A stretch of 59,663 bases of DNA from Myxococcales bacterium (GCA_003154095.1 PMCK01000061.1:1-59663), one strand, 5' to 3'; shown: positions 1 to 59,663, numbered from the stretch's first letter. Program-made: numbers and translations. The notes: generated from the letters alone by a model not told the origin.

Positions 1-3
1 TAC

Positions 4-3000
4 TTGGCGGATTTGCCCACTGAACCAGCGCAACTTCGCCAACGTGTCTACACGGACCAGTCTGAAACCGATGCGGCGGTTCGCAACGAGAAGCTGCGCG
101 CGCTACGCGATCAGAAGATCCCAGCGACGGGGCATCCGGTGCGCCGCTATTCTGCGCAATGGGACCCGGAGTCGCGCACGCCTGCACTCGCTCTGCCGCC
201 GCAATGTCCGGCAACCTTGCCGGAGAACGTCGAGGCTTGGCGAAAGAACTGGCAGCGCTGGGCGGACGTGCACGTGGCTGGCCTCGACGTGAATGAGGAT
301 GCGGCGCAGGGCGCCATTGCGGAAGCGCATAACGAGAAGCTAACCCGTGGACGTCTGGGTGACTTTGCCGTCGGCCAACGCCCGCTCGACGAGGTGATCC
401 TCGAAGATTTGAAGCAAGCGATCACCGAGCGCTTCCCCGATCACGTGGAGGCTGGTGAGCAATCCGATCTCCAGCGGGAGCTGGACTTGCAGGAGGAGCT
501 GATCGCCGCAGCGTCCGAAGGCTTCATCGGCCGAGTCGATGATCTCGCGGAGCTCGACGCCCACGTTGACAGCGACGACACGCGCCTTTTCGCGGTGGCC
601 GCTGCCGGCGGCATTGGCAAGACGACACTCTTGGCCAAGTGGATCGCCGATCGACGTGATCGCGATGACACAGTGTTCTGTCGGTTCATCGGTGTGGGTG
701 ATCGATCGAGCAGCGTAGACTCGCTGCTGGTCTCGCTCCTCGACGAGCTGCGCGAAGCCGGACGCATCCAGAGTGAGATCCCGACGGATCCGAAGAAGCT
801 ACGCGAGAAACTGCCGGAACTACTCGCCGAATGCGGAAAACACGGCCGGGCGATCGTCGTCATTGATGCCCTGAATCAGTTCGATAGTGGCCTTGCCGAT
901 CTCGAGTGGTTGCCGAAATCGATGCCCGATGGGCTCAAGATGGTCGTCAGTTTCAAGACTGGCACGATCGTGGCCGACGAGCTGCTAGCACGCTGGCGAA
1001 GCAGCAACGTTGCTGTCCACGAGTGCCACGGTTTCGAGAACATCGAGGATCGCAAGAAGCTGGTGACCGGATATCTGGAACGGCACCTGAAGGAACTCGA
1101 CCAGTCGCACCTGGAAGCACTTGTCACCGTGCCCGGCGCCGAGAACCCTCTCTACTTGCGGGTGGTGCTCGGCGAGTTACGCGTCTTCGGGGCTTTCGGG
1201 CAGTTGCGTGAGAAACTGAGGGACGACTTCGGCACTACACCGATCGAAGCGTTTGCAAGCGTGTTGCGGCGGCTGGAGAGCGATCCGGCACACGCTGCGG
1301 TTCCGCCAGCTACCAGCGTGCCGCTCATCTTCGGGTTTCTTGCGCACGCGCACGGCGGGCTGCCGGGGGCTGCCATCGTGGATTTGGTCCATACCGAGGT
1401 ATGCCTAGGACCTGAGCGTCGTGGCGAGGTTGCGGCGAGTGTGGCTTTGGTCTTGCGGCAGTTGCGGCCGTATCTCGCCCACCGCGAAGGGCGCGTCGAT
1501 TTCTTCTATGAGAGTCTTCAGATCGCGGCACAGCAACGCTACACGCGGGCTGACGTTCAATGGCCAGTGCGGAGCGAGACGGTGTGGAACGATGCCCTCG
1601 CGACGTGGTGCATGAAGTGGGAAGGACTCGAAGGCACGAGCAAACGCTATGCCCTGCGTTGGTTGCCGACGCATCTGATGGATGCGGGAAGAGCTGGGGA
1701 CGCGGCTGGAGTGATGACTGAGTTTGGGTATCACTATGCACGGCTTGAGACGCTAGGGGCGAATGATGTGGTCGAGGTTACGAAGGATTTCGCCGCGCTC
1801 GTACGCGCGGAGTTGTCGGCAGAACGGCGTGAGAAGGTCGACACTTGGCAGCGCTTTCACGACGAGATCGCGCATTTCCTACGGCGTCGGGGTATCCATC
1901 CCGAAGTCGAACTGATGCAAAGGGCTTGTGCGCACGCGGATGCAAGCGCCGTTACGCATAGTGCGGAAGCTTGGTTCGAGAAGCACGACCCTAAGCAGTG
2001 GTGGTTCCGCAAGCTTGGCAGACCTCGAACGATCGATGGTCACGCATGGTCGCGGGTGCTGGATGGCCACACCGGCCAGGTACATTCAGTGGCACTTCAC
2101 GCGGATGGGCGGCGAGTTGTGTCGGGCAGCTGGGACAAGACGCTGCGGGTGTGGGACCTGGACACGGGCGAGTGTCTGAGAACGCTGGAGGGTCACGCCA
2201 GTAGTGTCCACTCGGTGGCGCTTCACGCGGATGGGCGGCGAGTTGTGTCGGGCAGCTGGGACAAGACGCTGCGGGTGTGGGACCTGGACACGGGCACATG
2301 TGAGCGCGTTCTGGAGGGCCACAACGGTGGTGTCCACTCAGTGGCGCTTCACGCGGACGGGCGGCGTGCGGTGTCCGGAAGTGGTGAACTAATGCTGCTT
2401 AAGCGGCCCAGTCGCAAGGACTTCACAGTGCGGGTGTGGGACCTGGAAACCGGAGCGTGCCTGCGCGTACTTGAAGGACACACTGGTGACGTCATGTCAG
2501 TGGCGCTTCATCTGGATGGGCGGCGAGTCGTTTCGGGGAGCTGCGACAAAACTGTGCGGGTGTGGGACTTGGAGACTGGAGCGTGCCTATGCGTACTTGA
2601 GGGACACACCAAGGAAGTAACTTCAGTGGCGCTTCATTTGGACGGGCGCCGTGCGGTGTCGGGTAGCAATGACATGACAGTGTTGGTGTGGGACCTGGAC
2701 ACCTGCGCGTCCCTTCCCGTGTTTGACCGCCACACGGGAGATGTTGCCGCTGCCGAGGTTTGCGCGGTTTGCGCGGTTGGTCGGCACGCGGCGACGAGTA
2801 GCACTGACGATACCGTGCGGGTATGGGACTTGGAGACGGGTGCCTGCTTGAAAACCCTCAGGGGCCATTACTCTACCGCCTACTCTGTGGCGCTCCACTT
2901 GGACGGGCGGCGTGCGATCTTGGGTGCCCATGACAAAGTTCAAGTGTGGGACCTGGAGACCGGCGCTTGCCTGCACATGCTGGAGGGACACACCGAGTTT

Positions 3001-3945
3001 GTATCCGCGGTCGCTCTCCACGTGGATGGTCGCCGTGTAATTTCGGGGAGCTTTGACAAGACAGTTCGGGTATGGGACTTGGAAACGGGCGCGTGCCTGA
3101 GTACGCTGGAGGGCCACACCGGGCTTGTCTCTTCGGTCGCGGTTTGCACGGACGGTCGCCGAATAATTTCGGGGAGCCATGACCGGACGCTGAGGGTGTG
3201 GGATCTAGAGACAGGTGCGTGCCTGGGAATACTGAAAGGCCACACTTGGTTTGTCAGTTCGGTTGCGGTTTGCATGGACGGTCGCCGCGCAGTATCGGGA
3301 AGCTATGAGAAGACATTGCGAGTCTGGGATCTCGACTCGGGTGAGTGCTTGCTCTTGCTTCAGGGTCACACTGAGTCGGTCTACTCGGTCGCAGTTTGCA
3401 CAGACGGCCGCCGCGCGGTGTCGGGGAGCCTTGACAAGACACTGCGGGTTTGGGATCTCAAAAACGGCGCATGCCTGGGCGCGTGGTTTGGCGTTAATTC
3501 TTTCAATAATTCAGCTTTGAGCCAGCCCAATGCCAGCGGTCGCGATTATGTAGTGACAGGCTGCCGCGACGGCTCCGTTCATTTCTTTGAACTCCTGCCC
3601 CCGGGTCGCGTCACGCACACCACGCTCGCCGCTTGGTCGCCCACGCATCTGCTCTCGGGTGATATATCGAAACCCGAAGGTGCGTTGCGCTCCTTCTGTC
3701 CAGCGGATGGCGGCAAAGATGAGAGCACGCGTATTGTCTTCTTCGACTCTATAACGCGAAAGGGAAATCATTACGAAATCTACGAAGCCGATAACAAGAG
3801 CGTGGCGCTTTTGTTCCTTCGAGGAGAGGAAGTCCGCGATGAGAGGCACTTTGTTATCGTGAGGACTCCCGAGGGTAATTTCGGCAGGAACTCCGTATCG
3901 ATATTCAACGAATTTACTCAGGAAGTGCTCGAGTCAGTGACCTAG
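4..3945 (+). CDS. STAND (NACHT-type) P-loop NTPase with C-terminal WD40 repeat array; N-terminus may lie outside the window
   Basis: 1313-codon ORF with no in-frame stop back to the window edge. Walker A AAAGGIGKTTLLAKW and Walker B-like RAIVVIDALNQFD. About 12 tandem 42-aa units of form GH..V.SVA...DGRR.VSGS.DKT.RVWDL (WD40), then a non-repeat tail of about 150 aa. Confidence 0.9.
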   Translation: MADLPTEPAQLRQRVYTDQSETDAAVRNEKLRALRDQKIPATGHPVRRYSAQWDPESRTPALALPPQCPATLPENVEAWRKNWQRWADVHVAGLDVNEDAAQGAIAEAHNEKLTRGRLGDFAVGQRPLDEVILEDLKQAITERFPDHVEAGEQSDLQRELDLQEELIAAASEGFIGRVDDLAELDAHVDSDDTRLFAVAAAGGIGKTTLLAKWIADRRDRDDTVFCRFIGVGDRSSSVDSLLVSLLDELREAGRIQSEIPTDPKKLREKLPELLAECGKHGRAIVVIDALNQFDSGLADLEWLPKSMPDGLKMVVSFKTGTIVADELLARWRSSNVAVHECHGFENIEDRKKLVTGYLERHLKELDQSHLEALVTVPGAENPLYLRVVLGELRVFGAFGQLREKLRDDFGTTPIEAFASVLRRLESDPAHAAVPPATSVPLIFGFLAHAHGGLPGAAIVDLVHTEVCLGPERRGEVAASVALVLRQLRPYLAHREGRVDFFYESLQIAAQQRYTRADVQWPVRSETVWNDALATWCMKWEGLEGTSKRYALRWLPTHLMDAGRAGDAAGVMTEFGYHYARLETLGANDVVEVTKDFAALVRAELSAERREKVDTWQRFHDEIAHFLRRRGIHPEVELMQRACAHADASAVTHSAEAWFEKHDPKQWWFRKLGRPRTIDGHAWSRVLDGHTGQVHSVALHADGRRVVSGSWDKTLRVWDLDTGECLRTLEGHASSVHSVALHADGRRVVSGSWDKTLRVWDLDTGTCERVLEGHNGGVHSVALHADGRRAVSGSGELMLLKRPSRKDFTVRVWDLETGACLRVLEGHTGDVMSVALHLDGRRVVSGSCDKTVRVWDLETGACLCVLEGHTKEVTSVALHLDGRRAVSGSNDMTVLVWDLDTCASLPVFDRHTGDVAAAEVCAVCAVGRHAATSSTDDTVRVWDLETGACLKTLRGHYSTAYSVALHLDGRRAILGAHDKVQVWDLETGACLHMLEGHTEFVSAVALHVDGRRVISGSFDKTVRVWDLETGACLSTLEGHTGLVSSVAVCTDGRRIISGSHDRTLRVWDLETGACLGILKGHTWFVSSVAVCMDGRRAVSGSYEKTLRVWDLDSGECLLLLQGHTESVYSVAVCTDGRRAVSGSLDKTLRVWDLKNGACLGAWFGVNSFNNSALSQPNASGRDYVVTGCRDGSVHFFELLPPGRVTHTTLAAWSPTHLLSGDISKPEGALRSFCPADGGKDESTRIVFFDSITRKGNHYEIYEADNKSVALLFLRGEEVRDERHFVIVRTPEGNFGRNSVSIFNEFTQEVLESVT
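2050..3490 (+). repeat. 126-nt periodic coding repeats (WD40 units) with partly homogenised DNA
   Basis: 75-nt perfect identity between 2095-2169 and 2221-2295. The same unit recurs with a 126-nt period across the region. 9-nt tandem duplication gtttgcgcg at 2757-2774 inside one degenerate unit. Confidence 0.9.
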
Positions 3946-3980
3946 CCCACGATTTGCTAGCCTCGTCGTCGATGTAGCGT

Positions 3981-4125
3981 CCCACTGGCGGCATGCACCG
4001 GGAGATTCAATGAACGAGCTACTGGCCTGCTGCCGAACCGTTCCAGCATCTGCGTCCCTGCTGCAGGTAACTGTCGTCGGCCATTCGTTCTGGTTCCACG
4101 CGTCACGGAAAAGTCAGAAACCAGC
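3981..4125. repeat. Copy A of a dispersed ~145-bp repeat (partner at 11044-11188)
   Basis: Colinear, gap-free alignment to 11044-11188, roughly 70 percent identity by eye. Identical blocks atgaacgagcta and gcgtcacggaaaagtcagaaa. Confidence 0.7.
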
Positions 4126-4432
4126 AATACAAGTCGCCCGGCGCGGTCGCCATCCGTGCAGTTTAAGGAGACAAAACTCCGAAGCGCCGAAACGCCTCGC
4201 CGCATGAATGAATCAAGAATGAATGATCCGTCGGCAGCAACGATGCTTGCGTGCCTTTGATCCAAGTGCCGCTCAAAACAATCCAAATTTACATAGCGAT
4301 GCGAATTGGTGCGTGCACGAGGTAGACAATGCCAGCCCGCAGCTGATCGTACCATCCGCCTCGGTATCAGCTCAGAGCGTCGGGAGTGAAGCAACCCAGT
4401 CCACTACGGAAACTGCACCTGAACAGGAACCA

Positions 4433-4700
4433 CACTGTTCATCGTATCTGAAGCGACAGGAGCGCACCTGCCGACAGCTCGGCAATCCCGACGGGCTTGC
4501 CAGGAGCCTCGCGAATCAAGCGATAATCCAATGAGAATCGCGGTCAGATTCAATGCGCTCGCCACCTCGCCGAAGAAACCGAGCGGCCACAGAGTCGACG
4601 AGAAACGGCTACCTGTCGCCACCCGCCGTATCCGTGCCGCACCAACCAAAAGAAACGCAACAAGCCGACAACCAAGCCCTAACATCGACGCATGACCGCG
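4433..4700 (+). pseudogene. Decayed remnant of a TPR (TPR_12-like) repeat protein
   Basis: ORF 4223-4534 ends YLKRQERTCRQLGNPDGLARSLANQAIIQ*, a typical TPR_12 hairpin of STAND-associated TPR arrays. After the stop a shifted frame still reads RGQIQCARHLAEETER. No upstream domain or credible start. Confidence 0.3.
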
Positions 4701-4798
4701 CGCACTCCCTTCTCGACACCGCAAAGCTGCCCCTGCGCAAGCAGCGCGCAATGTCCGCCTTTTTGAGGTAACCTCGCTCAATCGAAAAGGTTGAATCC

Positions 4799-7700
4799 AT
4801 GTCACCCGACTCACCATCTCCAACTCTCTGGCAAGAACGAGCCATTTTCGTATCAAGCACTTTCCGCGATATGCACTCGGAACGCGATTGTTTGCGTGAC
4901 CACGTGTTCTGCCCTGCGTTCGTTGAGCGGTTGCGCGACCGCCGTTGCCATCTTGTGCCCATCGATCTGCGATGGGGCGTCGACACTGTGGGACTTGAAG
5001 CGAAAGAGGCCACGGTCTTGCAGGTGTGCTTTGATGAGGTCTGCCGGGCGAAGCCTCTGATGCTCGTGATACTGGGCGACCGCTATGGCTGGGTGCCGCC
5101 TCATCTGCAAACGGCGGCTGTCTTTCAAGCGAATGGCCTGCCGATTCACGACTTTTCCGGCAAGAGCGTGACGGCGCTCGAAATCGAGTACGGGGCTCTC
5201 ACCGACGATGGAGACGCGCGAGTTCTGTTTCTGTTTCGGGATCTGGATACGGACAACGGGTACCGCTTGATGCAGGATTCGGAACGGAAAGTCTTCGATG
5301 ACCGGGCTTCGGGATATACGGAGAATTGGTCGCGACTCAAGCAACTGAAAGCCGCCATTCGCGAGCGTTATCCAAATCAATGTCACGACTACACGCCGCG
5401 TTGGGACCCAGTAGCTCAACGCCTCGTATTGCCCGATGAGTGGCCAGGTCTAGTTCAGGACGAGCTCTGGAAGTTGATTGATGCAGAGACCCATGATCGC
5501 GTTCGGTCCAAGCCGACTCGTTGGGAGGAATTGGCACGTCGAGATCTACTCGATGAGGTCGAGGTGCGTCTGCATGGCATCGAGAAGCAGGCGCAGCAAA
5601 CAGGTATGGCGCACGGTACGAACGTACATCGTTCGACGCACGAGAACCTGCTCGCTTTCGCTCGCGGACAGGCCGACCCCGATCAACGGGCCCTGTGTCT
5701 CATGGGCGATTCAGGGAGCGGAAAGAGCGTGCTTTTCGCGCGGCTCGCTCGCGAACTCGGAGCGTACTCGGAAATGCCGAATCCAGCAGGCATGTCAAGC
5801 ACCGCACCCGTAGTTCTCGCGCACATGGTGGGCGCGGGCTTGAACTCGACCGATCCGCTGCATCTGCTCAAACGCTGGTGTCGCGAGCTCTCCGAGTTAC
5901 TGGGTCCACCCGTATCTGACTACGAAGGCGTTTTCGCGCTGCGCGCGATGCGCGACGAATTTCAATACTTACTTGCGGAGACCTCATCGAACCGAGATGT
6001 CATCCTGCTTCTGGACGGCCTCGATCAAATGGACCCCTCGCCAGACGCCAAGAATCTTTCGTGGCTTCCACATCGCCTTCCGATGCGCACGCAGCTTGTC
6101 GTGACGACCACACGCTGTGACGCCGCAACAGTGCTAATCGAACGGCCGGGCGCGCGTCAACTGCCACTCCCTGCGTTGAATGAGGACGATGCCAAGAACA
6201 TAGTCCAAGCCCATTGTGGAAGGTACCACAAGTCTCCCAATGAAAGCCTCGTCTCAGCCGTGGCACGACGCGCACTGCAGGGACTGAAGGCGGATTCCGA
6301 GCGAGCGCTTTGGGTATCGATTGTCGTCGAGCGCCTGCTTCTGCTCGACGCCGAGGACTTCGCAAAGATTGAACCGGGCGATCCGGGTTCCGCGGATGCA
6401 CGAATCCTGAGCCACCAGTTGGATCTGGTAAAGGAACTGCCGCTGGATATTGGACCATTGCACGAGAAGATTTTCGAGCGAGCTCAAAGTAGCGAAAGAA
6501 GCTGGGTGCCCGATTGTTTGGCGCTCATCTCCGTGAGCCGGCAGGGCTTGCGGGAACGTGAGTTGCGAAACCTGCTCGGCATCGCAGCCCCAGAGCACGA
6601 TCTGGCTGTTGCAGCGACACGACGAATCCTCCGGGGGCATGTTCGCGTTCGCAAGGGCCTGGAAACTTGGGATTTTCTGCACGCTTCCCCGAGGCTTCAT
6701 TTGCTGAAGGTGATCGACGCCGGCAAGTACTGCAATCTGAACGCGCGCATTGCCCAGCAGTTGTGCACGTTGCCACCAGACGACGTTCTCCGCGGCGAGA
6801 TCATGCACCATCTGATCGAAGCAGGTAAAGCAGCCGAAGCAGCCGAATACTTCGGTGGTAGCCTGGAAGGCTTCGAGCGCTCTGCCGCGGTTCGTGCGTT
6901 GGTGGACCATGTTGTTGCCGCCGAGATCGGAACGCACCATTTCGACTTCATTTACGAACTCGTTGCGTCCGCTCAACCGAGTGATCGCCGGGCGCGCATT
7001 GCGCGTCGACTCATCTTCGATGTCACGGACAAGCTTGCGGCAGTTACTCGAATCGACACCCGGGAGCAGTTGATTGAACGATGTATCGTCGCGCTAGATG
7101 ACGTCATTGAGAATCCAACGCAAGGCGTCAATCGGGTCGAAGCCCAGCATGACTTGCTCGAAGCATGGCGCAAGCGCCGGTCGCTTCGGATTGCAAAGAA
7201 CGATCCGCGTGGAGCAATGCTAGCAGCTCGTCGCGTCATCGATCTGGCCGAAGCTCTCCGCGAGGCCGAACCCACGAATTCCGAATGGGTGCACGATTCG
7301 ATGATCGCCCATGCCGATTGGGGTGACACACTCGATAAACTGGGCGACTTGAGCGAGGCCCGGGCGGCCTATGAGGCAGCTCTCGATTGTTCCGATCAAC
7401 TCGTAAATAGCTATCGGGAAACCGATCCACATAAGTTCGCGCGTGCTGCCGTGGCAAGTCGCGCTGGCGCGTATCTGATGAAATCAGGCGATCTTGTCGC
7501 GGCCCGCTGCGCCCTGGAAGAAGCGCTGGAAGCACTCGAATCACTCTTCGACCCTGGCCGAACGCGGCCGGAAGTAGAACGTTCCCTGGCTGCCGTGCAC
7601 CGAATGTTCGGTGAGCTAACGAGAGCGGAAGATGCGTCTCAGTGGGAAACATCCCTGGAGCACTTCAGGACTGCAATCGAATTTCTGAGTGATCTGCGAA

Positions 7701-7945
7701 CCGACGATCCGAGAAACCGCGCAATCCTTCATGACGTTGCCCGGATTCACGGTGTCACAGGTGATATCCTACGTGCTCAGGCACGCAGCAATGACGCTCT
7801 TTCGGCGTATTGCGAAGCGCTGAACTTGCTGCGCGTTCTCGCGTCATTGGACCCGGACAACTCAGAGTGCCAGCACGATATGGATCTGTGCAAATTGTGG
7901 ATTAGGGATCTGGATCCGGATCTTGACCCGGATTCTTCGGCTTAG
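4799..7945 (+). CDS. STAND NTPase: DUF4062-type N-terminal module + NACHT P-loop + C-terminal TPR-like helical repeats
   Basis: N-terminus AIFVSSTFRDMHSERDCLRDHVF...LVPIDLRWGV. Walker A CLMGDSGSGKSVLFARL and Walker B DVILLLDGLDQMD. The C-terminal ~350 aa are helical-repeat-like (GDLSEARAAYEAALD, GDLVAARCALEEALE). Confidence 0.85.
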   Translation: MSPDSPSPTLWQERAIFVSSTFRDMHSERDCLRDHVFCPAFVERLRDRRCHLVPIDLRWGVDTVGLEAKEATVLQVCFDEVCRAKPLMLVILGDRYGWVPPHLQTAAVFQANGLPIHDFSGKSVTALEIEYGALTDDGDARVLFLFRDLDTDNGYRLMQDSERKVFDDRASGYTENWSRLKQLKAAIRERYPNQCHDYTPRWDPVAQRLVLPDEWPGLVQDELWKLIDAETHDRVRSKPTRWEELARRDLLDEVEVRLHGIEKQAQQTGMAHGTNVHRSTHENLLAFARGQADPDQRALCLMGDSGSGKSVLFARLARELGAYSEMPNPAGMSSTAPVVLAHMVGAGLNSTDPLHLLKRWCRELSELLGPPVSDYEGVFALRAMRDEFQYLLAETSSNRDVILLLDGLDQMDPSPDAKNLSWLPHRLPMRTQLVVTTTRCDAATVLIERPGARQLPLPALNEDDAKNIVQAHCGRYHKSPNESLVSAVARRALQGLKADSERALWVSIVVERLLLLDAEDFAKIEPGDPGSADARILSHQLDLVKELPLDIGPLHEKIFERAQSSERSWVPDCLALISVSRQGLRERELRNLLGIAAPEHDLAVAATRRILRGHVRVRKGLETWDFLHASPRLHLLKVIDAGKYCNLNARIAQQLCTLPPDDVLRGEIMHHLIEAGKAAEAAEYFGGSLEGFERSAAVRALVDHVVAAEIGTHHFDFIYELVASAQPSDRRARIARRLIFDVTDKLAAVTRIDTREQLIERCIVALDDVIENPTQGVNRVEAQHDLLEAWRKRRSLRIAKNDPRGAMLAARRVIDLAEALREAEPTNSEWVHDSMIAHADWGDTLDKLGDLSEARAAYEAALDCSDQLVNSYRETDPHKFARAAVASRAGAYLMKSGDLVAARCALEEALEALESLFDPGRTRPEVERSLAAVHRMFGELTRAEDASQWETSLEHFRTAIEFLSDLRTDDPRNRAILHDVARIHGVTGDILRAQARSNDALSAYCEALNLLRVLASLDPDNSECQHDMDLCKLWIRDLDPDLDPDSSA

Positions 7946-10826
7946 GTTTGTTTGGTTTGGGAGCCTTCGATTTGCCGGGCGAAGCTCCGGGTCTATCTGA
8001 AGTTGGTGCCTTGAAGCTTGCAGCACCTTGGTGCGGTGAGTCTGCTGTGGGTTTGGTTGCGCCGGAGTTTCCTGGTTTGGTTGCGCCGGAGTTTCCTGGC
8101 TTGGTCGCGCCGGAGTTTCCTGGCTTGGCCGGCGTCACATTCGACGGACCAGAAGTGGTACCTTGACCGCGCAGAGCATCACGCCACAGTTTTCCGCGCT
8201 CACTTTGCGTGGGGTTAGGTGGGTCGTCATCGCTGGACTTGCCCTGTGTGCGCTGGAGACGTGGGTCAGGCTTGGTTTGGCGCTGATTGGCATCATCGTT
8301 CGCCGCCTGCGCTTTGATCTGCTCTAGGTTCGCAAACTCTTGTGTGTGCGCGCGGTGGCCGAAATCCAAATTGGTGGCGCTCATCATCACCTGATTGCCA
8401 GTGAACTTCAGGTCACCCTTGCCTCCCTTGCCGTCTTCCCCTTGCCAGGTCTGGGTAACGCGATCGCCGTCCCGATCGGCTCGGCTCCATAGCTTCTTCT
8501 GCTGAGCCGTTTGCTTCGGAAGTCGAGCGGATTCGAGCCCATAGGCGTACCAGGCTCCGTTGTCGCCCTCGCGGGCTGATCGGTGAAAACGACCTGAGTC
8601 GCCATCGTGCATTGCCGGGCCATGCCCGGCGCGAAGTGGCGGCAGTTGAGCTTGCGTCATGTCGGCGAGTGTGACGCCGCCGTACAACACGCGAACACCC
8701 GTTGCGTCTCGGGACGCCAGAAGATCCATGCACTCCCAGTTTCGCTGTTGCCCGATCCAACGATTCTCCGAGATAAGCCCGATGCCATTGGGCACTTGCG
8801 TATCCGATGTACGTTTTGCCCAATCGTCGAAGCGGTATTTCTGTTCGACCTTCCCCCGATCGAGATCGGGCATGATGTCTTGATACGCCAGAAGTTGTGT
8901 CAGCAATGACCACTTCTGAAGCTCGTTTTGCAGATGATATTGTCGATCGTATTCGGATACCGACTCGAAATGGTTCGTCCACCAGTCGAGCACGTGGCGC
9001 ACGCCATCTTCCGGCACTGTCTCTTTGCCAGGTTCGAGCACGTTCGAAGCAGCACTAAATACACGGCTAACGACCGGTGCAAAATGCACCACAGAATAGT
9101 CATCGTTTCGCGAGATGCGATCACTGCGCGCACCAAACCAGAGCCTCGTCGAACTTTCATCCTTGTCGACGGCAAGGCCCTGCAGCGTCGAAAACCCAGG
9201 GAGCTGCCGAAGCGGGGCGGAACCCTGGTAATCCAGGCCTGCCCATAGCTTGGCGAGCAGGTCCGTGTAGAACAGATTCATTCCAGCGCGCGTCCCGGCA
9301 AGGGCTCCCTCGTAGCGTGCACACTGAACGCGATCCTGGGATTCGACGAAACCAAGTAGCCGAGAAATGAGGACGCCCTGGGGATTGCCTCCGGCGCCCA
9401 GTGAATTCCTAACCCGAACGAACTGGGGAAGGTTCACAACGCTCGCCGAGCCACCCGCGCGTGCTTCGGTAATGATGGAATCAATGGCCTTGACCACGCT
9501 TGGATGCAATTCGCCGACGCGATCGCTGCCAATTTGATCAATCAGTTGCAGCAGCTCGGACGCGGCGTCAACCGGCAGCGCTGCTCCCCGCTTCACGTTG
9601 TTCGAAATGCCGGGTATGTTCCGCGCCCGGGCGATGAGCTTCTCCGGGGTTTTCTTGAGCGTTTCCAGATCCGCAACTAGTCGTGCGACATCCCACTGGG
9701 GGTCCAGTGAAAAGCCGGGGCCTGCGTGGTGTTCCGACTCGCGTAGCGCCTTGTCAATCGCGCCCTCGTCAAGTTTCATTGCCTGCGCCGTCACCGGCGT
9801 AATTTTCGAGATCAACTCGTACTCGGCGTTCACGCAGTCGGCGGGGCTCGCACCTGCGCAGGAATCCAATGAGTGAGCCGAGGCATCGCCAAAAAGCTTG
9901 CCAAGCGTGGTCACCGCGCCGTCAAACGCGAGGACGTCTGGCTGCTGACCGGCTCTCACCCGGTTGACGTTTGCGTTGTACGCATCGACTAGCTGGCGTT
10001 GCGCCGCGTCGAGGCTGTTCAGATCGTGACCCAGACGATGCGCAGCCCGCATGCCTGGCCACGCAGCAAGCTGGCCTTGATACAACGCGCGCACGTCATC
10101 GACCGTCGTGCGGGGCACAGGAGTCTCCAGGTGGCGTCCACCCACCACAAATCCGTCCTCGGTCAGTTTGAAGAAATCCAGTTCTTCCGTGACCGACAAC
10201 CAGTGCTCCAATTCGGAAACCGAGCGCACTTTCTGCTCGACGTACCCGTAGGCTTCTGTGAAAAGGTCAGTTCCTCTGACCGTCCCCTGCCGATCGATGG
10301 TGATTGTGTGCCGGTCGGGGGCAATCGAGAATCGCCAGATATCAAACTCGTTGGGGGTCTGCCCAAGTTCGGCTCGGGACTTATCGGCGAGACGAGCCAA
10401 TGTCGTTCGCGGATGTGTGTCACTGCCCGGCACGAACAGCAGCGCCCGACTGGAACTGACGACAACGGTTCGCCCGGGGCCATATTCGAATACGCCGAGC
10501 GCCTCGAGCTGAGCTGTTCGAAGCAGGGGCCTTGCCGCGACTGCCTCGAGCAGACTCGGATCGCTTCGCGCAAGCTTGCCGACGGTAGCGGCAACCGCCC
10601 AATCCGCAAGCTGATCAGATTGTTCGTCCGCAGAAAGGCGACCCAGCGCATCGCCCATGCCCGATATGTCCACCCGGAGTTGCTCGATCGGCGGGGCTGT
10701 AAGAACTGCGGTCCCGCTGCGTACTGCCTTCGCAGGCGTAGAAGCTACGGAATGCCCGCAGGCACCGAGCGCCAACACCGAAATACTTGCCACGAGAAAA
10801 TGTCGAATGGCTGCTATCTTGCCCAT
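7902..10826 (-). CDS. Large lipoprotein of unknown function with K/P/G-rich repetitive C-terminal tail
   Basis: ORF 7902-10949. The preferred ATG at 10826 is preceded by GGAG. MGKIAAIRHFLVASISVLALGAC is a signal peptide plus lipobox. The tail contains 3x KPGNSGAT. No catalytic motif recognised. Confidence 0.75.
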   Translation of the reverse strand: MGKIAAIRHFLVASISVLALGACGHSVASTPAKAVRSGTAVLTAPPIEQLRVDISGMGDALGRLSADEQSDQLADWAVAATVGKLARSDPSLLEAVAARPLLRTAQLEALGVFEYGPGRTVVVSSSRALLFVPGSDTHPRTTLARLADKSRAELGQTPNEFDIWRFSIAPDRHTITIDRQGTVRGTDLFTEAYGYVEQKVRSVSELEHWLSVTEELDFFKLTEDGFVVGGRHLETPVPRTTVDDVRALYQGQLAAWPGMRAAHRLGHDLNSLDAAQRQLVDAYNANVNRVRAGQQPDVLAFDGAVTTLGKLFGDASAHSLDSCAGASPADCVNAEYELISKITPVTAQAMKLDEGAIDKALRESEHHAGPGFSLDPQWDVARLVADLETLKKTPEKLIARARNIPGISNNVKRGAALPVDAASELLQLIDQIGSDRVGELHPSVVKAIDSIITEARAGGSASVVNLPQFVRVRNSLGAGGNPQGVLISRLLGFVESQDRVQCARYEGALAGTRAGMNLFYTDLLAKLWAGLDYQGSAPLRQLPGFSTLQGLAVDKDESSTRLWFGARSDRISRNDDYSVVHFAPVVSRVFSAASNVLEPGKETVPEDGVRHVLDWWTNHFESVSEYDRQYHLQNELQKWSLLTQLLAYQDIMPDLDRGKVEQKYRFDDWAKRTSDTQVPNGIGLISENRWIGQQRNWECMDLLASRDATGVRVLYGGVTLADMTQAQLPPLRAGHGPAMHDGDSGRFHRSAREGDNGAWYAYGLESARLPKQTAQQKKLWSRADRDGDRVTQTWQGEDGKGGKGDLKFTGNQVMMSATNLDFGHRAHTQEFANLEQIKAQAANDDANQRQTKPDPRLQRTQGKSSDDDPPNPTQSERGKLWRDALRGQGTTSGPSNVTPAKPGNSGATKPGNSGATKPGNSGATKPTADSPHQGAASFKAPTSDRPGASPGKSKAPKPNKPKPKNPGQDPDPDP
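8050..8125. repeat. 24-bp tandem repeat x3 (codes KPGNSGAT x3 on the minus strand)
   Basis: ggtttggttgcgccggagtttcct repeated head-to-tail: two identical copies and a third with 2 substitutions. Confidence 0.9.
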
Positions 10827-11043
10827 ACTCGAATCACTCCATTGAGGCGCCCTGATCTCGAGAGCCCTTCGCAGATGCGTCTGCGCCTCGGACCTCGAAT
10901 CCCGTTTTGAGCCCAGCGTCTTTTCGCAGGGAAGCGGGGACCCTGTCAACCTGGACGTGTGAAGCCCTATTGGTCTGACAACAATTCCGTCCCGACGCTT
11001 TGATTCTCTCGAGTTCCGCGCCCCTGCCCCAGTTGTCTGCCCG

Positions 11044-11188
11044 TCCCGACGGCGGCATGCGGCGGGATCTTCGATGAACGAGCTATTGGCCCTGGGCCGA
11101 GCCTATCCAGCGCTCGCATCGTTGCTGCTGACAGCTTTCGTCGGGTATCTATTTTGGTTTCTTGCGTCACGGAAAAGTCAGAAAGCGC
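11044..11188. repeat. Copy B of the dispersed ~145-bp repeat (partner at 3981-4125)
   Basis: See copy A. The plus-frame small ORF here (11074-11259) reads MNELLALGRAYPALASLLLTAFVGYLFWFLASRKSQK, one hydrophobic helix followed by a basic patch. Confidence 0.7.
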
Positions 11189-11255
11189 CGCGACCATTCG
11201 TCCATCGTGCGATGCCCGAGACACCGACGAATCAGGAATGCTACCGGCGGGACGC

Positions 11256-11792
11256 ATGACCACGCCCAAACTCCCCTGCCCCTGCGGCAGCGGCAAAGAT
11301 TTCGCGAATTGCCACGGCAAGGCCGATGACGAAGACGATCCCAAGCCCGAACCCGAAGCCGACGCTCGGCAATACTCGCCCGCAACGCAAGGACAGCGAG
11401 GGCAACCTATTGAAATTCCCGCTCGATCGCGCCTCGAGCTCGTAGCCGGTCCATCCGCAGGCTGGGGAACATCGATAATCGTGCCGCCGTCATTTTGGAC
11501 GACTGAGGATGGGGGCGCATCGGACGCAGGCAGTTCGTACAATCAGGGCACACCCATCAACGTGCAGACTCACATCGAGTGTGATCAGGTCGAGCTTTCC
11601 TTCAGCGGAACCATCGCTAGCCTTGGCTTCACTGGTACGTTGCGGCTCGATCCGCCAGCTGCTGATCAGCTTATCGCGCACGTCGAGATGACAACGAACG
11701 GATCTGTGGCTCTCGCCGGGGATCACCCTGGAGAAGTTGACACAAGCAAGGAACTTGTGGTGCGACGTGGCTGGGTTCCCCGGCGCGAATAA
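11256..11792 (+). CDS. SEC-C motif (metal-binding) protein, otherwise unknown
   Basis: ATG at 11256 gives MTTPKLPCPCGSGKDFANCHGK, the SEC-C CPCGSGK..K.CHG signature at the extreme N-terminus. The longer ORF from 11154 runs through the dispersed repeat. Confidence 0.6.
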   Translation: MTTPKLPCPCGSGKDFANCHGKADDEDDPKPEPEADARQYSPATQGQRGQPIEIPARSRLELVAGPSAGWGTSIIVPPSFWTTEDGGASDAGSSYNQGTPINVQTHIECDQVELSFSGTIASLGFTGTLRLDPPAADQLIAHVEMTTNGSVALAGDHPGEVDTSKELVVRRGWVPRRE

Positions 11793-11887
11793 ACTCCCTT
11801 GGATGTACTTACTCGCCCGAAATGTCCTGCCTTCCCGCAATGCTGGTTTCAGAACAAAACGATTGTGTGGTAGGGACAGGCAGTCCT

Positions 11888-13702
11888 ATGTCCGCCATCC
11901 GCATCTTCATCAGCTACGCACACGAGGACGAGATTTGGCTCCGGCAATGGCTAGACGATAAGCAGCAGCTGAGGAACCGGCGGTATTTCCTGGATTTCTG
12001 GGATCGGTCATTGCGTGCCGAAAACGAGGAGTGCATCTTCTGGTGGGACGGCGCAGAGGAAGGCGGGTTGCGCGGTGGGGACCGCTGGCGCGCGCGCATC
12101 TTTGAGGAAATCGATTGTGCAGACGTGGTCGTATTGTTCATAACCCAGGATTTTGTGATCTCCCCATTTATCAAGCAAGAGGAGTTACCCCGGATCCTCG
12201 CTCGAGCCAAACGGGACGAAGTCGAGGTTGTCCCCATACTCTTAGCGCCGGCGCGGTGGGAGAAGCTCGATGTCCACGGCATGTTCCAGCTCACGCCTGG
12301 CAAGCCAACACCCCTGAGCCAATACTTGGACGCCAGCGAAAACGATTGGCACAATGCTCGTTTGGAGGTCGTCGAAGCGCTGATCACCGCAGTGCAGCGA
12401 GCCAAGAAGAGAAAACACGGCACCCCAATTCCACCAGCAGCGCGAACACCAGTACCGCCACAACCGCCACAACCGCCAGTGCCGTCACCACCGCCACCCC
12501 CATTCTGGCGATCCCAGTTCAAACGATTCAGACACCTTGCTGTGGGCGGCGTACTAATCGCCGCGGTGATCGCGGTCGCAATTTTCCTCCGGTGGCACCC
12601 GCGATCGCAGCCGCGGAGCATAGAACCGGTGGTGACGCGATCCTGGACAGCAGTCAGCACGGACGGTGCGCCGCCAGCAAGGCACTCACCGTCAGCGGTG
12701 TGGACCGGCGAGGAATACATCGTGTGGGGTGGGTCCGACGATTCGGTCCGTGACCACGCTATAAGCGGCGGCGCTCGATATAACCCCAAGACGCGGAAGT
12801 GGCGTCCGGTATCGACGGTGGGTTCGCCGCCCGGACAAATCGGTGTTGCTGCTTATTGGACCGGTTTGGAGATGCTGATTTGGGGAGGCATCAATACGAA
12901 TGCTGGCGGTCTGTACGATCCGAAGCACGATACCTGGAAGTCAACATCGCAAAAAGGAGCCCCTTCTCCAAGGAGCGTTTTCAATCCCGTTTGGACTGGA
13001 CAATATCTCTTCACTTGGGGTGGCTACGACGCGGCAACCATGATGAGCGTCGACACAGGGGGTCGTTACGATCCGAGGAGCGATAGCTGGACTCCCCTCC
13101 CAACTGAAGGCAATCCAGGCGCGCGTAGCTGTCACATGATGGTATGGACGGGGAAGTATATAGTCATCTGGGGAGGCTGGAACGGCACTCGCGGCCTCGC
13201 CACCGGGGGACGGTACGACATTCACGCGGATCGCTGGCTGCCTATGTCGGTGACGAATGCGCCCGCTCCACGGGGCTGCTACGCGGATTACGTTGTTTGG
13301 ACGGGCAAAGAAATGCTCGTGTGGGGGGGCGGGATAATGGGTGGCTTGGGCATCGGAGGCGTAATGCAAACAGGCGCGCGATACGATCCGGAAGCGGACG
13401 TCTGGCGCAACATCACCACTGCGGGTGCTCCTGAAGGTCGCGCGAATCACGGACTGCTCTGGACCGGCACGCGAATGCTTGTCTGGGGTGGCTCGATGCA
13501 TAGCTACCGATCCGCTCCAGGGCTTGCCACGGGCGGGCTATACGATCCGAACATCGACGCCTGGGAACCAATTACCGCCAACGGTACAGCTCCCATCGCG
13601 CGAACACGGTTCGCGGCCGTAAGAGGCGATATGAGCGTATTCATTTGGGGCGGCTCCGACAACAACGCTTTGCTAAGTGACGGAGCTCTACTCGGTCCAT
13701 AG
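11888..13702 (+). CDS. TIR domain - Pro-rich linker - single TM - seven-bladed Kelch-type beta-propeller
   Basis: MSAIRIFISYAHEDEIWLRQW ... VVVLFITQDFVISPFIKQEELPRIL (TIR). Linker PPQPPQPPVPSPPPPPF. TM LAVGGVLIAAVIAVAIFL. Seven units with W(T/S)G....(V/I/T)WGG. Confidence 0.85.
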   Translation: MSAIRIFISYAHEDEIWLRQWLDDKQQLRNRRYFLDFWDRSLRAENEECIFWWDGAEEGGLRGGDRWRARIFEEIDCADVVVLFITQDFVISPFIKQEELPRILARAKRDEVEVVPILLAPARWEKLDVHGMFQLTPGKPTPLSQYLDASENDWHNARLEVVEALITAVQRAKKRKHGTPIPPAARTPVPPQPPQPPVPSPPPPPFWRSQFKRFRHLAVGGVLIAAVIAVAIFLRWHPRSQPRSIEPVVTRSWTAVSTDGAPPARHSPSAVWTGEEYIVWGGSDDSVRDHAISGGARYNPKTRKWRPVSTVGSPPGQIGVAAYWTGLEMLIWGGINTNAGGLYDPKHDTWKSTSQKGAPSPRSVFNPVWTGQYLFTWGGYDAATMMSVDTGGRYDPRSDSWTPLPTEGNPGARSCHMMVWTGKYIVIWGGWNGTRGLATGGRYDIHADRWLPMSVTNAPAPRGCYADYVVWTGKEMLVWGGGIMGGLGIGGVMQTGARYDPEADVWRNITTAGAPEGRANHGLLWTGTRMLVWGGSMHSYRSAPGLATGGLYDPNIDAWEPITANGTAPIARTRFAAVRGDMSVFIWGGSDNNALLSDGALLGP

Positions 13703-13918
13703 AGATCGTGCCGTCGTATGAGGTCACCTCAGTCACGCACCGCAACCCGCCTCCCCAATATCAAGCCCACCGTTCGGCCCCCCTTTTCCGCTACTACGGC
13801 CACCGTCAATCTAATCCCATTGTTCCCCAGGCTTCCGCCCTGTTAGTCTCGTGGCCAATCGGCGGCGACCGCTTTTTGCTCTCGGCGCCTTACACTTGCG
13901 TGTGCTCAGACGTCGTCT

Positions 13919-14206
13919 ATGGTCGCGAAACTCAGCCCTACTGAACTCGACGAAATCCTGGCGCTCCAACTGACTGTTGCGTGGGCGGGCGAGTCTGCTG
14001 GTGAGCCTAAGCGGCTGGGTTGCTCAAGAGACGACTTCGAATCAATGATCGCGGGCCTTGGCAAGCCCAAAATCCAAGTGACGCCATCGGGGCGCCAGCT
14101 CGAAACAACCGTCAAGTCACCCGTCGAATTGGCACGACAATTGGCGGCCGCTCTATTGCCGCTCACCGCCGAATACCCCTTGCCTTACGCGGAGGTTTCG
14201 GCCTGA
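13919..14206 (+). CDS. Small hypothetical protein at the head of the BREX remnant (possibly BrxE-like)
   Basis: 95-aa ORF ending 2 nt before the brxA-like start. LQLTVAWAGESAGEPKRLG weakly recalls BrxE-family N-termini. The assignment is from memory only. Confidence 0.35.
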   Translation: MVAKLSPTELDEILALQLTVAWAGESAGEPKRLGCSRDDFESMIAGLGKPKIQVTPSGRQLETTVKSPVELARQLAAALLPLTAEYPLPYAEVSA

Positions 14207-14208
14207 CT

Positions 14209-15042
14209 ATGGCACCGGCGGTTGCTTCGTCATCCAGGCCGTCGAATTCGCCAATGCGAAGTCGAGTCCTGGAGGGCAATGTTCGTCCGGCGGAGACCAC
14301 AACCGTTCACACTCGCATTCTGCGGTGTATGCTGGCGCTGGACGACTCATACTCCTATTGGCAGCGTGTTGAAACCGCGGTGCCGATTGGGCAACGCGCT
14401 CGCGTCGCATTTGAATGCCGTTGGTTTGGCACCAAGAGCGAAGCTCGCATTCGCACTTTGATGACGGACATGGCTGAGCGCTTCGATGCTTACCCGGAGG
14501 CGCTCGCGATGCTGCACGAAGTCGGAACGGTGCCAGCGCAGTTGCGCCCTTTCATTTGCCACATCCACACCCAGCTCTCCGATCCCATCTATCGGCACTT
14601 TACCGGCGAACTGTTGCCGACACGGCGCGCTCAGGGTCAAACCACGATTGATCGAGATGGGGTTGCGCGTTGGGTTGACACTCTCGAACCCGGACGCTGG
14701 TCAGCGAGTACCTGCGTCAAGTTCGCATCCAACCTACTCGCGACGGCGGCTGATGTGGGTTTCGTCGTGGGCAAGAAAGATCCGAGAAAGCTCACGATTC
14801 CAGCGATCCCCGATTGGATTCTGGGGTACACACTCTATTTACTGCGTGACACACAAGTCGAGGGGACCCTCGAGAGCAATCCCTACCTGCGCTCGTTTGG
14901 CATTGATGGCAACGCCTTTCGAAGACTCGGTGCACGTGTGCCCGGTGTGCGGATCACCGAACTCGGTGGCGTAATCGATATCAATTGGCAGGAATCGAGT
15001 CTTCGTGACTGGGGCTTGCGGTACAGGGGAGGCAATCCGTGA
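14209..15042 (+). CDS. brxA: BrxA-like (DUF1819-like) BREX protein
   Basis: ATG at 14209 within ORF 14020-15042. Helical protein with IDRDGVARWVDTLEPGRWSASTCVKFASNLLATAADVGFV, matching the BrxA pattern (..WSesT.kk....l...L.eaGll). Its stop overlaps the brxB-like GTG (GTGA). Confidence 0.5.
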   Translation: MAPAVASSSRPSNSPMRSRVLEGNVRPAETTTVHTRILRCMLALDDSYSYWQRVETAVPIGQRARVAFECRWFGTKSEARIRTLMTDMAERFDAYPEALAMLHEVGTVPAQLRPFICHIHTQLSDPIYRHFTGELLPTRRAQGQTTIDRDGVARWVDTLEPGRWSASTCVKFASNLLATAADVGFVVGKKDPRKLTIPAIPDWILGYTLYLLRDTQVEGTLESNPYLRSFGIDGNAFRRLGARVPGVRITELGGVIDINWQESSLRDWGLRYRGGNP

Positions 15043-15224
15043 CCGCTTATCAGCATCCGACGGAGCTCAATCTTGCGCTGGACGCGCTACGCAAAGACTT
15101 GTTGCGCGAAGACGGGCCCCAGATCAGTACCGTCCGCAATTACAACTTCGCTATCTTGCCGTACGATCCTGAAGACGAGTTCGCACTGCGGGTAGCCATC
15201 AGTCGGCCCCGGATCTATCGGTGA
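15039..15224 (+). pseudogene. brxB: BrxB (DUF1788) N-terminal fragment, truncated after 61 codons
   Basis: ISTVRNYNFAILPYDPEDEFALRVAI matches the conserved BrxB N-terminal motif. As I recall, full-length BrxB is about 190-200 aa. Confidence 0.6.
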
Positions 15225-15228
15225 CACT

Positions 15229-15392
15229 ATGTTGATTCAAGATTACTTCGAAAAGGATGTCACCCGCGCGATCCCCCCGGTGGTCTACTTTCACGAGCAG
15301 GAACCCTCGGAACTCAAGCGTGAGGTGGAGGAATACATCATCACGGGGGGTTACCCGCCGGGCGATGGTCGCGCCACGGAGAGCAACGCGCG
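15229..15392 (+). pseudogene. Short fragment resembling the N-terminus of a BREX P-loop ATPase (BrxC/PglY type)
   Basis: MLIQDYFEKDVTRAIPPVVYFHEQEPSELKREVEEYIITGG follows the pattern ..F.kd..R.I.gVv.....d...l..El.EY.vT of BrxC N-termini. The frame then degenerates and no P-loop follows. Confidence 0.35.
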
Positions 15393-16253
15393 GTGGATCG
15401 CGCCGAAAACGCGCCTCTGCCGCCCTACGAACCCGATTACGACCCCCCGGCACCAGAGGCTCACGTTTCGTTTGCCATCGGTGTTGCACTCGGTCGTTTC
15501 GGTGCAAACAGCGAAGGCATTCTCGAAACCGCGCCCGATTCCGCGCTACCCGCCGGCATTCTGTTCATCAGCCCGCTCGATACAATGCCGGATTCCCTGT
15601 TGCACCCGGCGAGCGCAACCATCCTTTCCGCGTGGGACCAACAACAAACAGCAATAAATAGTGGCAAAAAGCAGCCCGTGCGGGATTGGCTGCGCAAGGA
15701 CTTTTTCACTTATCACAAGGCCCTGTACGAAAATCGCCCCATATATTTTCCGCTCAGCAGTGACAAGCGCAGCTTCGTTGCCTACGTGAGCATCCACCGC
15801 TGGTCGGACAACACACTGCAGACGCTGATCGCGGACCACCTGCGCCCCGCAATCCGTCAACTGGACGGCGAGATTCTGGACTTGAACCAAGCCCGCGCCA
15901 GCTCGGACAAGAAGACCGCGGCCGCCGCAGAAAAGCAGTATGCCACCGTCAAACGCCTGCACGATGAGCTAACTGACTTCATCGCGGCCGTAACCCAATG
16001 CGCCGAGCGCGGCGCGCCCCCCACCGATCCCAAATGCCCCCCGCGCAAAGCCGACGCCACCTTCCGCATGGACCTAGACGACGAGACAGCACGGTTGAGG
16101 CTACGGCGAGTCGCGAGAAGGAAATGGTGCGCCGGGAGCGGAAGGCTGCGAAGGTTGGTGTGGAGGAGGCGGATGAGCCTGTGGCAGATGACGCTGGCTG
16201 TGACATTGATTGACAGTCATTCACATTGCCGCAGCTGCAGAACTCGTGTATAA
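15393..16253 (+). pseudogene. pglX: C-terminal fragment of BREX methyltransferase PglX (methyltransferase domain absent)
   Basis: SFAIGVALGRFG, FFTYHKALYENRPIYFPLSSDKRSFVAYVSIHRW and ...FRMDLDD match the PglX C-terminal region (SYAvGCMFGRY, H...YkkRPIYW.fsS..g.F.al.Y.HRy, ID LDDGV). Homology breaks right after DLDD at about 16085. Confidence 0.65.
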
Positions 16254-16295
16254 GACTGACGTGGCAGCTGCACGCATGACCCAAAAGAAGGTCCC

Positions 16296-17198
16296 ATGGA
16301 CAAGCTGACCCGGGCATACTTTGAGCTGCAATTCAGGGTCTTGTTCTTCATCGACGCGAAAGGCAATGAATTTCAGTCTCTGTTCTCGCGCATTATGTCA
16401 ATGCGCTATCCAGCGGACTTCATGGCTGTTCGGCCATGGGGCAATGAGGGCGATCGGAAAAGCGACGGGTACCTGCCGTCTCGCAGGAACTTGTTCCAGT
16501 GTTACGCGCCCAACGATCTCAAGGCCGTGACCTGTGTCGCGAAAATCGAAGAGGACTTCACTGGTGCTATCTCACATTGGGAGCGTTATTTCGACATGTG
16601 GACGTTCGTTCACAATACGAAAGATCTTCCACCGCATGTCGTCGAAAAACTCCTGGAGTTAGAGACCCGGAATAAGGCCGTCAAAGTCAATCACTGGGGT
16701 TTCGAAGAGATTCGACACGAGCTCTTCCAGCTGGCGGAATGTGACCTATCGGCTCTACTGGGTCCCGCTCCGACACAAGCCACTGTGGTTGCATTGGGAG
16801 TGAATGACCTCGAGCCCATCCTTCGGCACATTGCGCAGCAACCGCCGACGTCAGCACCCGACCTTCGACCAGTACCTGCTGAAAAGCTCGCGTATAATCA
16901 GCTCTCCGACGATGCGGCAACCTTGCTCACAGCTGGGATGACCCGCGCGGACTTGTTGAGGAAATACTTCCGGCTTCGCCCGCGCGAACGGGACAGCATT
17001 GCGGAGACATTTAAACAAACCTATGAATGCCTGCGCGGGGACCGTCTACCGCCAGACGAGCTCTTGATGGGCCTGCGCAGCTTTGCCAGCGGCGGTCTTA
17101 GTCAGGCGACACCAGCAAGAGAAGCCGCAATCTTGGCAGTTCTTGCTTACTTCTTCGAAGAATGTGACATCTTCGAACGACCCGAGGCCGAGTCATGA
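16296..17198 (+). CDS. ABC-three-component (ABC-3C) system effector-type protein (REase-fold-like head + helical C-terminal domain)
   Basis: WGNEGDRKSDGY-x13-FQCYAP motif near the N-terminus. The position is immediately 5' of, and overlapping (ATGA), an ~80-aa middle component and a DUF2326-like ATPase. Confidence 0.6.
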   Translation: MDKLTRAYFELQFRVLFFIDAKGNEFQSLFSRIMSMRYPADFMAVRPWGNEGDRKSDGYLPSRRNLFQCYAPNDLKAVTCVAKIEEDFTGAISHWERYFDMWTFVHNTKDLPPHVVEKLLELETRNKAVKVNHWGFEEIRHELFQLAECDLSALLGPAPTQATVVALGVNDLEPILRHIAQQPPTSAPDLRPVPAEKLAYNQLSDDAATLLTAGMTRADLLRKYFRLRPRERDSIAETFKQTYECLRGDRLPPDELLMGLRSFASGGLSQATPAREAAILAVLAYFFEECDIFERPEAES

Positions 17199-17446
17199 TT
17201 CTACCGACCAAAGGCATTGCGCCGGATGTTGCGCTCTTGACCGTGGGTGGGAAGGTTCTGGCTCTGCTTGGAGAACCGAAAACTGTGTCGCGAGTCTGGG
17301 ATGAGCTGACGCGAAGCATGAAGACTCCGGCGAATATCACCTATGATTGGTTTGTGCTGGCATTGGATATGCTTCACGCGATGGGACTTCTCAAACTCGA
17401 TCGCGGTCGCCTGCATCGATGCGCGGTTTCCGAGGAGCCATCATGA
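17195..17446 (+). CDS. ABC-3C middle component (small helical protein)
   Basis: 83 aa with 4-nt overlaps to both neighbours. DVALLTVGGKVLALL...VSRVWDEL....ITYDWFVLALDMLHAMGLL fits the ABC-3C MC pattern. Confidence 0.55.
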   Translation: MILPTKGIAPDVALLTVGGKVLALLGEPKTVSRVWDELTRSMKTPANITYDWFVLALDMLHAMGLLKLDRGRLHRCAVSEEPS

Positions 17447-18771
17447 CCTGGGCTCCCAAATTCAGACAATTGATATCATACTTCGTCCGACGGGAGCGGG
17501 CTGGAGGGTTTCAGTCGCCAATGACGCAGGGTAACAAGCAGAAATTGGCAGACCAACAGGTTGCGCTTGCATTCTTGATCGGTCTCGATTGGACGATTCC
17601 GCAACAATGGCAAGGCGTTCGTGAGCGCGAAGAAAGGCTAAAGCAGCTCAAACGGGCGTTGAGCGAAGGTACATTGGGAGCACCCATTGGAACCTCGGCC
17701 AGTATTCGCCCACAGTTGTTGTACGCACGCGAACGCTCATCCCGCCTGGCTCAGGCGGTTGCCGAGTTTCGGGTTGTTGCTGAGTACCATGATCTAGAGA
17801 AAGAAGCGTCAGCCCTAACGAGGCAGATTGCGGATCTCGCTGACGAAAGCGCCATCGATCGGCAGTATCTACAGGAGCTCGAGGCAAGTACGTCAGCTGA
17901 AGTGCCTCCAGGTCCGGCCGACTTGGAAAGCGTTTACAAAGAACTCGGGGTAGTCCTACCAGAACACGTAAAGAAGCGATTCGATGATGTAACGTTATTC
18001 CACAATTCCGTTATCAAGAACCGGCGCTCCTATCTTGCTGCTGAGCTAAGATTGACGCGCGCTAGGTTGGCAGAGCGAGGGGCGACTCAGGAGCGGTTGG
18101 ACCGACGTCGTACAGAAGTAATGACCGTGCTGCAGTCTTCAGGAGCTCTCGAGCACTACACGGCGATGCAAGGTGAACTCACTCGCGTCGACGCTGAGGC
18201 AGAAGCTCTTCGGCAGAAGTTCGACACCGCTGAGACGCTGGAGAGCGGCACCGTCAAGCAGAACCTAGACCGGGCCAGGTTGTTGGAGCGGCTGCAACAA
18301 GATCTCGCGGAACAGCGTTCAACTGTCGATGCCGCGACCATCGCGTTCGAGGAGATCTCGCGGTCCTTATACGAGGATGGTCGTTCTGGAAGCCTTATCA
18401 TCGAGGCGACGAAAAATGGACCTTTATTTGATGTCCAAATCCAGGGCAAGAAGAGCAAGGGAGTCAACAACATGCAGACTTTCTGCTTTGACATGACGAT
18501 GATGGTACTGAACCGAACGCGCGGTTGTACGCCAGGTTTTTTGGTGCACGACAGTCACCTGTTCGACGGCGTTGACGAACGACAGGTTGGGATGGCCCTT
18601 TCTATTGGAGCGAAACTTGCCAAACAGCACGGCTTCCAATACCTGGTCACAGTGAATACGGACGTCGTACCAAAAGAACTGCCACCCGGCTTTAAGCTTG
18701 AGCCACACATTCTACCTGTTAGATTGACGGATGAAGGGGAGGACGGCGGACTTTTTGGGATCAGATTCTGA
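17443..18771 (+). CDS. ABC-3C ATPase (DUF2326-like), apparently lacking the N-terminal Walker A segment
   Basis: ATG 17443 overlaps the upstream stop (ATGA). FRQLISYFVRRE, a long coiled-coil, then KSKGVNNMQTFCFDM and GFLVHDSHLFDGVDERQ (signature/Walker B region) and GFQYLVTVNTD. There is no GxxxxGK[ST] anywhere in the 442 aa. Confidence 0.6.
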   Translation: MTWAPKFRQLISYFVRRERAGGFQSPMTQGNKQKLADQQVALAFLIGLDWTIPQQWQGVREREERLKQLKRALSEGTLGAPIGTSASIRPQLLYARERSSRLAQAVAEFRVVAEYHDLEKEASALTRQIADLADESAIDRQYLQELEASTSAEVPPGPADLESVYKELGVVLPEHVKKRFDDVTLFHNSVIKNRRSYLAAELRLTRARLAERGATQERLDRRRTEVMTVLQSSGALEHYTAMQGELTRVDAEAEALRQKFDTAETLESGTVKQNLDRARLLERLQQDLAEQRSTVDAATIAFEEISRSLYEDGRSGSLIIEATKNGPLFDVQIQGKKSKGVNNMQTFCFDMTMMVLNRTRGCTPGFLVHDSHLFDGVDERQVGMALSIGAKLAKQHGFQYLVTVNTDVVPKELPPGFKLEPHILPVRLTDEGEDGGLFGIRF

Positions 18772-18845
18772 GGCGATTGCAATGCTGCTCAAGGGCCCCC
18801 TTTGGGATGCCTACACGCACAAATAGTGACTTCGAGGTAACGAAA

Positions 18846-20132
18846 ATGACGGAGCGGAAAACGGATGAGCCCCGCGCACTCGAGATAATGTCGATTGACA
18901 TGTCCTCGAGGCATATCGACTTCTATAAGGAGAAGGCATCCATCTCCAATGATAAGAACGTAAGCGATCGGACTATCACCGAGAAGTGCAGAGAACTGTC
19001 CAACGCGCCCAAACACATTCGCACTAACTCCATAAGAGACCTCACCAGGAAGATAACCGCCTTGCTGGATGATAAGATTAGCGACAACGACACGGCCGAC
19101 CTCGTCACACGTTTTCCAGAGTGGGGGAAGAAGGACTTTGCAGAGTTCCTTAGGTTCCTTAAGAGGCTCGAAAAGCACGGAGTCGCCGCTGAAGGAGATC
19201 AGGACAAACAACAGATTCAGGATCTGGCGAATCCATTCGTTGGCCTCAAAGTTGAATTCCTGCCTGAGGCGAAGCAAGACAAGAAGCCAAACATGCCCGT
19301 CATCTCGGAGGAAGTGCTACAGGATCTGCTTCGCAAGGCTGAAGTAGAGCAGCAAAGATCAGCACAGGCGAAGCACGCCAACAGACGGACGGGAACAGAA
19401 ACTACTACGATTGCGGACTGCGCAGCATTGGCAACCCTCTGCTTCGTCATCGGCGCTTCATGGCTATGGCTTCCCGTTGCCGACGCGCTGACGAGTCGCC
19501 GCACTCCCGTGTTCTCAGCCTCGGTGGCCTTCTTGGTCATTGCCGCCTTCACACTTCTTTCGCGGCTGAATACGGGACAGGCAAAGGACACTACGCACGT
19601 CTGGGTCATGAAGGGCAGCAAGGCCAAAGTACGAGATGCAACCGTAGCAGATGCCTACGAACAAACGCACGGATACGGAAGCTGGCACCGCAAGGTGATG
19701 GAGACTCGGAGGAAGGTCCGGAACTTCGGGACCGTTGTTGCCATAACCCTGCCGGTCGTGCTCGTCGTCACCGGTGCTGTTGATGGCTTTGAAAAGGTCA
19801 AACCTTTGCCTTTGCTTGAAGTGGTAGTCGCATCGCTAACGTCGTGTCTCCTGTCCCGACTCTCGTTTGCCTACGTTTTCTCTGAATTGGACAAGAACGA
19901 AAGGCTGCGGAGCATTCTCAACAGACTACTTCACCGGTTCTTGGCGCTAGTTGTGCAACCGATTGGAGCGTCACTTTCAGTTGCGTGCAACATTGGCGCG
20001 CTACATGAAAGCTGGTCACCCCGGACCATGCACGTGCTCCTGCAGGTCGCTGGCCCTTGTTTTCTCTTGCCGGCTGAGGTGTTCCTGCTGCTAGTGATCT
20101 TCGCGCTACTTGGGCGCGTTAGTCCCAAATAG
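18846..20132 (+). CDS. Membrane protein of unknown function (soluble charged N-terminal half, about 6 TM C-terminal half)
   Basis: ATG 18846 follows GAGG. The N-terminal half is visibly AT-richer than its surroundings. TM candidates: LATLCFVIGASWLWLPVA, VFSASVAFLVIAAFTLL, FGTVVAITLPVVLVVTGAV, LLEVVVASLTSCLLSRLSFAYVF, LALVVQPIGASLSVACNIGAL, CFLLPAEVFLLLVIFALLG. Confidence 0.6.
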   Translation: MTERKTDEPRALEIMSIDMSSRHIDFYKEKASISNDKNVSDRTITEKCRELSNAPKHIRTNSIRDLTRKITALLDDKISDNDTADLVTRFPEWGKKDFAEFLRFLKRLEKHGVAAEGDQDKQQIQDLANPFVGLKVEFLPEAKQDKKPNMPVISEEVLQDLLRKAEVEQQRSAQAKHANRRTGTETTTIADCAALATLCFVIGASWLWLPVADALTSRRTPVFSASVAFLVIAAFTLLSRLNTGQAKDTTHVWVMKGSKAKVRDATVADAYEQTHGYGSWHRKVMETRRKVRNFGTVVAITLPVVLVVTGAVDGFEKVKPLPLLEVVVASLTSCLLSRLSFAYVFSELDKNERLRSILNRLLHRFLALVVQPIGASLSVACNIGALHESWSPRTMHVLLQVAGPCFLLPAEVFLLLVIFALLGRVSPK

Positions 20133-20278
20133 AGTTACCTGGCCGAAACTGTTACCAGAGTGTCGCGGTATTTTATCGGACAAGCTACCGAGCCGGATCG
20201 AGGGTCGGTCGACTCCGATTGTGTTGAATCGCAGTCTACTTTTCAGCAATTGGAGGGCATATCTGGTAGTGTCACGCT

Positions 20279-21266
20279 GTGGTTGAAGTTCCACGAATTT
20301 CCAACCAAGTCGCCAGCCGCACGCTGGCCGCTGAGGTCAAGCAGAAGGTCCGCGAGCGCGGGCTGGTGTTGTGGTTGGATGCGGAGCGGCAATATTCTGA
20401 GTTGGTTGACGCACTCGGCGCGGGTGCCTTTCTGGGTCAAGCGCTCGGCGGCCCTTCGGAACACCTGGGAAATTATTCGCCAGGCGGCCGCGACGGGTCG
20501 TGCGCTGGTCGCAACCCGCAAAGACCTTGAACGCTGCGGCTCCCTCGATGAAGCGGTGGAGCGCTACGCGGACAAACTGGCGTCGGTGGATCGTTCCCAT
20601 CGCCTATTCGAGCAACGCGCCCATGCGCTGGTTGCTTCGGACCTCGAGGATTACGACGCGCTGCTGGAAGTTCGCACGTCGGTCCGTCGTGCCTATCGCG
20701 AGTGGGCCAATGGCATCAACCGTAACTTCTTTGAACTTTGTGTATCGTGCGGTGCGCTTCCGGATCCGAGTCTTCGACAGCGGACGGTTTACGATCATGT
20801 CGTACACCCACTGGTGGAGCAGGGTGGGCATGTGGCATTCATTCTGGTGGATGCTCTGCGCTTCGAGATGGCGCAAGGTTTCGTCCAGGATCTCAAGCGA
20901 GACAAATACAATGTCAGCCTAAGCGCAAGGCTAGCGGAGCTGCCCACAGATACCGTGATCGGCATGAACGCCCTAGCACCCGTAGAACGCAACGGACGGC
21001 TCCGCCTCGTGATGAAGAAGGGGGATTTTGTCGGCTTTGCCGCGGGTGAATGTTGGGCGGATTTGATTGTGGACGAGGGGTACCGCAGAGTGCTCCAAAT
21101 CGTCGAGGAGCGGCGCAGCATTAACGAGGCCGAACTGCAGCAGGTCCTCGGCTCGCCGCAACGAGTTCGCGCGTTTTCCCGCCGCTTTGACGCCCTGGTA
21201 AAGCTTATATCGTTTGAAGTCGAAGTGTGCACCGTCAATGGCATGAAGGCTTACGTGTCGCGATGA
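20279..21266 (+). pseudogene. pglZ: PglZ (BREX alkaline-phosphatase-fold protein), frameshifted and internally deleted
   Basis: Frame of 20279 reads GLVLWLDAERQYSELVDAL (PglZ N-terminus). Frame of 20160 reads HVAFILVDALRFEMAQGF...LAELPTDTVIGMNALAP (PglZ metal-site motifs). The total is far shorter than the 800-900 aa I recall for PglZ, and the tail (SINEAELQQVLGSPQRVRAFSRRFDALV) looks unrelated. Confidence 0.65.
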
Positions 21267-21355
21267 TACGCCGGGAACGACTCCGTATGTGCATAGATTC
21301 GATCTTGTGATTCGCCGGTGTACGTTGCGCGAACTCACGGGTCACCACAATATCG

Positions 21356-21715
21356 TCACTGAATGATCAACCAATGACTCACCGGTCCTCCAGGTAGCCA
21401 CGTCTTCTGTTCAACTGGCTCCAGATCTGATGGCAGATCGATAGTGACACCCGACGTGGAAAGTCTCTCGGGATCACCCGGCGGAAAGATCGGCACCGTC
21501 ATGCCATGCGAGTACACTTGAACTTTCAGGGGGCATTCATTGGGTGTCCACGCGACAGTAACCGGCGACGATGTAGTCACAGCGGTCGCACGCGTGGCCC
21601 CTTCCTGCGGCGAGGTCATGTCGATTTTTGAACAGTCGGGGGAGTGATCGGCTCCGCAGCCGCTGAAGAGGATCGGTCCGATCAATACGGCGAAGGCGGC
21701 AATGAAGTTGGACAC
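21356..21715 (-). CDS. Small lipoprotein, unknown function
   Basis: GTG start 7 nt after AAGGAG. MSNFIAAFAVLIGPILFSGC is a signal peptide plus lipobox. Confidence 0.6.
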   Translation of the reverse strand: MSNFIAAFAVLIGPILFSGCGADHSPDCSKIDMTSPQEGATRATAVTTSSPVTVAWTPNECPLKVQVYSHGMTVPIFPPGDPERLSTSGVTIDLPSDLEPVEQKTWLPGGPVSHWLIIQ

Positions 21716-22140
21716 CGGTAAACTCCTTTTCTTGATTGTGTTGTTGTGAACGCACGCTTCGACGAATGGGTATCGCTAGCGTTGGGTTCTTGCTCAGGCA
21801 TTCGTTAGTTTGCGGCTGGAGTTTGTAGGGTTGGGTTTTCGATGATGGCTTGCCAGGCAACGGACGTGTCGAGGGGGCGATTTCTGACTTGAACGTGCCG
21901 ACACAAACAAAATGAGCGTTTAGCGCCTTCCCAACGGCACACAATAGTGCTCATCATATCAATTCAGCAGGTCGATGAAAGAGAGTTTTGACTGCACGGT
22001 CCGGCGGGTGTCGGACATTGGTTCACCGGTCCGAAAAGCCACCTTTCGCAGGAATGCAACGAGATTCCCGAGCGAGTGCGGTGGCGCCGCTTCATCGCGA
22101 TCTCTTCAGTCAAATTGGTCACTTTGAGAAAAACTGCAAC

Positions 22141-22379
22141 ATGGGCAAGATAATCGGTATCGATCTCGGAACGACGAATCGAACAGGCAAAAATTGAGCT
22201 CTCGAGCATGCATGAGTCATCCATCAACGAGTTCGCGGGAACTGACGTGCCCATCATCGAGGCGCTCATTCGGGAGGGCCGGGAAGCGGTCGAAAAAACA
22301 TGACGATTCAAATGTCCAGGTCGCGCTGGAACGTCTCGAGAGGGCCGCCTACCAGATGCCAAACAAACTCAACGGATAG
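22141..22379 (+). pseudogene. Ghost of an Hsp70/DnaK gene (start, one internal motif and C-terminal tail joined by deletions)
   Basis: MGKIIGIDLGTTN (Hsp70 phosphate-1 motif), then in a shifted frame IEQAKIELSS (DnaK AKIELSS motif), then ...ALIREGREAVEK / HDDSNVQVALERLERAAYQM (lid-like tail). About 240 nt remain in place of about 1.9 kb. Confidence 0.6.
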
Positions 22380-22576
22380 TTTGTGACTGAAGAGTCAGTG
22401 GCAAGCCAGTAGCCTGTTTCAATATCGGGCTGGACTTCACGTCGGTTCGGCTTATCGCCTCGTTCGGTTCAAATATTTGGGTCTTGACGGCACGTTCATG
22501 TCAGAAAACGACAGGCCAGTAGCGTCCTGAAATCGGTCGGATCAGTCAGGACCCGCACAGTGGCAACAGCGTCACT

Positions 22577-23146
22577 TTGACAACGGCACCCATGGTCAAA
22601 TTCGAACCCCTAAAGTTACCCGAGAATTGCAGTGGCAAGGAATTCATCGATTGCCACGGCAATACACCCGACGACACACCATCGCTGTACGCGCAAGCGC
22701 CAATTGTTCGGGGCGGGCTGCTTCACTCTGAGCTCAGAACGCCGCAAATTCCGTCAATAACAAACGTTGAACTGATGAGACTCCTCGACCTGACGACGAG
22801 CAAGCGTCAGACACGCAAGCGAATTGACTTTTGCGTCTTTGCTTCCCCGAAGGTCCACGATATAAAAGCCGAACAGGCAATATTGGTCAAGCGCGTTTTC
22901 GCTCATGAGCTCCGCGCCTGCCAATCCTGGCTGCACTGGGGCGGTGGAGACGAACGGAAGACGAAAGTGCAGATTTTGCGGTCTTGCCGCGCTGAAGTCC
23001 GGCAAAGCCGTAGCCATTTTGGCGCGCCACCTGGGCGGTGTACTGAACGACGTCGCAGCTGCTCGTGGACAAGCTCGCTAGAAGCGAAGGCAAGACCGGA
23101 CCCGGTTGCTCGGTTTTCGTCGCCTCCTGGAGCGTCACCAAATTGA
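22577..23146 (+). CDS. Hypothetical ORF, possibly decayed
   Basis: The first ~110 codons look protein-like (MVKFEPLKLPENCSGKEFIDCHGN...). The 3' half is R/S/C-rich, typical of an out-of-frame read in GC-rich DNA. No motif recognised. Confidence 0.25.
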   Translation: MTTAPMVKFEPLKLPENCSGKEFIDCHGNTPDDTPSLYAQAPIVRGGLLHSELRTPQIPSITNVELMRLLDLTTSKRQTRKRIDFCVFASPKVHDIKAEQAILVKRVFAHELRACQSWLHWGGGDERKTKVQILRSCRAEVRQSRSHFGAPPGRCTERRRSCSWTSSLEAKARPDPVARFSSPPGASPN

Positions 23147-23306
23147 AAGGTATATCTGAACTGCAACTACGGATACCCTTGCCTAAATAGAATGAGTAGG
23201 GCTAGTTTCGGTGCCCTCGGACCAACCATTGGGTCCTAGGAGATGGTGATGCAGCGGGTATCCACCATCACCCGGCCTCCGCCACGTCGGTAAGGAGAGT
23301 AACTTT

Positions 23307-26300
23307 GTGAGTGAGCCTAGGGATATCTTCATTAGTCATGCCGGCGAGGACGAGATTGTCGTGCGGACGCTAGCTGATGGTCTTGAACGCGAGGGATATA
23401 ATACCTGGTACTACGAACGAGATAGCGTGTTCGGTGAGGCGCATCTTATACAAACAATGCACGCCATCGAGCAGGCCAAGCTGATTTTGGTTGTGGCCTC
23501 GCCGAATTCCCTCCGCTCACATGAAGTGACTAGCGAACTTAAGGTGGCCAGCCGAAAAGGCAAACTCGTGGCCCCGCTGCTCCTCGGAGTCACTTGGGAT
23601 CAGGCGACGGCTAAAGAACTCTGGAGCGTCGTTTTCGGGGTTGCAAGCGCGCTCACCATTAATCCCGACCATGTTCTCGACATTCTGCCTCGAATGCTCA
23701 CCGGCCTCACGGCAATGGGTGTGGTTCCGAGTGGAGGGGCGGCCAGTGCCAAGTCGATATCGGTAGAATACCCGTTTCCTATCGCGGCGACTTATATACA
23801 GAAGCTCGGGCGTCCTTGGGGACCGGAGCAGTCCGTCCAGGCACACGAGGCAATAAGAGATATGGTCGAGGCAGCGGTCGCCTATCTCGCCGTCATCGCC
23901 ACCTGCCGGTATCGTAGGGAAATCCATTCCCCAGGACGTGAAGACCTCGCTGTTGAATCTGTCTTAGGCAATCTTTGCGAGCCCGGGCTCACTGACTGGG
24001 TAGTCTTACTTTTCAGCTCGCTCAAGGCACACGTGCTGGCCAGCGATCCGCTCGCAACTCGGATCTCCAAATTTCTTGATACACGACATGATTCCTCCGA
24101 CGCCGTCTCAGTAGCCGCTGTCAATCTCAAGAAGTGGATTGACCGAAACGCACCGCCTCCGAATTCGGTAGCCAACCGTGACTTCATCGATCTCTTGTCG
24201 AATTATGCTCGCGTACAGGAGGGATGGGGTGGGAGCGGAACACGATTGACTGGGCACGACGAGTGTCAGAACAGGGTCGATATTCTGCGTCCTGCAGTCG
24301 AGAGAATGCTACTCGATCTATCGTTCTTGACCGGCTACCCGCTCGTCTACGTTCAGGATGTGCAGCACATCTCGGACAGAATTTGGTCTCATCGGATCTA
24401 CGACGGCATGGGCCGGGATCTAGTTGTGAAGAACGAGCAGCTGCAGAGTCATAAGCCGCTTGAGCGATCGCACGTCTACCTGTGCCAACGCGGAGAAAAA
24501 TCACTACAGCCGTTGGTCGATCTCGAGCCCCTGCTGGTCCTCCAGGACTGTCCGACGTGCGGAGTTCCGAGCATGCTTCTTTCTGCAATGCGCAAGATTG
24601 GGCGCGCAGAGGGAGTCAGCCTCAATTGCCGACACAAGACTGAATGGGACGACAATCGTACACACGAACTGGCAACCTTCCTGTCGTTATCCGATTGGTG
24701 CTCCAGTTTTCTGCCCACTGAACACTTGCCGTACAAGGCGGCAATCGAAGAGGTAGTCTTCGACAACGGCCAGATCTCCACCGAAGAAAGGCAAAAGCTC
24801 GAGTTCCTCGCGAAGGCGCTGCGTGTTCCGTTGGAAGTGACCAAGCGATTGGAGGACCAGGCCCTCGCCGACTATCACCGCCAGCAGACTGAGTACAAGG
24901 CGGCAGTTGAAATGGTGATCTTCTTCGACGGCCAAATCTCTGCCGCGGAAAAGCAAAAGCTCGAGTCTCTCGCGAAGAGGTTGCGTGTTCCGCCGGAAGT
25001 GGCCAAGAGATTGGAGGAGCAGACCTTCGCCGCCTATCACCGCCAGCAGACCGAGTACAAGGCGGCAATCGAAACGGTGATCTTCGACAACGGCCAGGTG
25101 TCTACCGAGAAAAGGCAAGAGCTCGAGTCTCTCGCGAAGAGGTTGCGTGTTCCGCCGGAAGTGGCCAAGAGATTGGAGGATCAGGCCTTCGCCGATTATC
25201 AAGAGAAGCAGGCCGAAATTCAGCAGAGGGATGCCGAAGCTAGAGGAATAGAGAAGCCCGGTGCCCAATCCAGTGTCCAGGTGATACCGCCGGGCGTCGA
25301 TATCCCCCCCAAGACAACGCCTCACGAGGCTCCGACGCCACCGACCAAGCAATTTTTGCCCGTGTGGCAGGAAGGTCTCGAGTCCAAGCCTACGCATGTC
25401 GCCTTGTTTGCGGCGCCGCCAATAGCGCTCGCGGTAGATGAAGCAGGCGAAGTAACGGTGCATGGCCGCGACGGCAAGCTCGTCTTTCGCGACCGAGTGC
25501 ATGACCGCGCTTTCGGCGTGGCTGCCGCTGGCGCGCGCGTATTTGTGACGACCTGGTCTGGCGATATCTATTGCTTTGGTCCGCGCGAAGTCTTGTGGCA
25601 TCGCCACGTCGGAAGTCCGGTTTCTGCTATTCACGTCGCAACAGGGTCCCTCGGATTGCTGGCAGGCACCTGGGATGGGCGCGTCCTGTCACTCCGGTCA
25701 GAAGACGGATCGCAACAGTGGACAACCTCTTTTGAGGACGGTATCTCGGCACTAGCAGCAGCGACGGACGGCTCAGCTTGTTTCGTAGGTAGCTACGCGG
25801 GACACGTCGCTCGGCTTGGTCCGAATGGTCAGAAGGAATGGGTGCGCGACATGCGCGCCGGAGTAATGCAAGTCGCTATGACTGACGACGAAGGGGATAT
25901 GGTCGTAGCCACCCGCCACGGCGTACTCACGCAACTACAAGCCAAGACACAGGCGACGGTGTTAGAGCATTTCTTTGAGAGCGCCCTAGTCGACGTTGGA
26001 TTCTCCGGGAACCGGCGCAGAGTGTCGGTAGCGCTTCAATCGGGAAAGGTTCAGGTCTGCGATATCGACGGCGCCGTTCATGTCCGTACGCAGGAAAAGT
26101 TCGAGAATGTAAGTCAGACTGCTTTTTCGCCTTTGTCCTCGAGCGGGAGGTTTCCGTTCGTAGTCTCGCGCAGCAAAGGTCTAGCTTTCTTCGACGATCA
26201 GGCATCTGGCTGGAACATCGTGGTGGAACCCCCAGTCGCGTGTGCGTCCATTTCTACCGAAGGCAGGGCCGTGCTCGTCGCTCGCACCGATCACATCGAG

Positions 26301-26660
26301 TTACTCCGCCTTGCGGCCCCTGCGTTGACAACGAAGATTGTTCCCCACGACGCGCTTCGTAAGGGCCACTTCACCAGGCTCAATATCAAAGTCGACAACC
26401 AGGGAGAGCGGCCAGCCCGCGACATCAAGGTCGAGCTCTCGGGTCCAATGGAAGGGCGGACATTTACCGTGGACCAAGAGCTTCGCACCGGCGCAGGAGC
26501 TGTCTATGATAACCAGTCAGTGCAGCCGAAAGAAGATGGCGCGGTTCCGCTAAGGGTGCGTTTGACTTGCGTCGACGATCGAGGCATCGAACACGTTTTT
26601 GAGTCGGAACATGTTCTCGACGTGGGTGCGGCGTCGGCGGTGAAGCAGGAGGTGTCGTGA
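23307..26660 (+). CDS. TIR - helical region - 3x54-aa TerB/DjlA-N-like repeats - Pro linker - PQQ/WD-like beta-propeller - CARDB-like Ig domain
   Basis: AAGGAG 9 nt upstream of GTG. RDIFISHAGEDEIVVRTLADGLEREGYNTWYYERD...LILVVASPNSLRSHEVTSELKVA (TIR). Repeats YKAAIE.V.FDNGQIS.EE.QKLE.LAK.LRVP.EV.KRLE. Propeller blades such as LAGTWDGRVLSLRSEDGSQQW and FVGSYAGHVARLGPNGQKEW. C-terminus LNIKVDNQGERPARDIKVELSGP. Confidence 0.85.
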   Translation: MSEPRDIFISHAGEDEIVVRTLADGLEREGYNTWYYERDSVFGEAHLIQTMHAIEQAKLILVVASPNSLRSHEVTSELKVASRKGKLVAPLLLGVTWDQATAKELWSVVFGVASALTINPDHVLDILPRMLTGLTAMGVVPSGGAASAKSISVEYPFPIAATYIQKLGRPWGPEQSVQAHEAIRDMVEAAVAYLAVIATCRYRREIHSPGREDLAVESVLGNLCEPGLTDWVVLLFSSLKAHVLASDPLATRISKFLDTRHDSSDAVSVAAVNLKKWIDRNAPPPNSVANRDFIDLLSNYARVQEGWGGSGTRLTGHDECQNRVDILRPAVERMLLDLSFLTGYPLVYVQDVQHISDRIWSHRIYDGMGRDLVVKNEQLQSHKPLERSHVYLCQRGEKSLQPLVDLEPLLVLQDCPTCGVPSMLLSAMRKIGRAEGVSLNCRHKTEWDDNRTHELATFLSLSDWCSSFLPTEHLPYKAAIEEVVFDNGQISTEERQKLEFLAKALRVPLEVTKRLEDQALADYHRQQTEYKAAVEMVIFFDGQISAAEKQKLESLAKRLRVPPEVAKRLEEQTFAAYHRQQTEYKAAIETVIFDNGQVSTEKRQELESLAKRLRVPPEVAKRLEDQAFADYQEKQAEIQQRDAEARGIEKPGAQSSVQVIPPGVDIPPKTTPHEAPTPPTKQFLPVWQEGLESKPTHVALFAAPPIALAVDEAGEVTVHGRDGKLVFRDRVHDRAFGVAAAGARVFVTTWSGDIYCFGPREVLWHRHVGSPVSAIHVATGSLGLLAGTWDGRVLSLRSEDGSQQWTTSFEDGISALAAATDGSACFVGSYAGHVARLGPNGQKEWVRDMRAGVMQVAMTDDEGDMVVATRHGVLTQLQAKTQATVLEHFFESALVDVGFSGNRRRVSVALQSGKVQVCDIDGAVHVRTQEKFENVSQTAFSPLSSSGRFPFVVSRSKGLAFFDDQASGWNIVVEPPVACASISTEGRAVLVARTDHIELLRLAAPALTTKIVPHDALRKGHFTRLNIKVDNQGERPARDIKVELSGPMEGRTFTVDQELRTGAGAVYDNQSVQPKEDGAVPLRVRLTCVDDRGIEHVFESEHVLDVGAASAVKQEVS
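24732..25217 (+). repeat. Three tandem 162-nt coding repeats
   Basis: Units start at 24732, 24894 and 25056. Units 2 and 3 share an identical 59-nt block (ctcgagtctctcgcgaagaggttgcgtgttccgccggaagtggccaagagattggagga). Confidence 0.9.
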
Positions 26661-27820
26661 TGAGGTCTTGTGAGTCATGTGGTAAGAGCTTGAGACCGGA
26701 GCAATTCATTTGTGAATGCGGTGCAGCGGCAGGTGTTGCTCAGCCTGAAATAGGCAACTTCGGCGAAATCGACATGAAGGTGCCAAAACTCGATCTGGGC
26801 AAGGCAGAGTTGCGATCCCTCGATCTGTCCTTCGCGGGCGCGAAGGGCGGTTCTCTTCCGAGCTTCGACCTCAAGAGTATGGCGGACGCGAATATTGATC
26901 TCAGAACTCGGCAAGGGAGCCGCGGCCGGCCCTATAGGATAGAGTTCGCAATTGGCGGAGCCGAAGCAGACAGCGTCAGACTGTGTCGCCCGGCTGCCGT
27001 GGCGTGCCTGCCGAATCGTGATCTTCTGGTGCTCGACTTCAAAAACGAGGAGAGCGGCGTCAGAATTCAGCGGTTTGATGCCGACGGCGGTCTGCGAAAA
27101 GTCGTGACGCAGCAAGGAAAGGATAGCTCCGAAGGTTCCATCGCAGTACCTGCGGCGTTAGCCATTGACTTTCGGGAACACATTTTCGTTTCCGATATGG
27201 ACGGCGGCTGCGTTAAGGAGTTCGGTGCCGACGGTGCTTTCTTGAGTTCGCACGGTCGCGCCGGGACCGGCGAGGGAGAGTTAGATACACCGCGGGCCTT
27301 GGTCGTAGACGCGAAGGGAAACCTATACATTGCCGATTCTGGGAACAACCGGATTACTCGCTGGCGGGAATACAACCAAGATCTCGTGGTCGGCATCAAC
27401 CGGCTCGACGAGGCGTACGGTTGGCTCCAGGCGGGAGATGGTCCTGGCGAGTTCGACGATCCACAGGGGCTCGCGTTGGGATCCAGCGGCCACATTTTCG
27501 TTGCCGATACCAACAATCACCGTATACAGAAGCTCGATTCCCTCGGGCAATACGTATCGTCGTTCGGGTCGGAAGGGGAGGAGGCGGGAAAGCTCTCGTA
27601 CCCGAACCACGTTCGTCTTGGCCCCGGTGACGAGATCCTCGTTGCCGATCTTGGTGGCCGTCGTCTCCAGAGCTTCGACGATGACGGAAACTTCTCATAT
27701 GAGATCGCCCTGCCAGAAGACGCAGGTGCGCTGACCGACTTCGCGGTAGACTCACAGGGCCGCATCGTAATTGCTCTCCCGAGTCGTCACCTTGTCATCG
27801 CGATGGAGGTCTCTCGATGA
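26657..27820 (+). CDS. Zinc-ribbon + six-bladed NHL-repeat beta-propeller protein (cytoplasmic)
   Basis: GTG 26657 or ATG 26660 overlaps the upstream TGA. CESCGKSLRPEQFICECG. NHL blades LDTPRALVVDAKGNLYIADSGNNRITRW, FDDPQGLALGSSGHIFVADTNNHRIQKL and LSYPNHVRLGPGDEILVADLGGRRLQSF. No signal peptide. Confidence 0.85.
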   Translation: MMRSCESCGKSLRPEQFICECGAAAGVAQPEIGNFGEIDMKVPKLDLGKAELRSLDLSFAGAKGGSLPSFDLKSMADANIDLRTRQGSRGRPYRIEFAIGGAEADSVRLCRPAAVACLPNRDLLVLDFKNEESGVRIQRFDADGGLRKVVTQQGKDSSEGSIAVPAALAIDFREHIFVSDMDGGCVKEFGADGAFLSSHGRAGTGEGELDTPRALVVDAKGNLYIADSGNNRITRWREYNQDLVVGINRLDEAYGWLQAGDGPGEFDDPQGLALGSSGHIFVADTNNHRIQKLDSLGQYVSSFGSEGEEAGKLSYPNHVRLGPGDEILVADLGGRRLQSFDDDGNFSYEIALPEDAGALTDFAVDSQGRIVIALPSRHLVIAMEVSR

Positions 27821-30800
27821 CCATTGGCAGACTTTCGGATACGCGCCGATGGAGTGACGAGTCGGCGCAGGCGCCCGGTGAAACGCCGGTTCGCCGCTAC
27901 GAGCGCTTGGTTGAGAAGATCGACGGGATCATTGACGATCCCAATGCACGGATGCGTCTCGCCAACGAGATGTACTCGCTGGCCGTTGGAAACGACGCTC
28001 GTTCGCTCCCGCACTTGCGCCTCCAAGCCCTACTGCAAACAGTACGGCTCGATCCCTTTCGCCGCCAATTCCGCCTCGCGTTGGTGCGGGCGCAGCGCGA
28101 GCTTGGGCTCGTGAGCGAAGCGATGGCGGTACTTCAAAGTGTCAAGAACGACGGTTTCGCCCTGGACGATGAAGGAAATCTCGAACTAGGCCAAACTTTG
28201 CTGGAGTCAGGTAAGGTCAATGACGCAAGAGCCCATTTTAAGGACGTGCATGCCGGCAAGGCACGAGTTCAGGCCGAATTCGATCTAATTGAGTGCGATC
28301 TTCGCTCTGCTGGTACTGTCGATGAGTGGAAGAAAGTGCTCCGTTCGCTCAAAGATTTGAAGCTCCCCGACTTTGGGCCTGGCGACTCTCAAATCGTAGG
28401 GCTGTTCAGCGAGAAGTGCCTCAAGTTTGCCGTGGAGTGCGACGACCAGGCGTTGATCGACGAATTGGTACAGGTCGCCAAGGCTAAGCTCGATTCGAAT
28501 AGAGCCCCCGGTAGTACTCGGCACCCCGTCTACAGATTGTTTCTCAGTGTTGTGCGATTGCCCGAATCGGTCGAGTTCCCTGCGGGAGCTTTGGAGGGCT
28601 TGTTGCTCGCCCATCGCCTAATAAAGCGTACGCCGGTGACAGGCGAAGAGGAAGACCGCATCAAGGCAATGAAGGAGTGGCGGAATCTTATCACGACCAA
28701 AAAGTCGCGATGGTTCGGACTCAATGAAGCCTACTTGCACGTCATAGACGGTTGGGCGATGGATGTGTATCGCCGCAAGGAATTTCAGCTCGCGCAATCC
28801 CTGTGGAGCGAGGCGGAACGAGTCGCCCCGAGCAGCCCTCAAGTGCTCAAGAACCTGGCAATTGTCAGTACGCGCATGGCTGACGAATCCAACTTCGATT
28901 GGTACTGGAACCGTCTCACCCGTGTCTGGAATTTACAAGCAGAGCTTGCGCCGGAGGCTGATGGATACATGCAGGCACTTCAGGAGAAATGCCAGGCGTT
29001 TTCGGAAGGCGCTGAGAAGAAACTTGCGGGCGTTCGTGTGCCGGAGGACCGGTTAGAACTTGCGCTCATCTGGGCCAAAGAGGGGCTTTCATTCAGGGCG
29101 CTCCGGCAGTTGAGGTTTCGCAACGCTTTCCTGCGCTGCGGTGTTCTGACCGAAGACTTCGCCAACGAGACCGAGCGAGACACCTTGCTCGACATTGGTC
29201 ATAGGAGCGCGAGCCGCGCGCTGGAACTCGTCGCACACTGGCAACAGCTCGGTGGGCATTCCGAGCTCGCTCGCCATCGTCAAGCGCGTCTCGACGACGC
29301 ACTAAGTCTTGCCAAGACTCAAGGCTCACAGAAATACGTCGGTTACGACATTGACAAGGACGCCTTCTTGGCTCACCGAAAGGCGACCGTATGTCATTTC
29401 CTCGGGCTGCTGGGCTTGCTTCAGCAAATGAACGTCAATGTCGCTGATGCAGAGATCCGGCGAAAGATGGCCGTTGTCGCGCAGTGCGTTTGCAGCTTTC
29501 CACTTCGCCTTCTCAAGGCCGAGGTGCTGAAGTTGGTCCCGAATTTCACCGAGGAAACTCATCTCGGCCAGTTTGCCGAGGGCGTCGCGCTCGGGCCGTG
29601 GTTATCCCTCGGTCAGCAGTCTTTGCGCGCCGGCGACGCAAAAAAGGCTCTAGCCATTCTCGGAGAAGCACTCTCGATCGCTCCTGATTCGGCAGTTGTG
29701 CGGTTTCTATTGGCGCAGTGCCATGCCACGACAAAGAACTTTTCGCAGGCCTTCGAGGTTCTGGTCGAGGCGCGCAAGACCTGTGAAGACAAAGAACTTG
29801 GTCAGCAAATTGATCAATTTGCTGACCAAATGGACTTCGCTCGGGTCGATCAGGCGTTGGAAAAAGCGAAGAGCTGCCTACAGAAGAACGATTCCGTGGG
29901 TGCCGTCCGCGAATGTTCTGGCCTCCGCTCGACGTTTGGGAACCACGCATATCTCTTGTTCATGCTAGCAAGAGCTCAGGCGGCGAATCTCGACTTCAAC
30001 GACGCAAAGACCAGCCTGAAGGCGGCCCGAGCTGCGAGAGGTGAACGCAAAGAGGACGAGCTCCTTCAAGGCATCGAGTCATTTCTCGGAGATATCGAGA
30101 AGTCAGCGCCACTCATGGTCCTATCGAAGGCAGTCCCGCTGATGCAGGAGCAACACTGGGACGATGCGCTCAAGGTGCTAGTAAAGGGTCGGTGCCTCGA
30201 GCCGCCGGATCCGAGGGTCACGTATTATGAAGCCATATGCCTGGGGCGTTCTGGGACAACCGACCAGGCCGAGAGGGTTGCCGCAGAAGCTCTTGAGCAG
30301 TGCAAGACGCTTCAAAGGGCCCACTTAAACGGTCGCGAGACCACCTCCTCACTTAGCCTGAAAGAGACTGGAGCGCTGGCAAAGGAGATTGAAGCTTCAA
30401 TTCCTCAGATCCCGCTCATGGCAATCGCGCAAGAATTGGGCGACGCCCGACAGGCAATGAGCAAGGAACGCTGGAGCGAAGCGCTCGGACATCTGGCACA
30501 GGCGCTTCGAAAGCGACCGAAGGCGGTGCCGGCTCTATTTCTGAAGGCCGTTTGCTGTTTCCGCATGGAGGATTGGGATCAAGCCGAGAGAATCGCCAGA
30601 GAAGCACAGCCATTCTGCGGGCCCCACGACGAAGACGAGCGCAAGCAGCTCGGACTTATCATTGAGCAAGTTCCTCTGGCCCGCATCGCTAAGGACATGG
30701 AGGCGATCAACCAGTGCCTAAGAAAGGAGCGATGGGAAGCCGCGTTCGTGCACATTGATGACGTTTTGCGCAAAGATCCCACGCAGCCGGCGTGCCTCTT

Positions 30801-31521
30801 CTATCGGGCACTCTGCCACTTCCGACTCGAGAACTGGGACGAGGCAGACAGGGCGGCACGCACGGCCTTGAAGTCCGTCACCCAGAAAGAGATTCGTGAT
30901 CAGCTCAACACAATCGTCGAGCAGATCCCGCTAGCTCGCGTCGCGAAGGACATGGATGAGATCAACAAGTGTCTCAAGAAAGAGCGGTGGGCAGCAGCAC
31001 TCGAGCGCATTGATGCCGTTCTACGCAAGGAAGCCGCGCATCCGATGTGCCTCTTCTATCGGGCACTTTGCCATTTCCGACTGGAGAATTGGGACGAAGC
31101 CGAGCGCGCCGCACGCTTGGCCTTAGGTTCCGTCAAGCAGCAGGAGATCCGCGATCAACTCAATATGATCGTCAAGGGCATAGAGCACAAGAAGCAGGAG
31201 GCCAAACTGTCTGGGGTCATCTCGGCCATCAACCGTCAAGCACATGGTGAAGCCTTGAGACTACTCGAACCCCACCTACGAGAATCGCCTCGTGATGCCT
31301 CCTTGTTGTTCTTCAAGGGGCTCTGTGAGTTCCGGCAAGTGATGGATCAGATTAACTCTGGATCGTTGAGGCCCAGCCAGAGTCTATTCGATGATTGCGA
31401 AGCGACGCTCAAACTGGCGGCGCTGTTTGCGGTGGATTCCGATATGAAAGTCCAAATTACGGCGGTGCAGAACAACATCACTTCGGTGCGCGAGACCTTG
31501 CGAGCCCAAGGATTTTGGTGA
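27817..31521 (+). CDS. 1234-aa TPR/helical-repeat scaffold protein
   Basis: ATGA overlap with the upstream gene. All-helical with many TPR-like hairpins, and three ~85-aa internal repeats near the C-terminus. Confidence 0.8.
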   Translation: MTIGRLSDTRRWSDESAQAPGETPVRRYERLVEKIDGIIDDPNARMRLANEMYSLAVGNDARSLPHLRLQALLQTVRLDPFRRQFRLALVRAQRELGLVSEAMAVLQSVKNDGFALDDEGNLELGQTLLESGKVNDARAHFKDVHAGKARVQAEFDLIECDLRSAGTVDEWKKVLRSLKDLKLPDFGPGDSQIVGLFSEKCLKFAVECDDQALIDELVQVAKAKLDSNRAPGSTRHPVYRLFLSVVRLPESVEFPAGALEGLLLAHRLIKRTPVTGEEEDRIKAMKEWRNLITTKKSRWFGLNEAYLHVIDGWAMDVYRRKEFQLAQSLWSEAERVAPSSPQVLKNLAIVSTRMADESNFDWYWNRLTRVWNLQAELAPEADGYMQALQEKCQAFSEGAEKKLAGVRVPEDRLELALIWAKEGLSFRALRQLRFRNAFLRCGVLTEDFANETERDTLLDIGHRSASRALELVAHWQQLGGHSELARHRQARLDDALSLAKTQGSQKYVGYDIDKDAFLAHRKATVCHFLGLLGLLQQMNVNVADAEIRRKMAVVAQCVCSFPLRLLKAEVLKLVPNFTEETHLGQFAEGVALGPWLSLGQQSLRAGDAKKALAILGEALSIAPDSAVVRFLLAQCHATTKNFSQAFEVLVEARKTCEDKELGQQIDQFADQMDFARVDQALEKAKSCLQKNDSVGAVRECSGLRSTFGNHAYLLFMLARAQAANLDFNDAKTSLKAARAARGERKEDELLQGIESFLGDIEKSAPLMVLSKAVPLMQEQHWDDALKVLVKGRCLEPPDPRVTYYEAICLGRSGTTDQAERVAAEALEQCKTLQRAHLNGRETTSSLSLKETGALAKEIEASIPQIPLMAIAQELGDARQAMSKERWSEALGHLAQALRKRPKAVPALFLKAVCCFRMEDWDQAERIAREAQPFCGPHDEDERKQLGLIIEQVPLARIAKDMEAINQCLRKERWEAAFVHIDDVLRKDPTQPACLFYRALCHFRLENWDEADRAARTALKSVTQKEIRDQLNTIVEQIPLARVAKDMDEINKCLKKERWAAALERIDAVLRKEAAHPMCLFYRALCHFRLENWDEAERAARLALGSVKQQEIRDQLNMIVKGIEHKKQEAKLSGVISAINRQAHGEALRLLEPHLRESPRDASLLFFKGLCEFRQVMDQINSGSLRPSQSLFDDCEATLKLAALFAVDSDMKVQITAVQNNITSVRETLRAQGFW
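30409..31180 (+). repeat. Three tandem ~255-nt coding repeats within the TPR gene
   Basis: Units begin at 30409 (IPLMAIAQELGD), 30670 (VPLARIAKDMEAINQ) and 30925 (IPLARVAKDMDEINK). Units 2 and 3 are very similar (CLFYRALCHFRLENWDEA.RAAR.AL). Confidence 0.85.
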
Positions 31522-31528
31522 CGGTGCC

Positions 31529-31939
31529 ATGATCGTTCTCGAAATAGATGAAGAATCCGGAGCGTCACACTTCGAGATTCTCGGGATCTCAATAAGCGAC
31601 CTCGAAGGGCTTGACGACAAGGCCCTTACGAACAGGGTGCGCGACAGCGCCAAGTCTGGAGCGAAGTCCTGTCGCGAAAGGGCTAAGGCGGGCGACAAAG
31701 AGGCACCTGCGATGGAGGCCCGAATCCGTCAGGCGGAAGGCGAGCTCAAGGACAAGGAAAAGCGCAAGAAGTACCTGGAAGAACTCCAACAGGGCAAAGC
31801 CGGGGGGCTGGATGTACTTCGCGTGGAAAGGACCGCGCCTGCATTCTTTTGGGATCGAGCGACTCGGTTTCGCGCCATAACACAAGCGCTACGAGATCAA
31901 GGTTGGACCAGCAGTCTTATGAACGACGACACACTCTAG
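31529..31939 (+). CDS. J-like domain protein lacking the HPD motif
   Basis: SHFEILGISISDL ... ELKDKEKRKKYLEEL mimics the J-domain ends (dyYeiLGv ... L.D.ekR..Yd). No HPD tripeptide anywhere in the 136 aa. Confidence 0.55.
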   Translation: MIVLEIDEESGASHFEILGISISDLEGLDDKALTNRVRDSAKSGAKSCRERAKAGDKEAPAMEARIRQAEGELKDKEKRKKYLEELQQGKAGGLDVLRVERTAPAFFWDRATRFRAITQALRDQGWTSSLMNDDTL

Positions 31940-31964
31940 GGTCTACAAAGAAGAGGACAGAAGG

Positions 31965-32657
31965 ATGGATCAGACGGAAACAACCGATGGCGTCGCGAAC
32001 TCCGATGCCGAGACAAAGATCGAAGCCGCCGAGGAGCGATGGTCTCGGCTTGAGAAGGTGGTACGCGGAATGGGCCGAGATAGCCTCACTGTCGCACGCG
32101 GCCAACAGGAAACGCAATCGGCGCTCGCAGCGATATCCGCGCGCATCGACGATCTAGATCTTGCCATCAAGGGGGTGTCGCAGACTGCATGGCGGGCGGC
32201 CCAAGAGCGGCTGGGGCAAGCACAGGAAATTGAGAAGCATTTCGCTGGCGCACTTCGGGAGCTCGAAAAGCGGATACGCGAGGAGCTCCTCTGGCAGATC
32301 CAGCGAAACGCTCTGCTAGCCATCTTTCCAGCGTTGGACGACATGGCACGCGTGGTTTCGCTACAGCGAGAACTTGTTGTCGCCAAAGGCAATGAAGATC
32401 CCTTTTTGGAGGCCATGGAACTTGTACACCACAAGGCCATCGAGGGGCTCCGTGCGTTCGGCATGGAAGAGATTTCGGTGGAGGTGGGAGTCACACGTTT
32501 CGATCCCGCGCTGCATGAGGCAAAAGAACTTGGGGAGACTGCAGCGGTGAGCGACAACGAAAGTGTCGCCTCTGGTACGATTATTGGCGTAGGCCGAACG
32601 GGTTATAAGATACAGGATCGCGTGTTCCGCGCGCCACAAGTTTTCGTGAAGCCCTAG
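31965..32657 (+). CDS. grpE: GrpE-family nucleotide exchange factor
   Basis: Coiled-coil N-terminus, then LLAIFPALDDMARV, GMEEISVEVGVTRFDPALHEA and GTIIGVGRTGYKIQDRVFRAPQVFV, the canonical GrpE C-terminal pattern. Confidence 0.8.
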   Translation: MDQTETTDGVANSDAETKIEAAEERWSRLEKVVRGMGRDSLTVARGQQETQSALAAISARIDDLDLAIKGVSQTAWRAAQERLGQAQEIEKHFAGALRELEKRIREELLWQIQRNALLAIFPALDDMARVVSLQRELVVAKGNEDPFLEAMELVHHKAIEGLRAFGMEEISVEVGVTRFDPALHEAKELGETAAVSDNESVASGTIIGVGRTGYKIQDRVFRAPQVFVKP

Positions 32658-32681
32658 CAACGAACGAGACAAGAGCAAAAT

Positions 32682-34622
32682 ATGGCAAAGATAATTGGTA
32701 TTGATTTGGGAACGACATATTCGGCGATTTCGATTTGGGATGAGAAACGGAAGATCCCTGTAATCATCCCAAACCTACGTGGCGCGAACACGACCCCGTC
32801 GGTGGTCAGTGTCAACGAGGGCGGGCAGGTTATCGTCGGGCAGGACGCCAAACAGAACCTTTGGGTCGCACCGGAAGACACGGTCTCGCAGATCAAACGC
32901 GAGATGGGAAACGACTTTTGGGTCACAATGAAGGGCCAGAAGTACAACCCTCAGATGATCTCGGCATTCATTCTCAAGTACCTGAAGACCTGCGCCGAGC
33001 AACATCTGGGTGAACCTGTGCACGACGTCGTCATCACGGTTCCAGCTGAGTTTACTGACATCAAGCGAGCGGCAACGCGGGACGCGGGTCTTATTGCAGG
33101 CTTCAACGTTCACCGCCTCATCAACGAGCCGACGGCAGCGGCTATTGCCTACCAGGTGAATCGGGCAGAGGGCGGCAACAAGGTCTACGCGGTTTATGAC
33201 TTTGGCGGTGGAACGTTCGACGTGTCGGTCATTGAGATAACACCCGATGACGTGACCGTTATTGGAACGGGTGGCGATCCGCGACTCGGTGGGCTCGACA
33301 TGGACGAGGCAGTGATGCGCTGGTTGGTGCGAGAGATTGGCACGAAGTACAGTGTTGATCTCAGTAACGACGAACCCGCAAAGCAGCGCCTCAAAGTCGA
33401 CGCCGAAGAGGTGAAAAAGGCGCTCGTGGCAGCCGACAGTTTCACGTTGAGCGTTCCCTATCTTGCCGTTATCAACGGGAAGCCCCTCAGCGTGAAGCTT
33501 GACGTGACCCGTGCTCGCTTCGACATGCTCATTGCGCCGCTGCTCAACAGGTCGCTTGATTGCCTGGATGCAGCGGTCAAGAGCGCTGAGGAGAAGAACG
33601 GGCGTGGTTGGGAGTCGATCGACGGCATTTTGGTTGTGGGCGGGCCGACGCGCCTGCCTCGAATTCGCGAAGTTTTGAGGGAGCGCTTGCGCGAACGTTG
33701 TCCGGATCGCGATGTCGAGTTGAAATGCGATCTCAATCCCGACGAAGTGGTGGCCTTGGGCGCAGCCATTGTCGCGAGTGGGATCGTTCCCATTGGTCGC
33801 CCGCCAGAAGAAGTCGAGAGTATGTCCACCGAACAGAAGCAGGCGATACAGGAGAAAGGTGCGGCTGAAGTCGCTGCAACTGCTCCCAAGCTCGATATCT
33901 TCGACGTAACCGGTCACTCGCTCGGCATTGCCGTGGAAGGCACCAAATTCCACAAGATTATCGAGAAGGAAAGCGTCATTCCAATTGCGATGTCGCACGG
34001 ACCCTTCACAAACGGAGGAGACTTTACGACCGAACTCCTGGTAGAGGTCTACCAAGGAGAGGAGGCATTTGTCCAGGCGAACACCAAGATAGGCGAAGTC
34101 CGTATTACCGGTCTCGAACCATTGCCAAGACAACAGCAAATGCTGGAAGTGAAGTTTTCCCTCGATGTGAGTGGGACGCTCTCAACCGTTTGCACAGACA
34201 TGAGAACGAAGAAAACGTACACCGGCTCCTTCACGTTCGACGGCATCACCCGAATGAGCGGGGATGAAGTCAAGAAGCGGCGACAAGTGCTGCAGCAGAT
34301 GATGCCAACCAATACTCCACAGGCCACAAATACCGCCACGGCACCGGCGATGCAGCCATCGGGCTCTCAACCAAGTGCTGCTGCAACGTCTTCGACATCG
34401 CCGACGGCTGTTCCCGAACTCCCCGAGGATCAAATCCCGAGAGACTGCATTGTCTACTGGAAAGAAGCGCAGGACTGCCTCAAGGTGGCAACTGTGGAGC
34501 AACGGCTCCGTCTGGTAAACGCCATGACGGCGTTTGCCCAAGCGATGCAAACCAAGGACCCAAAGCTAATTGAGAAAGGGTCTTTCCTCCTTCAAGATGT
34601 CCTCTTGGAAGTGAGGACTTAG
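32682..34622 (+). CDS. Hsp70/DnaK-family ATPase with divergent, low-complexity C-terminal lid
   Basis: MAKIIGIDLGTTYSAIS, VITVPAEF, NEPTAAAIAY, DFGGGTFDVSVIE, VGGPTRLPRI, and linker/SBD FDVTGHSLGIAV. The C-terminus is P/T/A/S-rich (TPQATNTATAPAMQPSGSQPSAAATSSTSP). Confidence 0.95.
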   Translation: MAKIIGIDLGTTYSAISIWDEKRKIPVIIPNLRGANTTPSVVSVNEGGQVIVGQDAKQNLWVAPEDTVSQIKREMGNDFWVTMKGQKYNPQMISAFILKYLKTCAEQHLGEPVHDVVITVPAEFTDIKRAATRDAGLIAGFNVHRLINEPTAAAIAYQVNRAEGGNKVYAVYDFGGGTFDVSVIEITPDDVTVIGTGGDPRLGGLDMDEAVMRWLVREIGTKYSVDLSNDEPAKQRLKVDAEEVKKALVAADSFTLSVPYLAVINGKPLSVKLDVTRARFDMLIAPLLNRSLDCLDAAVKSAEEKNGRGWESIDGILVVGGPTRLPRIREVLRERLRERCPDRDVELKCDLNPDEVVALGAAIVASGIVPIGRPPEEVESMSTEQKQAIQEKGAAEVAATAPKLDIFDVTGHSLGIAVEGTKFHKIIEKESVIPIAMSHGPFTNGGDFTTELLVEVYQGEEAFVQANTKIGEVRITGLEPLPRQQQMLEVKFSLDVSGTLSTVCTDMRTKKTYTGSFTFDGITRMSGDEVKKRRQVLQQMMPTNTPQATNTATAPAMQPSGSQPSAAATSSTSPTAVPELPEDQIPRDCIVYWKEAQDCLKVATVEQRLRLVNAMTAFAQAMQTKDPKLIEKGSFLLQDVLLEVRT

Positions 34623-34638
34623 AGAGGGTGGTTCGAAA

Positions 34639-36291
34639 ATGTCCAGCGCGAACCTAGGTTCCTACCGCTACGAAGATGCTGCCGTCGCGACTGATGCGTT
34701 TGGTCCCATCTATGAAGGGATCGATACGAACTCGAAGCAGCCAGTGTACTTGAAGGCGTTCTCACGAAAGAAAGCAGAGGACGGCATGGACCGGGCCGTC
34801 CTGCGCTGGCAGACAGTCGAACATGCGAGCCTGTTGATGCCGAAAGAGACATTGTCAGCCGGCGGTTCAACTTGGGCAATTCTGCCGAATCCAGGTGGAA
34901 TCCTGCTAAGCCGCAGCGTTCCGGATCTGCTTCGAAACGGGGTCCAGGGCCGACATCGGCTGCTTTCTGCTCTCGTGGACGCTTGCAGAGCCGTGGAAGC
35001 GCTGCATGCGCTAGGCATTGTCCATGGGCAGATCAATCCGACTAGCGTGGTAGTCGGCAGTCCCGATGTGCCGCCGCAAGGTTGGCTGCTACTTTGCGAT
35101 CGATTCGCACCGCGAATCGCACGGGACTACATAGCCGCTCCAGATTGCCTTTCCTTTGTCCCGCAAGAGCAACTCAGGGGCGGGGGGAGTTTTCAAGCGG
35201 ATATTTATGCGCTCGCCATGCTGGTGCACACGAGCTTTGCAAAGCGGGATGTGGATGGGGATCCATGCGGATACGAGCGCGCCAAACTCATTGTGTGGGG
35301 AGAAGCGTTGCCGTTCACAGCGAATCTCGAAGGCCTTGTACCCGAGGCCGCAAACGCATTGAACATGGATCTGGAGACGCTTGCCGCAGTCACCGCCAAG
35401 GGGATCCAAAGGAATCCTGGCGCGCGCTATCTAACGGTCGGCGAACTGCGCCAAGCGCTCGAGGAGCTTTGCCGGCGCATGGCACCGTTCGCACTCGGAC
35501 AGCGGATGCATAGCGAACGGCGATTCTTGGAGGCCGCGGCCGTTTTCGAGGAAGCAAAGTCGGGACCTCACGCAGTCCTGGCGCAGGTCTTCCATGGCCG
35601 AACCGTTGGACTTGATCTCGGCCAATATGACGACGGAATAGTGAGTTTTCGGCAAGCTCTCAAGGCGGATCCTGGACTTGAAAGCGCCCACCTCGGGCTC
35701 GCCGAGATCTATTTGCGACAATCACGCTATTCGATGGCCAAGCGAGAATATGAAGAAATGTTGGCGACGCGACCCGACGATCTTCAACTTCTAATGGGCT
35801 ACGCGAACGTGCTACACGCAAGCGGAAATATCGAGGGCGCCTTGAACGTTCTGCGGAATGTTCAGTCAGGAAGTCCCTACTACCTTCCGTCCTATATAAG
35901 AGCGATTCATATTGGACTCGAGCACGGCAACCTCAAGGACGCTGAAAGGGACTCCAACCTTGCCATCAAGCATATCAATGAAGTCGTGAAGCGGGGCAAC
36001 CTAAGCCCCGACGATCTGGCTGAAATCTACTATTTGCGCGGAGTAGTCCTAGCGACAATGGGGGCGAACGAGAACGCCAGTCGGTGGGCTGAGAAGGCGC
36101 TGGGTCAAATGCCTTTGCACGTTGAGAGTCACAAGTTACTGGCTGAACTTTATGGATCGATGGGGCGACTCGACAAGTCCATGGAGCACTTCGTTACCCT
36201 GCTTCAGATTGACCCCGATCAGGACGGAATAGTGGCTGCACTCGGAAGACTCTTGAATGCCCATTTGGATCAACCAGAAATGTCGAACTAA
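34639..36291 (+). CDS. Protein-kinase-fold (predicted pseudokinase) + TPR repeats
   Basis: VYLKAF (VAIK-like Lys). IVHGQINPTSVVV stands in place of HRDLKPxN, so there is no catalytic Asp. CDRF stands in place of DFG. ADIYALAMLVH (subdomain IX). C-terminal TPRs (AHLGLAEIYLRQSRYSMAKREYEEML...). Confidence 0.75.
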   Translation: MSSANLGSYRYEDAAVATDAFGPIYEGIDTNSKQPVYLKAFSRKKAEDGMDRAVLRWQTVEHASLLMPKETLSAGGSTWAILPNPGGILLSRSVPDLLRNGVQGRHRLLSALVDACRAVEALHALGIVHGQINPTSVVVGSPDVPPQGWLLLCDRFAPRIARDYIAAPDCLSFVPQEQLRGGGSFQADIYALAMLVHTSFAKRDVDGDPCGYERAKLIVWGEALPFTANLEGLVPEAANALNMDLETLAAVTAKGIQRNPGARYLTVGELRQALEELCRRMAPFALGQRMHSERRFLEAAAVFEEAKSGPHAVLAQVFHGRTVGLDLGQYDDGIVSFRQALKADPGLESAHLGLAEIYLRQSRYSMAKREYEEMLATRPDDLQLLMGYANVLHASGNIEGALNVLRNVQSGSPYYLPSYIRAIHIGLEHGNLKDAERDSNLAIKHINEVVKRGNLSPDDLAEIYYLRGVVLATMGANENASRWAEKALGQMPLHVESHKLLAELYGSMGRLDKSMEHFVTLLQIDPDQDGIVAALGRLLNAHLDQPEMSN

Positions 36292-36308
36292 GCCTTTGGA
36301 GGAGCGGG

Positions 36309-38930
36309 ATGATGGAGAGAGTTCTGGCGTGTCTGTTCTTGGTTGGTACAACGTCAATGATTGCTGGAGGCTTGTGGGGTGCGCGCAAGTTAAATATTCC
36401 TTGGCAGTTTGAGGCCGCGATTATATTCGTCAATCTTCCGGCACTTCTAGTGCTCTTGGGCATTGCGAGAGGACGTCTGCGGCTCTCGAAGGGCTTACGA
36501 GCTCTCGCCTCTGCTGCGATCGCTGTCGCGGCCATGACCTGGGCAAATCACAAGCGGCACATGGCATGGCCGTTGGCCGTGGGATCAGGGTTGGCCGCCT
36601 TTTTTCTGTTGGTGGTCGTGTTCCGCCGCCGTGAAGCGCAAGGTGAGCTCGCACTTCGGCGTGCAAACAACGCTTTGCAGTCAGACAACCTCAATCCTGA
36701 CGAAGCAGTCGTAGCATTGGCCGAAGCTGAAGCCGCGTTCGGTGGCGAGGCGCCGATGGGCCAGCAAGCGCTTCTCGAGTGGCTGTCGGCGTCTGTCCAC
36801 GCAAACCTCGGAAACCTGACCCGTTCTGCGGTTCACGCCAACGAAGCGCTGCGACTATATCAAAGGCTCGGCCAGTCGCAAAGTGTAACCGTAGTGCGGG
36901 ATTTCATAAGTAAACTCAGTCAAAATGTGGCGACTCGGCAAACCGGGGGCCCAAGTTCGACAAAGGCCCTTCAGTATTCGACGCCGCTGGCGCTCTTCGG
37001 TGTGCTGACGGTGGGTGCGCTACTTGCGCTGTATGGAATGTGGTCGCCGGCGAGAGTGCAGCTCCCCACTCATATGCTTCTGGCAATTGGCATCGCGCTC
37101 GGCGTCTGGTTCCTCGGATTGCCTTGGTTCTTGGCCAAAGCTGAGCGAGTGACGGCGTCAACGATTGGGTTCATGTCTTTCAGCCTCGCTATACTTGGAA
37201 CGTTGATTTCGATTGCAGGAGTCGCCATCGAACACCATTGGCTAGCCTCCAACAATTTGCCGGCATTTATCCAAAAACCTTCGCAGGTTTTTCAAGAATG
37301 GCTAGGTCACCTGCCTTGGTGGATGCCCATCGCGGCCCTCGTCCTGTTCCTGTCGCTGGCATTGACCGCAGTCTTGCTACTGAAAGGTGGGTCAATCGAG
37401 AAGACGCTGGAAGCCGCCGAGCGCGAACTTCTTTCCGAGAAATGGGACCGCGCAATTACTATGCTGTTGGCGGTCGACGTTCGGCGCGAGCGAAATTTGG
37501 TGGCTAGAGCCCAAGTACTCTTCTGTCTCGCATTCGCGTATCGCATGTCGGGCGCGCATACCGAGGCGAAGGAGCGGTTAGCCGCTTTGCTCGACGCCTG
37601 CCCCGGGCATCACGAGGGACTCTACCTCGCCGGGTACTTGGCGAGCGATGCAGGCGAGCTTGACAGCGCAGCGTCATTCTGGCGTCGACTTTACGAAATC
37701 GACCCGACGTTTGGTCCGTCTCCCTCCGATCCTCATCGCACGGTCGCGTATTTTCTATCCGTCGTGCTGTATAGGAAGGCTCTCGGCCTGATGGCGACCC
37801 AACCCGAGGCAGGTGCAGAATTGTTGGCGGAGATTGGCGCCATCGGGGCGATGGATAAGATTCTTTCGAAGACGCTGGTTCGAGTGCATTGTCATCGCGG
37901 CACAGAACTGGTGCGCCAGCGACAGTGGCAAGCTGCGGAGAAGGAATTCGAACTCGCCAAACAGAAAGTCAGTGTCCTCGAGCCGACGGACAGCGAGCAC
38001 CGTGACACCAGGAAGCTCCAGGCGCTGTGCGAAGCTGGCCTCGGTATCGTTGCATTGAAGAAGGACAACCACGGGGCTGCCGTCAAAGGGTTCGTGAAAG
38101 CACGAGAAGTCATCAAAGACATGATCGGCGACGCGCATGCATTCGGTGGAGAAGAAGACCTTCTCGCCCAACTTCTCCGCGCTGCCGCGAGGAAACGCAG
38201 CGACGAGAACTCTATTGATCCCGCATTTGCACGCGACGCCAGTTTCTCAGCGGGAATCGCGCAGCTCGCCACATTAAGGCAACAACTCGAGCACAGTGCT
38301 ACTTGCGATTGGCGTAGCGCTCTTGCGGTTGCACAGCGGTCTTTTGAAGAGAGTCTCGAGGCGTCACCGATGTTCGCGGAAGGAGCCGCAATGCTGGGTC
38401 TCCTCTACTGCTATTGCGGGGCTAGTGCGGCAGAAAAAGCCAAGGGTCTCGAGCTCTTAAAGAAGGTTCAGGAACGGGTTGGGAGCAAGTTTGTTGTTGA
38501 GACCGTCGCGCAACAGGACGCCTCACAAAAGGATCATGCCGAGGCGCGAGACTCATATTTTCAAGCTTTTCAAGAGTACTTACGCTCGTCGAACGTCCCG
38601 AGGTCCGAACGTCAAAAAATGCGCGATGAAATGCTGGAACGAATGAAAGTAATGGGTCAGGACAAAGCCTTCATGGGTCGAGGTGGGCTCCAAATCGATC
38701 AAGACCGCGAACAGGAGCCAACCATCAAGGAATATCTAGCTCGCGCGGCCATGCTGCGAGCGAAGCTCATGAAACTCGGCACGGACGAGGGTAACCCGTT
38801 GAATGCAGAGCTCCGAATGCTATTGGAGGAACTAGGAAAGAAGAGTGAGGAACTCGAGTCGCACGCGCGCAGCGTCGTGGAAACGGAAAAGAAGATCATG
38901 CAACAAGCCCAAGCCTTGCTATTCAGCTGA
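36309..38930 (+). CDS. Polytopic membrane protein (4 TM - TPR insert - 4 TM) with ~480-aa C-terminal TPR domain
   Basis: GGAGGAG RBS. Hydrophobic helices include VLACLFLVGTTSMIAGGLWGA, AAIIFVNLPALLVLLGIA, WPLAVGSGLAAFFLLVVVF, LALFGVLTVGALLALYGMW, LLAIGIALGVWFLGLPWFLA, FMSFSLAILGTLISIAGVAI and PIAALVLFLSLALTAVLLL. Confidence 0.8.
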   Translation: MMERVLACLFLVGTTSMIAGGLWGARKLNIPWQFEAAIIFVNLPALLVLLGIARGRLRLSKGLRALASAAIAVAAMTWANHKRHMAWPLAVGSGLAAFFLLVVVFRRREAQGELALRRANNALQSDNLNPDEAVVALAEAEAAFGGEAPMGQQALLEWLSASVHANLGNLTRSAVHANEALRLYQRLGQSQSVTVVRDFISKLSQNVATRQTGGPSSTKALQYSTPLALFGVLTVGALLALYGMWSPARVQLPTHMLLAIGIALGVWFLGLPWFLAKAERVTASTIGFMSFSLAILGTLISIAGVAIEHHWLASNNLPAFIQKPSQVFQEWLGHLPWWMPIAALVLFLSLALTAVLLLKGGSIEKTLEAAERELLSEKWDRAITMLLAVDVRRERNLVARAQVLFCLAFAYRMSGAHTEAKERLAALLDACPGHHEGLYLAGYLASDAGELDSAASFWRRLYEIDPTFGPSPSDPHRTVAYFLSVVLYRKALGLMATQPEAGAELLAEIGAIGAMDKILSKTLVRVHCHRGTELVRQRQWQAAEKEFELAKQKVSVLEPTDSEHRDTRKLQALCEAGLGIVALKKDNHGAAVKGFVKAREVIKDMIGDAHAFGGEEDLLAQLLRAAARKRSDENSIDPAFARDASFSAGIAQLATLRQQLEHSATCDWRSALAVAQRSFEESLEASPMFAEGAAMLGLLYCYCGASAAEKAKGLELLKKVQERVGSKFVVETVAQQDASQKDHAEARDSYFQAFQEYLRSSNVPRSERQKMRDEMLERMKVMGQDKAFMGRGGLQIDQDREQEPTIKEYLARAAMLRAKLMKLGTDEGNPLNAELRMLLEELGKKSEELESHARSVVETEKKIMQQAQALLFS

Positions 38931-38940
38931 GGAGAACCTC

Positions 38941-39153
38941 ATGTCGCAACAACTCCTTTCGAAACTGCTTGCAAACTTGCCGCCCATCAATGCCGAGCAG
39001 GGGGACTTCGGCAAGACGCTGGAGAGCAACCTAGTCGAAACGCAACTACTTCGACTGGCCACAGTTTCATTGGATCAGGAGACGCAGGTTCTGCGCACGA
39101 TCCTCGATAGCCTGGGGAAGATCCCGAAACGCGGCCAACCGAGCAAGCCCTGA
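38941..39153 (+). CDS. 70-aa hypothetical protein
   Basis: ATG 38941 follows GAGGAG, 10 nt after the upstream stop, and the ORF ends 2 nt before the vWA gene start. No motif recognised. Confidence 0.5.
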   Translation: MSQQLLSKLLANLPPINAEQGDFGKTLESNLVETQLLRLATVSLDQETQVLRTILDSLGKIPKRGQPSKP

Positions 39154-39155
39154 CG

Positions 39156-41387
39156 ATGCGACGAACGGCTCCGTTTCGTTTTTTGTTGTTGTTGTTTGTG
39201 ACGGCACTGGCAAGTTGTCATACGAAACCTGTCGCAGGTCCCCCAGTACCCAATAAGCCCGCGCCGGAGATCCATCGCAGTCTCCCGGCCGATTTCGTTG
39301 TTTGCATAGACGATTCGGGGAGCATCAGCCCGACGGAACAGGCTCTGGTGCGTGAAACCACGATGTTGCTCGCGGATCTCGCGGAGGAAGGCGATCAGGT
39401 TTCTGCAATAGCCTTCGGCACCGGAGCGCGAAAGGTCGCCGCCCAGCTGATCCGGACGGATGATGATCGACGCGCGTTCAAGGACGCCGTGCGCCAGACG
39501 CTCACATTCAAAGAACGCTCGTCTGACATCCGCGCCGGCCTCAAGCTTCTCGCTGAGGATAACTCGCCGTGGTTCCGCCCCAGCGGTGAGTCAATCCGTG
39601 TAGCCATCGTTCTGAGTGACGGAAAGCTCGAACCAGCCAATCGTGATGCCCGAGGCGCGCGCGATGAGATGGTAAAGCTTCTGCAGGGTCGCTTGTCCAA
39701 AGTGGATCTCTACAGCATCGTGCTCGGTAACCGAACCAGTCAGGAACCGATCCCGGGCCTGGAACCGATCACCGGAAACCAGCTCATGAAGGACGTGATC
39801 GGGCGATCGGATGATCGCTATTTCCAGGCGAGCCGACTCGATCAGCTTCTTGAAGACACAATGCTCATTCTTGAACGTGCCAAGGGAAGCGCGTCAATCG
39901 ATGAGCTGCATTCCACCAAGCTTCGCATTGATCGGAGCGTGGATTCGATGATGCTTGTCCTTCGTAAGCGATCGACGGACGGTTCCAGTCTGTGCAATTC
40001 GCTCGACATTCGTTTGAGAATGCCCGGAATCCAGGAACCTCTGAATTCGCGATCGACGCAATCCGGCGTCTACTGGTCTACCGATTACGAGTATTTTGAT
40101 CTGATCCGAATCCGTAAACCAAATGAGGGGATTTGGGAAGTCGCGCTCGCCAACGGCAAGAAGCCCGAGGTCCTGAGCAAGGTCGTTTCACCGTTGGACC
40201 TGCAATTTGCGGCGCGTAGCGTGTACTACCTCAACGAGCAAAGCGAGCTTGACGCTTGGATCTTCGACAAGTCGACCGGGTCGATTTCACAGCCAAAGGA
40301 AGGGCCTGTGTTTCGCATCCGGGCCGAGCATGGCGGCGGCCCGCAGGCAGGCGTATCGTCGCAACAACCACTCAACTTCAATTCTGAGACAGGCCACTAC
40401 ACCCTGGAGTTGCCGGGCGCGCTCGGTAAGAATCTGGGGATGCACCATTTCCGACTCGCCGCCGAAAGGCTTGAGTCGGTAGGTAGCACGAAGGCTGACC
40501 CGTGGTTCCTTCGACGGACAGGGCCAATCACCGTCAGCTTAGCGGAGCCATTCGTGAATTGGCGTGTAACACCAGAGCTTGCGACACGAGTACCCTTTCT
40601 GACTCGAATGTTGGCGGCCTGGCGGGCACCTGGCAGCTTGCCATTTGCCGATAAACTTTGGTGGCTTCCGTTTGGCGGCTCGCTACCCTCAGCGTCGTTC
40701 GGCGCCGATTGGGCGAGCACCGCGAAACTTGCGCCTGTATTCGAGATTCCTCCCACCGTGACGATTGAGCTGTCGAAGTTGGACGCTAGCAAGGGCAGCT
40801 TCCAGCCCCTCCTCACGGAAGCGTTGCCTAGTCCGACTGCCGAGCGTCGATACGACTTCACGACTAGCCTGTCCGAATCGGGTGCGTATCGTTATCGTTA
40901 CGTTCTTAATGGCACGACCGCGGATGGTCCGTTCAGCATAGTCAGTCCTTCCTATTCTTTTCGCGTTCGAACCGGCTGGGAGTACTGGATTCTTCTGTTA
41001 CTGGCGTTATTGGTGGTCGTCGATGTGGTGGGCAAGCGTACGGCAAAAATCAGCGGTTTCCTTCAAAGCACCGCTCCGCACCCTTGGATGACCGACTTGA
41101 CTTCACGTAGCTACGATAGCGCCTCAGCGGTCGCCGAAGCGCCGCACTTGGCCGGAGCACAAATCGTACTCAAGGCGACTCGCATGCTTTTCTTCTTTCG
41201 CAAGCGCATTCTTCTGACGGCACGGACCGGCACGCTCGAAATTGGAAGGGAAGTCATGGACGAGAATGGCGCAATGGTAGCCGAAATGATTGATGCACCT
41301 GGGCCGGGCAAAACTATTGCCTTGGAACCAGGAGAATATACAATTCGCGCAGGCAGTGTGCTCTTGACACTCAGCGCGTCAGTGTGA
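39156..41387 (+). CDS. vWA-domain lipoprotein with C-terminal TM anchor and ~110-aa cytoplasmic tail
   Basis: MRRTAPFRFLLLLFVTALASC (lipobox). MIDAS FVVCIDDSGSISPTE, then AIAFGTGA and VAIVLSDGKLEP. Late TM WEYWILLLLALLVVVDVVG. Confidence 0.85.
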   Translation: MRRTAPFRFLLLLFVTALASCHTKPVAGPPVPNKPAPEIHRSLPADFVVCIDDSGSISPTEQALVRETTMLLADLAEEGDQVSAIAFGTGARKVAAQLIRTDDDRRAFKDAVRQTLTFKERSSDIRAGLKLLAEDNSPWFRPSGESIRVAIVLSDGKLEPANRDARGARDEMVKLLQGRLSKVDLYSIVLGNRTSQEPIPGLEPITGNQLMKDVIGRSDDRYFQASRLDQLLEDTMLILERAKGSASIDELHSTKLRIDRSVDSMMLVLRKRSTDGSSLCNSLDIRLRMPGIQEPLNSRSTQSGVYWSTDYEYFDLIRIRKPNEGIWEVALANGKKPEVLSKVVSPLDLQFAARSVYYLNEQSELDAWIFDKSTGSISQPKEGPVFRIRAEHGGGPQAGVSSQQPLNFNSETGHYTLELPGALGKNLGMHHFRLAAERLESVGSTKADPWFLRRTGPITVSLAEPFVNWRVTPELATRVPFLTRMLAAWRAPGSLPFADKLWWLPFGGSLPSASFGADWASTAKLAPVFEIPPTVTIELSKLDASKGSFQPLLTEALPSPTAERRYDFTTSLSESGAYRYRYVLNGTTADGPFSIVSPSYSFRVRTGWEYWILLLLALLVVVDVVGKRTAKISGFLQSTAPHPWMTDLTSRSYDSASAVAEAPHLAGAQIVLKATRMLFFFRKRILLTARTGTLEIGREVMDENGAMVAEMIDAPGPGKTIALEPGEYTIRAGSVLLTLSASV

Positions 41388-44300
41388 AGTTCAACAACTG
41401 CAAGCGTGTGGGAAATTCGATGACCAAACCGATTTTTAGAAAGATAATGCTCGTAGGCCTTGGGGGCTCCGGGCAAAAGATCGTCTTAAACCTCAAGCGC
41501 CTACTAATCGATCTATACGGCGTGGTCCCTCCGTCGATCAAGATGCTGTGTCTGGATACTGACGTGCCCATGGAGGGTGCCGCATCAAATGTGCGCGAAT
41601 CGCGACATGGTTTTGATCCTCAAGAATTCTTGCACATCAAGGTGGAGCAGCCCGCCGTGTTTCTTCGCGAGTCGCCTGCCGTGGACCGCTGGTTCGTCAA
41701 ACCAGTCCCAATCGGAGCTATCACGAGTGGCGCTGGAGCCATCCGGCAGAACGGTCGTCTAGCTTTCTTCCACAATCTCCACGAAATCGCGCAGCGCATC
41801 GACACGATGAAGATTGCCCTGGGCGACGCGGCCCTTCCGCGACTGATGAATTCAGCCCGTACGGAATTGGGCGCCACCATGGACTTTGATCTCTCGCCGA
41901 AAGAGATGGAGGTCTACGTGTGTGGTTCTCTCGCTGGAGGCACAGGTAGCGGAACCTTTCTCGACATGGGGATCCTTTTGCGCGCCGAACTGCCTGGCGC
42001 GCTGATTCATGGGTTCTTCCTGCTCGACTGGCTGTACCGTCGCAACGCCTTTGCAAATCGCGTAGGAGGAAACGTATACGCCGCGTTGGCCGAACTCGAC
42101 AATCTGCAGTCGATTGTCTATGGATCTGAGCGATTCATCCCGTACGAAGTCGACTACGGAAAGAGGCACGTGAGTGTTACCCAGTCCCCCTACACACTCT
42201 TTCATGTCATTGACGGACGCAACGAGAACGGCGAAAACATCAATGATGTCAACCAGGTCACGGAAATCGTGGCGCGCGCAATATTCTTGTCCGTGGGATC
42301 AATGGGTCCGGCAGTAGCGAGTGTAGTCGACAACCTAATCAATCATATCAACGTCACTGGGCCCAAACTGTGGCAGGGCAAGTACGCACGCTACTCGAGC
42401 CTCGGGGTCAGTTCGCTAGTGTACCCGGCTCCAGAAAAGCATCGCCGGATTGCCGCCGAACAAGCGCTACGCCTGTGTGACGAGGCAATCGCCGAACTGG
42501 AAGGGGTTGCCGTAAAAGGGGATGACGGGACGAGCGCGGAAATCTCCGCGGATATCAAGAAGGTCCTCACACAGGCGGGCTACCCCGGTAATCCATTGGG
42601 CAATGCGGTCAGGCCCCGTTTGCGTACGTTCGTGTACCCCAAACTGACGTCGTCCGATCTAGCCGACGGCGTGTTTCCCACAAACGTGACGAACAAGCAA
42701 CGTGGCATCGAATCGCAAATCCAAAACGCGGTCGAAAATGTGTTCGCTGCGGTTGGTACTAACGTCGTGCAGACCGCTCACGGGGCGTTCCGCGACAGGA
42801 TCGCACAACTCGACGCGAACGCTAATGTGAGTGCTGCGTACCGAAAACAGTGGGTCGAGCAGGCCGTGGCAGAGCTGCAGGACCTGCATCAGGCGGCGGC
42901 AGCAGCCGAGCAAGAGGCCCAAACATCTCTGTCGGCGGCTAGGGCCAGGGCGAGCGAGCATCTTGCAACAGCACAAAAGCTACCGATGACGTGGTACGGA
43001 GGGCGGCGAAAGGGGGCCGCCGAGAAGTGGCGCGTGGCGGTAGGTCAGGTGTTGACGGCGTTTCGCGACGGGCTTGTAGCTGCTTACGAACGCGGCGTCT
43101 TGAAGTCCGGTCCGGAGTCGCAGACCAAGGGGCTGATTGATCTGCTGACGGAGCAAGCGCAGGGCTCAGTGCCCAAGGCTTCGCAGATCGTCGAGCTTCT
43201 AAGGACCGCACGGGCGGACCTCGATGGGCAATTGCGCATTGCTCGGCGCGAGGTGGACGCAATCCAGTCGAACGTAACAAACGTCGTCATCGGACGTGAT
43301 GGGATCGTGGTTCCCGGCGAATTTATTGAACAGCTCCGACCGTCGGGGGAGATCACGAGTGCCCCGGGCGACAGGAGATCGACCCTGATCAATTTGAGCC
43401 TACAGCGGTTTAAGGAGGAATCCAAGGTCTATGTCGTCGACGACTACCTCAAGAGGTCCGAAGGCAGCGCTGAAAAACTCGCGGGATTATTCAGTCACTA
43501 TGCTAAACAACGGCTCGCGCCGTTGGCATTCGTGGATATCCATGCTGCCATGAAGTTTCACGCGGACGTGCAGGGGGTAGAATTGAACGACTTCTTGCGC
43601 GAGCAGTTCAGTCACATGGTGAGGTTAGCGTCTCCCCTATGGACATACACAAAGGCGATGCTGGACGCGACCCGCAGGCCTCACTACGATCGAGTCGTCA
43701 ACATTGGAGTCCATGATGGACAGGCGAAATCTAGCTATGAACAGATAATCAAAGCTTCCATGGCACGGTTTGGCATCGGCGTCGAACCCGCATTTACAGA
43801 AGTGGGCGACCCGTATCGAATTTGGTTCCTCAATTACGCCGCTGCCTTGCCCGCATATATGTTAGAGACCGTCGAAGAGAATCGCTCCGAGTACGAGACT
43901 GAGATACTGCCGCCGTATCACTTAGATCGCTACTTCGAAACTGCAGTGCCCGATCTATATCCACACGATGACCGCGATAACATTACGCTGCGGATTCTTG
44001 GAATGGCGATTATTCCGGGGGTCGACATCATCTGTGACGAAAAGCTGAGCAAGGGTCACAAGTATACCTGCTCTGATCCTGAAATACAAAAACGCAACGG
44101 GAACGAGCGGCTCGTGTGGCTTGATTTTCGAACGATGTACGACGACGTCCGTACGAATACGGAGCTGCTCGACGGTTTGATCACCGCCCTGCGGCAACGT
44201 ATGAATTCCTTATCGCGCGACGACGCGAAGCCCGCAATTCAAGGTCATATCGAGCGCGTTCGGGCGAAACTCGAGCATCGCGATTTTTCGAAACTGGTGA

Positions 44301-44404
44301 GCGCGCGGTTGACCTATCAAGAAATCGCAGCGCTGGAGTCCTTCCTGTCGATGGGCCGCGGAGGCTTCCGCATGGAACTGGAACGATACATCAGCGGCAA
44401 CTAA
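41384..44404 (+). CDS. Giant (about 1000 aa) tubulin/FtsZ-superfamily GTPase-like protein (Tubulin_2-like)
   Basis: GTG 41384 overlaps the vWA stop (GTGA); alternative ATG at 41420. IMLVGLGGSGQKIV (T1-like) and VCGSLAGGTGSGTFLDMGILLR (tubulin signature GGTGSG). Confidence 0.8.
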   Translation: MKFNNCKRVGNSMTKPIFRKIMLVGLGGSGQKIVLNLKRLLIDLYGVVPPSIKMLCLDTDVPMEGAASNVRESRHGFDPQEFLHIKVEQPAVFLRESPAVDRWFVKPVPIGAITSGAGAIRQNGRLAFFHNLHEIAQRIDTMKIALGDAALPRLMNSARTELGATMDFDLSPKEMEVYVCGSLAGGTGSGTFLDMGILLRAELPGALIHGFFLLDWLYRRNAFANRVGGNVYAALAELDNLQSIVYGSERFIPYEVDYGKRHVSVTQSPYTLFHVIDGRNENGENINDVNQVTEIVARAIFLSVGSMGPAVASVVDNLINHINVTGPKLWQGKYARYSSLGVSSLVYPAPEKHRRIAAEQALRLCDEAIAELEGVAVKGDDGTSAEISADIKKVLTQAGYPGNPLGNAVRPRLRTFVYPKLTSSDLADGVFPTNVTNKQRGIESQIQNAVENVFAAVGTNVVQTAHGAFRDRIAQLDANANVSAAYRKQWVEQAVAELQDLHQAAAAAEQEAQTSLSAARARASEHLATAQKLPMTWYGGRRKGAAEKWRVAVGQVLTAFRDGLVAAYERGVLKSGPESQTKGLIDLLTEQAQGSVPKASQIVELLRTARADLDGQLRIARREVDAIQSNVTNVVIGRDGIVVPGEFIEQLRPSGEITSAPGDRRSTLINLSLQRFKEESKVYVVDDYLKRSEGSAEKLAGLFSHYAKQRLAPLAFVDIHAAMKFHADVQGVELNDFLREQFSHMVRLASPLWTYTKAMLDATRRPHYDRVVNIGVHDGQAKSSYEQIIKASMARFGIGVEPAFTEVGDPYRIWFLNYAAALPAYMLETVEENRSEYETEILPPYHLDRYFETAVPDLYPHDDRDNITLRILGMAIIPGVDIICDEKLSKGHKYTCSDPEIQKRNGNERLVWLDFRTMYDDVRTNTELLDGLITALRQRMNSLSRDDAKPAIQGHIERVRAKLEHRDFSKLVSARLTYQEIAALESFLSMGRGGFRMELERYISGN

Positions 44405-44479
44405 CGCAGTCGCCATCCACGCTCTTCAGACAGCACCAACCACGTCGGTCCCTACTGGCAACATGCATCGGGGTGTCAG

Positions 44480-45919
44480 ATGAACATAGAAAAGCGTATC
44501 GCGGAATTCGAGAACATACTAGAAGAGCGCGTGCTGTGTGATCCAAGCAAAGCAGCTATAGACAAACACAATGCACTCGCAAAGGCCTTCGAACAATGGC
44601 AGCACGAGGAGACTAGGCGCATCGAGGCTGACAAAGCAGTGCTCAAGACTCGTACAGATCAGCTCGATGAGTTCGACAGCCAAATCGATACGCTAAGGAA
44701 GGGTCTGCCTACTGAACCATCCACGGGCTCGGTACCTTCGGCAAATGATGCAGCCGTAAATGAAATAAATAGTCGGATTCGCCAACGCAATACGCTTGTC
44801 GACGACATTCATTTGTCGCAGCAAGCATACAACAAGCGAATTGTTGAATTCAACGCCGAGCAATCTCGGCGCGGGCGCGAGATCGACGAGCAGCGAGATA
44901 GGCTTAAACTGGAGGTCGATGCGCATAACCGGTGGCAGCAGCAAGATGGTATTTCTACACTGAGCCGCAACATCAACGATCTCTATGGACAACTCCACCG
45001 CGAGGCGCGCACGAGCCCAGTCGAGGCCATCACCCTGGAACCTTTCATCCGCCGACTGCGTCGAATGCGAAACGAGCTTGGTCTCAAGGCCCAACAAGAA
45101 GAGGCCAGCAAGGAGACGGGGCTCCTGGTCGTTCGATGCTCGTTAGGCGCAGACGAAGATTCCAAAGCGCCCCGCGAAGAGGCTTTTATGTGCGTCGACA
45201 ATGCATCGTCCCTGACGATATTAACGAGGGAAATGGTTGACGTTCTTGGGATCGGCAGCTTTGTCGGGGAAGAGGTCGAACTCACACTGGTCAACAGAAT
45301 CAAACTGCGCGCACCCCAAGTACTTCTGCCGAGCGCGTCAGTGGACGGCTGCGAAGCCAAGTACGTGAAGGCCGTGATATTGGACGAAATGTCGCCCGGA
45401 ATAAGTGGGATTCTCGGCCTAAGTTTTCTGTCACGCTTCGATTTCGTCGTTGAAAAACACAAGCCGCAGAGGCTCACGTTGAAAGGGCGCACACACGACG
45501 ACGATGATGCGTTCGATGTTTTCATCTGCCACAAAAGCGAGGATGCGGAATACGGCAGGGCCGTCTATGATCTCCTGGTCAAGGCCGACTATAGAGTCTT
45601 TTTCAGTGCGGCCGCGAGGGGTAGCGGAGAATTCCAGCAGGCTATCGATAAAGCGCTCGAAACGTCGACTTATATGGTTGTCGTCACCTCGTCGGAGAGT
45701 CACGTGCTTAAGCCCTGGGTCCAGACGGAATGGAGAATGTTCGACGGCATGATTCGGGAACGGAGAGACGGCGGAAAGAAGCGCCGTAGTATCGTGCCCG
45801 TCCTCTGTGGAAGCATGGAACGGAGCAGTCTTCCGATGGCGCTTCGAAGATTTGAAATGGTGGAATTCTCTCAGGACGGATGGGGAACAAAGTTACTGAA
45901 CCTACTGCGTCGTGGCTGA
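44480..45919 (+). CDS. Coiled-coil - retropepsin-like (clan AA) domain with DNA in place of D(T/S)G - C-terminal TIR
   Basis: The N-terminal ~200 aa are coiled-coil. FMCVDNASSLTILTREMVDVLGI ... ISGILGLSFLSRFDFVVE (retropepsin-like). FDVFICHKSEDAEYGRAVYDLLVKADYRVFFS...MVVVTSSESHVLKPWVQTEWRMF (TIR). Confidence 0.75.
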   Translation: MNIEKRIAEFENILEERVLCDPSKAAIDKHNALAKAFEQWQHEETRRIEADKAVLKTRTDQLDEFDSQIDTLRKGLPTEPSTGSVPSANDAAVNEINSRIRQRNTLVDDIHLSQQAYNKRIVEFNAEQSRRGREIDEQRDRLKLEVDAHNRWQQQDGISTLSRNINDLYGQLHREARTSPVEAITLEPFIRRLRRMRNELGLKAQQEEASKETGLLVVRCSLGADEDSKAPREEAFMCVDNASSLTILTREMVDVLGIGSFVGEEVELTLVNRIKLRAPQVLLPSASVDGCEAKYVKAVILDEMSPGISGILGLSFLSRFDFVVEKHKPQRLTLKGRTHDDDDAFDVFICHKSEDAEYGRAVYDLLVKADYRVFFSAAARGSGEFQQAIDKALETSTYMVVVTSSESHVLKPWVQTEWRMFDGMIRERRDGGKKRRSIVPVLCGSMERSSLPMALRRFEMVEFSQDGWGTKLLNLLRRG

Positions 45920-45934
45920 AAGAGGTAGCGGATC

Positions 45935-48658
45935 ATGAATCAGATCTCAAGCGACTTGCAAGCGCTGATGAACGAGTTTTCGAATGAGCAACCGGGGTAC
46001 TGTAGTTACAAGAATTTCCTGGAAAGCGTGCTACAAAGGGCGTGCATGCGCTTCGACCCGCTTGCCATCGTGCAAGCGCGAGTCAAAAAAGCGAGGTCCT
46101 TCGCCGAGAAGTGTGTCCGCAAAAAGTACGAGGAGCCGTTCAAAAGAATGACCGACCTCTGCGGCGCGAGGGTCATCGTTCGATCCAAACACACGGTGCC
46201 CCTGGTAGGGCGATTCATCCGCGACAATTTCCTTGTCGACGAGGCCAATAGCGCCGACATGGCTGGACGACTGGGAGCCGCTGAATTCGGATACGGCTCT
46301 CTGCACCTTGTCGTTCAGGTTCCCGAAGACATCGAAAGCCCCTCTCAAGCCAAGATAAGGCGCAATGGCCTCCCTTTGACGGGCCAGGAGAGGCAATGGC
46401 TTAAGGAGCTCAATCAAGGCCACCCTAGAAAAGCGGAGATCCAAGTACGCACACTCTTGCAGCACGTCTGGGCCGACGTCGTGCACGACCGCATTTACAA
46501 AACCAAGCTAAGAATACCTCCACGCTATGCACGTGTGGCGTCACGTCTTGCAGCCCTGCTCGAGGAGGCTGACAACAGTTTGGGCTCGTTGAGCGAATCG
46601 ATTGACGCTTACCAGGTGGACTACGGCGCCCACATGACGAAAAACCAGCTAGCTGATGAATTCAGTACGCTTCAGCTGCTTGCTAGAATGGCTGAGTCGA
46701 ACTTCAACTCGACGCCAACACCTAGTCGAGCCGAGGTTGACTCGGGGCCACGCGTGCCGTCAATCCAAGAAGTGGACTCGGCCGAAATAGCGACTCTGCA
46801 AGATCGAGGGGAGCTAGCCTTGCGGCTGGCGAAGGTAGCGAAATCAGCAGGCGATTGGGACAGTGTTATCGAAGTATCGGAACCGTTCCTCGCTCGCGCC
46901 GAGATCCTAGAGCGCGACGAATTGAGGCTCGAACATGGCTACGCCCTGTGCAAAAGACACGAGGAACATCCACTTGGTCCCGAATTCAAGCGGGGTTGCG
47001 ACGAACTACGCAAAGTCAAAGATGAGCCCGCGCTTGAGCGCACGGAACTCAAGGCGCGAGCTCTGGCCGCGCTCGCCTGGTCCGAACGCAAGCGTGCGCA
47101 GCCCGCTTCGCTTCGAGAAGCGCGCAATCTTAACCGTGAAGCCCACGCTTGTTCGCCGGGAAATCCATATATCCTCAAGGAATTCCTCGAATGCGAGCTG
47201 CGTTTGACTCAGAGGGTCGAGTCTATCGATCTGCTTGGACCAGAAATAGTGCGTGCAGTCGAAAAATGTGCCGAGCATGCGGAAGTAGGTATCGAACTCC
47301 CTTATGCCCACTTTACAAGTGGAAAGTTAAATGTGCTCGCCAAGCGAACGCAAGAGGGAATGCTTGCTTACGTGCGAGGAATTGCAAGTAGCAGCACTTC
47401 CTATGCTCTCGAGGAAGAGCTGGCATCCGTCGAAGCACTCGAAGACAGTCTTGGTAGCGACCTCAGGCAGCTGGAACAGGTTCGTCTTCTATTGCTCCTA
47501 GGCATTGCCGCCAAGGAGCACGTCGGCCTCAAAAGCAGGATTAATGTCAGGGAAAAGCTGGAGGCGACGTTTGATTGTGTCTTCGATCGCGTGACAAGAC
47601 TCAGAGGGTCAGAACTGCTTCCCAGCTTGACGCCGCTAACGCCGCCCATCATTGCCGTTGTAGGGGGAGCCGCCGCGCGGTTCGAGATCGAGATCGAGCC
47701 ATATCGCGAAATGCTCCGACACGCGTGCTTTCAATTCAAAGGGACAGTCTTTTCGGGTGGCACCATGCAGGGCATCCCCGGACACGTCGGAGAGATTGCA
47801 AAGGACGCGGCACAAGGGGGAAAGCTACAAGCATTTGCATACATTCCGCGCCTGCTACCCGAGGATGCCACACCACACGACGGCTATCGCGTGTTCGTCA
47901 TCGAGGGAACGGAAGGTTTCACGTATCGCGAACCCATGCAGAGTTGGGCCCATGTGCTGTTGTCCGGAGCGAGTCCCAAGGACGTTCGCATACTTGGCAT
48001 TGGAGGCGGACCAATAGCAAAATTTGAATTCCACCTGGGACTTGCCCTGGGAGCCACGGTCGGCATTCTGGCCAACAGCGGTCGCGCTAGTGAGGAGCTT
48101 CTCAAGGAAGAACCCTGGTGGCCAGCCGGCGCGGTACTCGCTCTACCCAATGATCGGAATGTTGTGCGAGCGTTCCTCCATTCGGGTGAACTGCCGTCCC
48201 TCAACACGTCGCCAGTAAGCACCGCCTACCTACCAGCAGCAAAAAAGGTGCACGATTTCTTTGTGCAGGACTCGCAGGCCCAGCAGGAGCCCGCTAGCTG
48301 GGAATCCCTTTCGCCCGATTTTCAATTGTCCAACATTCATCAGGCTATTTATGCCGAGAAGATACTCCGTGGCTGCGGATTCACGGTACACAAGCGGGTG
48401 GCAGACAGCAGCCCCGTCCTATCATTCGAGACCAATGAGATCGAGAGGATGGCGGCCATGGAACATGGGCGCTGGGTCTTCGAACGCCTACGTCAGGGTT
48501 GGCGTTACGGAGCGGTCCGTGACAACACCAAGAAAGTGCACCCACTGCTAGTTGGTTGGGAGCAACTCCCCCTCGTGGAGCAAGAGAAGGATCGTAACGC
48601 AGTGCGCCGCTTTCCAGAAGTGCTACGGGAAGCTGGGTTCGAAATTAGTAGGGTATGA
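45935..48658 (+). CDS. RelA/SpoT-homologue synthetase domain - helical/TPR region - SLOG (LOG/TRPM-N-like) domain - RyR domain
   Basis: RVKKARSFAEKCVRKK, MTDLCGARVIVRS and AEIQVRTLLQHVWADVVHDRIYK (RSH synthetase). IIAVVGGAA...VFSGGTMQGIPGHVGE...ILGIGGGPIAKFEFHLGLALGATVGILANSGRAS (SLOG). IERMAAMEHGRWVFERLRQGWRYG...KVHPLLVGWEQLPLVEQEKDRNAVRRFPEVLREAGFEI (RyR). Confidence 0.85.
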   Translation: MNQISSDLQALMNEFSNEQPGYCSYKNFLESVLQRACMRFDPLAIVQARVKKARSFAEKCVRKKYEEPFKRMTDLCGARVIVRSKHTVPLVGRFIRDNFLVDEANSADMAGRLGAAEFGYGSLHLVVQVPEDIESPSQAKIRRNGLPLTGQERQWLKELNQGHPRKAEIQVRTLLQHVWADVVHDRIYKTKLRIPPRYARVASRLAALLEEADNSLGSLSESIDAYQVDYGAHMTKNQLADEFSTLQLLARMAESNFNSTPTPSRAEVDSGPRVPSIQEVDSAEIATLQDRGELALRLAKVAKSAGDWDSVIEVSEPFLARAEILERDELRLEHGYALCKRHEEHPLGPEFKRGCDELRKVKDEPALERTELKARALAALAWSERKRAQPASLREARNLNREAHACSPGNPYILKEFLECELRLTQRVESIDLLGPEIVRAVEKCAEHAEVGIELPYAHFTSGKLNVLAKRTQEGMLAYVRGIASSSTSYALEEELASVEALEDSLGSDLRQLEQVRLLLLLGIAAKEHVGLKSRINVREKLEATFDCVFDRVTRLRGSELLPSLTPLTPPIIAVVGGAAARFEIEIEPYREMLRHACFQFKGTVFSGGTMQGIPGHVGEIAKDAAQGGKLQAFAYIPRLLPEDATPHDGYRVFVIEGTEGFTYREPMQSWAHVLLSGASPKDVRILGIGGGPIAKFEFHLGLALGATVGILANSGRASEELLKEEPWWPAGAVLALPNDRNVVRAFLHSGELPSLNTSPVSTAYLPAAKKVHDFFVQDSQAQQEPASWESLSPDFQLSNIHQAIYAEKILRGCGFTVHKRVADSSPVLSFETNEIERMAAMEHGRWVFERLRQGWRYGAVRDNTKKVHPLLVGWEQLPLVEQEKDRNAVRRFPEVLREAGFEISRV

Positions 48659-48665
48659 GGGCAGT

Positions 48666-51600
48666 TCATCCGCAACCAGGTGTCGGCACGCCCTCCCGAC
48701 AAACAATGGATCCGCCGCCAGGCAGGCCAATGCTCTGCAATTGCCCGTGCGATCCATAACTGTAGCGTGTCGTATGCCCAAGCGCGTCGCGCACCGACAC
48801 CACGCGAGCGCGATCGTCGAGCCCGTAGGTCGCGCTGGCACCGGTCGAGGTGCGCAGGGTGATCTCGCGTCCGCGGATTTCCAGGGCTCGGCGCTCACCA
48901 CCGCGCAAGATCTCGATCTCGGCGAACTCACCGTCTAGCGTGTACTTCATGTTCGAGACTGCGCCATCAAGCGATTCGACTCGCACAGGCCTGCCCTCTG
49001 TGTCGCGGGCGATCCCCTGGGCCGCCGCGGACGGGGCTGCCGGAATCGCACTCGCATCGGAGCGTCCCAGGGAAAGGGATTTGCTCGGATCCGTTTCGTT
49101 GTCGCCAGGCGCAAGCCGCGAGTATTGCACCACTCGACCGTCAGCATTGCGCACGAAGCGCTCTTCGTATCCGCCTTGATACCGGACACTTTCAAGACCA
49201 TTGGCGCTATATGAAAAGTTTGCGTAGGTCTGTCCGCCGACGAGGATCTCCGTAAGCTTGCGGTCGGGCAGGTATTTGAACTCTGTCTTCGAGCCCGTCG
49301 GGCTCTCCAATTGGGTGATATCGCCCTGAGCCGAAAATGCGACAACACCACGACCGCCACCAGGCAATGTCGTTGTCACGCGACTTAAGTGGCCCCCATC
49401 GTAGTCATAGTCAACCGCCGAACCATTCTGCCGGGCGACGTGTTTCATGCGCAGTTTGGTGTCGTAAATTGTCGTAAGCGCGTCGCCTGTCTCGGTTCGT
49501 GTGACGGTGAGCTGCTGGCCCTGCATCTCGAACGTCTGGCGCGACGACAAGGAGTCTCCAGTGTTTTGCTCGATCATCCTCCCGAAGGCGTCGAATTGCC
49601 TCTTCTCCGCGACCTGGCTGTCGAGTGTGACCTCGACTGGGTGATGATGCTCGTCATAGCGATAGCCAAGCGCCCGCGCGCCTCGCACGGCGCTTAGATT
49701 GCCTGATGCGTCGTAGGCATACTCCACCCTTCGATCACCTCCGGCGACAGATAGAAGGCGCCCCGACGCGTCTCGCTCGAAACGAACCGTGAGGCGGTGT
49801 TCGCCCCGACTAAGTTCGATCGAGTCGATTCGACCGTCACGCCGGTACGAATATATTGCTTTTGCCTCGCCACGAAACAGTGCGCGAAGTCGCCCAGTCA
49901 AATCAAACAAACCCTGGTCACCTCGGGCCCAAAAGACGCGAAAAAGATTGTTCCCTTCAGGATAAACACCGCGAATCTCAGCTGCTTCGGACTCGCTCGC
50001 AAAACCGACGCGCTTTAGGGCCATGTCGGCAAATGGCCGAGTGAACCGAATCGCAGCCTTGCCGTCGGTGAGAGTGAAATGGTGCTCCACAATCGAACCC
50101 ATTCCTTCAAATGCGATGGTTCGCTGTGTGTGCTCGGGCGTGCCCGGCGGGGCTTCGAAGCTAAGGCGCAGCACCCGAAGCGACCAACCGTAGCCAAGCT
50201 CGGTTTTCGGATTTTGTGACGACGAATAGAAGCGAGTGAGACCTGGGAGACCTTCGAGTTCGCGGGCCCAGGCAGGGACGGAAAAGTCGCTGACAGCGGT
50301 CTCGTAGGTCCCGAGTTCCGCGACGTCGTTCGTCGGCAATACGGCTGCAACTTGATCACGCCCACCCACCTGAACCTTGGCGACGTCCAACACGGCGAGC
50401 GGCGTTGCGTCTACCGCGGCGAGCACGGAAGTCATCGCGGTGTCGACGTCTGGTGAAATTGCCATAGCCAACTTCGGCTGCATGTCTACCCCGCCGATAG
50501 CATTCACCCGCCGTATCGCATTGCTCGATCTACTCTCGATTTCGTTGTACGCCGAGGGCGTCGCGCTCGGCGTTGGGTAGGGCTCCGCCAGGACCTGCGC
50601 AACGAAACCCCAGTCAGCGGGCACTTTTTGCTCCTTTAGCCAGCGAGCGAGTGCCACGGCTTGCGTTACCAGTTTGAGCTCGGCGAAGATTGGCTGCTCC
50701 TTCGCAAACTCGTCATAGTGTTCACTGAAGTGACGAGCGAAGGCCTCGGCAAGCGGGTCCTGTACGCCGCCGGCGGAAACCAACTTGCCGCCAGCCCATC
50801 GCATCGTTTCGGTCTTGATGTGCATGCGGATAGGATCGAAAAATATCCCGTCCTTGCCAACGCGTGCGGTCACCGGCTCAGGCACGAGCCAGAATCGGCT
50901 CCAGAGGCCATTGGCTCCGCCATTGGTCTCAAGCTGCCGAGCCGTCACACTTTGGTAACCTGGAACACCGGAAGAGAACTGGGCGCGCGTAAGATTGTCC
51001 CGACCAACTGACATCGCTTTCATCACACGGTCAGCCTCGAACATGACGCCCCCGAGCGACGTGTATTCCGTTCCGCCGAAGAAGCGAACCATCATTACCG
51101 GACCCCGCGGATCTCCGGGGTTGGGGTCGATAGTCATGCCCGGAGCCTCGGGGCTCGGCGTGTACACAGCGCGAATCGCGGCCGCCAGGTACTCGGGTTT
51201 CATGGGTGGCAGCGTGTGCTGTCGATCACCAATGAGGACCAAGCGACCCGAAGCGTGATCGAACATTGCACCCGTGATGTTTCCGAGATCGCCAAGGATT
51301 TTAGCAGTTTGGTCGAGGTACACGCCGCCAACGAGGGGGGAAGCGGACCCGCTGGGAGGCGGAGGCGGAGGCGGGGGAATAAACAAATTCCGCGTACGGT
51401 TGAATGCACCAGCCCCAATTGGGTCGAGAACTGCCACATAGTCGAGAGGATCGCGAGCCGACTCTATCTTCTGCACGAAACGGGCAGACAGCGTTTGAGG
51501 GATCTGGCTTTGCCAGATCTCGCGACCAAGCTTGTAAAATCCTTGGTAGCGCATCAAATCTTTACCAAGGTCCCCACGACCGAGCCAATCTTTTTGTCCT

Positions 51601-53630
51601 ATCCAGATGCCAGCGAGCTGGTCGGCCCCCTTCAGTAGCGCTTTGGTGTCGTTCCCGTGCTCGTGATAGTACCACATATCGTTAATTGCCAGGGCACTAT
51701 TGAGTGTTCCGAATGGCACTTTGAGCGGAGGTATGAGTGAGAGTCCACGCACTACTGCACGTATTCCGTGCTGGTAGGGTGTGTCCGCGTAAAACAACTC
51801 GCCCGACTTCAGACTTTGAGCCGCCATCCCCGGGAGTATCTTCCACCAGCGATTCGCAGAGTCGTCAACCAAGGGGTAGCGCGGCGGCGCCAGCGTAAAC
51901 GAAGAAAGGCCCGTGAATGACGACTCTGAGTTCTTCGAGATCCAGGGCGGGGGTATGTAGCGCGTGTCCAATGCCGGAGGCAAAACCGCCGGTCGGAAAA
52001 GCTGCATTGACGGGAGCTCGCGGTGCAAACTCAAGATTCGCCAGAGCTCGCGATTGGGATCGTAGTACGTGGGAGGTGGCGGCGGGGGCTGCCAAGATTG
52101 AAGACCCGTCGGGTCGGCACGATTGACCGGATCATTCTCACAATAGGCGTAACGATTTAGAGACTGCGGGCTTTCGAGCGATGGGGGATGAGGATCCTGC
52201 GAGATAAAACGGCCGATTGCCGGATCGTAATAGCGATGGCGCAGGTACAAAAGCCCGGAATCGGCGTCCCAAGCCTCGCCCGTGTAGAGATACGGTCCCG
52301 CAACGGAGCCCTCAATGCGGGTAGGTTTCCCAAATTCGGAGTAATCGTAGCGCGCTACTACGTCACCCTTCTCGTCCGCGATGACGCGCGTCGAACCCAA
52401 CTGATCTTCCAGGTAAAAGCTGACCGCACCGCTCGCATCGCGATGCCCGACGCGCGAAAGCCCGAGAATATCGTGCGTGACCTTACCTTTCCCGTCGTGC
52501 TCGGCGATCACTTGCGGCACGGGAGCGACGGAATCGTAGAGGTAGTAGGTGCGTACGTCGCCCAAAGAGCGCTCAGCACGCACGCCATCCGCGCGGTATC
52601 GATAGCGCAGGGTTGCGGCGTTCGTGCGCACCGCGATGAGCCGCTGATCGCCGTCCCATTCGTAGCGAGTCGTACCGCCCGGACCGGCTCGAGTGATAAT
52701 CCGCCCCGCTCCGTCGTAGTCGAAACGCTCATTCCCGACCCGGACCAGCCGCCCCCGTTCGTACTGGTAGTTGAGCGTCCCATGCGCGTCCTTCCGAGAC
52801 AGCAGGTTTCCGTCAGCGTCATACGCGAGCTCCACGTCACCATCGGACCCGATCACGTGAGACAACCTGCCGAGCACGTCGTACTGATACTTACGGGTCG
52901 TGACGCCTTTCGACGTTTCCTCGTCCGTCTGAGTGACTCGCCCGTCGGAATCACGTGCGTAGCGAAGTTCGAGAACCGGCGATCCGTCTGCGCGCTCGTG
53001 GCGAATGAGTGCCATCTGACCGGACTCGTCCCTTCGGAAAATGCTCTTGATGCCGTTCGACAGCCGTCGAACGACTTCCCGTTGCACCATGTTGTATTCG
53101 TATGTAACCGTGAAGCCCGTGCTGGCTACTTCCGTTAATCGTTGCGAGACGTCGTAGCGATATGAAAGCTTGCCGCCCCCCGGAAGGCCGATGTCGCGCA
53201 CCGAACCCCAGGGATCGTAGCCATAGACCAGACGCATCCCTTGTGGGCTCGTCACCGACGCGATCGATCCGAAGTCATCCCATTTCAAAGTCGTGCGACC
53301 CGTCTCGTCGTCCATCGATGTCAGGCGCAGCGAGGCATCGTGCTCGAAGCGAACGCTACGTTTCGCGGGGTACTTCCAGTTCGTCCAGCGCCCCTTGCGC
53401 GAATAGCGAATCTCATTGAGGAGCCCTGCGGAGTCGTAACCATAGCGCTGAATCTCGCCCACTCCGGTGTCCAGGAGCTCAAGCCGCCCGGACGTGCCGC
53501 GACGTTCACGGGGGGAACCGAAGCGAGGCAAACCGTAGTCCGCGACAATGACAGTGACGAACACGAGCCCCAATCCTAGGGCGAGTAGGGCCACGGCGCG
53601 CGCGCGTGACTGGAACTTAATCTCCTTCAT
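48666..53630 (-). CDS. Atypical Rhs/YD-repeat protein: TM anchor, short YD block, Rhs core motif, ~700-aa unknown region flanked by poly-Pro, second YD block
   Basis: ATG 53630 follows AGAGGAAG (the ORF-track TTG at 53642 lies inside that RBS). AVALLALGLGLVFVTVIV. YD units (YGYDSAG, YEYN, YQYDVLGR, YDADGNL...). LYLRHRYYDPAIGRFISQDP ... NDPVNRADPTGLQ. PPPPPP and PPPPPPPP tracts. More YD units follow (YAYDASGNL, YRYDEHHH, YDYDGGH...). Confidence 0.85.
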   Translation of the reverse strand: MKEIKFQSRARAVALLALGLGLVFVTVIVADYGLPRFGSPRERRGTSGRLELLDTGVGEIQRYGYDSAGLLNEIRYSRKGRWTNWKYPAKRSVRFEHDASLRLTSMDDETGRTTLKWDDFGSIASVTSPQGMRLVYGYDPWGSVRDIGLPGGGKLSYRYDVSQRLTEVASTGFTVTYEYNMVQREVVRRLSNGIKSIFRRDESGQMALIRHERADGSPVLELRYARDSDGRVTQTDEETSKGVTTRKYQYDVLGRLSHVIGSDGDVELAYDADGNLLSRKDAHGTLNYQYERGRLVRVGNERFDYDGAGRIITRAGPGGTTRYEWDGDQRLIAVRTNAATLRYRYRADGVRAERSLGDVRTYYLYDSVAPVPQVIAEHDGKGKVTHDILGLSRVGHRDASGAVSFYLEDQLGSTRVIADEKGDVVARYDYSEFGKPTRIEGSVAGPYLYTGEAWDADSGLLYLRHRYYDPAIGRFISQDPHPPSLESPQSLNRYAYCENDPVNRADPTGLQSWQPPPPPPTYYDPNRELWRILSLHRELPSMQLFRPAVLPPALDTRYIPPPWISKNSESSFTGLSSFTLAPPRYPLVDDSANRWWKILPGMAAQSLKSGELFYADTPYQHGIRAVVRGLSLIPPLKVPFGTLNSALAINDMWYYHEHGNDTKALLKGADQLAGIWIGQKDWLGRGDLGKDLMRYQGFYKLGREIWQSQIPQTLSARFVQKIESARDPLDYVAVLDPIGAGAFNRTRNLFIPPPPPPPPSGSASPLVGGVYLDQTAKILGDLGNITGAMFDHASGRLVLIGDRQHTLPPMKPEYLAAAIRAVYTPSPEAPGMTIDPNPGDPRGPVMMVRFFGGTEYTSLGGVMFEADRVMKAMSVGRDNLTRAQFSSGVPGYQSVTARQLETNGGANGLWSRFWLVPEPVTARVGKDGIFFDPIRMHIKTETMRWAGGKLVSAGGVQDPLAEAFARHFSEHYDEFAKEQPIFAELKLVTQAVALARWLKEQKVPADWGFVAQVLAEPYPTPSATPSAYNEIESRSSNAIRRVNAIGGVDMQPKLAMAISPDVDTAMTSVLAAVDATPLAVLDVAKVQVGGRDQVAAVLPTNDVAELGTYETAVSDFSVPAWARELEGLPGLTRFYSSSQNPKTELGYGWSLRVLRLSFEAPPGTPEHTQRTIAFEGMGSIVEHHFTLTDGKAAIRFTRPFADMALKRVGFASESEAAEIRGVYPEGNNLFRVFWARGDQGLFDLTGRLRALFRGEAKAIYSYRRDGRIDSIELSRGEHRLTVRFERDASGRLLSVAGGDRRVEYAYDASGNLSAVRGARALGYRYDEHHHPVEVTLDSQVAEKRQFDAFGRMIEQNTGDSLSSRQTFEMQGQQLTVTRTETGDALTTIYDTKLRMKHVARQNGSAVDYDYDGGHLSRVTTTLPGGGRGVVAFSAQGDITQLESPTGSKTEFKYLPDRKLTEILVGGQTYANFSYSANGLESVRYQGGYEERFVRNADGRVVQYSRLAPGDNETDPSKSLSLGRSDASAIPAAPSAAAQGIARDTEGRPVRVESLDGAVSNMKYTLDGEFAEIEILRGGERRALEIRGREITLRTSTGASATYGLDDRARVVSVRDALGHTTRYSYGSHGQLQSIGLPGGGSIVCREGVPTPGCG

Positions 53631-53728
53631 ACTTCCTCTCAACTTGGCACCAAAGTCGCTCCCTCAGCGATTCTCACGTTACACCACAATTCCGTGCTTG
53701 CCTGACAATTTCTTGGTAAGACTAACCC

Positions 53729-54190
53729 ATGGTAACCACGCTCCTGGATGCAATCAAGTTGGCCATTGAATGCCATGATAATGCGCTCGATAAAGAAGGA
53801 ATGGAACCATACATATTGCATTCGTTACGCGTAATGCTCCGGCAAAATACGGACCACTCACGCATGGCTGCAGTCCTACACGATACACTCGAAAACTCAG
53901 GATTGACGGCGGAGCAGTTAAGTGAGCGCGGCTACCCTGAACCCGTGATCGAAGCATTACGCCTACTCACCAGAACTTCACCCGACGACTATGATAACTA
54001 CATAGATAACCTCGCGACAAACCCAATCGCGCGCAAAGTGAAGCTAGCCGACCTTGAAGACAACATGAACGTCACACGGCTACGTTCACTGGACAAACAC
54101 GCGCACAACCGACTCGATAAATACCTCCGATCTTGGTGGAAGCTGCGTGCCATCGATATGGAAAGTGACACTCAGCCGGGAAGAGCTTAG
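53729..54190 (+). CDS. Small HD-domain protein of the RelA/SpoT hydrolase type (small alarmone hydrolase-like)
   Basis: AIECHDNALDKEGMEPYILHSLRVM, MAAVLHDTLENSGLTAEQL, VIEALRLLTR and KVKLADLEDNMN follow the H..(x)..PY..H / LHD..E(D) / KlAD..dN pattern. The usual ED pair reads EN here. Confidence 0.75.
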   Translation: MVTTLLDAIKLAIECHDNALDKEGMEPYILHSLRVMLRQNTDHSRMAAVLHDTLENSGLTAEQLSERGYPEPVIEALRLLTRTSPDDYDNYIDNLATNPIARKVKLADLEDNMNVTRLRSLDKHAHNRLDKYLRSWWKLRAIDMESDTQPGRA

Positions 54191-54486
54191 ACTTGCGTGG
54201 CCATGCCTTGCCTGCTGGCGCCGAACTGGAAGAGCCCGTTGCATCTGCGCGTCTGGAACATGTCGAACTGAACTGGCAACACGAACACGAGAGGAACTCA
54301 TCATTAGCGGCTCCACAAGAGGCGGAATGCCATGGCCCGACGACACTCGGAAGCACCACGGGAATACATTTGGCTCTGCCTAGGTGAAGTCTGCGCCATC
54401 ATCCCCCAACCTCCCCTGACGCCAACGCATGATACAATCTCCCTCCACACGTCGCTGCCGCAAAATCCAAGTGCCGCTCACGACAA

Positions 54487-55533
54487 TCAAAATTCAAGCA
54501 GCGAGGCGAATTCAAGTGCCAGTTGATCTGGATCGGGCACGTGCAAATAGGTTGACACGCAAGTGTCCACGGTATTGCCATGGCGCACACGGTATACCCT
54601 CACTCCCAGCTCACGGCGTAGCCCGACTTTCAGCTCACGTAGCACATCCAGTGACCCTGCTTCGGTGACGAAGAGGTAGCCGTCGTTTCGATTGTACAAG
54701 AATCGATCAAGGTCGAAGCGAAGCAGCGCCTTTCGTTTCACTTCTGCAGGAGCCTTACCCAAGCCATATAGCTGCCAGGTGAGTTCGGGGTAGCGGGTTA
54801 TCTCACGCTCTGCGACAATCTGCACGCAAGCCTTTAGGCGAGCGCGGATGAAATCGAGCATGGCGATGCCAGAAGGGCTTACCAGAACGAATGGCTGTGC
54901 GACGTCGGACGGCGTCAACGAGCGTACCGGAAGATCGAGCAAGGGGCGGAAAGAGGATCGCGGCACGACAACCTCGTCGAGCCAAAGGGACTGTTCGAGC
55001 TCGATGGAATTTAGATAGCGGCGGCGCCATTCGAGGCGGTCGAACCAGCGACGCAGGAGTGAATCCGCGCCGAGATGAGCCAGCCAGTTGTGCAGTGCAT
55101 CACCGGTTTTCACTTTGGATCGATCAAGATCCGTCGTATCGACCAGTCCGCCGAGGCGTCGAAAAAGGGGAATCACATGCTTGTGGTGCAATATCGCGCC
55201 CGCGTTCGCGGCGGCGACCAATGCGCGCAACCGGCGATCTTGATAGTCGAATCCCCAGGCCCAGACCATGCCGTCCTCGGTTTCCATTCTTATGCCAGGC
55301 AACGCCCATATCCCCCGTTCAAGCGCGCGTACAGTCAGGGCGGGTATGCGATCAACGCAGCAGAGATCGGTGATGCCAATCACAGAAAGTCCATCGCCTT
55401 GTGCACAGCGCGCAATATCCTCGGGGTCGACGTCGGAAAAGCCCCACTTGGCAGTGTAACCGAGATCCACCTTGGCCTCTGGAGAAATCGGCGAACGAAA
55501 TTCGCTCGCCCTCGCTTTGCGGCTACTCGTCAT
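54487..55533 (-). CDS. Degenerate PHP-like N-domain + C-terminal domain with NDK-like pattern (tentative)
   Basis: VDLGYTAKWGFSDVDPEDIARCAQGDGLSVIGITDLCCVD...IWALPGIRMETEDGMVWAWGF parallels the PHP pattern (DLH.H...SDG...pe......G...iaiTDH....G......vipG.E......H.l.), but the His ligands are replaced. C-terminal PFVLVSPSG...YLHVPDPDQLALEFASLL loosely parallels NDK (F.iiKP.. ...N..HgSDs.e.A.rEi). Confidence 0.45.
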   Translation of the reverse strand: MTSSRKARASEFRSPISPEAKVDLGYTAKWGFSDVDPEDIARCAQGDGLSVIGITDLCCVDRIPALTVRALERGIWALPGIRMETEDGMVWAWGFDYQDRRLRALVAAANAGAILHHKHVIPLFRRLGGLVDTTDLDRSKVKTGDALHNWLAHLGADSLLRRWFDRLEWRRRYLNSIELEQSLWLDEVVVPRSSFRPLLDLPVRSLTPSDVAQPFVLVSPSGIAMLDFIRARLKACVQIVAEREITRYPELTWQLYGLGKAPAEVKRKALLRFDLDRFLYNRNDGYLFVTEAGSLDVLRELKVGLRRELGVRVYRVRHGNTVDTCVSTYLHVPDPDQLALEFASLLEF

Positions 55534-56690
55534 GGGCGCAGGTTCCTTTCGACTGAAGTGCTCAGGCAGCGGTAAACATCAAAGCAATGCTTGAGGCAGA
55601 TACGGTCACAACGACGGTCGCTGCAGATGAAATCTTGCAAGGCAGATTCCTTCTCTTTGGGGGAGTCTTCATGACCATAAAGCCGGCGCCCACCCTCTCG
55701 CAATTGGATGATGCAAGGGTACACGCCGTCAGCTGCGAAGACTCGGTCGTCCACCGTGTGATAACAGAAGTGGGGCTTTTCAGAGCTAAGTCCATGCCCG
55801 CCGCGCTTCAGGTTATCGATACGGTAATGGAACATTCGAAAACTTTCGGGCACCCATTGCTTGCAGAGTTGAACGAATCGGGACTTTTCCGCCTCGTCTT
55901 CGAACAGGGGTCGAGCGGCTGTCGCATCTGGAAGCAATTTGAAGTCGTCCGGACGCAACCCAATGAGCTCTCGCAGCATTGAGCGAAGCATTCTGGCGTC
56001 GTCGTGGAGGAAGCGAATGACCTGGCTGCGACCGAGTACCGAATTTATCGTAACATGAACGTCACGACCCGAGTCGCGAGCGGTTACGAGCCCACGGATC
56101 GCATCGAGCACGCGTGGCAGCTGCCGCCGTGAGTTCGTGACCTGGTCGAAAGCGTCGGAATCGAAGCTGTCCAGTGAAATGTAGAAACGCTGCATTCCGG
56201 CTTGCACGAGCTGAATGCAGAACCCCGAACCCGCTACGGCATTTGTCGAGATTGATGCACCGAACTCCAACAATCGAGCTTGATGCGTGAGCGCTACTAA
56301 TGAAGGATAAGTGGAGGGCTCTCCGCCGGTAAAATGAATATGGTGCGTTCCGTCGTGGGATAGTTCATCAAGTAAGCGCTCGACCTCTGGCGAAGCAAAC
56401 GGCACGGCATCGCGGCCGCGACTCTGGCAATAGGTACAGCCCAGGTTACAGTGGCGCGTTAAGAAGAAGACCGCGCGAGCCGGACCACGCCAAAGCTCGA
56501 CTTGCCCGTTCAAACCGGCACGGATACGAATTGCCAGAGCCGACGCCCGCTTTTCATCGAGCAGGTAACCGGTTGCTGGCATCTGGCCGGCTCGACCATT
56601 CTCAATCAGTGGTTCGCGATAAATCGGTAACCGACGAATGGGGGAGCCAACGGATTGCTGCGACAGGTTCAGCATCGTCATGAGGTACAA
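55530..56690 (-). CDS. Radical SAM enzyme (MoaA/PqqE-like core) with Cys-rich C-terminal extension
   Basis: FFLTRHCNLGCTYCQS (CxxxCxxC), IHFTGGEPS, YISLDSFD, TINSV. C-terminal Cys cluster region CYHTV...YPCI...FICSDRRCDRICLKHCFDVYRC. The stop overlaps the downstream start (ATGA). Confidence 0.85.
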   Translation of the reverse strand: MYLMTMLNLSQQSVGSPIRRLPIYREPLIENGRAGQMPATGYLLDEKRASALAIRIRAGLNGQVELWRGPARAVFFLTRHCNLGCTYCQSRGRDAVPFASPEVERLLDELSHDGTHHIHFTGGEPSTYPSLVALTHQARLLEFGASISTNAVAGSGFCIQLVQAGMQRFYISLDSFDSDAFDQVTNSRRQLPRVLDAIRGLVTARDSGRDVHVTINSVLGRSQVIRFLHDDARMLRSMLRELIGLRPDDFKLLPDATAARPLFEDEAEKSRFVQLCKQWVPESFRMFHYRIDNLKRGGHGLSSEKPHFCYHTVDDRVFAADGVYPCIIQLREGGRRLYGHEDSPKEKESALQDFICSDRRCDRICLKHCFDVYRCLSTSVERNLRP

Positions 56691-56758
56691 AAGCAGGACG
56701 ATGCCGATCGATGATATCTGACAGCCTTGCGATCATTGCCAGCTGCGTGATTTCAGTC

Positions 56759-58462
56759 TCAGTACCAAACACGGTCCAGCGCAGCTTCCAGCTGCGAAAT
56801 CGGCGCTGTCATCAAGTCGGCATAGGCCGCCGTTGCGCCCGGATGCGATTGTGCGAGTTTGCCGCGCGCGTCGGCGATAGTTATTTCGGCCTCACTAAAA
56901 TGGGAAAGATCCCATTGCGCGAGGGCAAGTTCCAGCTTCACTAGATGCTCGAGCCAGGCCAATTGATCGGCACCTGCCGTGAGTCTAGGCTGGACTCGTT
57001 CGGCGAATGCAGTGGCCCGCTCAGGCGCGTCGACTCTGCGGCACGCTCGGCAGAGGGCACGCAACGTGCTTACTTCGGGATGGCTGTCCACAATAGCCTC
57101 ACAGAGCGCCAAGTCCTGCAACGAAGCTGGTGCCGATTGACCGCAAATTCGAGTGCGTCCATCCGCCCAATCTAACGCCTCACGATTTCGCCCCAGCAGC
57201 ACTAGTCCACGAACCATTGCCGACGCATTGTAACGCCATTGGTGAGCGTCGCCGGGCTGTGTCACTTCACATAGCCTCTCAACATACGTATCGAATCGCT
57301 CAGAATCTCCAAGCAAGGCCGAATCCAATGCAAGGTAGCAGTATGTTCCGGGCAGAACACGCCTCAGCCAATCTTCCGTCTGCTGCAATGGAATGTTTTC
57401 GGCACGCGCCTGCAACGCTTCGTCGAATCGCCCCGCCATCGCAAGCCCTTGGGCGAGCATTCCGCGGCACCGGACCTCATTTCTCAATATCAAGAATGGT
57501 CTTGTGACGCGTTCGCGAAGTGTGGCAATGGTTTCGTCAAGGGCATACTGGTCAAGCTGCGTGAGCCAGTACTCAAGTTCAAAACGCTCGGATGCTTCCG
57601 CGCCCACGATGCCTCGGGCACTTTCCAGGGCCAATATGCCTATTGTATGTGCGGCACGCGCCTCTTCAGTTCGACCCGCATGCCTTAGCCGCGTCCCCAG
57701 TTCTAACTCCAGCCGCGCCCGATCCGCCTCGGCCAACCCGTGACGCGAAACACTTTGCAACGCGGCTGCAGCCATATCATGGTCCATTTCGCGTCGACTC
57801 CGTTCGATAACTTCATCGAGCGCAATCAGCGCGGGATCGGGGTGCAGAGGCGCCTCTCCGAATAGAAATGTTAGCGCATCGGAGATGTGATTGATGCCCT
57901 GAAGCGAGCCTTCGCTTCGATTTCCTGGAATGAATATGACTCCGGGACCACCGCGTAGCTCGGCCAGTGCAATCTCGATTTTTGCTTCGAGGAACTCAAC
58001 AGACTCAACCCGCCCATCGTCCGCAAGGCAACCTGTAGCGAACACTGGAATCTTCAACTTCCGTGATTTGGGCAACAAGTACGCGACAAAAGCGATAGCT
58101 GCTGCAAGTTCAATCGAGTCGCCGACAAGGATGAATCGCGGATCGAGTTCAAAACGTAGAGACGGCGGGTTCCAAGGCTGCAACGCCTTCAGAGTTGCTT
58201 GCCAGGCCCGTCGAAACCCCCTTGTGACGTTCGAATCCTTCACTGCGAGTTCCCCGGGGATTGGCTCGAGTGGCCACGCCATGCCCATAGCCCCGGGAAG
58301 GACACCCAAAGCATACACCCTTGATTGCAGTTGGGAATGCCTCGCCCTCAAGCGCAGACTATTAGCAGCGGCGCCGCGCAGATCACCCAGCACGCGGCAA
58401 GCTGTAACACCTGCACCGGCGTCCACCAACCTCGTGGCCAACGCGAGTCGCTGCGATTTCAC
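56759..58462 (-). CDS. Lon-protease-like (S16) domain + C-terminal TPR-like helical repeats
   Basis: The GTG start overlaps the upstream stop (GTGA). FILVGDSIELAAAIAFVAYLL...IPVFATGCLADDGRVESVEFLEAKIEIALAE...VIFIPGN parallels the Lon proteolytic domain (G(P/D)SAG..a.al.S.l....vA.TGe....G.V..igG...K..aA...g...viiP..N). The remainder is helical/TPR-like. Confidence 0.6.
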   Translation of the reverse strand: MKSQRLALATRLVDAGAGVTACRVLGDLRGAAANSLRLRARHSQLQSRVYALGVLPGAMGMAWPLEPIPGELAVKDSNVTRGFRRAWQATLKALQPWNPPSLRFELDPRFILVGDSIELAAAIAFVAYLLPKSRKLKIPVFATGCLADDGRVESVEFLEAKIEIALAELRGGPGVIFIPGNRSEGSLQGINHISDALTFLFGEAPLHPDPALIALDEVIERSRREMDHDMAAAALQSVSRHGLAEADRARLELELGTRLRHAGRTEEARAAHTIGILALESARGIVGAEASERFELEYWLTQLDQYALDETIATLRERVTRPFLILRNEVRCRGMLAQGLAMAGRFDEALQARAENIPLQQTEDWLRRVLPGTYCYLALDSALLGDSERFDTYVERLCEVTQPGDAHQWRYNASAMVRGLVLLGRNREALDWADGRTRICGQSAPASLQDLALCEAIVDSHPEVSTLRALCRACRRVDAPERATAFAERVQPRLTAGADQLAWLEHLVKLELALAQWDLSHFSEAEITIADARGKLAQSHPGATAAYADLMTAPISQLEAALDRVWY

Positions 58463-59616
58463 CGTTTGGGACCAACAATCGCATGGGTCAGAATACCTGT
58501 AGCGAGGGGCAATTCGAGTTTCACATTCGTCGCGTCACGCCAATTGCCTTCAAGCCGAAACTCAAACCGTTCCTCGCAGTCTGGCACCGCGAGCCCGTCA
58601 ACCGAGATTCCGGCGATATACAACCGCGGCGCGGCACCCTCTTTACGATTAGCGAGTAGATCAACAATGAGCCGATCGGGCTGCTGCCAAGACAATTCAA
58701 ACTGCGACTCAGTCAGAAGCAGCTGTTCACCTGATTCGAAGCCAGCCACCATCGGCAATTCCAAAATGTCCTTATTCGCTTGGTGAGCGCGCTGGCGATT
58801 CAACCAGTCTTCGAGGCGGATTACCGTTTCGCGAGACTGGGCCAATCGCGGTGCGGCATCAACCAACCGCGTAAACAGCCTTTCTGCTTGTATAGCCTTG
58901 TCGAGCTCCGATCTGGCTGAAGGGAAACACTGTACCAAATGCGCGACAGTCGAGAGCGCTTGCAGAGCGTTTCTCGGAACGTCGACACCTTCGGACCACC
59001 ACCAAAGCTTCTTGCGCATTGACGGATCAACCCAAGCCAAGGCTGCTTCACGCTCGGCGTTCAACGGAATCAGACGCCAAAGGATAGGTCGTACCAGCAG
59101 TTCGAAGCCCTCGAGAGGCGCCGTCTGATCGTCACTGAGCTGCGGCGACTCTCCGAGCAGCGCACCGAGCCCGACCATCAGCAATTCAGCCCTTTCCCGG
59201 GCATTGAGAGCCTGCAGCACGCGACTGGAAACATCATTCTCGGCGATACCCGCATCATCATCGAGAGCCGCCGCTTCATCGGTGATGATCGTTGTGGCAT
59301 CGTCGAGCCAGTCGAAATTCGCGCGCGCAATAAATTGGCGAGCAATTGTCAGCAAATCCGGTCGAATAGCTATGATTTGCGGTAATTCATTGGATGCTCC
59401 GGCAAGGCACAGCTTGCCCGCTGCCAAAATGTACCGTTCATCAAGGGTGTCGTGTAAGTCGGTACCTGCAGCATCTGCCTTATTCTCCAGCGCAGCGGAA
59501 TTGACTGTATGCTCTACCATCGAGTTGGCAGGGGCGGGGCGGGATGTGGTTTGCATCAACATTGAGCGCGCGGTCTGGAGAGCCTGCTCACGAGGCGAAA
59601 GGGTAGACGAAGTCAT
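58459..59616 (-). CDS. Hypothetical protein (first gene of the minus-strand operon)
   Basis: 385-aa ORF. The ATG is preceded by AAAGGA. Translationally coupled to the Lon-like gene. No motif recognised. Confidence 0.6.
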   Translation of the reverse strand: MTSSTLSPREQALQTARSMLMQTTSRPAPANSMVEHTVNSAALENKADAAGTDLHDTLDERYILAAGKLCLAGASNELPQIIAIRPDLLTIARQFIARANFDWLDDATTIITDEAAALDDDAGIAENDVSSRVLQALNARERAELLMVGLGALLGESPQLSDDQTAPLEGFELLVRPILWRLIPLNAEREAALAWVDPSMRKKLWWWSEGVDVPRNALQALSTVAHLVQCFPSARSELDKAIQAERLFTRLVDAAPRLAQSRETVIRLEDWLNRQRAHQANKDILELPMVAGFESGEQLLLTESQFELSWQQPDRLIVDLLANRKEGAAPRLYIAGISVDGLAVPDCEERFEFRLEGNWRDATNVKLELPLATGILTHAIVGPKR

Positions 59617-59663
59617 CGGCGTGATCCTTTCGCCTTCACCGGGCCAGATTGTTTGATGTCGTC

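Follow-up and report, generated by a model that had tools for sequence, protein, structure and literature searches.

The minus-strand locus at positions 54,487 to 59,616 of a Myxococcales bacterium contig (GCA_003154095.1 PMCK01000061.1:1-59663, a 59,663-nucleotide stretch referred to here as the window) very probably belongs to a five-gene, same-strand array of two independently evolving modules: an ECF-like sigma-factor gene followed by g1 and g2 (module A), and g3 followed by g4 (module B). The two modules are separate conserved sets that are neighbors in this genome alone. On balance we favor a composite in which a sigma switch resembling CalpL/CalpT/CalpS stands next to a nucleotide-modifying cassette.

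All four open reading frames of the earlier note were recovered on the minus strand at the same coordinates (Table 1), and the arrangement it described was reproduced: g1 and g2 overlap at GTGA (CGGTGAAA), g3 and g4 overlap at ATGA (CCATGACG), and the g2-g3 gap is 68 nt when counted from the TTG start (slightly longer from a downstream ATG). Extension past position 59663, suggested in the same note as a way to find further genes, added a fifth, an ECF-like sigma-factor gene that begins the operon upstream of g1, lies largely beyond the window, and has a stop codon overlapping the g1 ATG as ATGA. The remainder of this gene is on contig C187 (L003:7059-7730; ~223 aa). The window contig (C182) is joined to C187 by an exact 126-b overlap in the assembly, which might instead reflect a branch of the assembly graph.

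Table 1. Coordinates of genes and features of the locus, in window positions.
Feature	Position	Strand	Length or basis
ECF-like sigma-factor gene, 3' end (last 17 codons including stop)	59613..59663	-	contig overlap
g1	58459-59616	-	385 aa
g2	56759-58462	-	567 aa
g2 Lon-type (S16) proteolytic domain, N-terminal, ~residues 45-200	57863..58330	-	Ser116/Lys161, profile matches
g2 TPR-like alpha-solenoid, C-terminal, ~residues 215-567	56759..57820	-	TPR and alpha-solenoid matches
68-nt junction between the two modules	56691..56758	-	searched; no terminator-like hairpin or recognizable promoter found
g3	55530-56690	-	386 aa
g3 radical SAM enzyme	55530..56690	-	CxxxCxYC triad, GGE, C-terminal Cys4, N-terminal GYLL..R motif
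g3 CxxxCxYC triad, C81/C85/C88 (CNLGCTYC)	56427-56450	-	sequence motif
g3 invariant C-terminal Cys, C309, C326, C365, C369	55584-55766	-	family conservation
g4	54487-55533	-	348 aa
g4 TrpH/RNase AM-type PHP remnant, N-terminal, ~residues 18-135	55129..55482	-	alignments A1, A4; Foldseek
g4 linker helices, invariant R166, W169, R170	54922..55116	-	K-R-x-x-W-R-x-x-N-L motif of the wider family
g4 NDK-like domain, C-terminal, residues 205-348	54490..54921	-	Foldseek; conservation over 93 representatives
Weak terminator-like hairpin, directly 3' of the g4 stop codon	54472..54485	-	consensus match only

The g3-g4-type pair is a rare cassette of two always adjacent genes, present in at least seven phyla and in ~1% of genomes in the phyla sampled. 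Across 20 loci that carry the radical SAM gene, some of which record the same contig more than once, this gene is followed at ~0-70 nt by its PHP/NDK-like partner only, and no third conserved gene was found 3' of the pair across the cassette loci examined. The sigma/g1/g2 trio recurs, with overlapping stops and starts, in ~8/11 loci with g2 relatives. Within the phylum each module is rare (2/401 and 4/401 genomes), and 10 genomes of the same genus were searched for the region without finding it.

The earlier note had read its four genes as one system, in which a protease-TPR sensor governs a radical SAM module. Its family calls hold. The four-gene set as one conserved system does not: g1, g2, or the sigma gene occurs in 0/20 cassette loci and the radical SAM pair in 0/11 loci with g2 relatives. 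Synteny elsewhere had been named beforehand as one of the points on which that reading would fall, and the genes are not syntenic elsewhere. The Lon-TPR protein is a member of the sigma trio, a set of its own, and the radical SAM-under-sensor arrangement is therefore at most local to this genome rather than a conserved system. That all four (or five) genes constitute one defense system, with the Lon-TPR protein sensing infection and directly controlling a radical SAM/NDK nucleotide-modifying effector, would fit the shared strand, the 4-nt overlaps, the 68-nt gap with no predicted terminator, the abundance of defense genes in the island, and the known modularity of defense systems. We nevertheless judge it improbable in view of the conservation pattern, in which each half is complete and conserved alone.

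In module A, g2 carries the Lon-like S16 domain and TPRs that the earlier note had recognized. Across its family (26 sequences), S116, K161, G114, G144, and V155 are invariant, with the catalytic-type Ser and Lys 45 residues apart. The family profile matches LonB (1z0b, E 1.1e-5) over the whole domain, along with many other Lon entries in the PDB; Pfam Lon_C is detected in 5/26 members. No AAA+ domain was found in g2 (Pfam, NCBIfam, PADLOC) and the protease domain begins at about residue 45, which makes g2, like CalpL, a stand-alone Lon-like protease rather than a canonical Lon (LonA/LonB). The C-terminal part gives alpha-solenoid and bacterial kinesin-light-chain TPR matches in the PDB, and family members match TPR_12, TPR_10, and TPR_7. 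No SAVED domain was matched over the C-terminal 350 residues, which are TPR-like, and this array is presumed to be a sensor or interaction domain. The BREX (BrxL) connection drawn earlier for the Lon-like protein found no support (E 1.1 to 8eil; no PADLOC BrxL match).

The sigma protein matches Pfam Sigma70_r2 below the cut-off (E 5e-4), and its family profile (A5) matches solved ECF sigma factors, including SigL (6dv9) at E 1.2e-5. At trio locus L013 a canonical Sigma70_ECF gene occupies the same slot. Neither the sequences upstream of the sigma genes nor the g2-g3 gap yielded a shared ECF-type promoter motif. The middle gene of the trio, g1, had been taken for an orphan; it is co-conserved, and relatives 25-34% identical adjoin g2 relatives in 8/11 loci. 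It encodes a cytoplasmic protein with a helical domain (~residues 56-250) and a C-terminal beta-sandwich (~residues 295-382; AF2 model pLDDT 74.6). We found no match to g1 in Pfam, NCBIfam, or PADLOC, no sequence match to its family in the PDB, and no fold match to the model in the PDB or BFVD (none below E 0.15). Similarity to CalpT or any anti-sigma domain was absent by sequence and by fold, and no CalpT-containing entry appeared among the fold matches. From its position in the trio, g1 is a candidate anti-sigma factor or protease substrate.

[quoted passage not shown] As there, an ECF-like sigma factor is encoded in the unit, here in the order sigma-X-protease, and the best PADLOC matches of g2, all weak, are the CARF-Lon, SAVED-Lon, and CRISPR-Lon models. 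The two differ in that the sensor of CalpL is SAVED (cA4-binding) and that of g2 a TPR array, in that the trio has no CRISPR or cyclic-oligoadenylate context (no cas genes in the annotated parts of the window and C187, nor in the 11 trio loci), and in that g1 does not detectably resemble CalpT and the profile match of g2 to CalpL is weak (E 0.17). By analogy, module A might act as a cytoplasmic proteolytic sigma switch with the logic of CalpL/CalpT/CalpS, TPR replacing SAVED and without the CRISPR link: the TPR array would sense a protein or ligand cue, the ATP-independent Ser-Lys protease domain would cleave g1, and the sigma factor thus set free would redirect RNA polymerase. We put this mechanism forward tentatively, at a little under an even chance.

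Pairs of ECF sigma and anti-sigma factors abound and have many kinds of partner, and module A could instead be an ordinary stress-response ECF unit, unrelated to phage or conflict, that came to lie next to module B by chance as the island was assembled. The absence of a PADLOC system match and the variation of trio neighborhoods between loci would fit this. We consider it somewhat unlikely, given that the protease class fits CRISPR-Lon, SAVED-Lon, and CARF-Lon best within PADLOC and that conflict-type neighbors of the trio recur: a divergent RNA ligase in 3 loci, MORC-like ATPases in L011, and a STAND-like kinase/AAA_16. A precedent in the same phylum for the sigma switch is DdvS/DdvA of Myxococcus xanthus, an ECF sigma factor and an anti-sigma factor with a TPR-CHAT module that control a CBASS-CRISPR island (PMC11506125). 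There too an ECF sigma factor gated by a TPR and protease-type module drives adjacent defense genes. DdvA, however, is a single transmembrane anti-sigma factor with a periplasmic caspase-like CHAT domain, whereas g2 is a cytoplasmic Lon-type protease, separate from the candidate anti-sigma factor g1.

In module B, g3 matches Pfam Radical_SAM (PF04055) at 3e-19 and, with CNLGCTYC and its four invariant C-terminal Cys, is the MoaA/viperin-like radical SAM enzyme with a Cys-rich tail described earlier. Its family is small, distinct, and sharply bounded (230-450 bits, next matches ≤74 bits), and members carry PF04055 only. The nearest solved relatives (BlsE, MoaA, and viperins) act on nucleosides or nucleotides. 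Assignment as MoaA (GTP 3',8-cyclase) was rejected: g3 scores 74.9 bits against a TIGR02666 cut-off of 284, and the family is without PF06463 (Mob_synth_C), which true MoaA matches carry. Assignment as a prokaryotic viperin (NF038283) was also rejected (48.2 bits against a cut-off of 180, with residues 75-221 alone aligning); the PADLOC pVip models give 53-57 bits and cover the core alone, and no PADLOC model was matched beyond generic radical SAM-core similarity. We read g3 as an uncharacterized radical SAM enzyme which, paired with a kinase-like protein, probably alters nucleotides.

Radical SAM and protease genes on one strand had also suggested a RiPP cluster, with a maturase and a leader protease, and the g3 core does align weakly to SPASM peptide maturases, all far below cut-off. 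This alternative is effectively refuted and we give it almost no weight: we detected neither a precursor ORF nor a SPASM or RRE domain and saw no conserved small ORF, the protease is not conserved alongside the radical SAM enzyme, and the obligate partner of the latter is a nucleotide-type enzyme.

That partner, g4, combines an inactivated PHP domain with an NDK-like domain, as first proposed. Its AlphaFold model (pLDDT 89.6) matches the RNase AM PHP structure 7ug9 at E 1e-5, as well as 3o0f and 2yb1, in Foldseek. No PHP match was found for g4 in Pfam; it is nonetheless homologous (~30% identity) to PF02811-bearing partners, and long-form relatives have a Pfam PHP match and the full HxH...DH...H motifs, like TrpH/YciV (RNase AM) and Cv1693. 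In g4 and its close relatives, by contrast, a fold remnant is kept: HxH has become GYT (HLHS to GYTA), DH has become DL, and ~140 residues of the barrel are deleted, including the segments bearing AHP and GSxFHG. With these ligand replacements and the loss of the central barrel, hydrolase activity of these proteins is very unlikely. A single clade of the short, ligand-less forms was rejected (AU p 0.007); the PHP part has decayed at least two times independently.

A relationship of the C-terminal domain of g4 to NDK is supported at the level of the predicted fold. The domain matches the mimivirus NDK 3b6b (E 2e-4, TM 0.66, probability 1.0) and dozens more NDK structures (TM 0.64-0.66, target-normalized, probability 1.0), and no sequence match to PF00334 or to solved NDKs was found (Pfam, hmmsearch, PDB). 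Among 93 representatives K302, R306, H331, P333-D334, E341, and Y256 are near-invariant (His 99%, Lys 98%, Arg 95%). A collinear hhalign alignment to NDK, non-significant at E 0.099, places H331 on the catalytic His and E341, R306, and Y256 on the equivalents of Glu129, Arg105, and Tyr52. The domain departs from NDK (PF00334) in an extra conserved N-terminal helix motif (KRxxWRxxNL), in its constant association with a radical SAM enzyme, and in replacement of the Lys12 equivalent in the g4 subfamily, although distant members retain that Lys and the NDK 'IKPxG' motif. It is fused to full-length g3 homologs in both domain orders (at least nine representative clusters) and once to a dCMP deaminase, which strengthens the nucleotide-chemistry reading of the earlier note.

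The obligate pairing and the fusions in either order would also be expected if the NDK-like domain were non-catalytic, a protein substrate or a docking or recognition domain of the radical SAM enzyme, with for example the invariant His or a nearby residue modified; this His lies in an exposed H-x-P-D motif, and one g3 homolog is labeled a PFL-activase-like enzyme by a database source. The conserved Lys/Arg/His/Glu/Tyr set, however, mirrors the nucleotide- and phosphate-binding residues of NDK, and the domain is fused to dCMP deaminase and PHP phosphoesterases as well, which indicates a shared small-molecule nucleotide ligand. A substrate or docking role is thus very improbable. Modification of nucleotides by module B is somewhat more likely than not. 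As a self-contained two-gene cassette, g3 (MoaA/viperin/BlsE-like, with an auxiliary Cys4 site) and the NDK-like phosphotransfer or nucleotide-binding domain of g4 would together make or process a modified nucleotide; a TrpH-type PHP phosphoesterase would be an accessory, carried on the partner in most lineages and decayed in that of g4.

The cassette is analogous to viperin plus kinase or to Ophion and an ortholog of neither. Like pVip, it joins a radical SAM core of the MoaA/viperin kind, by pairing or by fusion, to a domain of nucleotide phosphotransfer type; it differs in the score of g3 (48 versus 180 bits at the curated cut-off), in a distinct C-terminal half with the four invariant Cys, and in a partner with an NDK-fold domain rather than a P-loop kinase. 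Ophion (OpnA radical SAM, OpnB PHP, and OpnC PRTase; anti-jumbo-phage; bioRxiv 10.1101/2025.09.30.679545) likewise pairs a radical SAM enzyme with a PHP phosphoesterase in a compact gene set whose proposed substrates are nucleotides. Identity with Ophion was rejected: the hhalign probability of the g3 family to published OphA is 2.6%, through the cluster motif only, and the cassette PHP partner, which is TrpH-type, matches the HisJ-type PHP of OphB at the HxH/DH motifs only. The cassette also has no PRTase gene and Ophion no NDK-like domain.

In other genomes the surroundings of the cassette vary and for the most part do not resemble defense loci (transporters, thiolases, AMP-binding enzymes, sugar-nucleotide enzymes), as a non-immune module B would predict, whether its product is a nucleoside-analog antibiotic, another specialized metabolite or cofactor, or RNA modification or repair. 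The thmA-C cluster for 4'-thiothymidine (radical SAM, kinase, and NTPase) is a precedent, OxsA/OxsB being a comparable example, and RNase AM-type PHP domains such as those of TrpH/YciV and Cv1693 act on RNA 5' ends and pAp. We regard these functions as unlikely: no conserved export, resistance, or tailoring gene was found beside the cassette, two genes with so patchy a distribution are typical of mobile accessory functions, and the window copy sits in a conflict island.

Both modules lie in this conflict-gene-rich island, where TIR, RelA/SpoT-RyR, RHS, AbiE, DUF4145-TPR-S-RyR, and PIN genes and an integrase fragment surround the locus, and the locus may have an antiviral role. With module B 68 nt downstream of module A, across a terminator-free gap and within such an island, it is plausible that in this genome the cassette is expressed under, or alongside, the sigma switch, which would couple the two modules. 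Hairpin-consensus matches are not commoner here than in shuffled sequence; the one directly 3' of g4 may mark the end of the operon.

We reproduced exactly the coordinates of the four minus-strand ORFs described in the earlier note (g1 to g4; see table). The overlaps between g1 and g2 (GTGA) and between g3 and g4 (ATGA) were read from the junction sequences, and the g2-g3 spacer of 68 nt was confirmed. Family profiles, AlphaFold models and fold matches upheld the domain calls: a Lon-like domain with TPRs in g2, a radical SAM domain in g3, and a degenerate PHP domain with an NDK-like domain in g4. The window is an entire contig (C182) of an 8.7-Mb genome in 714 contigs. A second contig (C187) overlaps the window end exactly over 126 bases, which carries the minus strand on upstream (by assembly overlap only). 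The end of a sigma-like ORF on C187 overlaps the start of g1 as ATGA, and the array therefore comprises at least five genes.

Features of the window and of fetched loci. L003 lies on C187, the contig overlapping the window end; the other loci are from relatives.
Feature	Location	Strand	Description
Large-gene run	window 27817-44404	plus	TPR proteins, GrpE, HSP70 homologues, VWA protein, 1006-aa Tubulin_2-like protein
Asp-protease-TIR protein	window 44480-45919	plus	479 aa; retropepsin-like aspartyl protease and TIR_2 (E 2e-16)
RelA_SpoT-RyR protein	window 45935-48658	plus	907 aa; N-terminal synthetase (E 4e-14), C-terminal RyR (E 4e-12)
RHS/YD-repeat protein	window 48666-53642	minus	1658 aa; proline-rich linkers; directly downstream of HD gene
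Small HD protein	window 53729-54190	plus	153 aa; RelA/SpoT hydrolase region (TIGR00691 E 9e-6; HD_4 weak)
g4	window 54487-55533	minus	348 aa
g3	window 55530-56690	minus	386 aa
g2	window 56759-58462	minus	567 aa
g1	window 58459-59616	minus	385 aa
Sigma-like ORF	L003:7059-7730 (C187)		~223 aa, counted from first ATG clear of divergent gene
C187 side	L003:970-5720		AbiEii/AbiEi pair, truncated tyrosine-integrase gene, PIN-domain gene, 538-aa DUF4145-TPR-S-RyR protein; upstream of sigma gene
Trio variant	L013:6377-7000		canonical ECF sigma, class III nucleotidyl-cyclase middle gene
Trio variant	L011:2355-7249		g1-like gene heads operon with two MORC-like HATPase_c_3 proteins, convergent to Lon-TPR gene
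Trio variants	L012:4169-5191, L014:4248-5213, L030:269-1255		conserved divergent RNA_ligase (PF09414) gene adjoining sigma gene

The earlier note had read g1 to g4 as a single candidate defence module; the genomic surroundings of relatives replace that reading with two juxtaposed, separately conserved modules, the sigma/g1/g2 trio (module A) and the g3-g4 cassette (module B). We examined the surroundings of the radical SAM relatives in assemblies and in a set with one genome for each species. At every such locus a PHP/NDK-like homologue lies downstream of the radical SAM gene, at a distance of ~0-70 nt. Similarity to g1, g2, the sigma gene or the small downstream HD gene was not detected in these loci by tblastn, and their wider neighbourhoods are unrelated to each other. 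The radical SAM pair is likewise absent from all 11 Lon-TPR loci. Thus the two halves do not occur together in any of these loci: synteny of the four-gene set is not found there, and each half is conserved alone. The alternative of a RiPP cluster was rejected. Both halves are uncharacterised families, each with a clear testable hypothesis, and the radical SAM/NDK-like unit and the CRISPR-independent sigma/Lon-TPR trio are the most valuable new points.

Searched alone, g2 gave no significant match in Pfam or NCBIfam, and its residues 112-167 gave weak PADLOC matches to CARF-Lon, SAVED-Lon and CRISPR-Lon. Across 26 aligned family members (40-47% identity), G114, S116, G144, V155 and K161 are invariant. 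[quoted passage not shown] Pfam Lon_C is found in 5/26 members and TPR_12 in eight. Given these matches and the lack of any AAA+ module, g2 is a fusion of a stand-alone Lon-type Ser-Lys protease with a TPR-like solenoid.

Relatives of g2, including those of Minicystis rosea and other Myxococcales, stand last in trios in which a sigma-like protein of ~210 aa and a g1-like protein precede the Lon-TPR protein, with stop and start codons that overlap from gene to gene. In sigma region 2, the leading genes of these trios match the C187 ORF, and a profile built from them matches solved ECF sigma factors (SigL, E 1.2e-5). g1 is 33% identical to the Minicystis middle gene over 365 aa (E 7e-43) and matches seven other middle genes at E 1e-16 to 1e-42. 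Of the 11 Lon-TPR loci, nine also have a g1-like gene, which abuts the Lon-TPR gene in eight. At L013, one of several variants (see table), a canonical Sigma70_ECF gene occupies the first position and the middle gene encodes a class III nucleotidyl-cyclase domain protein. A shared ECF-type bipartite promoter motif in eight trio sigma upstream regions and the g2-g3 gap had support no better than in shuffled sequence; a TGGCAAT heptamer common to these regions by eye is within chance expectation.

The AF2 model of g1 (pLDDT 74.6) contains a confident helical domain and a beta-sandwich. A CalpT-like or anti-sigma fold for g1 was considered and rejected, as there was no sequence match and no fold match in PDB or BFVD. 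The make-up of module A, in which an ECF-like sigma and a co-conserved middle protein are joined by an ATP-independent Lon-type protease carrying a sensor-type repeat domain, mirrors CalpS/CalpT/CalpL (ECF-like sigma, anti-sigma and protease), although no similarity of g1 to CalpT was detected. A second resemblance is to the DdvS/DdvA pair of Myxococcus, a TPR-protease-gated ECF sigma and its anti-sigma that control a defence island there (PMC11506125). By analogy with both systems, we infer that g2 would cleave g1 in a signal-dependent manner and so set the sigma factor free. The trio would then show the CalpL/T/S principle, in which a protease frees a sigma factor, outside CRISPR and with a different sensor, and would extend the concept of regulated proteolysis as a route to transcriptional immune or stress signalling.

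In module B, g3 matches PF04055 at 3e-19 and lies under every curated family cut-off (MoaA, 75 bits vs 284; viperin, 48 vs 180), and these thresholds rule it out as a viperin or MoaA. Its family comprises ~18 clusters at 230-450 bits, the next generic MoaA-type matches reaching at most 74 bits; judged by these scores, the family is small and sharply bounded. Members keep CxxxCxYC, GGE, an N-terminal GYLL..R motif and cysteines C309, C326, C365 and C369. The closest solved enzymes (BlsE, SkfB, MoaA, PqqE and viperins) align in the core only.

g4 has no family match in Pfam, NCBIfam or PADLOC and is ~30% identical to 485-505-aa partners that bear Pfam PHP. The HxH and DH ligands are substituted in g4, which also lacks ~140 barrel residues. 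The confident AlphaFold model (pLDDT 89.6, pTM 0.84) matches the PHP domain of RNase AM (TrpH) at E 1e-5, and the C-terminal domain of the model has fold matches to dozens of nucleoside diphosphate kinases (mimivirus NDK, E 2e-4, TM 0.66, probability 1.0). An hmmsearch of the NDK-like domain profile against PDB found no NDK, and global hhalign did not recover the relationship. Local hhalign against NDKs of related genomes, rather than the genome's own ndk, gave a non-significant alignment (E 0.099) that is collinear over the whole domain and in which conserved residues fall on the catalytic His, Glu, Arg and Tyr of NDKs. The ndk gene of the genome itself (L039, G000:C493) reads only 85 aa and consists in part of N bases.

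Among 93 representatives of the NDK-like domain, His (H331 in g4) is conserved in 99%, Lys (K302) in 98%, Arg (R306) in 95%, and Glu (E341) and Tyr (Y256) in 87% each; a Pro-Asp pair is also among the best-conserved positions. Distant members retain 'IKPxG', a motif of NDKs, together with a preceding conserved helix, KRxxWRxxNL. Short partners without PHP metal ligands fall in three places on the partner tree, and a single clade of them was rejected (AU p 0.007). On this topology, PHP catalysis has been lost at least twice, with the NDK-like domain kept. Repeated, independent decay of PHP against a strongly constrained NDK-like domain provides a clean natural experiment on which activity is essential.

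An exhaustive search of 1.84 billion representative proteins with the NDK-like profile yielded 102 relatives. In the core family (21/102, E < 1e-30) the domain is C-terminal in proteins of 345-508 aa; most of the others are 170-220-aa proteins that stand alone. The seven scanned matches of 540-573 aa are all radical SAM fusions, with both domain orders seen. Their radical SAM parts are full-length g3 homologues (25-34% identity over residues ~71-384, including the Cys-rich tail; E 1e-27 to 1e-45). These fusions, with the conserved catalytic-type residues, show one functional unit made up of the g3-type radical SAM and the NDK-like domain, with PHP as an add-on. In a further match of 332 aa (P0210), an NDK-like domain (residues 24-158) is fused to a dCMP/cytidine deaminase domain (residues 194-308), an independent pointer that hints that the NDK-like domain handles pyrimidine nucleotides.

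The unit is represented by ~100 clusters at 50% identity, and neither the partner domain nor this specific radical SAM clade has a Pfam, NCBIfam or PADLOC model. The cassette is found in 4/401 genomes sampled from the window's phylum, in 0/29 of its family, and in 1/351 sampled Chloroflexota genomes, the last being a copy already known. It is rare and patchy yet occurs in at least seven phyla, which suggests horizontal spread. Members of the g3 family were absent from the viral contigs and plasmids searched: the plasmid collection gave only generic MoaA/PqqE-type radical SAM matches, and the viral contigs gave only generic radical SAM matches to the g3 profile and no relatives of g2. In one 'Enterobacterales' MAG (L028:4348-6785) the radical SAM and partner genes are both frame-split, reflecting a decaying copy or assembly errors. 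Another, 9.2-Mb genome titled 'uncultured Enterobacterales bacterium' (L015; G297=G413) was placed in the window's phylum with a Nannocystaceae MAG, and its label is probably wrong.

The nearest characterised folds all handle nucleotides, from which we infer that the unit either produces a modified nucleotide or acts on one. Functional analogues of g3-g4 include viperin-kinase pairs and the thmA-C cluster (4'-thiothymidine). Ophion, a jumbo-phage defence of radical SAM OpnA, PHP OpnB and PRTase OpnC (bioRxiv 10.1101/2025.09.30.679545), shares the pairing of radical SAM and PHP domains. However, the OphA and OphB sequences of that paper's Table S1 resemble the cassette in motifs only: OphA and the g3 family have the cluster motif in common (hhalign probability 2.6%), and OphB shares HxH/DH motifs with the partner, whereas no PRTase accompanies the cassette. 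Orthology was therefore rejected, and the g3-g4 pair is not a member of Ophion. Few radical SAM enzymes act on nucleotides (MoaA, viperin, Ophion and nucleoside-antibiotic enzymes), and g3 with its NDK-like partner would add new chemistry to them. Chain-terminating nucleotide analogues, and others with bioactivity, come from such enzymes.

Scans for sigma-70 promoters and terminators gave nothing above shuffled expectation. The g2-g3 gap contains no terminator-like hairpin, which makes expression of g3-g4 by read-through or in a sigma-dependent manner plausible; a weak hairpin follows g4, and such matches are no commoner than in shuffled sequence. At its broadest, the reading would be of an undescribed, phylogenetically scattered nucleotide-modifying immune or antibiotic system (a g3-type radical SAM and an NDK-like His domain, separate, fused, or on a PHP protein), captured here as the output of a CRISPR-independent, TPR-sensing Lon protease/anti-sigma/ECF-sigma switch. 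We consider this rather unlikely; if true, it would constitute a transcriptionally gated viperin-like defence.

Conflict genes flank the array on both sides, and the region has no DNA-level counterpart in 10 same-genus genomes; taken together, this suggests that the locus lies in an accessory island with many conflict systems. The product of the unit may be antiviral, antibiotic or metabolic; the window's own copy has a defence-like neighbourhood, whereas cassette neighbourhoods elsewhere are mostly not defence-like. The RelA_SpoT-RyR protein looks like a toxSAS-like conflict effector. The small HD gene is convergent to g4 and, by tblastn, is not conserved with the cassette in other loci; its product could be a small alarmone hydrolase acting to neutralise the RelA_SpoT-RyR protein, which is encoded 5 kb away. 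The large-gene run may represent another NTPase-based conflict or chaperone system. On C187, a divergent 408-aa ORF carries an internal lipoprotein-type signal (MNWMFAK...GC).
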